DNA from: Pecten maximus
Lineage: Eukaryota
Direction: 5' to 3'
Assembly (NCBI RefSeq): GCF_902652985.1
Contig: NC_047019.1
Coordinates: 24,738,001-24,802,000 of the forward strand
DNA length: 64,000 nt
Below are positions 1 through 64,000 of the stretch, piece after piece (within the stretch, counting starts at the first letter, position 1; each line of letters begins with the position of its first letter). The notes beneath the pieces were generated by a model that saw only the letters and a program-made list of their open reading frames with translations, was not told the origin of the DNA and did no database searches. Position numbers and translations under genes: made by a program.

Positions 1-200
1 CTAGAACGATATGCTCAGATTTCAGGACTTAAAGTTAATAGGGATAAAACCTCAGTTATTTGGATTGGGTCAAAAAAGTTTAGTGTAGAAGTGTACCACC
101 ATAGATGGAAATTACAGTAGGAAAAAACGGATTTTACTTTGCTAGGAAAAGATTTCTCTGTTACTTTATATAACATGACAACTATAAACTATAAAAAAAA
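1..200 (+). mobile_element. Degenerate L1/Tx1-like LINE ORF2 fragment (end of RT domain)
   Basis: Frame 1 reads LERYAQISGLKVNRDKTSVIWIGSKK...*EKTDFTLLGKDF, matching the SGLKIN..KT...WIG...LG.F pattern of L1/Tx1 RT; in-frame stop; truncated by the window edge. Confidence 0.7.
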
Positions 201-239
201 AAAACATTAACGAATTTTGATAGCATTCTCAATTAATCA

Positions 240-1384
240 TATATTTGTGACATATGAATTACACCCAATGATAGAAAATGCGAGTACAAATATGACGATG
301 TTTAAACAATTACACGTGACGAATATTACTACCAAAGTCAAGATTTACTTTAAAAAGTACGTGCACCTTTGATATACTACTATACTTTATCTTTATGTAT
401 GCTTGATAACCACGGCATTGCATAGAACGTTATAAAATAACCTTATACACATCATTCGATCGGCTGATGTCAATTACGACAACAGTAAACAAAACAGTTC
501 GAATAGAAAACAGTTTAAGATTATCATTTCATTTATCTTATTTATTTTTACTAAGGATAGTGTCTGCTTCTAAGTTTATGATAATTGCACAGTCTACTTC
601 ATCCAATCATCCTTTAAAAATTCCTCATAACAAACATCCCACATCAGATGGCATATAACACGTTAGGAAACCGTCATAAGCTGTTAGCTGACGGTTCACT
701 TTAAATATGACGTTTTGTAGGCGTCACATGTATTGTTACGTGAAACAAGAGGCGTGGAATAAGTCCCATGTTTTAGTTTATAACATAATTAAATATGCTA
801 TTTAATTTTCATTTTCATTTCCTCTCTTTCTTTAGCGAACATTACGACATTAGGAACCCACATATCTTACATATGAAATCTGCGTTTGCAAATCGTTTAT
901 CTGAATTGCTTATTTATATATATATTGCTTATGTTTAATAACGTATTTAGCATTATTTGCAACTTCTTATTTGACAGCTATCACTTCATTAAATCAGTTT
1001 TGCCTCAGCATTGCCTTACAATGATGCGTGAGCTATTTACTTAATCTTCAATATATATTTCCCTTTTTTCTTGTGCACCAGGAAATGCTAATCTTTCAGG
1101 AATATCTTAGTCGTTTCCACATATTTCGATTGACAATAATGGCGTCTTTCTATTTTTCTTTCTTTTTTTTCTCTTTGATTTAATAATACCACCAACACTA
1201 CCATATGACTTATATAGAATGAACAGCATCCTCCATCAAAATGTTTTCTTTATTGATTTGAAATATACTTACGAAACAAGGAGTCAATATGACGGTTAAT
1301 CAAGAAAAGTGTGAATTTTCAATCATGCTATAATCGATCATTTAACAGTGACATTAAGCGTTCCCTCCGACATCTTATCAAATT
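240..1384 (-). pseudogene. Non-coding relic of the Kazal cluster (intron module plus 3'UTR/downstream homology)
   Basis: 240-800 aligns by eye with Kazal A intron sequence at 39675-40280 and 36810-37350. About 880-1384 aligns with 46850-47392 (gene B 3'UTR including the TTTATT polyA signal, up to the stop). No coding exon remains. Confidence 0.6.
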
Positions 1385-1604
1385 CGCGGTGGCCAATTGG
1401 TTAAGGTGTCTCGAAACTTTATCACTAGGCCTCCACCTCTGCGTTGCGAGTTCAAAACCTACGTGGGGAGTTGCCAGTTACTGACCGTAGGCCGTTGGTT
1501 TTACTCCGGGTACTCCGTCTTTCCTCAACCTCCAAAACCTGGCACGTCCTTAAATGACCCTGTTATTAGGATGTTAAACAAAATAAACCAAACCAAACCA
1601 AACC
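1385..1604 (+). mobile_element. tRNA-derived SINE with V-domain-like core
   Basis: A-box TGGCCAATTGG, B-box GAGTTCAAAAC, core GGTTTTACTCCGGGTACTCCGTCTTTCCTC, and (AAACC)n tail. Confidence 0.85.
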
Positions 1605-3810
1605 TGTATGTGTATTTCCTAGTACCAGGACATTTTGGCGCGATACTAACAAAAGCATTATGCATTCAAATTGACAAAGAAATACTTTTATATGGAGTGA
1701 ATTTATGTCTTTAGTACTGTTTCAACATAAAATATATCGCCTGTATTGCATGAAACTTTTGGTTTGCTATAGAAATCCGTTGTCCGGGAAGGTAAGGGGT
1801 ATAGGTGGACAATTAGAAAATAATACGGGCCACAACAGAGAGCGAAGCAGAAATAAACCTACATTCTCTGTTTAACTTTGAAGATGTCAAAGGTACAGGA
1901 TATTGAAATAATTTGCAATATTTCCCATATGTGGTTTTGAAAAAATAAGGCGCAATTTTGTATGAAGAAACGGCTATGGAATGTTCTAAATTTTTCCAAG
2001 GTTATATTTGTAATTTCATTTTGTTATTTTTTAATACATTGAGGTAGTAAGTGATTTATTACACACACACACACCTTTCCATTGTGAGAGGCAGGAAATG
2101 TGGTTAAACAGGTTTGACAACCTATGCCTATCATCGGGAACACCTGGTTATTGTTCATATTGAAGGAGCACTCAACCTTGATTTCACTAGGCACCTGTTG
2201 AACAATGTCACTACAAGTAGGCATGTTAGCCACAGTATATTGCTTGTAAAAACCATACTTTCGGTAATGCAGACAACAAAACGAATACTAATCTTTAATA
2301 CCTTAAAGATGAACGCAGCCCAAAAAGGCAACCAGTACCGAAGTCCAAATCACCACAAACAAAATATTCAGCGTCGATATCCCTCCGATGTTACACGTGT
2401 ATCATCACGTGATCTTGCGACATAAAACTATTGACAAGTATAGTACTGCTTTTCATGAGTACATTCCATGCGTTACAGGAAGCATAGTCTCCCCATCTAC
2501 TGTTTTAGATCAGACATCATCACATTGCACTGGAATATTTCTAAAAGCATTTTCGTACATTACTGGAGTTTACCTAATAGTAAGTATTAATACTTAATTT
2601 GATGATAAATTTGATATATTTCCACTATGAATAATTTTCATGAATATCTTTAAAAGCAGTACCTAGAAATTTATGGAATATCACTGCTTGATATATTTTT
2701 TTCACACTCTGACGCTCATTTAAGTTTGCTGTTCCAATAGTCCTAAACATCCTCTAGCTAGAGTTAAAATGAAGACACGAAAATGAGGTTGAGGGAAAAG
2801 AGACAAACGGACACAGAAAACTAAAATATAGAAAGAGGACAGTAGAAAAATAAACAATGTTACAAAAGTGACAAGAGATAAATTTTGTTTTCTTAAATAT
2901 TCCTTAATTATATATATATATATATACATATATAACATGACCTCAATTCCACAAAGGGCTACATGTACGTTTAGTCGCATACATGGTACTAAGCAGTAAA
3001 TTAAAGTTAACATTATTCGGGGCTCTTTAACATCACCAAACAAATATGATGAAATTGGTAATGGTTGACCTTTCCAAAATATAATCAAATTATATAGATA
3101 TATTATTATTCTTTTTTCTTTATATCTACGTCTATCTACATTCGTGTGGCAATGATACTACACTCTTATCTCATACTCATTAAATGTTTCCGTTATGTTG
3201 TAGTAGAGAATCGGGGATGTTACTGTCTAGAAATGGGAAATTAGGAATAAAGAAATTGAAATCATCACGCGTATCATACATTCTATTGGTCAGTTGTCTC
3301 GACTATGTAATCAAATATCGAGATTAGACATTAATGCTGAAGAGCCTGAAGTGTCTTTGGTTTCAATTTTACCTGGCATACCCGGCCGAAATAGCCCCTA
3401 AGGTTTTTGTCATTTAAGACAATGCATCATCAATAACCCTCTAGATGAAATTTGATGACTTCACAAGGTCTCTTGTAAAGTAGATAAGTTTACATTAAAT
3501 AAATCAATATTAGGTGCACTACATAAAATAATGAAAATATACATATGCAGTGATTGGAACTGTTTCTAATTGAACCCTATCAATAGATTTTACTACACTC
3601 ATTCATATAAACATATTGCGTTCTGATCTCTTGTTTGATATAAGGTGTGACTGAGCGATACATGATCTCGTGTATATCATATGCAGGTACAACTAATAAG
3701 GTGAGATACAAACGATTATTTATAAAAGGGATCTCAGTTTTATCGATATATATTATTGTGCCTTTGATAATATGTTTTATATTTCAGCATCGATAAAGAT
3801 AAACGGTACT

Positions 3811-6800
3811 ATGGTAAACCTCGATGAATTAATACCCAAACTTGGAGGTTTCGGATACTACCAGAAAAGGTTATTTCTACTGCTAATAATACCAACAGCA
3901 ACAGCGGCAATGTTCATGATCATGATGGTGTTTGCTCTGTATACACCGAATCACAGGTAATTTAGTATAAGTCTATGCTAATAATATCACACGATAATTC
4001 AACTATTTAAACATTGCTTCTTAAGGAACTGATTAATAAATATGAGATTAAAACAAAAATTCGTTTATAAATTGTTGCGTTATCGGTTTTAAATTTTGAA
4101 TAGGGCATAACTTAATTTCAACAGACAATGACGAACTGACTAATCCATAGTGCATGTCGTAGTCAACACTATATACCAACCTCAATTATCGCAGCCATAG
4201 AATAGCGAAAACTGCTAAAATAAAAATGGAATGATATAAACCAGTGCTGTATTTCATTATTGCTGGATGATTATATTCTTATTTTACCAGCTGTAAGCGT
4301 CCCCACGACTCCAGTAGCTTCAATGATTCCCGGAGTGTCCGGTTCACTGCCTCCGAGTGCACTCTACGACAGGAGGGAGACGAACAGCTTAATTCCTCAA
4401 ATGCTGCTTTATACAATGTCTCACGCCATATAACAACATTGCCGTGTTCAGAATGGGACTATGATGATGACGTATTTAAGGAAACATTTACAACTGAAGT
4501 AGGTATATTACAAGTGTAGGAGCCGTGGCCACTTATTTAGCCATAATCGAGATTATAAACTCGGGCTCAACGTGTCTACTTGTGTAAATAATAAACTACT
4601 CACAATTAATAACTAATATTTCAGATTATAAGAGAGACACATACAAACGGATACAAAGAAATAACGAGGCCCCTTACCTAAAATAACACCGCTGGGACAC
4701 ATTAATTCACAGCATCAGCTACTTTGGTTCGCACCGTGACCCGTGAACAGCGACAGCTCAAAGAGCGAGTTTAATTAACGATATAACACGACAGCGAATG
4801 CATGACAAGTTTAGAAGCCGGCCAATCAGCGCACGTCTACTTAATTGTCTTATCCCGCATGGACGACACACGAGTGACAGTGAATAAGTCCCAGCAGCAG
4901 CAATACACAAATAGCAAGAATATTAGGTATACACACTCGCATAATCACATGGCTCGCCGGTCTTCACCCATCACGGACTCACTACATACATACATTTCCT
5001 AGTATAGTACACATACATGCAAACACACAATGTCATGATCATCCATCGTATAAACATGCCAAACTTTTACACACTTTCATTTCTGGCTACTTTTCTGCAT
5101 GAAGATACATGTATATACAGCTTGACATAATACATAGTGTTTCCGCTATATAACAGTCTACTCATGACAGGCGTATTCATCAGTGTCATTTAGCATCTTG
5201 ATAGGCCAACAGGTCAAGGTCAAAGTCATCCACAGAATGAACATCCGGAGTGCCTTGATTAAGATAAGTGGCAATAGCTCGGGTGGGCACACTAATACTC
5301 CCTTGGGACACATACTTTGAGTTATGAACCCTCTCACCTGTGTAAACCATCCTTTTGGTGTCTTCCTACTCCACTTGGTTTTTCCGCACATTATTTCTCT
5401 ACACCTGGGACACCGGATGCTCGGTATTGTCCGGGCAGGTAACTCGGTACGTTTTTATTTATCTGGTCTTCCTTCACTCAGGAGCCGGATATCCCCCTCC
5501 CCCTCCCCTCCCCTCCCCCCTCACCCCTCACCCCTAACCCCAACCCACCCCCCTTCCACCCCCTTCCACCCCCTTTCCACAAGGGATTGGTGTCCTGCTG
5601 GATAAATTTCAATAGGAGGCGTGACCTCATTCGTATAGCCATTACCCAGGGTCACGAAATGCTAAGATAGAGATAGAAACGTACTGTTAACTTAAGAAGC
5701 GTGAAGCGCAAGGGTTTAGGCGAAACAGTCTCTAAACGGATTGTGAATAAATATCCGATATATTAAAAACTTAGTTTTTTGTGTTTGCAGCATAGCCTCG
5801 TGTGCCAAGAAAGCTATAAGATATCCCATGCACAAGTGATATTCTACTTCGGTGTTGTGATAGGAGACATACTATTTGGGCAGATGTCTGATTTGTAAGT
5901 TTGCGATTGAATATGTCTTGACATCTACATAAATTGCAAATAAAGATATGCAACCACTGTATCATTTAATCCTTTTTTACTGTAGTTACAGATACCCACT
6001 GGTTTTACTATTATTAAATTGATAGGAAAACAAATAAAGGAAAGTACACATTTTTTTTTATTTTAATGGAAACCCATTTGTGTATATAATAACAAGTATA
6101 TCATTTCAATTATATTGAAGATACGTCATTGCAAAAATAGCATTAAACAACTGATAATTACTTGGATGATTGATGGCTAATTGTGATATTTTATTTGTTT
6201 TTAACAGTATTGGGCGAAAAAAGACATTGGTTATAACCATGTTCGTCTTGTTTGTGTCCGGATTATCGGGGTCCTTTTCTCCGGAGTATTATAGCTTTGT
6301 GGTTATACATTTCGTCGTTGGAACCGCTTGCAAGGGATGCTTGGTTTTGTCTTTTGTTATGGGTAAGAAGTATTGACATATTTCATTTTCACGTGTTAAA
6401 CTAACCTTTTGGCGTAAATAAACCTATAAGTATAACTACAGCTGAACCAAAATCTCTATTCCTATTGTACTTTATATAGATATATATATGTGTGACTTTT
6501 GTAGCATCTCTATATACGATAACGCCGGACAACCAACATATGTTGTGTCCATTTCAATAGAAATAAAACTTACTCCCCAGAACGATATGGATTTTATATT
6601 TTGTAGGGTTTGAGTTTGTTGGTCCAGATATGCGTGTATGGCTCAGTCAAGCTCTCAATATTGTATTTGGACTGGCACTGTGCTCACTTTGTGGTTTGGG
6701 GATTCTTATAAAAAATTGGCAGTACATACAGATAACATGCACCATACCAACAATTTTGTTCACACTCTTGTGGTTGTAAGTAGATTTGATCTAAGTTATA

Positions 6801-9800
6801 GTAAGTCAGTGTTTGGAATATTGTGAAATATCTAAAGAAGATAAATAAATCTAAGATCAATAATTATGAATGAATGATATATATCTATACTATTATCCTT
6901 TATTTGTTTTATTGAATCAATTTGATTTTATGTATAATATACCTTTTTTTCATACGATCACTGTATTGATTTTTTCTTTCGCGATGAAAACACACGTGAT
7001 GTCAAAAATTACGTAATTGTGTGTTCGTCGTCGCTTTCACTTTATTTTATATCAATGCATTAAGAGCTGTTTCGTTGTCTCTATATTTTAAGTTTGAATA
7101 CAGCATATGGCAAAAGATTTTATGAAATTATTTAGGCAATGCTTCCGGGGTACCTTGTAAATGGCGTATTACTGTTGCAGTACTCTAGACGAGTCACCAA
7201 GATGGCTCTTGAGTAAAGGAAGGACAGAAGAAGCAAAATCAGTATTACAAAAAATTGCACGAATCAACAAGGTGACGCCTGATGGAAATCTTCTTCAACA
7301 ACTAGAACATGAAAAAAGTACACACACAGAAAAAATATCGAGTTTGTTTAAAAACAGAACCCTTGCTATACGAACATTGGTTGTCTCTTTTAATTGGTAA
7401 GCATCAAAGCGGGGGGAAATTTAGTAAAAATATCAGATTTCCAACGGATATCTAAGCGTTTCAGAATATTTTGAAATGTAGAATATGTGTATACAGCCTA
7501 TAGACAATTTTATTCAACCACCAATTGTGATATATAATGAAATTATGTCACTTTTAATGAGTTTAAAAAAAGGAACTTTTAACCTCGGGTGACATTTTCC
7601 CGAAATAGCATCATCCTAGCATAAAAAATATGAAAGCGGATAGCTTGTTTTAAGTGTACAATATAGCTTGTATTGGCGGTATTCAGTATATGCTTCATAC
7701 TTGAACTATTGTGTGATCAAATTATTTGGATGGTCAATGACTTTAAACCAAAATTAATTGTCATATGGATTATAACAGGCAGACTGTGAGCACATCCGGT
7801 CAACGTGACCTCCTAGTAGGGAACATTGAACAAGTATCTTAGCAAGGCCTTTATTCGAATGGCCAATGAACAAAGATGTCGTATACGATCCTCTGTAGAA
7901 AACACACGTATTTTTTATAAAGCCTGTACTCTATGTTGATTTACAATGCATCACGTGTTTAATGTATACCTACAATTCGTAGTTAGGAAGAGATTCCTAA
8001 ACCTGAAGACGCCCGACTAATCAAACAGTTATGGTTTGAAATATATGGGTGTCTTATTAACTTTACAGTTCAAATATGTATTTGCAATCTTATCACAGTA
8101 CAACATTGTCTTTGCATGTTGTATTAGGTTTGGAGTGGGGATGACATATTACGGTGTGTTTATTCATGCTGAAAATCTAGGAGGCAATTTTTACCTGGCT
8201 ATTTTCCTTCTGTCCGTGATAGAAATCCCAATACTTTTAATCAATTTGTACCTGTTAAACAAATTTGGAAGGAGGAGAGTACACTGTTTAACAATGATGA
8301 CAGGAGGACTAGCGTGTATATGTTCCATATTCCCTGTGATATTTGGGGGAGAAGGTAAGACACACGATCAATTTAGTACAAGTTAAAAACAAATACTGAT
8401 TTTACCGAACTGGCACAATTACACAACGACGCTTGAATACAGCCAACACAGGAAGCTTTATCATTTTGTCATAGAACACATAAGATCTTTTGATCTTTCG
8501 GTTAAATATTCACTACTCATTATCTGGCAAGCTGTCGTGTCTTATAGATTATAACATTGGTCATCATTTGAACTATTGTGAATTGTTACAACGCTAAAAA
8601 AATAATTAAAATCATAAACATATACAGACATTTTCTTGAAATCACTATGTCATAATGAGATGCCCATTGCCGGTAAGCGGCTACATTTTGTGATGTATTA
8701 TTTTTCTTGAAATTACATTTTCGGTCGAGTTGAGGAGTGTCTCTGAATTATTACATTTCGAAATTTCGAAATTACATCGGATATGTCCTAACATTTGCGG
8801 ATCATAATTCATCATGTTTATATATAACCGAGTTTCACATCGATTGTCATTCAGAACTACAACCACTCATCCTTGCTCTTGCTGTCATCGGGAAAATGGG
8901 GGCATCTGGTGCCTTTGGGTCCATTTATGTCATTTCTGGGGAGGTGTTTCCAACAGTTGTTCGGAATGGAGCCGTGGGTGTAAGCTCTTGTTTTGCAAGG
9001 ATAGGGACTATGCTAGCTCCCTATATAGCAAAACTGGTAAGACAACCTGCTGTATTCGTGTTTTGTATCTAAATATTCCTTTGCAGTTCATAGGCAAAGA
9101 TATAAAGCAATTACTCTGGTAAATCACACATTGCCCGTGCTTTCTGTATTACAAATGACGTTTTTTTAAGAAAGGTTAACATCGATCTATATTAATATTA
9201 TGCTTAGGATTAATCACGAAAAAGGATACAATAATACTTTGTGATTAGATAACTATCAGACATATCATTGCAAAATAGTACGTCATGTCTTATAAATTAT
9301 TAATTAAAGCAAGTGTTTGAAATAGAAATATTTCATTGTGATTAGTCGCAATAGGTTTTTTTTTTTTTATTATTTATTTATCGATTACGATTTGCAGGGC
9401 ACAGTTGGTGTAGGCAGTTATGGGAAAGCTATCCCTCTAATTGTGTTTGGAGCTTGTTCGATCACGGCTGGACTTTTTGCGTTATTACTACCAGAAACAA
9501 TGGGTTGCCGACTTCCAGACACAATAGAGGAAGCAGTGGACTTCAAATTGTAAATATGAACTTTGTCTAATGGATTGATACATGTAAAGTTCAAGGTTCA
9601 AGCTGTATTATAGTTTTGTATGCTTTTACAATCAACGATCAGGTCGCAATTTCCCTATGTATTTTCTGCATGAAGTCTGTGAATAAACGGTAACGTTTTA
9701 AACATATACTTTCATTTGTAATTTATTATAAACATAGTGTCATTACAAAAGCTTGATGCCAGTGGGATGCTTAACACATGTTTTGTTCTTATATTCCTCT

Positions 9801-9873
9801 TCTATTTAGGTTACGAGAAGACCAAAACTCGAAAAGTGAGACTGAGGAGCTGAGAAGTATGATAGAAAACTAA
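3811..9873 (+). CDS. SLC22 / organic cation transporter (Orct-like) MFS protein, 10 coding exons, about 540 aa
   Basis: Exons 3811-3956, 4291-4498, 5791-5894, 6208-6362, 6607-6775, 7181-7396, 8128-8354, 8855-9036, 9398-9549, 9810-9873, all GT-AG and phase-consistent (1623 nt). Motifs: GGFGYYQ, CSEWDYD..F..TFTTE, LVC, SDFIGRK, ESPRWL, FGRR, EVFPTVVR, LPETMG. Confidence 0.95.
4515..4986. mobile_element. Possible solo-LTR-like insertion in transporter intron 2
   Basis: Begins TGTAGGAGCCGTG and ends CACGGACTCACTACA (TG...CA with imperfect inverted termini); higher GC than its flanks; no TSD found. Confidence 0.4.
5493..5580. repeat. C-rich low-complexity tract (G-runs on the minus strand)
   Basis: More than ten runs of C3-C6 (CCCCT / CCCCTTCCA units). 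Confidence 0.8.
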
Positions 9874-11467
9874 AGTAGATTCGACATCTTACAATTTACA
9901 TAAATGCTACATGATTGAAACCTGATTTAACAACTCACAATTTGTGTATAGGGTATACTAGTATTATGTGTACTATGTAAAGAAGTAGTTAGATATGCCT
10001 TAAGTTTCAAATATAGAAATGCATTATGTACTAGTTGACCTTTGCCGGATATATTCATATTAGCGAAATGCATGATGTTTCATTTTTGTGAGATTTGCAC
10101 AAATGCTGTTTGATGTTGTTACCACCAACAACCCTACGGTAGGGTGATTGAATTTGGTGGGATATTAAATGCAAAAGAAGTTATGTAGTATGGCCGTGCG
10201 ATTACCACAGATACACCAGCTTCTTCTGGCATTATGATGAGAACACAGCAATTAATCGATCACCTGAACAGAGGTCATCTTTTTAGGTCATTTAAATAAA
10301 AGTCGGGTGTTTTACACTGATCACAATGACAACCTTTATTGTGTTTTGGTTATTTGCTTAGTCATTTCCGTACATGTGAACGGTAACACAGTTAAGAATA
10401 TACACATGTCCTTGGCATTCTTATATAATCAAATATTGAAAATTATGCATTTTATAAATTTATTGAGCTACTGGTACTCACCTTTCCAGGGTTTTGCCTT
10501 TCTTTTCTCCTGTTTTAGATATTTTCAGTCGCCTTCAGAATTTCAATACCCCAGAAATGACGAGTCATATGAGGACGAATAACTGCATGATTCAATTTAT
10601 GTATTTATTAATTTTTATTTTCTTCTTCTTTTTCGAAATTACAATTTGTGTTGAAAGGTGCTTATATCTTGTGTGTCTTTTCGACAATCCCTAGAATGGC
10701 TTATTATATAAATTTAAGGTTTTAAATTGAACAACTACATATTAGTCTAACTTGGAGCCAAAACGCTTATTTATTATTATTTATTATTAAATGGACTGTT
10801 TTGATTTTTTGATAAACACGCACTGAATTTAAGTAACACTTGTATATGAATGATAGAGACTGATTGTGAAGCATTTGTAGATAATTCATGACTTTTCTTT
10901 ATTAAAAAATAAAAACATAAACTAATACATTGGAATGCATTTAATACACTAATTATTTTGATGGTTTAATATTCTAATAATCAAAGTTATTTGATTTTTA
11001 TAACTTGCAAGATGTTTTACACTGTTTGACAATACCAAGGGGAAGTAATTCTTAAAATTATTCTATTTTTTGAAACAACCAGTCAAAAACATTTTGTACA
11101 ATTTATTTTTCAGTATGACTTTTTATCGGTAATCAAGTTATCCTATTTTAGCCAATCAGAGAATGTGGAAAACAGGATTTTATAATAGTACAGTTTACAT
11201 ATATTGTAATTTACGCTATGGAATAAATATCTATCAATGTCATTTACAGAAAATAAATTTAAAACAGATAACAAGGAATAATACATGGAATAATTTATGT
11301 GGGTACAAAATACAACACTTCACATTTTAATGACTGACAAAATAAATAAGCTGAGATCAAAATTTGTTAATAAATAATTGATAAAATAGGTAATGATGAA
11401 AATGAACAACTGACATCTTTCTTCTTCGAAATACCATCAAATAATTTTGATGTAGTTTCGTAGTGGT

Positions 11468-12756
11468 TCATTTCTTGCCGCCAAAAGATACTCTTTTCAT
11501 TTTTATACTGCCCGGAACTGTCTTATAACACAAGACGGCAAAACAGCCATATAGAACACAGTTTTCCGTTTTTTCTTTTTTCTCTTTTATCCATTTAACT
11601 CTCTTCCTCAAAAATAATGTTTATTTTGCATAGGTTGGTTCTGTTTATCCGTGAATTAAGGCTGTCCAACTGTAAATATAAAAAAAATTGTTAATGAAAA
11701 ATAAAATGCATCACATGTGTGAATCACATTAACTTAAAAGGGTTTTTATATTGCGGAGTTTTGCCTGTATATGAGGGGTCTACAGAAAGAATAACACTTT
11801 GGCTTACATATCAATTAAACATCTACATGTATAAATAACATGCATACAATTGATATTGAAGGGCTTATATAAACAGGATTCAATTATATGTAAATATTAT
11901 ATATGACAAAATTGTGTTAAATCTATAAACGGTATACAATTTCAAGTTTCACATATATACAGCAAATTAAAGGGTTTCATAAACCTCATACTTAAGGCTC
12001 TACATACAGAGGATCGCTTAGTCAAATATGCTAGATATATATCACTATAAGAGTTGACGATGCATCTTTTATGAAATTAAAGTTTTGTATATTTCTCAGG
12101 GAAAAATCGAATCCAACCTGTATATTAAAGATCGTACAATTACTTTTTTAAAGGACATATATACATACAGGAATTAGATACAAAATACGATTATATTTAT
12201 TCATCAACTTTTAAAAACCTCGTCTTTAATGTATGTTATCACTAAATATTCGAGGAATATTTTATTCAAATGAAGTGATTCACAACTCTTAATTAGTTCT
12301 GAGGAAATTTCGATTTTCTAATTTCACTGCTAAATTATCCATCACTGTAATATTTTGACGATATTTATGTTGAAAATGTTGATTCTAAAACAATATTGGT
12401 AATTTTATCGAATACATGTACTTACCTTCTGGAGCAGTTTTCCACCAATACGTTTTAGGCGATTTAATGTGTTCACATTATCGCGCTTGGTCCGAATATG
12501 ACTGCCAGTGGCACGTTGACTTGCAACTTTTTGTGAAAAATAAAAGACAATAAGATTCAATTTCAATCCAAGCTCAAGTGAGGTAATGGAATACTTAATT
12601 AAAAACATAAATTAAAAAAAAAATTGAATTGTTTATCGTAAATCCCTCTCTAGTGACTAGTATTTCAACAGTATAATTGGTTAAATACTCACCCTCTGTA
12701 GACATAAAGGACAACGTTGAAAGCAAAATAAAAAGCAATATCAATTCGGTTTTCAT
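11468..12756 (-). CDS. Small secreted prepropeptide, 3 exons, C-terminus ambiguous
   Basis: Exon 12756-12693 MKTELILLFILLSTLSFMSTE (signal, phase 1); exon 12526-12426 VASQRATGSHIRTKR-DNVNTLNRLKRIGGKLLQK (phase 0); exon from 11669 LDSLNSRINRTNLCKINIIFEEES* (stop 11597-11595), or with a 1-nt shift continuing to ...KRVSFGGKK* (11470-11468). TATA-like TATATATA near 12841-12848. Confidence 0.7.
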
Positions 12757-14130
12757 CCTGAAGCTGCTTTTTGGTCCAGCGAAGTCAAATTTATGGACTC
12801 TGTAGCGTTTAATGATACCCGACATCGGTGTGTCTATACATATATATACCAATGTACACCCACACATAGCCAGTACAATATAGTATGATAGAGTGGAAGG
12901 GAACTCACCTATCCCTAATGGTAGGTATAGTTACACAAAAACATACGTGAATCATATGTATCAATCCATACTCATTACGGTTATCACATCCTTTCCACAT
13001 AGAAGTAACTATTCACACTATTAAGCAAACATTGAACATACTCTTATAAACCGGTTACTATTCCAATGTTATATATTATATTGAATTACTTGACATGGAT
13101 GATACATGTGAAAGATGACTATGTATTTTGTTAGATCTATGATTTAAATCTATATCTATAAATATAAAAAACGACTGATTCATAACAGTATTAATTATAA
13201 ATGTGTGATGCTTAATGTTATGCCAGTGATATAAATTATATAAAGGCATTCGGTCTTTTGTCTAATTCTCACTATAACTAGTTCTTACGTAAAAATGTAT
13301 TTAAGGTTTCAACCTGAAATAAAGTTGGTATATAATTTTGTTGATTTTGTTGGTGTTGTGGTTGTTGTTGTTGTTATTGTCATACTTTTTTCTACCTTTT
13401 TTCACCAACAAAAGTGACCAATCAGAGAGCACAATAATAAACTACAGACAAAATTAAATGACGTCGCAATATTTTTTGCAACAATTATTTCCGGTTTGTT
13501 TGCGGGAACAGCTAAGTTGTTGCTTCAGATAGCATAGGATGAACGTGTTTCCTGTTTAAAAAATATTTTTTCAGCTTTCCTTGATGTCGTTTAATCCTAT
13601 AAAATATCAAAGGTCAGACCCGCCTCTGCAACTGCTCTCAAGAATATAACAAAATAAACACAATAATTTTGATTATATAAATCATTTATTTTGTACTTGT
13701 TTTGAATTATATTAAAACAGATTTGTGTTGATGTGAGAAAATAGTATAATTATCAGATATTTGCTTTGGGCTGATGATAGATACTAAAGCCTTATCACGT
13801 ACTTGCATATGCTTATAAAATAATGTGACTGGGTACATTATTTTTGTCTGTCCTATACTTAGTAGTTAATTGTTGTTGTAGGTCAGAGAGCTTTAAATTT
13901 TAATTATTTCGATATGATTAATAATTTCCATCCAGTCATCTACCCACTAAAATGAAACACCTCAGCAAAATAATGACTTCCGAAGGAATACCTCCACAGA
14001 GTGTGACTAAATCTGTTTAAATCTAAAGTCGATATGGGTATAATATATTAAATCCGACCACAACCATTACATACCACACATTCGCAAGAACAAAAAAAAG
14101 GTGAAAAGTGGAGGTAGTGGGTATCATTCA

Positions 14131-14905
14131 TACGATGGCCGATATCAGCTGTCACGTTACTCGCATTTATGTGATGCGAGTAACCTGACATAGTAAAAAT
14201 CACATGATGGGTTACTGTCATGTGATGCGAGTAACCTGACATAGGCAAAATCACTTGACAGGTTACTAGCGTGTGATGCGAGTGACTGTACACAGTCGCG
14301 AAGGAGATGACTGTACACTTACAAAACCCATTAACATTCTAACATTTTTACTAGACCTTTAAAAAGAGGCTCTCATGGCGACAGTCAAATTTCTACGCAA
14401 TTTTGTTTTTTTCCTGATTAAACCGGTTTTACAATGGAGCTCGTGTAGTCTAGTCAATTCATGATTTGACCACAGACTAATTGCAACAGAATTTCGTTTT
14501 CATTTTTTCTGTAGATTTGCATATTTATGTGGAAGAAAAAATTCCCCGAAAATCTAAATTGGGGGAAATGGTTTTATTCACCAAAAAAAATCAGGAAATA
14601 AGAGAAATTGCTCAATTGGCCAAATTTAAAGCCCAATATAATACTCTTGAGTGACATTGGACAAGAGATTTTGTATGCAACACAAATAATCAAAGATACA
14701 TGTAGGTTTTAATTTGCTATGTTATTGTGAAGCACGTGTTAACCCTGGAATGTTTATGGGTTTGCATGTTATTGTCACCTACTTCAATATGTTGCGAACA
14801 ATTACCCGTATCACATGGGAGTAACCCGTCATGTAATTTTTACTATGTCAGGTTACTCGCATCACATAAATGGGAGTAACTTGACGGCTGATATCGGCCA
14901 TCGTA
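14131..14905. mobile_element. Non-autonomous DNA transposon with about 110-bp TIRs, IS3EU-like
   Basis: Termini TACGATGGCCGATATCAGC...GCTGATATCGGCCATCGTA; 6-bp TSD CATTCA (14125-14130 and 14906-14911); subterminal repeats of TGTGATGCGAGTAACCTGACATAG. Confidence 0.85.
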
Positions 14906-14998
14906 CATTCACGTGGAGGTGAAGTCTTTGGTTAATTGCCTAGAAATGTACACGAATTTCATCTATAATGACTGTCTGGTATGCACAGTCTTCATTTC

Positions 14999-15470
14999 GA
15001 TCTAGATCGATCAACGAAAACACTAGAATTCGTGTTCGACACAAAAATGAAAGATGGCTGTTCAAATTAATCGGTGAACAACACATCTTCAAAAGTTAAC
15101 ATCATGTGACATAGGTACACCCATCAATACCAGAGACAGTAAAACATTATTATGTAATGAAACGTGTTTGATCCTTAGAATGTGCATTTCGTGTTGGATA
15201 TATCAAAATCATACAAGCTCCATTGAGTGTTGTTCTGTTTGTTTGATGTAATTTACATCAAATACATCGTTTTCAATGGTTTATCAATGTTTATTTTTTA
15301 TACAAAAAAATATTTATTATTGACATGGAATGTTATCTATAGCTTAAACATTATAGATATATTCTTAAATTGTGTATGGTTCTAGTTTTTTCTTTCTTTT
15401 TTAATTTTTCAATAATAACATTGTGAATATATCATGCATCTTCTTTTCCTGTCTACTTTTCATTTCATTT
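14999..15470 (+). pseudogene. Duplicated, 5'-truncated last exon plus 3'UTR of the 16137-17179 gene
   Basis: Near-identical to 17108-17578; encodes DLDRSTKTLEFVFDTKMKDGCSN* but lacks the acceptor and first six codons. Confidence 0.8.
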
Positions 15471-16136
15471 TTATAATGCTGTCTGGTATGCACAGTCTTC
15501 ATTTCTGGACGAAAACGGTCGTATTCAAAAAGGGAAAATGGAAAAAAAATACAGATTAGAAACACTCTACATGGAAAATACATGAATGTAGTTGCTATTT
15601 ACCTTTCATTATCTAATACAGATGTGGGGTTAAACAAATCAATGTCATATTAGAAATTCGCCCTCCTTAACGATGTATACAAAAATGTGTTATGCAGACC
15701 TTATCATTTCATTACACCTGTAAGTGTGCTTTAATCCAACGCCGACGGTGTTAAATTACTACATTCCTGCAATACATTCATGTAATTCCTTAATACTTCA
15801 AACCATTTAAGTGATAACCGGATATGAATGTAGATATTAACAATAAAGCTCTGTAAAACATAGTAATCTAAGGCACTCCTCACTACTTGACTGTGAGTTG
15901 CCAGTTGCACCATGAGTATGCATATTGATATACATACTGTATGGCTGTTATTGTACTGAACGGTAACCATTGGTGAACGAAACATCCGTGTGGGTCAACA
16001 GCTATTGTTTCTTATGACCGAGATGTCCTTTTGATGTTGAACACTTCGAGAATGTACGACTTGAACAGATGTCTGTATAAATATCAGGTATTTTAAGTAA
16101 TGTTTTATTCTACCTTCGTATAAAGGGAACATAGCG

Positions 16137-17179
16137 ATGCGACCACTCGTACTCATAACTTTACTCGTTATCATTCTCCTTGTGGATTTGTCACCTGGGG
16201 AAGGTATGTTTTTTTGTTTTTTACTGAAGATTAATAATAATTTGTTTTGAATAATATTCAAATGTATCCTAAACCTGGGTTTGAGGGTTTTTCTTTTTCT
16301 GGCTACTCCGGTGTTATAATGTTGTCCATCATATAATTATTTCATAAACATCCTTTCAAGAACCATTACAGTGGACAAAACAGTTCGTAAAGACATAGCA
16401 AGCTACACAAAGCATATAGTTACAAACTCCTCCATTAATGTTTTAATAGTGATACTACTGCTGTTCATAAAAATGGACATATATGCACTTTCCGAACAAT
16501 ACGAAACAAAATTAGTCATGTGCTGCTATAACTCGATATTACATTTACAGGTGTGTACTTCTTGATGTATTTTTGAAATGGATCATTTACATAAGTGTTT
16601 GTTAAATTCGCAGCTAAACGTCGCTGTCGAGGAAAGCAAGCAATAAATAGAAGAGTTGGAGAACTGGAGACGATAACAAAACACGTGAGTAAAAGTATAT
16701 ACTCGTTTACGAAGTATTTATAAAGCCTGCTACATTGAAATATTTTATGCAGTTTCTGAAAACTAAGTAGGTGACAAATAAGTTATATAATTCATACTTG
16801 TAGAGACGATCCTTGCTGATTTCACCATTTGTGATTAATTTGAAAAAAAGCATTGAATTTTGACGAGTGAATCTGGTTACGATTACATTCTATGGCACTG
16901 GCAATTACGTTTATTTCAAATTAATTATATTGTGTTCCTATGTTGAAAAGCACCAATGCCTTATAGATTTTGAGTTGGAATAAAATGTACAGTACAAGCA
17001 GATTTTATTCATAGTTGGTATTTATGTTATTATCTTCTAAATAACCGAATATAATGCATACACTTTATGTATATTTGTTATCTTTACAGGTAGCCAGCAT
17101 GAGCGCCGATCTAGATCGATCAACGAAAACACTAGAATTCGTGTTCGACACAAAAATTAAAGATGGCTGTTCAAATTAA
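16137..17179 (+). CDS. Small secreted protein, 3 exons, about 75 aa
   Basis: TATAAATA near 16076. Exon 16137-16203 MRPLVLITLLVIILLVDLSPGE (signal, phase 1, gtatgt); exon 16614-16684 AKRRCRGKQAINRRVGELETITKH (gtgagt); exon 17090-17179 VASMSADLDRSTKTLEFVFDTKIKDGCSN*. Phases are consistent. Confidence 0.7.
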
Positions 17180-17612
17180 TCGGTGAACCACACATCTTCA
17201 AAAGTTAACAGCATGTAACATAGGTACACCCATCAATACCAGAGACAGTAAAACATTATTATGTAATGAAACATGTTTGATCCTTAGAATGTGCATTTCG
17301 TGTTGGATATATAAAAATCATACAAGCTCCATTGAGTGTTGTTCCGTTTGTTTGATGCAATTTACATCAAATACGTATCGTTTTCAATGGTTTATCAATG
17401 TTTATTTTTTATACAAAAAATATTTATTATTGACATGGAATGTTATCTATAGCTTAAACATTATAGATATATTCTTAAATTGTGTATGGTTCTAGTTTTT
17501 TCTTTCTTTTTTATTATTTCAATAAGAACATTGTGAATATATCATACATCTGCTTTTCCTGTCTACTTTTCATTTCATGTAACCGCAGTATACCTAATCC
17601 GAATATCACATA

Positions 17613-17690
17613 CAGTAAAACCTTGCTATAACGAATTCCATGGGACCAGGAGAAATAATTCGTTATAACAGAAATTCGTTATAGAGTTTC
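17613..17690. mobile_element. Single end of a Tc1/mariner-type MITE
   Basis: TA|CAGTAAAACCTTGCTATAACGAA followed by TTCGTTATA repeats; the partner TIR was not found. Confidence 0.5.
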
Positions 17691-18751
17691 TGAAACTAAA
17701 CGTTAAAGTCATATAGGCCTACATTATACATATGTAAGCTTAGTTCCATCCCGATTCCACGTATGTTAGTCCATAAACACAACCAAAGACGACTGCACGT
17801 TACAAATATTTTATTTCATAAATAGACATCGGTTTTTTTTTTACTAACTCATTCTATTTCTTAAGCTTACATCTTTTTAAACCAATCTGTAATTTTGACT
17901 TGGTTTTTGACTGAGACATAACGCCGGGTACTTACACACTGATATAGATTCATAAAAATAACGCTGGAAAGACAACCACCTAGAAAAGCACGATTTATTT
18001 ACGCATGGCTGATTAGTTTGAATAATATTATTACAATAATTCAATGTTAAATAAGTGACAAGATATATACACTGGTGTTATTATTCAACAAGTAGGGCGT
18101 TGATTGTTCTTCTTTATAACAAAAATTGTTGTCTGACTACCATAATAACCATTCCCAGAGATAACTGTACCCAACGGAAAGCAAAAACCAACATGTGTCA
18201 TCACAGGTTCTTGAAAATTAGAGATTCATAGTATTTGACCGATAATTTGGTGCTACTTAAAAGTGATAGTTAACAAGCATACTGTTGTACAAAGGATAAA
18301 TCATTCATCCGAATACATAAAAAATTGAAGAAAAGTAAGATTTTGATACTCTGATCATTACTGAATCAAGCACCTTCACAAAATAGGACAAAAACATTAA
18401 GCGAAGTAAGTGCACAAAAGGAATTGTGATATTACAAAGTTTTATTTAGCCGGCTGGGTATATATAAACCACTGCATACTTAATGAAATGTAAACGCGAT
18501 AAATAAAGTAATAAGATGACGTTATATATTAGTAGAGTTTTGTGGAGTTTTAATTCGGTTAATTGGCTCGCATCTTAAACAGTTAAAAAGGAAATACGAT
18601 GAAAAAAACTGTGTATTATCAATGAGACTTGAAAATCGTCTTTATTATCAGTACGGGCATCGTCAGATCGTAAAGTGATATTTTAAGGTCTAAGGAAAAG
18701 GAAATAGCTACGTACCACAATTTATGTTTGTGTTCCGGATCAGTAAGGAGA

Positions 18752-21700
18752 ATACAAAACACTCTACCTACCCACAATGTATTTATATCGCACAACACAA
18801 AACACACTACCTTACGAAATGTTTCAAAATTAATATACAAAAAACTACATCAAAATCTATATCAAACACTCTAACTGGTCAAGATGTATTGATATCGCTC
18901 TACACCAACACTCTGCCTGGCCACCATGTATTTATACAGCTCTACACCAAACACTCTGCCTGGCCACCGTGTATTTATATCGCTCTACACCAAACACTCT
19001 ACCTGGCCACCATGTATTTATATCGTTCTACACCAAACAACCTGGTCCCCGTGTATGTATATAGGTCTACACCAAACACTCTACCTGGCCACCGTGTATT
19101 TATATAGCTCTACACAAAACACTCTACCTGGCCACCATGTATTTATATCGCTCTACACAAAACACTCTAATGGCCACCATGTATTTATATCGTTCTACAC
19201 CAAACACTCTGCCTGGCCACCATGTATTTATATATCTCTACACCAAACACTCTACCTGACCACCGTGTATTTATATAGCTCTACACAAAACACTCTACTT
19301 GGCCACCATGTATTTATATCGCTCTACACAAAACACTCTAATGGCCACCATGTATTTATATCGCTCTACACCAAACAATTTGCCTGGCCACCGTGTATTT
19401 ATATAGCTCTACACAAAACACTATACCTGGCCACCATGTATTTATATCGCTCTACACAAAACACTCTACCTGGCCACCATGTATTTATATCGCTCTACAA
19501 CAAACAATTTGCAAGGCCACCATGTATTTATATCGCTCTACAACAAACAATTTGCAAGGCCACCATGTATTTATATCGTTCTAAACCAAACACTCTGCCT
19601 GGCCACCATGTATTTATATATCTCTACACCAAACACTCTGCCTGGCCACCGTGTATTTATATCGCTGTACACCAAACACTCTACCTAGCCACCATGTAAT
19701 GATATCGCTCTACACCAAACAACCTGGTCCTCGTGTATGTATATATCTCTACACCAAACACTCTACCTGGCCACCATGTATTTATATCGTTCTACACCAA
19801 ACAACCTGGTCCTCGTGTATGTATATAGCTCTATACCAAACACTCTGCCTGGCCACCATGTATTTATATCGCTCTACACAAAACACTCTGCCTGGCCACC
19901 ATGTATTTATATCGTTCTACACCAAACACTCTACCTGGCCAACATGTATTGATATCGTTATACACCAAACACTCTAATGGCCACCATGTATTTATATCGT
20001 TATACACCAAACACTTTACCTGGCCACCATGTATTTATATCGTTATACACCAAACACTCTACCTGGCCACCATGTATTGATATCGTTCTACACCAAACAC
20101 TCTAATGGCCACCATGTATTTATATCGTTCTACACCAAACACTCTACCTGGCCACCATGTATTGATATCGTTATACACCAAACACTCTACCTGGCCACCA
20201 TGTATTTATATCGTTATACACCAAACACTCTACCTGGCCACCATGTATTTATATTGTTCTACACAAAAAACTCTACCTGGCCACCGTGTATTTATATTGT
20301 TCTACACCAAACACTCTACCTGGCCACCATGTATTTATATCGTTCTACACCAAACACTCTACCTGGCCACCATGTATTTATATCGTTATACACCAAACAC
20401 TCTACCTGGCCACCATGTATTTATATCGTTATACACCAAACACTCTACCTGGCCACCATGTATTTATATCGTTCTACACCAAACAACCTGGTCCCCGTGT
20501 ATGTATATAGGTCTACACCAAACACTCTGCCTGGCCACCATGTATTTATATCGTTCTACACCAAACACTCTACCTGGCCACCATGGTTATATATCGTTCT
20601 ACAACAAACAATTTACCTGGCCACCATGTATTTATATCGCTCTACACAAAACACTCTACCTGGCCACCATGTATTTATATCGTTCTACACCAAACAACCT
20701 GGTCCCCGTGTATGTATATAGCTCTACACAAAACACTCTGCCTGGCCACCATGTATTTATATCGTTCTACACCAAACAACCTGGTCCCCGTGTATGTATA
20801 TAGGTCTACACCAAACACTCTACCTGGCCACCATGTATTTATATCGTTCTACACCTAACAACCTGGTCCCCGTGTATGTATATAGGTCTACACCAAACAC
20901 TCTACCTGGCCACCGTGTATTTATATAGCTCTACACAAAACACTCTACCTGGCCACCATGTATTTATATCGCTCTACACAAAACACTCTAATGGCCACCA
21001 TGTATTTATATCGTTCTACACCAAACACTCTGCCTGGCCACCATGTATTTATATATCTCTACACCAAACACTCTACCTGACCACCGTGTATTTATATAGC
21101 TCTACACAAAACACTCTACTTGGCCACCATGTATTTATATCGCTCTACACAAAACACTCTAATGGCCACCATGTATTTATATCGCTCTACACCAAACAAT
21201 TTGCCTGGCCACCGTGTATTTATATAGCTCTACACAAAACACTCTACCTGGCCACCATGTATTTATATCGCTCTACACAAAACACTCTACCTGGCCACCA
21301 TGTATTTATATCGCTCTACAACAAACAATTTGCAAGGCCACCATGTATTTATATCGCTCTACAACAAACAATTTGCAAGGCCACCATGTATTTATATCGT
21401 TCTAAACCAAACACTCTGCCTGGCCACCATGTATTTATATATCTCTACACCAAACACTCTGCCTGGCCACCGTGTATTTATATCGCTGTACACCAAACAC
21501 TCTACCTAGCCACCATGTAATGATATCGCTCTACACCAAACAACCTGGTCCTCGTGTATGTATATATCTCTACACCAAACACTCTACCTGGCCACCATGT
21601 ATTTATATCGTTCTACACCAAACAACCTGGTCCTCGTGTATGTATATAGCTCTATACCAAACACTCTGCCTGGCCACCATGTATTTATATCGCTCTACAC

Positions 21701-24700
21701 AAAACACTCTGCCTGGCCACCATGTATTTATATCGTTCTACACCAAACACTCTACCTGGCCAACATGTATTGATATCGTTATACACCAAACACTCTAATG
21801 GCCACCATGTATTTATATCGTTATACACCAAACACTTTACCTGGCCACCATGTATTTATATCGTTATACACCAAACACTCTACCTGGCCACCATGTATTG
21901 ATATCGTTCTACACCAAACACTCTAATGGCCACCATGTATTTATATCGTTCTACACCAAACACTCTACCTGGCCACCATGTATTGATATCGTTATACACC
22001 AAACACTCTACCTGGCCACCATGTATTTATATCGTTATACACCAAACACTCTACCTGGCCACCATGTATTTATATTGTTCTACACAAAAAACTCTACCTG
22101 GCCACCGTGTATTTATATTGTTCTACACCAAACACTCTACCTGGCCACCATGTATTTATATCGTTCTACACCAAACACTCTACCTGGCCACCATGTATTT
22201 ATATCGTTATACACCAAACACTCTACCTGGCCACCATGTATTTATATCGTTATACACCAAACACTCTACCTGGCCACCATGTATTTATATCGTTCTACAC
22301 CAAACAACCTGGTCCCCGTGTATGTATATAGGTCTACACCAAACACTCTGCCTGGCCACCATGTATTTATATCGTTCTACACCAAACACTCTACCTGGCC
22401 ACCATGGTTATATATCGTTCTACAACAAACAATTTACCTGGCCACCATGTATTTATATCGCTCTACACAAAACACTCTACCTGGCCACCATGTATTTATA
22501 TCGTTCTACACCAAACAACCTGGTCCCCGTGTATGTATATAGCTCTACACAAAACACTCTGCCTGGCCACCATGTATTTATATCGTTCTACACCAAACAA
22601 CCTGGTCCCCGTGTATGTATATAGGTCTACACCAAACACTCTACCTGGCCACCATGTATTTATATCGTTCTACACCTAACAACCTGGTCCCCGTGTATGT
22701 ATATAGGTCTACACAAAACACTCTACCTGGCCATCATGTATTTATATCGCTCTACACCAAACACTCTACCTGGCCACCATGTATTTATATCGTTCTACAC
22801 AAAACACTCTGCCTGGCCACCATGTATTTATATCGCTCTACACCAAACACTCTGCCTGGCCACCATGTATTTATATAGCTCTACACCAAACACTCTACCT
22901 GGCCACCATGTATTTATATCGTTCTACACCAAACACTCTAATGGCCACCATGTATTTATATAGCTCTACACCAAACACTCTACCTAGCCACCATGTATTG
23001 ATATCGTCCTACACCAAACACTCTACCTGGCCACCATGGATATATATTGTTCTGCAACAAACAATTTACCTGGCCACCATGTATTTATATCGCTCTACAC
23101 AAAACACTCTGCCTGGCAACCATGTATTGATATCGCTCTACACCAAACAACCTGGTCCTCGTGTATGTATATAGCTCTATACCAAACACTCTGCCTGGCC
23201 ACCATGTATTTATATAGCTCTACACCAAACACTCTACCTGGCCACCATGTATTTATATAGCTCTACACCAAACACTCTACCTGGCCACCATGTATTTATA
23301 TCGCTCTACACAAAACACTCTGCCTGGCCACCATGTATTTATATCGTTCTACACCAAACACTCTACCTGGCCACCATGGATATATATCGCTCTACACCAA
23401 ACACTCTACCTGGCCACCATGTATTGATATCGTTTTACACCAAACACTCTAATGGCCACCATGTATTGATATCGCTCTACACAAAACACTCTACCTGACC
23501 AAAATGTATTTATATCGTTCTACACCAAACACTCTACCTGGCCACCATGTATATATATCGTTCTACACCAAACAACCTGGTCCTCGTGTATGTATATAGG
23601 TCTACACGAAACACTCTACCTGGCCACCATGAATGAATATCGTTCTACAACAAACACTCTACCTGGCCACCATGTATTTATATTGTTCTACACCAAACAC
23701 TCTACCTGGCCACCATGTATTGATATCGTTCTACACCAAACACTCTAATGGCCACCATGTATTTATATCGTTCTACACCAAACACTCTACCTGGCCACCA
23801 TGGATATATATCGTTCTAAAACAAACAATTTACCTGGCCACCATGTATTTATATCGTTCTACACAAAACACTCTGCCTGGCCACCATGTATTGATATCGC
23901 TCTACACCAAACAACCTGGTCCTCGTGTATGTATATAGCTCTACACCAAATACTCTGCCTGGCCAGCAGGTATTTATATAGCTCTACACCAAACACTCTA
24001 CTTGGCCACCATGTATTTATATCGTTCTACACCAAACACTCTAATTGCCACCATGTATTGATATTGTTCTACACAAAACACTCTAATGGCCACCATGTAT
24101 TTATATAGCTCTACACCAAACACTTTGCCTGGCCACCATGTATTTATATAGCTCTACACCAAACACTCTGCCTGGCCAACATGTATTTATATCGTTCTAC
24201 ACCAAACACTCTACTTGGCCACCATGTATTTATATAGCTCTACACCAAACACTCTACCTAGCCACCATGTATTTATATCGTTCTACACCAAACACTCTAA
24301 TGGCCACCATGGATATATATCGCTCTACACCAAACACTCTACCTGACCACAATGTATTTATATAGCTCTACACCAAACACTCTACCTGGCCACCATGGAT
24401 ATATATCGCTCTACACCAAACACTCTACCTGGCCACCATGTATTTATATCGTTCTACACCAAACACTCTACCTGGCCACCATGGATATATATCGCTCTAC
24501 ACCAAACACTCTGCCTGGCCACCATGTATTTATATCGTTATACACCAAGCACTCTACTTGGCCACCATGTATTTATATTGTTCTACACCAAACACTCTAC
24601 CTGGCCACAATGTATTTATATCGTTCTACACCAAACACTCTACCTGGCCACCATGTATTTACATCGTTCTACACCAAACATTCTACCTGGCCACCATGTA

Positions 24701-27700
24701 TTTATATCGCTCTACACCAAACACTCTACCTGGCCACCATGTATTTATATAGCTCTACACCAAACACTCTACCTAGCCACCATGTTTTTATATCGTTCTA
24801 CACCAAACACTTTGCCTGGCCACCATGTATTTATATCGCTCTACAAAAAACATTTTGCCTGGACACCATGTATTTATATTGTTCTACACCAAACACTCTA
24901 CCTGGCCACCATGTATTTATATCGTTCTACACCAAACAACCTGGTCCTCGTGTATGTATATATCTCTACACAAAACACTCTAATGGCCACCATGTATTTA
25001 TATTGTTCTACACCAAACACTCTGCCTGGCCACCATGTATTTATATTGTTCTACACCAACCAACCTGGTCCCCGTGTAAGTATATAGGTCTACACAAAAC
25101 ACTCTAATGGCCACCATGTATTTATATTGTTCTACACAAAACACTCTGCCTGGCCACCATGTATCTATATTGTTCTACACCAAACACTCTACCTGGCCAC
25201 CATGTATCTATATTGTTCTACACCAAACACTCTACCTGGCCACCATGTATTTATATCGTTATACACCAAACACTCTACCTGGCCACCATGTATTTATATC
25301 GTTATACACCAAACACTCTACCTGGCCACCATGTATTTATATCGTTCTACACCAAACAACCTGGTCCCCGTGTATGTATATAGGTCTACACCAAACACTC
25401 TGCCTGGCCACCATGTATTTATATCGTTCTACACCAAACACTCTACCTGGCCACCATGGTTATATATCGTTCTACAACAAACAATTTACCTGGCCACCAT
25501 GTATTTATATCGCTCTACACAAAACACTCTACCTGGCCACCATGTATTTATATCCTTCTACACCAAACAACCTGGTCCCCGTGTATGTATATAGCTCTAC
25601 ACAAAACACTCTGCCTGGCCACCATGTATTTATATCGTTCTACACCAAACAACCTGGTCCCCGTGTATGTATATAGGTCTACACCAAACACTCTACCTGG
25701 CCACCATGTATTTATATCGTTCTACACCTAACAACCTGGTCCCCGTGTATGTATATAGGTCTACACAAAACACTCTACCTGGCCATCATGTATTTATATC
25801 GCTCTACACCAAACACTCTACCTGGCCACCATGTATTTATATCGTTCTACACAAAACACTCTACCTGGCCACCATGTATTCATATCGCTCTACACCAAAC
25901 ACTCTGCCTGGCCACCATGTATTTATATAGCTCTACACCAAACACTCTACCTGGCCACCATGTATTTATATCGTTCTACACCAAACACTCTAATGGCCAC
26001 CATGTATTTATATAGCTCTACACCAAACACTCTACCTAGCCACCATGTATTGATATCGTCCTACACCAAACACTCTACCTGGCCACCATGGATATATATT
26101 GTTCTGCAACAAACAATTTACCTGGCCACCATGTATTTATATCGCTCTACACAAAACACTCTGCCTGGCAACCATGTATTGATATCGCTCTACACCAAAC
26201 AACCTGGTCCTCGTGTATGTATATAGCTCTATACCAAACACTCTGCCTGGTCACCATATATTTATATCGCTCTACACAAAACACTCTGCCTGGCCACCAT
26301 GTATTTATATCGTTCTACACCAAACACTCTACCTGGCCACCATGGATATATATCGCTCTACACCAAACACTCTACCTGGCCACCATGTATTGATATCGTT
26401 CTACACCAAACACTATAATGGCCACCATGTATTGATATCGCTCTACACAAAACACTCTACCTGACCAAAATGTATTTATATCGTTCTACACCAAACACTC
26501 TACCTGGCCACCATGTATATATATCGTTCTACACCAAACAACCTGGTCCTCGTGTATGTATATAGGTCTACACGAAACACTCTACCTGGCCACCATGAAT
26601 GAATATCGTTCTACAACAAACACTCTACCTGGCCACCATGTATTTATATTGTTCTACACCAAACACTCTACCTGGCCACCATGTATTGATATCGTTCTAC
26701 ACCAAACACTCTAATGGCCACCATGTATTTATATCGTTCTACACCAAACACTCTACCTGGCCAACATGGATATATATCGTTCTAAAACATACAATTTACC
26801 TGGCCACCATGTATTTATATCGTTCTACACAAAACACTCTGCCTGGCCACCATGTATTGATATCGCTCTACACCAAACAACCTGGTCCTCGTGTATGTAT
26901 ATAGCTCTACACCAAATACTCTGCCTGGCCAGCAGGTATTTATATAGCTCTACACCAAACACTCTACTTGGCCACCATGTATTTATATCGTTCTACACCA
27001 AACACTCTAATTGCCACCATGTATTGATATTGTTCTTCACAAAACACTCTAATGGCCACCATGTATTTATATAGCTCTACACCAAACACTTTGCCTGGCC
27101 ACCATGTATTTATATAGCTCTACACCAAACACTCTGCCTGGCCACCATGTATTTATATCGTTCTACACCAAACACTCTACTTGGCCACCATGTATTTATA
27201 TAGCTCTACACCAAACACTCTACCTAGCCACCATGTATTTATATCGTTCTACACCAAACACTCTAATGGCCACCATGGATATATATCGCTCTACACCAAA
27301 CACTCTACCTGACCACAATGTATTTATATAGCTCTACACCAAACACTCTACCTGGCCACCATGGATATATATAGCTCTACACCAAACACTCTACCTGGCC
27401 ACCATGTATTTATATCGTTATACACCAAACACTCTACCTGGCCACCATGGATATATATCGCTCTACACCAAACACTCTGCCTGGCCACCATGTATTTATA
27501 TCGTTCTACACCAAACACTCTACTTGGCCACCATGTATTGATATCGTTCTACACCAAACACTCTAATGGCCACCATGTATTTATATCGCTCTACACCAAA
27601 CAATTTGCCTGGCCACCATGTATTTATATAGCTCTACACCAAACACTCTACCTGGCCACAATGTATTTATATCGTTCTACACCAAACACTCTACCTGGCC

Positions 27701-30700
27701 ACCATGTATTTACATCGTTCTACACCAAACATTCTACCTGGCCACCATGTATTTATATCGCTCTACACCAAACACTCTACCTGGCCACCATGTATTTATA
27801 TAGCTCTACACCAAACACTCTACCTAGCCACCATGTTTTTATATCGTTCTACACCAAACACTTTGCCTGGCCACCATGTATTTATATCGCTCTACACAAA
27901 ACACTCTGCCTGGCCACCATGAATATATATCGCTCTACACAAAACATTTTGCCTGGACACCATGTATTTATATTGTTCTACACCAAACACTCTACCTGGC
28001 CACCATGTATTTATATCGTTCTACACCAAACACTCTACCTAGCCACCATGTTTTTATATTGTTCTACACCAAACACTTTGCCTGGCCACCATGTATTTAT
28101 ATCGCTCTACACAAAACACTCTGCCTGGCCACCATGAATATATATCGCTCTACACAAAACATTTTGCCTGGACACCATGTATTTATATTGTTCTACACCA
28201 AACACTCTACCTGGCCACCATGTATTTATATTGTTCTACACCAACCAACCTGGTCCCCGTGTAAGTATATAGGTCTACACAAAACACTCTAATGGCCACC
28301 ATGTATTTATATTGTTCTACACAAAACACTCTGCCTGGCCACCATGTATCTATATTGTTCTACACCAAACACTCTACCTGGCCACCATGTATCTATATTG
28401 TTCTACACCAAACACTCTACCTGGCCACCATGTATTTATATCGTTATACACCAAACACTCTACCTGGCCACCATGTATTTATATCGTTATACACCAAACA
28501 CTCTACCTGGCCACCATGTATTTATATCGTTCTACACCAAACAACCTGGTCCCCGTGTATGTATATAGGTCTACACCAAACACTCTGCCTGGCCACCATG
28601 TATTTATATCGTTCTACACCAAACACTCTACCTGGCCACCATGGTTATATATCGTTCTACAACAAACAATTTACCTGGCCACCATGTATTTATATCGCTC
28701 TACACAAAACACTCTACCTGGCCACCATGTATTTATATCCTTCTACACCAAACAACCTGGTCCCCGTGTATGTATATAGCTCTACACAAAACACTCTGCC
28801 TGGCCACCATGTATTTATATCGTTCTACACCAAGCAACCTGGTCCCCGTGTATGTATATAGGTCTACACCAAACACTCTACCTGGCCACCATGTATTTAT
28901 ATCGTTCTACACCAAACACTCTACCTGGTCCCCGTGTATGTATATAGGTCTACACAAAACACTCTACCTGGCCATCATGTATTTATATCGCTCTACACCA
29001 AACACTCTACCTGGCCACCATGTATTGATATCGTTCTACACAAAACACTCTACCTGGCCACCATGTATTTATATCGCTCTACACCAAACACTCTGCCTGG
29101 CCACCATGTATTTATATAGCTCTACACCAAACACTCTACCTGGCCACCATGTATTTATATCGTTCTACACCAAACACTCTAATGGCCACCATGTATTTAT
29201 ATAGCTCTACACCAAACACTCTACCTAGCCACCATGTATTGATATCGTCCTACACCAAACACTCTACCTGGCCACCATGTATTTATATAGCTCTACACCA
29301 AACACTCTGCCTGGCCACCATGCATTTATATCGTTCTACACCAAACACTCTGCCTGGCAACCATGTATTGATATCGCTCTACACCAAACAACCTGGTCCT
29401 CGTGTATGTATATAGCTCTATACCAAACACTCTGCCTGGCCACCATATATTTATATCGCTCTACACAAAACACTCTGCCTGGCCACCATGTATTTATATC
29501 GTTCTACACCAAACACTCTACCTGGCCACCATGGATATATATCGCTCTACACCAAACACTCTACCTGGCCACCATGTATTGATATCGTTCTACACCAAAC
29601 ACTCTACCTGGCCACCATGGTTATATATCGTTCTACAACAAACAATTTACCTGGCCACCATGTATTTATATCGCTCTACACAAAACACTCTACCTGGCCA
29701 CCATGTATTTATATCCTTCTACACCAAACAACCTGGTCCCCGTGTATGTATATAGCTCTACACAAAACACTCTGCCTGGCCACCATGTATTTATATCGTT
29801 CTACACCAAACAACCTGGTCCCCGTGTATGTATATAGGTCTACACCAAACACTCTACCTGGCCACCATGTATTTATATCGTTCTACACCTAACAACCTGG
29901 TCCCCGTGTATGTATATAGGTCTACACAAAACACTCTACCTGGCCATCATGTATTTATATCGCTCTACACCAAACACTCTACCTGGCCACCATGTATTTA
30001 TATCGTTCTACACAAAACACTCTACCTGGCCACCATGTATTTATATCGCTCTACACCAAACACTCTGCCTGGCCACCATGTATTTATATAGCTCTACACC
30101 AAACACTCTACCTGGCCACCATGTATTTATATCGTTCTACACCAAACACTCTAATGGCCACCATGTATTTATATAGCTCTACACCAAACACTCTACCTAG
30201 CCACCATGTATTGATATCGTCCTACACCAAACACTCTACCTGGCCACCATGTATTTATATAGCTCTACACCAAACACTCTGCCTGGCCACCATGCATTTA
30301 TATCGTTCTACACCAAACACTCTGCCTGGCAACCATGTATTGATATCGCTCTACACCAAACAACCTGGTCCTCGTGTATGTATATAGCTCTATACCAAAC
30401 ACTCTGCCTGGCCACCATATATTTATATCGCTCTACACAAAACACTCTGCCTGGCCACCATGTATTTATATCGTTCTACACCAAACACTCTACCTGGCCA
30501 CCATGGATATATATCGCTCTACACCAAACACTCTACCTGGCCACCATGTATTGATATCGTTCTACACCAAACACTCTAATGGCCACCATGTATTGATATC
30601 GCTCTACACAAAACACTCTACCTGACCAAAATGTATTGATATCGTTCTACACCAAACACTCTACCTGGCCACCATGTATATATATTGTTCTACACCAAAC

Positions 30701-33700
30701 AACCTGGTCCTCGTGTATGTATATAGGTCTACACGAAACACTCTACCTGGCCACCATGAATGAATATCGTTCTACAACAAACACTCTACCTGGCCACCAT
30801 GTATTTATATTGTTCTACACCAAACACTCTACCTGGCCACCATGTATTGATATCGTTCTACACCAAACACTCTAATGGCCACCATGTATTTATATCGTTC
30901 TACACCAAACACTCTACCTGGCCAACATGGATATATATCGTTCTAAAACAAACAATTTACCTGGCCACCATGTATTTATATCGTTCTACACAAAACACTC
31001 TGCCTGGCCACCATGTATTGATATCGCTCTACACCAAACAACCTGGTCCTCGTGTATGTATATAGCTCTACACCAAATACTCTGCCTGGCCAGCAGGTAT
31101 TTATATAGCTCTACACCAAACACTCTACTTGGCCACCATGTATTTATATCGTTCTACACCAAATACTCTAATTGCCACCATGTATTGATATTGTTCTTCA
31201 CAAAACACTCTAATGGCCACCATGTATTTATATAGCTCTACACCAAACACTTTGCCTGGCCACCATGTATTTATATAGCTCTACACCAAACACTCTGCCT
31301 GGCCACCATGTATTTATATCGTTCTACACCAAACACTCTACTTGGCCACCATGTATTTATATAGCTCTACACCAAACACTCTACCTAGCCACCATGTATT
31401 TATATCGTTCTACACCAAACACTCTAATGGCCACCATGGATATATATCGCTCTACACCAAACACTCTACCTGACCACAATGTATTTATATAGCTCTACAC
31501 CAAACACTCTACCTGGCCACCATGGATATATATCGCTCTACACCAAACACTCTACCTGGCCACCATGTATTTATATCGTTATACACCAAACACTCTACCT
31601 GGCCACCATGGATATATATCGCTCTACACCAAACACTCTGCCTGGCCACCATGTATTTATATCGTTCTACACCAAACACTCTACTTGGCCACCATGTATT
31701 TATATTGTTCTACACCAAACACTCTAATGGCCACCATGTATTTATATCGCTCTACACCAAACAATTTGCCTGGCCACCATGTATTTATATAGCTCTACAC
31801 CAAACACTCTACCTGGCCACAATGTATTTATATCGTTCTACACCAAACACTCTACCTGGCCACCATGTATTTACATCGTTCTACACCAAACATTCTACCT
31901 GGCCACCATGTATTTATATCGCTCTACACCAAACACTCTACCTGGCCACCATGTTTTTATATCGTTCTACACCAAACACTTTGCCTGGCCACCATGTATT
32001 GATATCGCTCTACACAAAACACTCTGCCTGGCCACCATGAATATATATCGCTCTACACAAAACATTTTGCTTGGACACCATGTATTTATATTGTTCTACA
32101 CCAAACACTCTACCTGGCCACCATGTATTTATATCGTTCTACACCAAACAACCTGGTCCTCGTGTATGTATATATCTCTACACAAAACACTCTAATGGCC
32201 ACCATGTATTTATATTGTTCTACACCAAACACTCTGCCTGGCCACCATGTATTTATATTGTTCTACACCAACCAACCTGGTCCCCGTGTAAGTATATAGG
32301 TCTACACAAAACACTCTAATGGCCACCATGTATTTATATTGTTCTACACAAAACACTCTGCCTGGCCACCATGTATCTATATTGTTCTACACCAAACACT
32401 CTACCTGGCCACCGTGTATTTATATTGTTCTACACAAAAAAACTCTACCTGGCCACCATGTATTTATATAGCTCTACACCAAACACTCTACCTAGCCACC
32501 ATGTATTGATATCGTTCTACACCAAACACTCTAATGGCCACCATGTATTTATATCGTTCTACACAAAACACTCTACCTGGCCACCATGTATTTATATCGC
32601 TCTACACCAAACACTCTAATGGCCACCATGTATTTATATAGCTCTACACAAAACATTTTGCCTGGCCACCATGTATTGATATCGCTCTACACCAAACACT
32701 TTGCCTGGCCATCATGTATTTATATAGCTCTACACCAAACACTCTACCTGGCCACCATGTATTTATATCGTTATACACCAAACACTGCCTGGCCACCATG
32801 GATATATATCGTTATACACCAAACACTCTAATGGCCACCATGTATTTATATCGTTCTACACAAAACACTCTACCTGGCCACCATGTATTTATATCGCTCT
32901 ACACCAAACACTCTAATGGCCACCATGTATTTATATAGCTCTACACAAAACGTTTTGCCTGGCCACCATGTATTGATATCGCTCTACACCAAACACTTTG
33001 CCTGGCCATCATGTATTTATATAGCTCTACACCAAACACTCTACCTGGCCACCATGTATTTATATCGTTATACACCAAACACTCTGCCTGGCCACCATGT
33101 ATTTATATCGCTCTACACCAAACACTCTACCTGGCCACCATGTATTTATATCGTTATACACCAAACACTCTGCCTGGCCACCATGTATTTATATAGCTCT
33201 ACACCAAACACTCTACCCGGCCACCATGTATTTATATCGTTATACACCAAACACTCTGCCTGGCCACCATGTATTTATATAGCTCTACACCAAACACTCT
33301 ACCTGGCCACCATGTATTTATATCGTTCTACACCAAACACTCTGCCTGGCCACCATGTATTTATATAGCTCTACACCAAACACTCTGCCTGGCCACCATG
33401 CATTTATATCGTTCTACACCAAACACTCTACCTGGCCACCATGGATATATATCGTTCTACACCAAACAACCTGGTCCCCGTGTATGTATATAGGTCTACA
33501 CCAAACACTCTGCCTGGCCACCATGTATTTATATCGCTCTACACAAAACACTCTGCCTGGCCACCATGTATTTATATCGTTCTACACCAAACAACCTGGT
33601 CCTCGTGTATGTAAATAGCTCTATACCAAACACTCTGCCTGGCCACCATGTATTTATTCGCTCTACACAAAACACTCTGCCTGGCCACCATGTATTGATA

Positions 33701-35100
33701 TCGTTCTACACCAAACACTCTAATGGCCACCATGTATTTATATTGTTCTACACCAAACACTCTACCTGGCCACCATGGATATAAATCGTTCTACACCAAA
33801 CACTCTACCTGGCCACCATGGATATATATCGTTCTTCACCTAACACTCTACCTGGCCACCATGGATATACTGTAAACGTACTTAAATTGTAAAATATGAT
33901 TTATTAGCGTGGACGTGAATTAGCGCAGTCGTCCCGACTACGCTAAAAAAATCCGGAAAATATTTCAGTTCTAAAATTAGGCACCGACAAAACAGGCAAG
34001 CACTGACAGACGACCCGTGTTCTAAAATTAGACATCGACTAAACATGCGACCACTGATAGATGTATGAATAGACGACCCGTGTTCTACAGATAAGTCACT
34101 AGTGAACTGTTTTCATTAAAATTACATGTGAGTTGTAGTTGTTATGTTATTTATTAACTTCCCAAAGCCGATTTCAGTATTCTGAATTTCACCATGTTGA
34201 AAAGATGGTTAGTGTCGGCTGTCAATTCCCCACCGCCATCGGCAACTTTATCAGAGGTGTTGGTAATAAAAGTTGAGCTTACAGAGAGTATTTTTTGTGA
34301 TTAGTCTAAACAAACATTTTATCCAGCTATTGGGCTGTCCTACGACTTCAATAGGGCATATCAGGTATTACCTGTGTTGGATATATTCCCCCTGTTTGAT
34401 ACCAATGGAATATTCTAGCTACATTGTAGTAGTGGTATCGACAAATGATGGCCGCCGGCTTGCATTGACTACCGTTATACGTAAGTACACTTGTGTAAAT
34501 ATTCAGTTTTAAATTCAAAATTTTAGCGCTGTACATGAATTAGCGCTCCACAAAGAGCGCGAAAAGCGCTAAAATTAAACTACCGCTAAAATAAGTACGT
34601 TTATGGTATATCGTTCTACAACAAACACTCTAATGGCTACCATGTATTTATATCGCTCTACACCAAACACTCTAATGACCACCATGGATATATATCGTTC
34701 TACATCAACACTCTGTCTGGCCACCGTGTATTTATATCGTTCTACACCAAACACTCTAATGGCCACCATGTATTTATATCGTTCTACACCAAACAACCTG
34801 GTCCCCGTGTATGTATATAGGTCTAAACCAAACACTCTACCTGGCCACCATGTATTTATATCGCTCTACACCAAACACTCTACCTGGCCAACATGTATTG
34901 ATATCGCTCTACACCAAACACTCTAATGGCCATCATGTATTTATATAGTTCTATACCAAACCCTCTACCTGGCCACCGTGGATTTATATCTCTCTACACC
35001 AAACACTCTACCTGGCCACCATGGATATATATCGTTCTACACCAAACACTCTACCTGGCCACAATGTATTTATATCGCTCTACACCAAACATACTATCTA
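18752..35100. repeat. 43-bp satellite array (roughly 360-370 units) with higher-order repeats
   Basis: Consensus CTACACCAAACACTCTACCTGGCCACCATGTATTTATATCGTT, with 42-bp (..CTCTAATGGCC..) and 39-bp (..CAACCTGGTCCCCGTGTATGTATATAGGT) variants. It accounts for the periodic ORFs in 18.7-35.2 kb. Confidence 0.98.
33870..34606. mobile_element. MITE with TA target duplication inserted in the satellite
   Basis: TA|CTGTAAACGTACTTA...TAAGTACGTTTATGG|TA; removing it and one TA restores the unit GGATATATATCG; subterminal TTAGCG/CGCTAA repeats. Confidence 0.85.
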
Positions 35101-36083
35101 CACAATCTCATACTAACGGGGTCATTATGTATGCATAGGAATTATAAGTCTGTAAGCCGATCATTGATGATAAATCTTAATGTGTATTTAAATGCTTGAT
35201 CTGATTCAAATAACGATCATATTTTCTTCTCGTCGACGGCTTCTAATACAAATAATGAGCCAGATATTTTAATTAAAAATATACATGCGGTTTGAATCTG
35301 ATACAACGACCAAAATTCTTGTTTAGTGTGAAGTTTTTAGTAAAAATCAAAGTAAGACTAGCATGTGTTTATATATGATTACTGAGACAATCAAAAAGCT
35401 GCCATTTCACCTGCAATGTGAGGTAAAATGTGATTTATAAGTATGTTATTTCATGAGTGATACCATACTACAAACATGCATAGCAGTAAAATAAGGTATA
35501 GTTGGGGGTTTTACAGTCGGAACTAGTTTGTGAGTATTAAATTTTGCGCAACACTGTCTTCTGCATATTCTGAAGTATATGCTACCACCCATGTTTATAT
35601 TCGTTGGGTATCTATTTTCGTGAAATACTTATTGACCGGAGATATAGATATTATTTATGTAGAAATATTTGCAGATTTACACATTTCTTACTATCTACTG
35701 AGTTCAAACTCAAAGAAAAATAGATACAAACCATAAAGAGATAAAAAAAAAAAAAAATAACTCAAAATCGACATGTTCTATTTTAGAAGCAGAATGTTTG
35801 CAAAAAGTACCTCATTTATTAAAACACATTTAAATGTTGATTTGGTAACTTCTTTATTATTAGTATTAGTTGGTAAGAAATAAGTGACTTGGTGGCGTAG
35901 TACTGTACATCCTTGATAAATCGTTACAGTTATCATGTTTTCACGCGCATATACAAACAAATTGAGATTGTAATCAGGTCCAGGCGCTTTACTGTCAAAA
36001 TGACCGTCACTGCATGACCATGGATATGGCTGATAAAGCATGAGTTTACAAAATAAAATCTTTGAAGTCAAAATAACTTGATT

Positions 36084-39000
36084 TTAAATCTTAACTTCAA
36101 GATAAGGACAAGGACAGGCAGATAGGCATTGGATTTTCACCTTCCTGCAATTGATAAAAATGAAGGTTACGTATTGTAACTAGTCATATTAATATGTCGA
36201 TCACTGTACATCATGTTTTTCTAGATAGTAAAAAATAATTTGAATATTATGTTATTAAGATTCATACAAAACATTTTCCATTACTCTATATTCCAAATAT
36301 TATAAATTCACATGTACAGTGTATTCTACATCTTGCATTTCGTATGAAATAAATACAGGAACGACGATACAGCTGTATGTTCCAGTGTTTAGTTTATTAT
36401 CGATATTGAATATTTTGACCTATCGTTTCTTTATTCATCTTCAATGTGATATTAATGTTCCAACACCTTAAACAACTATATGAGTATATACGGAGTCACA
36501 CATACTTGCATAACGCTAAGCATAGATTTTTGTATGTCCTTCCGTCCGCTCCACATACTGGGCTTTTGCGTGGTGGACACATACTGCATTTGTTTCTTGA
36601 ACACGGACACCTGCCTTTACACTTGACCAGGACATTTCTGAAGACAATAATAGTATACACATATTAAGCATGGTATACCACTACTTGTCATCCCTGACGA
36701 GTGCTAGAAGGACAAAGCAGCTGTATGGTACAATTTAGTTCATTTTTTCTCTAGTATCTAGCTTTCAAATTGATTGAAAGTATCTTACCATTCCATACTG
36801 CCTTCATCGCCCCATGTATTTGTGACACCAAACGATAGAATACGACGATGTTAAAACTTGTGATTACTAATGACGCAACCGTATTCAAAATTCACTTAAA
36901 ATGGTATGTTCACCTTTAACATACTATTATTATTATTGATACATTTATCCTTGGAATCCACGGCATTGCATCAAATATTTCAAAATCACCATACACACAT
37001 TGTTTGTCAGCGGTAAGTTCAATAAAACAATCAAATTATACCGAAAGTCCTAGGTGGCGCTTCTTGGGTAGTCAATGATGACAAAAGTAAACAAAATAGT
37101 TCCAACATATATACATATATATTTCTTTTAATCATTTTTGATAGTAACTGCCTCTAAGTTTATCATAACAGCTCATTCTACAGTGTATCATCTCTTATAA
37201 AAGCATAATAAACAAGTAACACTAGTAACAAGTTAAGATACCGTGATTGGTTCTTAGCTGGCAGCTCCTATTGAGTTCAAATGTGACTTCTCATAATCAT
37301 GTTTTGTTACGTCATACAAGAGCCGTGGAGTAAGTCGCACGTTTAATAATGAATATGCCGTTTTAACGACAATTTACAACCACATTTTTCATTTAATTTA
37401 ATAACGGTAAAAAATATTTCTATTTCACGATTATTTCTGTTTCTCTTTTGTTCCTCCTAAAATGATATTTAAAAAAAGTCGGACTCCTTTCATCAGTATA
37501 ATATAGTATTTTAGGGAGATATATCAATTTACTTACTTGCATACAGCTGAACAAGCATTTGGGTATGTCTTTCTATCCGCCCCACATACTGGTTTGCCTG
37601 TTGCAGGACATTTACACTTTTTACACGGGCACTTTCCGTTACATTGGGCTTTAACATTCCTGGAGAATCGACAACACAAGTATTTTCTTAAATATGATCA
37701 TTATGCATAACTACTAGTTGTACTGAGAGAAAATACATTCGTGTAAATATAATATATCTGCCTTCTCATATCTCTTAGAAATGATGCAAGTTACTCAATC
37801 ATGAATATTTGAAAATCTCACGTTAAGTCCAATCATACATGCTTTTCTTATACATGACTATTATACAGTATACTCATGTATTTCAAACAATTTGTATCTT
37901 TATGCAGATGTTTTCGTATAGTGCTATTTAGTAGAATGTTACATGGGATAGCACCACATAGCAGATTGCCTCTAGGTATGGTGCTACATAGTTTAATGAT
38001 ACAGGGTATGATACTACATAGTAGAATGGTACACTACAGGGTATTATACTACATAGTAGAATGTTACATGTATTATATCATATAGTAGAATATTACAGGT
38101 ATTACACTACATAGTAGAATGTTACGGGGTATGGTACTACGTAATAGAATGTTATGGGTCATGGTACTACATAGTAGAATGTTACAGGGTTTTACACTAC
38201 ATAATAGAATGTTATGGGGCATGGTACTACGTATTAGAATGTAAGGGAATATGGTACTACAGATAATACTACTCAACAAAACTTGAATATAGAAAAGGTA
38301 AGATTCGATGAACATACTTGCAACGTGCTGAACATGAATTGAGGTATGTCTTTCCGTCCGTCCCGCAAACTTGAGCCTTAAAAGGAGGACATCTACACGT
38401 CTTGTTACACGGACACCTACCAGGGCATTTCGCTCGGACTTTTCTGTAAAACATAATTGTGAACTACAGTTTTGTTTAAAAGACAAAACCTGTTGTATAC
38501 TAGCTATTATTTATTCTCGGATGCATTTGAATTAAAAGTCATTACATATGCAAAAAGGCATGCGCTCTTTGATAGGATTGAACAGTTGTATTTTTATCTG
38601 CTTTAATACTGATATAAAATGTTAAATGCCACAGTATAGCAAATCTCCTCAAACGACAGGTATCCAAGCTTTCTCGCTGTTACCTAATTCATCTTTAATG
38701 TGATATTCAGGTTGTATCAATTTAAACAAATATATGGTTATTACACTACATAGTAGAATGGTGCGGGGTATGGTACTACGTAATAGAATGTTATGGGGCA
38801 TGGTACTACGTATTAGAATGTAAGGGAATATGGTACTACAGATAATACTACTCAACAAAACTTGAATATAGAAAAGGTAAGATTCGATGAACATACTTGC
38901 AACGTGCTGAACATGAATTGAGGTATGTCTTTCCGTCCGTCCCGCAAACTTGAGCCTTAATAGGAGGACATCTACACGTCTTGTTACACGGACACCTACC

Positions 39001-42000
39001 AGGGCATTTCGCTCGGACTTTTCTGTAAAACATAATTGTGAACTACAGTTTTGTTTAAAAGACAAAACCTGTTGTATACTAGCTATTATTTATTCTCGGA
39101 TGCATTTGAATTAAAAGTCATTACATATGCAAAAAGGCATGCGCTCTTTGATAGGATTGAACAGTTGTATTTTCATTTGATTTATACTGATATAAAATGT
39201 TAAATGCCACAGTATAGCAAATCTCCCCTAACGACAGGTATCCAAGCTTTCTCGCTGTTACTTAATTCATCTTTAATGTGATGTTCAGGTTGCATCAATT
39301 TAAACAACTATATGGTTATTTACGAAGTAACACATACTTGCATGATGCTGAGCATATATTCCTGTATGTTTTCCCGTCCGATCCACACACTGGGCTATTG
39401 GTTGGTGGACACCTACATGGTATCTTTGAACACGGACACCTGCCTTTACACTTTACCAGGACATTTCTGACAACAAAAGAGTATGCATAGACATAACATG
39501 ATATGCCGTTGTCATGTCTGACGAGTCCTAGAAAGACGAAACAGCTGAATGATATACTTTAATTCATTTCCCCAACTGTATCCAACTTTCAATTTGTTTG
39601 AAAGGTCCTTATATCGTATGTATGTAATCATTGTGTATGTATGTTATACCATCCCCTGCTGTCTGATCTACTCATATATTTGTGACATATGTGCTACACC
39701 CAATGATACAACATGTGAGTACAAATATGGCGATGTTTAAATGAGTACACGTGACAAATATTACAACCATAGTCAAAATGCATTTAAAGTGTAACGTGCA
39801 CTTTTTATAGAAAACAAAACAACACCATATAAGTTTACATTGTAACCATAGCATTGGATAAAACATTTAAAACATTGCCTTATACACATTATAATTATAC
39901 TTTGTAACCATGGCATTGGATAAAACATTCAAAACATTGCCATATACACATTGTTTGATGGTTGATCAGCGGTGTGGTTGATAAAACAGATAAATTATAC
40001 CGGAAGTACTAGGTGATGATAAAAGGGATGTCAAGGATGACGGCAAAAGTAAACAAATTGATTTAAGATTTTTTTTTTTTTTTTTTGCAGTGTCTGCCTC
40101 TAAATTTATCATAACTGCACGTTCTACAAAATATCTTCACCTTTAAAAAATAAATGATAGAAAACATTCAACATCAGATGTCACGTTACACGTTAAGGTG
40201 GTTTATTTCAAATGTGACGTCTTATAGGCGTCATATGTATTGTAACGTCATGCAAGAGGCGTGTAGTAAGTTGCACGTGTCCTTCTTTACAGAATAAAGG
40301 ATGATGTTTAACAAGTGATTTCAACCGTAGTCAAAATTTGTTTCAAATGTTACGTGCACATTCAATATAATACAGACAATACAAAACGATCCTTATATTT
40401 ACACTATGGAACCACGGCATTGCACAAAACATTTCAATATTACCTTATAAACATCGTTTGATCAGCAGTAAATTGTTTAACTCATTTATTTTGGATAGTA
40501 TCTGCCGCAAGGTTTATCATAACTGCACATTCTACAACATATCTTAATCCTTTACTAGGTCGTCATAACAACATTACACATCAAATGTCATTTATTACGT
40601 TACGAAACCATGATTAGCGGTTAACTGACGTTATAGGCACCATATGTATTGTCACGTTATCCAAGAGGCGTGGAGTAAATCGATCGTTTTGTTTCATAAT
40701 TCCGGTAGCACTCAATATGCCGTTTTGATAAACAACCACATTTTTCTTTGTGATAAACGGTGAAAAAAACATCTGTTTCCATTTCACAATTATTTTTGTT
40801 TCTCATTTTTATCTCTTAAAAGTTGAAGTCGTTTCATCCATTTTGCATACCCTTTAAACGCAAAATATCAATGTACTTACTTGCAAACAGCTGCACAAGA
40901 ATTCGGATATGTCTTTCTATCCGCCCCACATACTGGTTTGCCTGTTGCAGGACATTTACACTTTCTACATGGGCACTTTCCGTTACATTCGACTCTAACA
41001 TTCCTTGAGAATCGATAACATAAATATCTTATTTAATATGATCATTATGCATAGCTTTTAGTTGAACTGAGAGGAAATATATTTACTGTTAGTGCAATAT
41101 ATCTGCCTTTTCACATCTTTCACTTTGGATAATGTTCTGATACATGACTTATACTAATGCCACCTTTTATTAAATTTTAGCCTGTGGAATATAGAACATT
41201 ATCACACTGATAAAACATATATTTTCACTGCAGTGATGCGCAGTGAAAATCTAAGAGTTTGCGGTTGTTATTTCGAATAATTAAATTGGTCTAGCTCCTT
41301 CCAGTAGGCAGATATAGAAAAAAATAAGTATTTTAAGGCCTCATTCGAATTGTAATAAAAAGAAAATTGAATGTTTTGCCGTTTGATATCAACCATATTT
41401 CATTCCTATGGAAGTTTTTTTTAAATATTTGCACTCGTACTGTGAAATATTTTCAAAAATCTGTCATACTCATAGAATGTATTTGATATAAAACGGCAAA
41501 CCATTGAATATCCTCTATGTGCTTCTACTTAATACATGTATTGCAAACAATTTCCATCGTTAAACATGATAAGGTTTATCTATATAGGCTAAGTTCTGAA
41601 ATTTTAAATATGTGGACAATTACACATAAACTGGACTTTAGAAAAAAACAGATTTCATTCAAATGTTATCTTTTGCGGAAGTTAATAAATTTAATTAACA
41701 TTGCAAAGATTTTGCTATAGTGATATATAGTAGAATGATACAGTGCTATATATTATAACGTTACAGAGTATGATGCTACAAAGTAGAATGCTACAAGATA
41801 TGGTGCTAAATAGTAGCATGTTGCAAAGTATTGTCATATTTAGTATACTGTTAACAATAAAAGTGCTACATAGTAGAATGTTACAAAGTATGATGATACA
41901 TGTACTTAATAGAATGCTACAGGGTATGGTGCTACATAGTAGAATGTTACAAGGTATGGTGCTACATAGTAGAATGTTACAGGGTATGGTGCTACATAGT

Positions 42001-54900: not shown

Positions 54901-57900
54901 ATATTGGACAATACATTATTGATTTCATGAAAGATAAGTTGTTAAGAATAAGTATTTGGTTGTAAAGGCCATGAACATGTATTATTATCGATGTGTGACG
55001 TTTACAAATGGGTTCGTCACTACCTCTAATAGATCCTGGTTAGTGACTAGTCTACAGATGCAAATATATACAAATATTACTACTATTTGGTAGCCTTTAA
55101 CATTTAACGAGAACATATAACACATAAAATATAAGTTTTATATATACAGTGGTCTGTCTGACCGCTGACACTTAATCTTAATACTATAACTCGTCCCGTA
55201 CCACTCACAACGGCTAGTTATAATTACTGGTCGCCGGTCTGTGTGTGACCGCTGACTATACGGCTACGGGGATTCAGTGACTAGCAATATGTGTAATCGA
55301 ACATGATTATACGCTCTGACTGTTCCCATGTATTTTCATCGGCCACCTAACCCCTGGTGTTTGCTGCTGACCACCAACACTACTTATAGTATGGTCGCTG
55401 ACATGCCCGCCGACTACCTTGTAGTTGCTGACTTGACCGTCGACTACCTGCTTGTAGTCGCCAACTAAATTGTAGTCGCTAACCTATCAGCCTCTGCCAA
55501 ACCCTCTGTGTTAAAACGATTAGTTGATGGATCAAGGAGAAGACCGTGGTCACATCTATCTTTCCATAACTAGCTACCTTTCTTAGGGTCTCTCCGCTTC
55601 TGTCTGTACAGTTTTGGATGCCGAAATCAGAGTGTTTGTGTTCTGTCAGAGCCGGCTTTTATACCCTCCGATATAGACCATCTGAGTCATTCAAGTGTTT
55701 TACATGCAAGGGTAGGATTACATAATCAAGCGTGCGGGAGAATGCACGAGAATAGTTCAGGACCCGGATGAACACATGTAAACAATACACAACGATGCCT
55801 GATCGGTATGTGTTATCTATTTTCATTACACTACCCACGCCTTCGAGGTTGAAGCTTCCATGCTTCTTAATTATGTTAGAACGAAATCAAAGAACCAAAG
55901 GAAAACAATTATTTACAAAACAAATAAACTTTCTTTATTAATCCAGCAGTGTTGAAACACTAGTGTACGGACACTTCGTTTAAGTGAGGTCCGTCCAAAC
56001 GTTGTGGGCATCTAGCCTATTCTCTATTTCCAGTGAAGGTATCCAAATAAAAGTAGGTTTCATCTACCGTGGTTTGTTTCACTTGCTTGCCTGCCTCATG
56101 ATATCGACAAGTGGTCGTGACTGTCCGCTTAGTTTTGTTCATGGCGGGCTCCGTCTGGACTCCAACACTAACAAAACGTCGACTAACCGTACTCGTATGT
56201 CGCTTCGTGGGATGATCCAGAGTTACTGGTTTCGGGATGACATGTCGCAGATCTGTGGCACGTAGCCTTTTGCCTGGTTCACCACTTTGTTCTGCTATTC
56301 TCTTCTTATGAAATGGCAGTGTAGGTTTTGTTGATTTCCTGATCACCCGACCCATCAAAGAATCATCCGGGGGTACAGGATTTGTGGCCACTGCTGTAGC
56401 TGAGGTTGAAGGTCTGTTGTCAGATGGGACAACTGGCTCAGTAGTTTCTTTCTCCGACTCCTCGGACAGTAAGCTCCCAGGGTCCTGCTTTTGCCAATCT
56501 TCTGTTTCCTTAGGCGAAGGATAGGAATCATCATCCGACCCATCGTCACTATCACTACTGGAGCTGCTTGAGCTGTCACTGGATCCTGCGGTCTGCTTAT
56601 CCTCTGGTAGATTAGACACATGGACGGTCTCAGGTTGGCTGTTTTTGTCCATACCCTTCTCTTCGATATGTCTTTTCTCATGACGAGTAAGGTATACTTG
56701 CTTTGTAGTCGTGAAATTACAATGAGTACAGGCAAATGCATTCTTTTCAGAGTGTTTCAGACCACACATCACAAGATGCTCCCTGAGCTCTTCTGTTCCA
56801 GCGGTTCTGAACTTGCACATAGGACATGCCTTCATTGGGGTCGTCTTTGTGTTTACCATTCTCTGAAAGTACCAAAAGCTTTGATTAGTGGTATATCTTC
56901 TTCATGTGATACAGGTATTTTATGATAAAACATCTCAAGACATAGACTAGTACAAAATATAGTCAGAGTGTTTGGCAGGTGCTTTCCTATGTCTGCGACC
57001 CTGTTTTGGGTTAGTTTCTATATTCTTAGAACTAATATTCTTAAGGTCTCTCCCAGACTCGTTTTCACTCTCTTTGAAAGTAGCACTCTCCTCACACCAA
57101 TCACTTCTACTGTCATCAACTTGCTTGCTCTCGAAACAACTCTCGTCAACCTGAGTCTGTTGCTCTTTAACTTTTGCAAAATCCTCTGCATTCTCATTCC
57201 TGAGCATCTGAACCTTTTTTGGCTTCATGCGGTCTACATGAATTACTTGTAGCTTCCCTTTTCGCCCACAGCGTACGCGATATGTGACGTCAGTGAGTTT
57301 TGATATCACTCGGAATGGACCCTTCCAGCGACAGGCTAGCTTTGAACTTTGTCCTGTCTTGACGTTGGGAAAGAAAACGAATACATCATCACCAGCTTTG
57401 AATGGTTGCCAGGAGAGTTTCTGATCATGAAGCTTCTTCTGTCTAAGCATTCGTCCCTTTACACTTTCTCTGACTAACTGATGTGCGTCTTCCATCTTTT
57501 CCTGTAGCTCCCACGCCCATGTATTCTGTGGTAATGCTTTCAGATTTCGTGGCATTGAGTATTGTAGATCTAGTGGAGTAGAAGTTTCTCTTCCAAGCAT
57601 CATGAAGTTTGGGGAATTGGAAGTGGTCTCATGTTCGGTTGACCGATATGCCATCATGACATATGGCAAGTGTCTGTCCCAGTCAGTGTGTCGCTCATTC
57701 ACAAATGCCCTCAACATGGTAACCAGTGTCTTATTGAACCGCTCAACCATACCATCTGACTGCGGGTGGTAGGGAGTGGTACGGGTCTTTTGAATTTGCA
57801 GTATACGACACATTTCCCGAAACAATGCACTCTCAAACTGAGAGCCCTGATCTGAATGGATAATACTGGGGACTCCGAATCGACAGACGACTTCTTCTAC

Positions 57901-60900
57901 CAGTATGCGTGCTACGGTCTCTGCGTTCATGTTTTGCATTGGAAAACTTTCTGTCCACTTTGTGTAGTAGTCGGAGATAACCAAGATGTGCCTGTTGCCA
58001 TCATCGGTCTCCGGCAATTCGCACAGAATGTCCATAGCTATGCGCTCCATTGGGTATCCCGATTCAGTTATCTGCATAGGTGCTCTCTTGGTTTTTGTCA
58101 TGTTCTTGCTCTTAGCACACATCGTGCAACCAGTGACATATCGTTTGATATCATCTTGTATCCCAGGCCAGTAATACTGTTGGCGGATCTTGGCAAGAGT
58201 CTTTCTTGTTCCCAGATGAGCAGCTGTCTTGTTATCATGGGCATGACCAAGGATTGTGCGACGTTCGTTTCTAGGAACTATGATATGAACTACTCCTTTT
58301 TGTGTTTTTCTCACCAATAGATCATCTTGAATGGACAGTATTTCAAACTGTGACCATAGGGATTTCACTGTTTTGTTTCTGCCACCTATGGACTTATACC
58401 CAGGTCTTTCCCCTTTCTTGACCCAGTCAATAACCAGACCTAAGTCATCATCTTCCTCTTGTTTTTCGCTCAGGGTTTTCTCACGTTTTTCTTTTTCATC
58501 AGATTTACAAGTGTCTATGCTCCTCACTATCTGAGCTGTAGATTCAGTTGCTCGATTGTCTGCCTTCAGTTCCCAGTCTGGGTCAAAGTTGCATTGACGA
58601 CAAGGGATCCTGCTCAGTCCATCGGCATTCTGATGTTGCTTCCCTGGTCGATGAATGATGTGCATGTCATATGAGCTTAACACCTGAAGCCATCTTGCCA
58701 TCTGGCCCTCTGGGTCTTTGAAATTCAGCAACCATCTGAGCGAACTGTGGTCTGTTCTGACAGTAAACTTTCTGCCATACAGATAATGCCGGAAGTATTT
58801 TGTGAAATTGACGACAGCCAGTAACTCTTTACGCGTTACGCAATACTTCCTCTCTGCCTTGGTCAATGTTCGTCCTGCAAATGCTATGGGTCTCTCTATG
58901 CCATCAATTTCCTGTGATAGTGCAGCCCCAATAGCTTCATGACTCGCATCGGTGTCGAGTATGAACTCTTTACTAAAATCAGGGTGGGCCAGAGTTTTTG
59001 CACTTGTCAATTCTCTTTTCAGAATCTCATACGCTTCCTGACACTGAGGTGTCCAATCAAATTTCCGTCCCTTTTCTGTCAGCTTGTGTAGGCATTTCGC
59101 AATCACAGAAAAGTTTCTGACAAACTTTCTGTAATAACTACAGAACCCCAGGAATGACCGCAGTTGTTTGATGTTGACTGGGACTGGCCACTCCGCAACT
59201 TTCTTCACCTTATCTGGGTCGGTGGAGATACCTTCCTCCGAGATCTTGTGGCCAAGGTAAATGACTTCTTTGGCAAACAGACAACATTTTCTCGCCTTTA
59301 GCTTTAATCCAGCTTCTTGTAAGCGTTTGAACACTTGTTGCAGATTCTCAATCATGTCTTCAAATGTCTTCCCGGTCACGATTATATCGTCTAGGTAAAT
59401 TAAACAGGTCTGCCACTGTAAACCTGCTAGTACCGTTTCCATCAGTCTCTCGAATGTCGCAGGAGCTGACGCTAGACCAAAAGGCATGACCGTGAACTCA
59501 TAAAGACCTGTTCTTGTCGCAAATGCAGTCTTCTGGCGATCTTCAGGAGCCAAATCAACCTGCCAATAACCGGAGTTTAGGTCGAGTGTTGAGAACCACG
59601 AGCAACCTGACATTTGATCAAGAGCCTCGTCAATACGTGGAAGTGGATACGCATCCGGAATGCTAACAGCATTCAGCTGTCGATAATCCACGCAAAATCG
59701 TAAGCTCCCGTCCTTCTTTTTCACGAGGACGATCCCAGAACTCCATGGACTGGAGGATTTCTGTATGATCCCTCTGTCAAGCATATCCTTTACTTGTCTA
59801 TCAATCTCGGGACCAAGATTGCCTGGCACTCTTCTTACTGGCTGTTTTATGGGTTTGGCACCCCCAGTGTTGATCTTATGTTGAATCAAGTCTGTTCTAC
59901 CCAGATCGTCGTCAGTAACGGCAAACAGGTTCTGATGTTTTAGCAGCAATTCATACCCAGCGTTGTATTGATCTGTTGTAAGATTATTTTTGGAGTCATT
60001 CAACAATGTTTGGATATCTGCCCTAAGTCCAGCTACTTTGTTAGGTGTCGGTTCGTCGACGGTTCCCATTACACCATCAATAGTGCTGACCTGAGCAATC
60101 GTTGTCCCTGGGTAAAATTGTTGACTCTCGTTGCCCAGATTCATTAATCTTACAGGCACCGTAGTATCATACTGCACAAGTGCCCTAGCGACTAATGCTC
60201 TCTCTGTCTTAAGAAAAGTCGCTGGTTTCTCAACTAGAAGTAGTTTGCTGGCTGTTTACACCTTCTGGTAAACATACCTTCCCTTGGACCACGACCTCAC
60301 TGTTGGCAGGAATGGTTACCTTCTCTGTAAGTGAAAGTCGGTAGCAACCCATAGCACCCTCGTAGAATGTCGGTACCGTTACATCATCAAGTGTGAGAAC
60401 ACCTTTCTTGAAATCAAGAGACCCATTTCTCTCCTGCATTATGTCTAGACCCAGAATACCATCGGTATTAATCTTAGCAATAATTGCTTCCACATAAATG
60501 TCTTTTGTCTTATTAAGCCGGATGACAAAACTCCCTTTGCCCTTGACCTCAAGTTTCTCACCACTAGCTGTTAAAACATCTTGGTGAACTCTACTCAGGC
60601 GAGGTTTAGCCGATTCTGTAATTTTATCAAACACTCGCTCTGATATGATGGTGACTGTTGCCCCTGTGTCAACCAATAGGTTTACTTTAGTTCCATGAAC
60701 TTCGGCAGTTATATACATGCCTGCTTCCTGCACGGCTGTAGACAACCCAATGCCAGCTCTTGGTTTCTTTTGTCTCTGTCGACGATGGGTGTTCACCTGC
60801 TGGGCCCCTGGTTGTTTCTGACTTTTATTAGGGTCATTCTTTTTGTCAGGCTTGGGACAATTTCTACGAAAATGTCCCTCCTCACCACAGTTAAAGCAGT

Positions 60901-63657
60901 TCTTGTTCCTGACCACATTAGACCTACTTCTAGACTTCATCTTTCCAACGTCCTTTTCCAGAGACTCTAGCTTTTTCTGCATGTCCTGGAGCAGTTTTAA
61001 CATCTCTGACCCCTCAGATGTTTCAGTATTAGTATTTCTAAGATATGATTGGCCTTCCTTTGATTTCTTCTCACAGCGGTTGTATGCCTCTAATTCAACC
61101 GATAGTTGTATGGCCTCAGTCAAATTCTTAGGCCTCGACTGTTTGATTCTTATGCGCATCTCGGAGTCTGCAAGTGCTTCAATGAACTGTTGCATAGCCA
61201 ATGTCTCCCTAACATCATTTGGCACTGTGCGATATGCCAAGTTCACAAGCCGTCTAATCGCTTGTCCCAGTTCTGGTAAACTTTCCGATGCTTTTTGACG
61301 CCTCTCCATTAACTGAACCCTATAAAGCTCAGTCTGGTTTGGGGGAGCAAACCTCTCCTCCAAGGCTTTGACTAGCGACTCATAATCCTGCTGCTTAGGA
61401 ATGTCAAGGTCACCCAGTATCCCTTGAGCTTGGCCCCGCAATGCTACTGCTAAGTGGAGACCTTTCTCATTATCAGTCCATCGGTTTATTCGAGAACAAG
61501 CATCAAAATGTGATTTGAAGTCAACCCATGGAGATGTGCCGTCATATGTTGCCGCTTTCACGGTAACCATTTTACTTTTATATTTTGTCGACATGTCCCT
61601 GACTTCATCATCTGTTTCTTCAGCATCCCTCCTGCTGGCAACTCTACTCATTCTTTTTTTTCTGGTGGTTACATTGTCATATTTGTGACCATCTAGTCTG
61701 TGATCATTATCCACACCCAACGGACATGGTACAGATGTCATTGGTTTAGTGCGAGACAATAGATTGTGACTGCTAGCCTGCATCTGTTTCATTTGTTCTC
61801 CGAGCTCTTTAATCTCTTGTTCAAACTTTTGTATACTTTCGTCCCTTAATCCAAGACTATAGTCTGGAGAGAACCTCTCCGGTTTTAGACGAGTATCTTT
61901 TTCTTTGGTTCCAAACCCAGAGTCGACAACTGCGTGCTTCCGCATCGGTATATTGGGTTGTGTGATAGGGGTTGAGAAATCAAAATGAATATGACTTGTG
62001 TTGTTAAAGTCAAGACCATTATCTGATTCCCTGTCAGACTGGTCACTGGTATAGCCTTCTGCCATATTAAATCACAGAGAGAATATAAGTAACAAACAAT
62101 TTTTTTTTATTATTATTATTACATCAACAACAGTTTATAAACTGTAGACTACTAAAATGTCACAAACAAGTTGTCAAATAACCAGGATCCCGCCGCTGCC
62201 ACCAAAATTTGTGACGTTTACAAATGGGTTCGTCACTACCTCTAATAGATCCTGGTTAGTGACTAGTCTACAGATGCAAATATATACAAATATTACTACT
62301 ATTTGGTAGCCTTTAACATTTAACGAGAACATATAACACATAAAATATAAGTTTTATATATACAGTGGTCTGTCTGACCGCTGACACTTAATCTTAATAC
62401 TATAACTCGTCCCGTACCACTCACAACGTAACGGCTAGTTATAATTACTGGTCGCCGGTCTGTGTGTGACCGCTGACTATACGGCTACGGGGATTCAGTG
62501 ACTAGCAATATGTGTAATCGAACATGATTATACGCTCTGACTGTTCCTATGTATTTTCATCGGCCACCTAACCCCTGGTGTTTGCTGCTGACCACCAACA
62601 CTACTTATAGTATGGTCGCTGACATGCCCGCCGACTACCTTGTAGTTGCTGACTTGACCGTCGACTACCTGCTTGTAGTCGCCAACTAAATTGTAGTCGC
62701 TAACCTATCAGCCTCTGCCAAACACTCTGTGTTAAAACGATTAGTTGATGGATCAAGGAGAAGACCGTGGTCACATCTATCTTTCCATAACTAGCTACCT
62801 TTCTTAGGGTCTCTCCGCTTCTGTCTGTACAGTTTGGATGCCGAAATCAGAGTGTTTGTGTTCTGTCAGAGCCGGCTTTTATACCCTCCGATATAGACCA
62901 TCTGAGTCATTCAAGTGTTTTACATGCAAGGGTAGGATTACATAATCAAGCGTGCGGGAGAATGCACGAGAATAGTTCAGGACCCGGATGAACACATGTA
63001 AACAATACACAACGATGCCTGATCGGTATGTGTTATCTATTTTCATTACAGATGTACGTAAATTGATGGTAGAGATGAGGGAATGAAATTGAAACACGTC
63101 TTTTTATTTCATTATGTTTTAAACCTACAATATCAATACCTCGATACGTTGAAAATGTGTAACAAACAATTCAAGCATATTACGGAAGCTTGTTAGTGCC
63201 ACATGAAGATATAAAAATGTCGCAATAATCATGGTATACTTAGTCCTAGTAACGATGTGCCTAAGGCGTAATCGTGGGATAGCTATATCGTGATTTCGAG
63301 ATAAAAATTTACTTCATGTGACTCTTATTGGCTTCCATACTATAGTGATTTCCTTTATTACCTTCGCCTGGCCAGACATTCACTACTGTACGTCCTCCCA
63401 TTAACACCACACACAGGCCCGCCGTAACATCGCACGCCTGATAAATAGAATATTATTTTACTGACCACCTTAGTATCGAAGCATGTCAAAGATTTTTCTA
63501 TCAATCAAAATTAACGAAAAATGTACAAAGACATTGAAAAAATGTATGTCGCAATAAAACAAAATTGTGTTAAATTTTATAACTTACGCCTTGACTGGAC
63601 TTCACAAATCTGTAAATAGCCAGTGAGTAACACAAGTCCTGCTACCGCAATGTTCAT
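51992..63657 (-). CDS. Kazal gene C: secreted five-domain Kazal serine protease inhibitor, 7 exons, about 234 aa
   Basis: Exons 63657-63588 ([23 protein letters not shown]), 63437-63362, 53838-53713 (CTREYRPVC), 53475-53347 (CPLIYSPVC), 53114-52989 (CPKHLDRVC), 52350-52228 (CPLNFNPVC), 52046-51992 ([12 protein letters not shown]). Intron 2 holds the Gypsy element. Confidence 0.93.
54210..54815. repeat. Degenerate minisatellite of about 50 bp, rich in TGACGTCA
   Basis: About 12 diverged units of TATATGACGTCAGC..TATGGCCTCATTATCAGAGGGCACTGTCT. Confidence 0.75.
56017..56859 (-). CDS. Gypsy accessory ORF3: two zinc fingers, acidic/Ser-rich region and a VQT motif (280 aa)
   Basis: Intact ORF between the pol stop and the 3' LTR; CPMC-x12-H-x3-C and CTHC-x12-H-x3-H; splice acceptor TACTTTCAG 3 nt before the ATG. 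Confidence 0.8.
   Translation of the reverse strand: MVNTKTTPMKACPMCKFRTAGTEELREHLVMCGLKHSEKNAFACTHCNFTTTKQVYLTRHEKRHIEEKGMDKNSQPETVHVSNLPEDKQTAGSSDSSSSSSSDSDDGSDDDSYPSPKETEDWQKQDPGSLLSEESEKETTEPVVPSDNRPSTSATAVATNPVPPDDSLMGRVIRKSTKPTLPFHKKRIAEQSGEPGKRLRATDLRHVIPKPVTLDHPTKRHTSTVSRRFVSVGVQTEPAMNKTKRTVTTTCRYHEAGKQVKQTTVDETYFYLDTFTGNRE
56947..60177 (-). CDS. pol: Gypsy Pol (RT, RNase H, integrase)
   Basis: RFCVDYR, MPFGL, YLDD (RT); DTDAS, RTDH, NADGLSR (RNase H); H-H-C-C, MDI, HSDQG, VERFN (IN); WKGPF (GPY/F). The frame stays open upstream to about 60255. Confidence 0.97.
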   Translation of the reverse strand: MQYDTTVPVRLMNLGNESQQFYPGTTIAQVSTIDGVMGTVDEPTPNKVAGLRADIQTLLNDSKNNLTTDQYNAGYELLLKHQNLFAVTDDDLGRTDLIQHKINTGGAKPIKQPVRRVPGNLGPEIDRQVKDMLDRGIIQKSSSPWSSGIVLVKKKDGSLRFCVDYRQLNAVSIPDAYPLPRIDEALDQMSGCSWFSTLDLNSGYWQVDLAPEDRQKTAFATRTGLYEFTVMPFGLASAPATFERLMETVLAGLQWQTCLIYLDDIIVTGKTFEDMIENLQQVFKRLQEAGLKLKARKCCLFAKEVIYLGHKISEEGISTDPDKVKKVAEWPVPVNIKQLRSFLGFCSYYRKFVRNFSVIAKCLHKLTEKGRKFDWTPQCQEAYEILKRELTSAKTLAHPDFSKEFILDTDASHEAIGAALSQEIDGIERPIAFAGRTLTKAERKYCVTRKELLAVVNFTKYFRHYLYGRKFTVRTDHSSLRWLLNFKDPEGQMARWLQVLSSYDMHIIHRPGKQHQNADGLSRIPCRQCNFDPDWELKADNRATESTAQIVRSIDTCKSDEKEKREKTLSEKQEEDDDLGLVIDWVKKGERPGYKSIGGRNKTVKSLWSQFEILSIQDDLLVRKTQKGVVHIIVPRNERRTILGHAHDNKTAAHLGTRKTLAKIRQQYYWPGIQDDIKRYVTGCTMCAKSKNMTKTKRAPMQITESGYPMERIAMDILCELPETDDGNRHILVISDYYTKWTESFPMQNMNAETVARILVEEVVCRFGVPSIIHSDQGSQFESALFREMCRILQIQKTRTTPYHPQSDGMVERFNKTLVTMLRAFVNERHTDWDRHLPYVMMAYRSTEHETTSNSPNFMMLGRETSTPLDLQYSMPRNLKALPQNTWAWELQEKMEDAHQLVRESVKGRMLRQKKLHDQKLSWQPFKAGDDVFVFFPNVKTGQSSKLACRWKGPFRVISKLTDVTYRVRCGRKGKLQVIHVDRMKPKKVQMLRNENAEDFAKVKEQQTQVDESCFESKQVDDSRSDWCEESATFKESENESGRDLKNISSKNIETNPKQGRRHRKAPAKHSDYILY
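60230..62065 (-). CDS. gag: Gypsy Gag plus aspartic protease
   Basis: YDGT..W..F capsid-like region, [14 protein letters not shown] zinc knuckle, LVDTGA and GILGLD protease motifs. Confidence 0.95.
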   Translation of the reverse strand: MAEGYTSDQSDRESDNGLDFNNTSHIHFDFSTPITQPNIPMRKHAVVDSGFGTKEKDTRLKPERFSPDYSLGLRDESIQKFEQEIKELGEQMKQMQASSHNLLSRTKPMTSVPCPLGVDNDHRLDGHKYDNVTTRKKRMSRVASRRDAEETDDEVRDMSTKYKSKMVTVKAATYDGTSPWVDFKSHFDACSRINRWTDNEKGLHLAVALRGQAQGILGDLDIPKQQDYESLVKALEERFAPPNQTELYRVQLMERRQKASESLPELGQAIRRLVNLAYRTVPNDVRETLAMQQFIEALADSEMRIRIKQSRPKNLTEAIQLSVELEAYNRCEKKSKEGQSYLRNTNTETSEGSEMLKLLQDMQKKLESLEKDVGKMKSRSRSNVVRNKNCFNCGEEGHFRRNCPKPDKKNDPNKSQKQPGAQQVNTHRRQRQKKPRAGIGLSTAVQEAGMYITAEVHGTKVNLLVDTGATVTIISERVFDKITESAKPRLSRVHQDVLTASGEKLEVKGKGSFVIRLNKTKDIYVEAIIAKINTDGILGLDIMQERNGSLDFKKGVLTLDDVTVPTFYEGAMGCYRLSLTEKVTIPANSEVVVQGKVCLPEGVNSQQTTSS

Positions 63658-63696
63658 CCTTGACTGTTAAATATGGTATCGTTCAGACGTGATTAA

Positions 63697-63722
63697 TTAT
63701 ATACAAAAACTTGTCACGTGAC
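63697..63722 (-). promoter_or_regulatory. E-box plus TATA promoter of Kazal C
   Basis: Perfect palindrome GTCACGTGAC 63713-63722 and TATATAA 63703-63697. Confidence 0.65.
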
Positions 63723-64000
63723 CGACCTATCATCATCGCTATGATAAAGAGCAAAGGTTACAAAGTTGATTAATCCGCCAGTTGTTGAACATCCGTCTGT
63801 TTTGCATAATATTATTAAGTCAGACATGTTTTTTCGGGGGTTTCCAAAATTATAAACCGCTATGTTTTTGCGATGGTTGATATTATACATGCCTTTGATG
63901 ACGTCAATGATTTATATTTGTGATGAGAACCAATGTCACGGAAATGTTATGAAATAGATCATCAACTTTTTTCATTGTCAGACAACCTTTGGGGAATACT

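Follow-up and report, generated by a model that had tools for sequence, protein, structure and literature searches.

A spliced and conserved zinc-finger reading frame at the env position of a Pecten maximus Gypsy element, with a histone H3-like N-terminus and a candidate LC8 motif

The retrotransposon and its spliced third reading frame

The window analyzed here, i.e., a stretch of 64,000 nucleotides from Pecten maximus (contig NC_047019.1, positions 24,738,001 to 24,802,000), contains a Ty3/Gypsy LTR retrotransposon that spans 63050-54994 on the minus strand (the strand of all element features given below) and carries a third open reading frame (ORF3) after pol. Its assignment to Ty3/Gypsy is based on the presence of LTRs, a primer-binding site, a polypurine tract and a target site duplication, and on the order gag-PR-RT-RH-IN. 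The 5' LTR (62210..63050; 841 nt, TG...CA) and the 3' LTR (54994..55830; 837 nt) are flanked by the target duplication CATC (63051-63054 and 54990-54993), and a purine-rich tract (55831..55844) is located upstream of the 3' LTR. The primer-binding site (62187..62204), which we take to be of the tRNA-Leu type, recurs as the same motif after the LTR in all families listed. Gag (with a Ty3-type capsid and a CCHC knuckle) and protease are encoded at 60230..62065, and reverse transcriptase, RNase H and integrase at 56947..60255 in a frame broken from gag-protease; this disruption of gag-pol lies near 60.25 kb, and most sister copies show a single 1707-codon frame. ORF3 (56017..56859; 280 amino acids, with the ATG at 56859 and the stop codon ending at 56017) begins 88 nt past the pol stop. 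The insertion is both young and polymorphic, given the near identity of the two LTRs (2 substitutions and 2 indels) and the empty site that runs X1 and X17 contain. ORF3 DNA has at least 17 matches in the genome, 13 of them nearly full length, and the RefSeq proteins of P. maximus include one identical to ORF3 (P0001), annotated as 'ZFPM2-like'.

Exons resembling Kazal-type protease inhibitors, recognized by eye, are located on either side of the element and on the same strand (63350-63460 and 53574-53888, minus strand). The element thus appears, from its sequence surroundings, to sit in sense orientation in an intron of a multi-Kazal gene, where its acceptor and poly(A) site could be truncating the host transcript. 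Other features of the window include degenerate 47-49-nt repeats rich in TGACGTCA (CRE-like) just past the 3' LTR (54190-54770), a satellite of approx. 15 kb with more than 350 copies of 43-nt units and a strong C/G skew (18750-34000), and a MITE-like inverted repeat pair with arms of 104 and 75 nt (14131-14905).

ORF3 is made from a spliced RNA of approx. 1 kb. RNA contigs join a donor in the 5' LTR (62799) to an acceptor immediately ahead of ORF3 (56862), with GT..AG on the element strand and 5936 nt skipped. This joint was found in 3 of the 8 runs examined, i.e., X4 and X5 (study P2, on record as RNA) and X11 (study P6, presumed to be RNA); the 8 runs, from 24 listed, were all examined as contigs, which indicate presence only and provide no ranking of expression. 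Runs X8, X9, X1 and X17 contained no 62799-56862 junction, X1 and X17 covering the element continuously, while a contig from X7 ends at 56862 with 30 unplaced letters. As none of the 17 genomic ORF3 matches starts at the exon boundary, as would be expected of a processed copy, these DNA matches include no instance of the joined form. The original prediction, made from the letters of the window, had proposed that ORF3 has its own acceptor and is expressed from a spliced subgenomic RNA; the junction falls exactly on that acceptor, in contigs from two studies.

The non-coding exon 1 (62799..62853; approx. 55 nt) ends at the GT donor within the LTR and starts at 62853 in the X11 contig, 30 nt after the TATA box TATAAAA (62877..62883). 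As exon 1 holds no AUG, Met1 of ORF3 is the first start of the spliced RNA. A pyrimidine tract and the AG acceptor of the 5936-nt intron occupy 56863..56876. Downstream of ORF3 and upstream of the 3' LTR, which lacks AATAAA, an AATAAA (55939-55934) is followed by a poly(A) site at approx. 55915-55917 (together 55915..55939), where a poly(A) run ends a single X11 contig. Separately, contigs from X1, X7 and X11 leave the LTR donor (62798) into sequence foreign to the element, and several runs share, at 55833, an upstream flank that does not belong to the element; an expressed host transcript seems to include another LTR copy as an exon.

Conservation, loss and domestication of ORF3

Genome protein searches and 100 fetched 10-kb stretches yielded eight sister families (F1 to F8), with pol 54-66% identical to that of F1. 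The check originally proposed, for an ORF3 with its own acceptor in related Gypsy families, was positive in 8/8 families: ORF3 is found at the same place (22-35% identical to the window ORF3), a YAG precedes its ATG by 1-11 nt, and the fingers and the QT motif recur. A GT donor approx. 76-90 nt past the LTR TATA is present in 6/8 families and an internal AATAAA or ATTAAA in 4/8. Families F1 to F4 form one group whether the tree is built from RT (99) or from ORF3 (82), both being quick trees, and the type of ORF3 follows the RT tree. In all copies of F3 and F4 examined, the pol frame continues without a stop into ORF3 (1937 and 1968 codons, respectively), and the acceptor is retained. Two tandem F1 copies with one common LTR were also observed (L163, L164; G000:C6:40.67-40.69 Mb).

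Ten pairs were compared for dN/dS, which was 0.13-0.22 in the 5 diverged pairs and 0.16-0.79 in the 5 close pairs, where changes are few; between families, synonymous sites are saturated in most finger comparisons. Changes in ORF3 within families numbered 32 synonymous, 41 replacement and 3 stop, on 194.5/645.5 sites, and in F6 ORF3 is under weaker constraint than integrase (0.65 vs. 0.27). The values below 1 in diverged pairs, as had been anticipated, reject neutral decay. A recent capture from the host, which the original prediction had named as a result that would speak against it, is likewise rejected, as the only host-like copy nests inside an element family. Overall, these comparisons support an ancient, vertically inherited ORF3 under purifying selection.

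Profile searches yielded dozens more full-length homologues. Twenty were looked up, with Mizuhopecten, Argopecten, Ostrea, Saccostrea and a clam-symbiont metagenome record among the named sources and with several multicopy clusters; the homologues in other scallops and in oysters are probably linked to elements. A metagenome scan found one locus of the ORF3 family with gag-pol-ORF3, genome and viral scans for ORF3 context in other species found no locus, and a weak search for pol-fused forms in other species found 0 among 302 candidates. Further out on the RT tree, the next clade includes five loci with a related ORF3 bearing VQC or IQC, and other finger ORFs follow pol at 20 of the 22 Gypsy loci that are more distant (integrase 49-57% identical). 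Among these distant ORFs, three have a C-terminal QT motif and three a BTB_2 domain above the Pfam cut-off; replacement by a BTB domain in three distant families suggests that oligomerization is part of the design. The combination of zinc fingers with a KCTD-type BTB_2 was observed in one Gypsy subclade (L129:6499-7719, L130:6496-7737 and L132:1990-3534).

Clean deletions of the acceptor together with ORF3 were found in F1 (1 copy), F7 (8 copies) and F8 (2 copies). In F7, the 8 ORF3-less copies (7 of them with one breakpoint) compare with 3 ORF3-bearing copies, and the ORF3-less copies of F8 also lack the donor in the LTR. As ORF3-deleted lineages transposed repeatedly, ORF3 is not needed in cis. 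The spread of these copies is equally explained by an ORF3 that is dispensable or inhibitory, while its long retention despite repeated clean deletion may reflect a shared benefit that is used by cheaters. A non-autonomous lineage of another kind was observed in F2, where five pol-deleted derivatives with near-identical LTRs (L066, L067, L068, L073 and L075) have gag-protease joined to an ORF3 without its first 30-38 codons.

A single-copy, pol-less ORF3 (P0019; L079:7797-8474, G000:C10:29841196-29841873) shows no gag or pol match in approx. 27 kb, nests beside F7 with a dN/dS of 0.19 relative to F7, and has counterparts in Mizuhopecten and Ylistrum (61-64% identical; P0019-P0021). Its match to histone H3 is degraded. 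P0019 is likely a domesticated copy of ORF3.

Zinc fingers, H3-like N-terminus and LC8-type motif

The intact 280-residue ORF after pol and its Ser/Asp/Glu tract, HKKR and KRLR patches and 10-residue motif (residues 229-238) are all present as originally described. The reading of ORF3 as a protein other than Env also held: signal peptide, transmembrane anchor and fusion ectodomain are lacking, no Env Pfam match was obtained, and the best 19-residue Kyte-Doolittle mean is 0.24; among 52 members of the ORF3 family, one is marginally above 1.6. A C2HC finger (C12-x2-C15-x12-H28-x3-C32; 56764..56826) is modeled with a pLDDT of approx. 90, with C15, H28 and C32 invariant in 52 sequences. It is followed by a C2H2 finger (C44-x2-C47-x12-H60-x3-H64; 56668..56730), which the Pfam zf-C2H2 profile matches weakly (19.4 bits vs. 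a cut-off of 25.2). In this second finger, position -1 is basic (K/R in 47/49 sequences), position +3 is N/D (37/49) and position +6 is an invariant Arg (49/49); in the zinc-finger recognition code these are the canonical base-contact residues. Further along the protein, a conserved W-x3-D-P-G motif (residues 122-128; 56476..56496) precedes a hydrophobic-acidic stretch, and a conserved, basic R-K-x-T-x-P motif (residues 174-179; 56323..56340) is possibly an NLS or a phospho-site. Conservation of at least 90% across the 52 aligned sequences was observed for the finger ligands, R59, W122, D126, P127, G128, R174, T177, P179, Q235 and T236. In the AlphaFold model, a long helix connects two confident fingers, the middle of the protein is disordered, and a beta-hairpin is predicted at the C-terminus (residues 242-271; 56047..56136).

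The automatic RefSeq names FOG/ZFPM2, REST and HIVEP2 were rejected for these proteins, which have two fingers, are multicopy and lie within elements. A fold search with the ORF3 model returned weak C2H2 matches, none at E ≤ 0.001. In a protein atlas, whole ORF3 matched no named family and residues 160-280 gave no usable match, while 12% of the members of the second-ranked cluster contain a GAGA-type finger, which is taken as a lead. In several families, the LTR contains family-specific repeat arrays past the donor, an arrangement comparable to the targets of the plant anti-silencing protein VANC (PMC5735166, available text). LTR 6-mers were clearly enriched over the null in 4/8 families and marginally so in F1 and F7, while F5 and F8 showed no enrichment, and no LTR binding motif shared across families was found.

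Residues 2-10 of ORF3 (56830..56856) resemble residues 1-9 of histone H3 and overlap a T-P-x-K CDK-type site. Aligned in register from the Met, 48 sequences match host H3 at T3 (39), K4 (44), T6 (43), R8 (26) and K9 (31); 4 of the 52 sequences had no usable N-terminus and were dropped, and the better of two Mets was taken in 4. Mean identity to H3 1-9 was 4.0 of 9 positions, as compared to 1.27 in 2000 shuffles (maximum 1.73) and 0.89 in 98 unrelated finger proteins; since the 48 N-termini share one ancestor, this match counts as one event. Mismatches include R2 (0/48) and A1 (7/48), Q5 and A7 are unmatched, with P at position 7 in 32/48, and the T-P-x-K that this Pro creates, a motif of the CDK type or a basic one for DNA binding, could account for positions 6-9. 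The residue after the Met is V, P, A, G or T in 47/48 sequences. A small residue at this position permits removal of the initiator Met, which would expose an H3-like free N-terminus. SNAG N-termini of zinc-finger factors, as described in the available text of PMC5066116, are H3 mimics that sit in the cleft of LSD1 and are able to inhibit this enzyme. We regard the putative H3-like tail, which was absent from the original prediction, as the most informative clue to mechanism offered by the sequence.

Near the C-terminus, ORF3 contains the LC8-type motif VSVGVQTE (residues 230-237; 56149..56172). The original prediction had singled out this VQT motif as one to be conserved, and indeed its Q is found in 50 of the 52 sequences and its T in 47, with D/S at -4 in 40, G/A/S at -2 in 46, V/T at -1 in 47 and D/E at +2 in 41. 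A QT-type motif within the last 75 residues is present in 51/52 sequences, as compared to 13.8 in shuffles (maximum 25, in 1000 shuffles). The flanks agree with published LC8 preferences, as far as the available text of PMC6607443 gives them; ORF3 thus combines the sequence features of an LC8 client, i.e., a conserved x-Q-T anchor, compatible flanks and a disordered region. In a model of ORF3 with host LC8, the complex prediction that had been proposed as a check, the motif is placed in the LC8 groove with a score of 0.84 (best control, 0.12), contacts are at 227-239, the contacts agree between runs to at least 94% and the partner pLDDT is at least 68. The mark set for this score was reached by 51/78 solved and 2/108 mismatched pairs (39/65 and 2/126 in eukaryotes), in a benchmark composed without peptides or disordered chains. 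As LC8-peptide complexes have already been solved, the model may be reproducing known structures, and the score shows likeness, not binding; moreover, many TQT peptides fail to bind LC8 (PMC6607443, available text). Binding of the ORF3 C-terminus to host LC8 is therefore best described as predicted. The host genome also contains a cluster of five intronless LC8 genes (G000:C8:34.87-34.91 Mb; L088, L090-L093).

Candidate roles of ORF3 and related systems

We give about an even chance to the reading that ORF3 is a conserved accessory gene encoding a trans-acting, LC8-dimerized chromatin regulator that favors expression of the element or its LTR. In this reading, element DNA is the predicted target of the fingers, dimerization by host LC8 is likewise predicted, the H3-like tail likely serves as a ligand or decoy for a host enzyme acting as reader or modifier of H3K4/K9, and ORF3 would act in the nucleus and in trans, keeping the LTR of the element expressed. 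Deletion of the acceptor should favor a copy in cis, yet ORF3 was kept under selection in every family, which favors a positive action.

Against a positive regulator, the known H3-mimicking finger proteins are repressors. ORF3 could instead be a SNAG-like repressor, with the H3-like tail recruiting LSD1/NuRD-type co-repressors to the LTR, as a control of copy number or latency, or to host defense genes. SNAG-domain finger proteins repress via an H3-mimicking N-terminus (PMC5066116, available text), 8/48 members start with Pro as SNAG does, ORF3-deleted copies exceed intact ones in F7, and a host-domesticated copy exists. However, self-repression would give little reason to keep an acceptor that diverts RNA, yet purifying selection was found in 8/8 families, and the F/L hydrophobic core of SNAG is missing; we consider a repressor unlikely. 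According to the available text of PMC5066116, the SNAG factors SNAI1, GFI1 and INSM1 resemble ORF3 in combining an H3-mimicking extreme N-terminus with C2H2 fingers and in the T/R8/K9 register, but they are host genes with 4-6 C-terminal fingers and a P-R-S-F-L core, whereas ORF3 is element-encoded and keeps K4 and T3/T6. A SNAG domain proper was rejected for ORF3, as no SNAG Pfam match was obtained and positions 2-5 differ from the P-R-S-F-L-V-R-K type.

ORF3 might also be an early spliced product, comparable to Rev or CERV, through which full-length RNA would bypass both the LTR donor and the internal poly(A) site and be exported from the nucleus. The strong donor approx. 55 nt into the transcript, a poly(A) site ahead of a 3' LTR without AATAAA, the joint loss of ORF3 and donor in one F8 lineage and the precedent of CERV (PMC10309623, available text) agree with this proposal. 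Conversely, the predicted folding of R-U5 RNA does not exceed that of shuffles (z -1.1), so that a structured RRE-like RNA in this region is unsupported, internal poly(A) signals occur in 4/8 families only, selection would not maintain a gene needed merely to counter its own splicing, and the H3-like tail is left unexplained; we rate an export factor as quite improbable. A role as adaptor in integration or nuclear transport, i.e., a chromovirus-like tether acting with the pre-integration complex, with LC8 as dynein link or dimerizer, is of similarly low probability. The in-frame pol-ORF3 of F3 and F4 would suit such a role, but 6/8 families stop ahead of ORF3, F3 and F4 retain the acceptor, ORF3-less lineages integrated repeatedly, and fusion to pol would bury the free N-terminus.

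Least probable is that ORF3 is simply an activator that binds DNA, its N-terminus being no more than an NLS or a basic arm for DNA binding under CDK control, or that it has another role, e.g., as an LC8 sink: the T-P-x-K pattern (P7 in 32/48, K9 in 31/48) and the GAGA-type finger lead fit this reading, but a CDK site or NLS needs no conservation of K4 and T3, no fixed distance from the Met and no small first residue (47/48), and a sink fits poorly with one motif per chain. Competition with SFiNX for LC8 was rejected, as SFiNX is Diptera-specific (PMC7919418, available text).

ORF3 has counterparts among known systems. Complex retroviruses express accessory genes (Tat, Rev, Tas) as a third ORF from an LTR-proximal donor. 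Env-bearing errantiviruses share with ORF3 a third ORF at the env position and an LTR-proximal donor (PMC13524379, available text). ORF3, however, has no signal peptide, transmembrane segment or fusion protein, and no sequence similarity to errantivirus Env or the retroviral accessory genes was found. The closest precedent in kind is CERV of the Caenorhabditis elegans element Cer1 and, in proposed function, VANC (available texts of PMC10309623 and PMC5735166, respectively). CERV is also a non-Env accessory protein made from spliced RNA of an invertebrate Gypsy element, and it is nuclear; a spliced accessory protein in an invertebrate LTR retrotransposon, as originally proposed for ORF3, thus has a precedent (PMC10309623, available text). 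CERV differs in being a protein of 517 amino acids from 5 exons, partly common to gag, with a Cys loop, a G-protein-like domain and self-assembling rings (PMC10309623, available text), whereas ORF3 has a single coding exon preceded by a non-coding one in the LTR and contains C2HC and C2H2 fingers, an H3-like tail and an LC8 motif. Membership in the CERV family was rejected, as the ORF3 model contains fingers, disorder and a hairpin instead of H, M (Cys loop) and G domains. VANC of Arabidopsis VANDAL elements is transposon-encoded, trans-acting and family-specific, with tandem-repeat targets; the likeness is a proposed analogy, and VANC elements are plant DNA transposons while ORF3 belongs to an animal LTR retrotransposon (PMC5735166, available text). 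ASCIZ and Panoramix/SFiNX resemble ORF3 in having a TQT-type motif in a disordered C-terminal region, and LC8 dimerizes those nuclear chromatin factors, but both are host proteins and ORF3 is mostly single-motif (PMC6607443 and PMC7919418, available texts).

A literature search, with subscription journals, supplements, Repbase and GyDB (whose clade libraries may hold such ORFs unannotated) outside its scope, found no description of ORF3. The available text of a mollusc LTR survey (PMC6238403) contains neither 'ORF' nor 'zinc' and offers no diagnostic features by which the element could be assigned to a named mollusc Gypsy clade (MolGy1-16, Mag, CsRN1), and that of PMC13524379 contains neither 'zinc finger' nor 'ORF3'.

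More broadly, and more tentatively, a large and old clade of animal Gypsy elements may encode a modular counter-silencing factor, in which fingers would direct the protein to its own LTR, LC8 or BTB would multimerize it and the H3 mimic would jam or redirect H3K4/K9 enzymes, with the protein as a public good cheated by deletion lineages and one copy domesticated in scallops. If true, the protein would be a histone mimic encoded by a transposon and would correspond, in animals, to the VANC of plants. Few element-encoded candidates are available for the long-open question of how retrotransposons in animals withstand silencing by piRNAs and chromatin. ORF3 is a small, expressed and selected protein with three separable, testable modules (the H3-like tail, the fingers and the LC8 motif), for which natural deletion lineages provide controls and the many diverged families provide tests of specificity, and of which a likely domesticated host copy exists. 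Many bivalve RefSeq proteins named REST-like, ZFPM2-like or HIVEP2-like are likely to be retrotransposon accessory genes.
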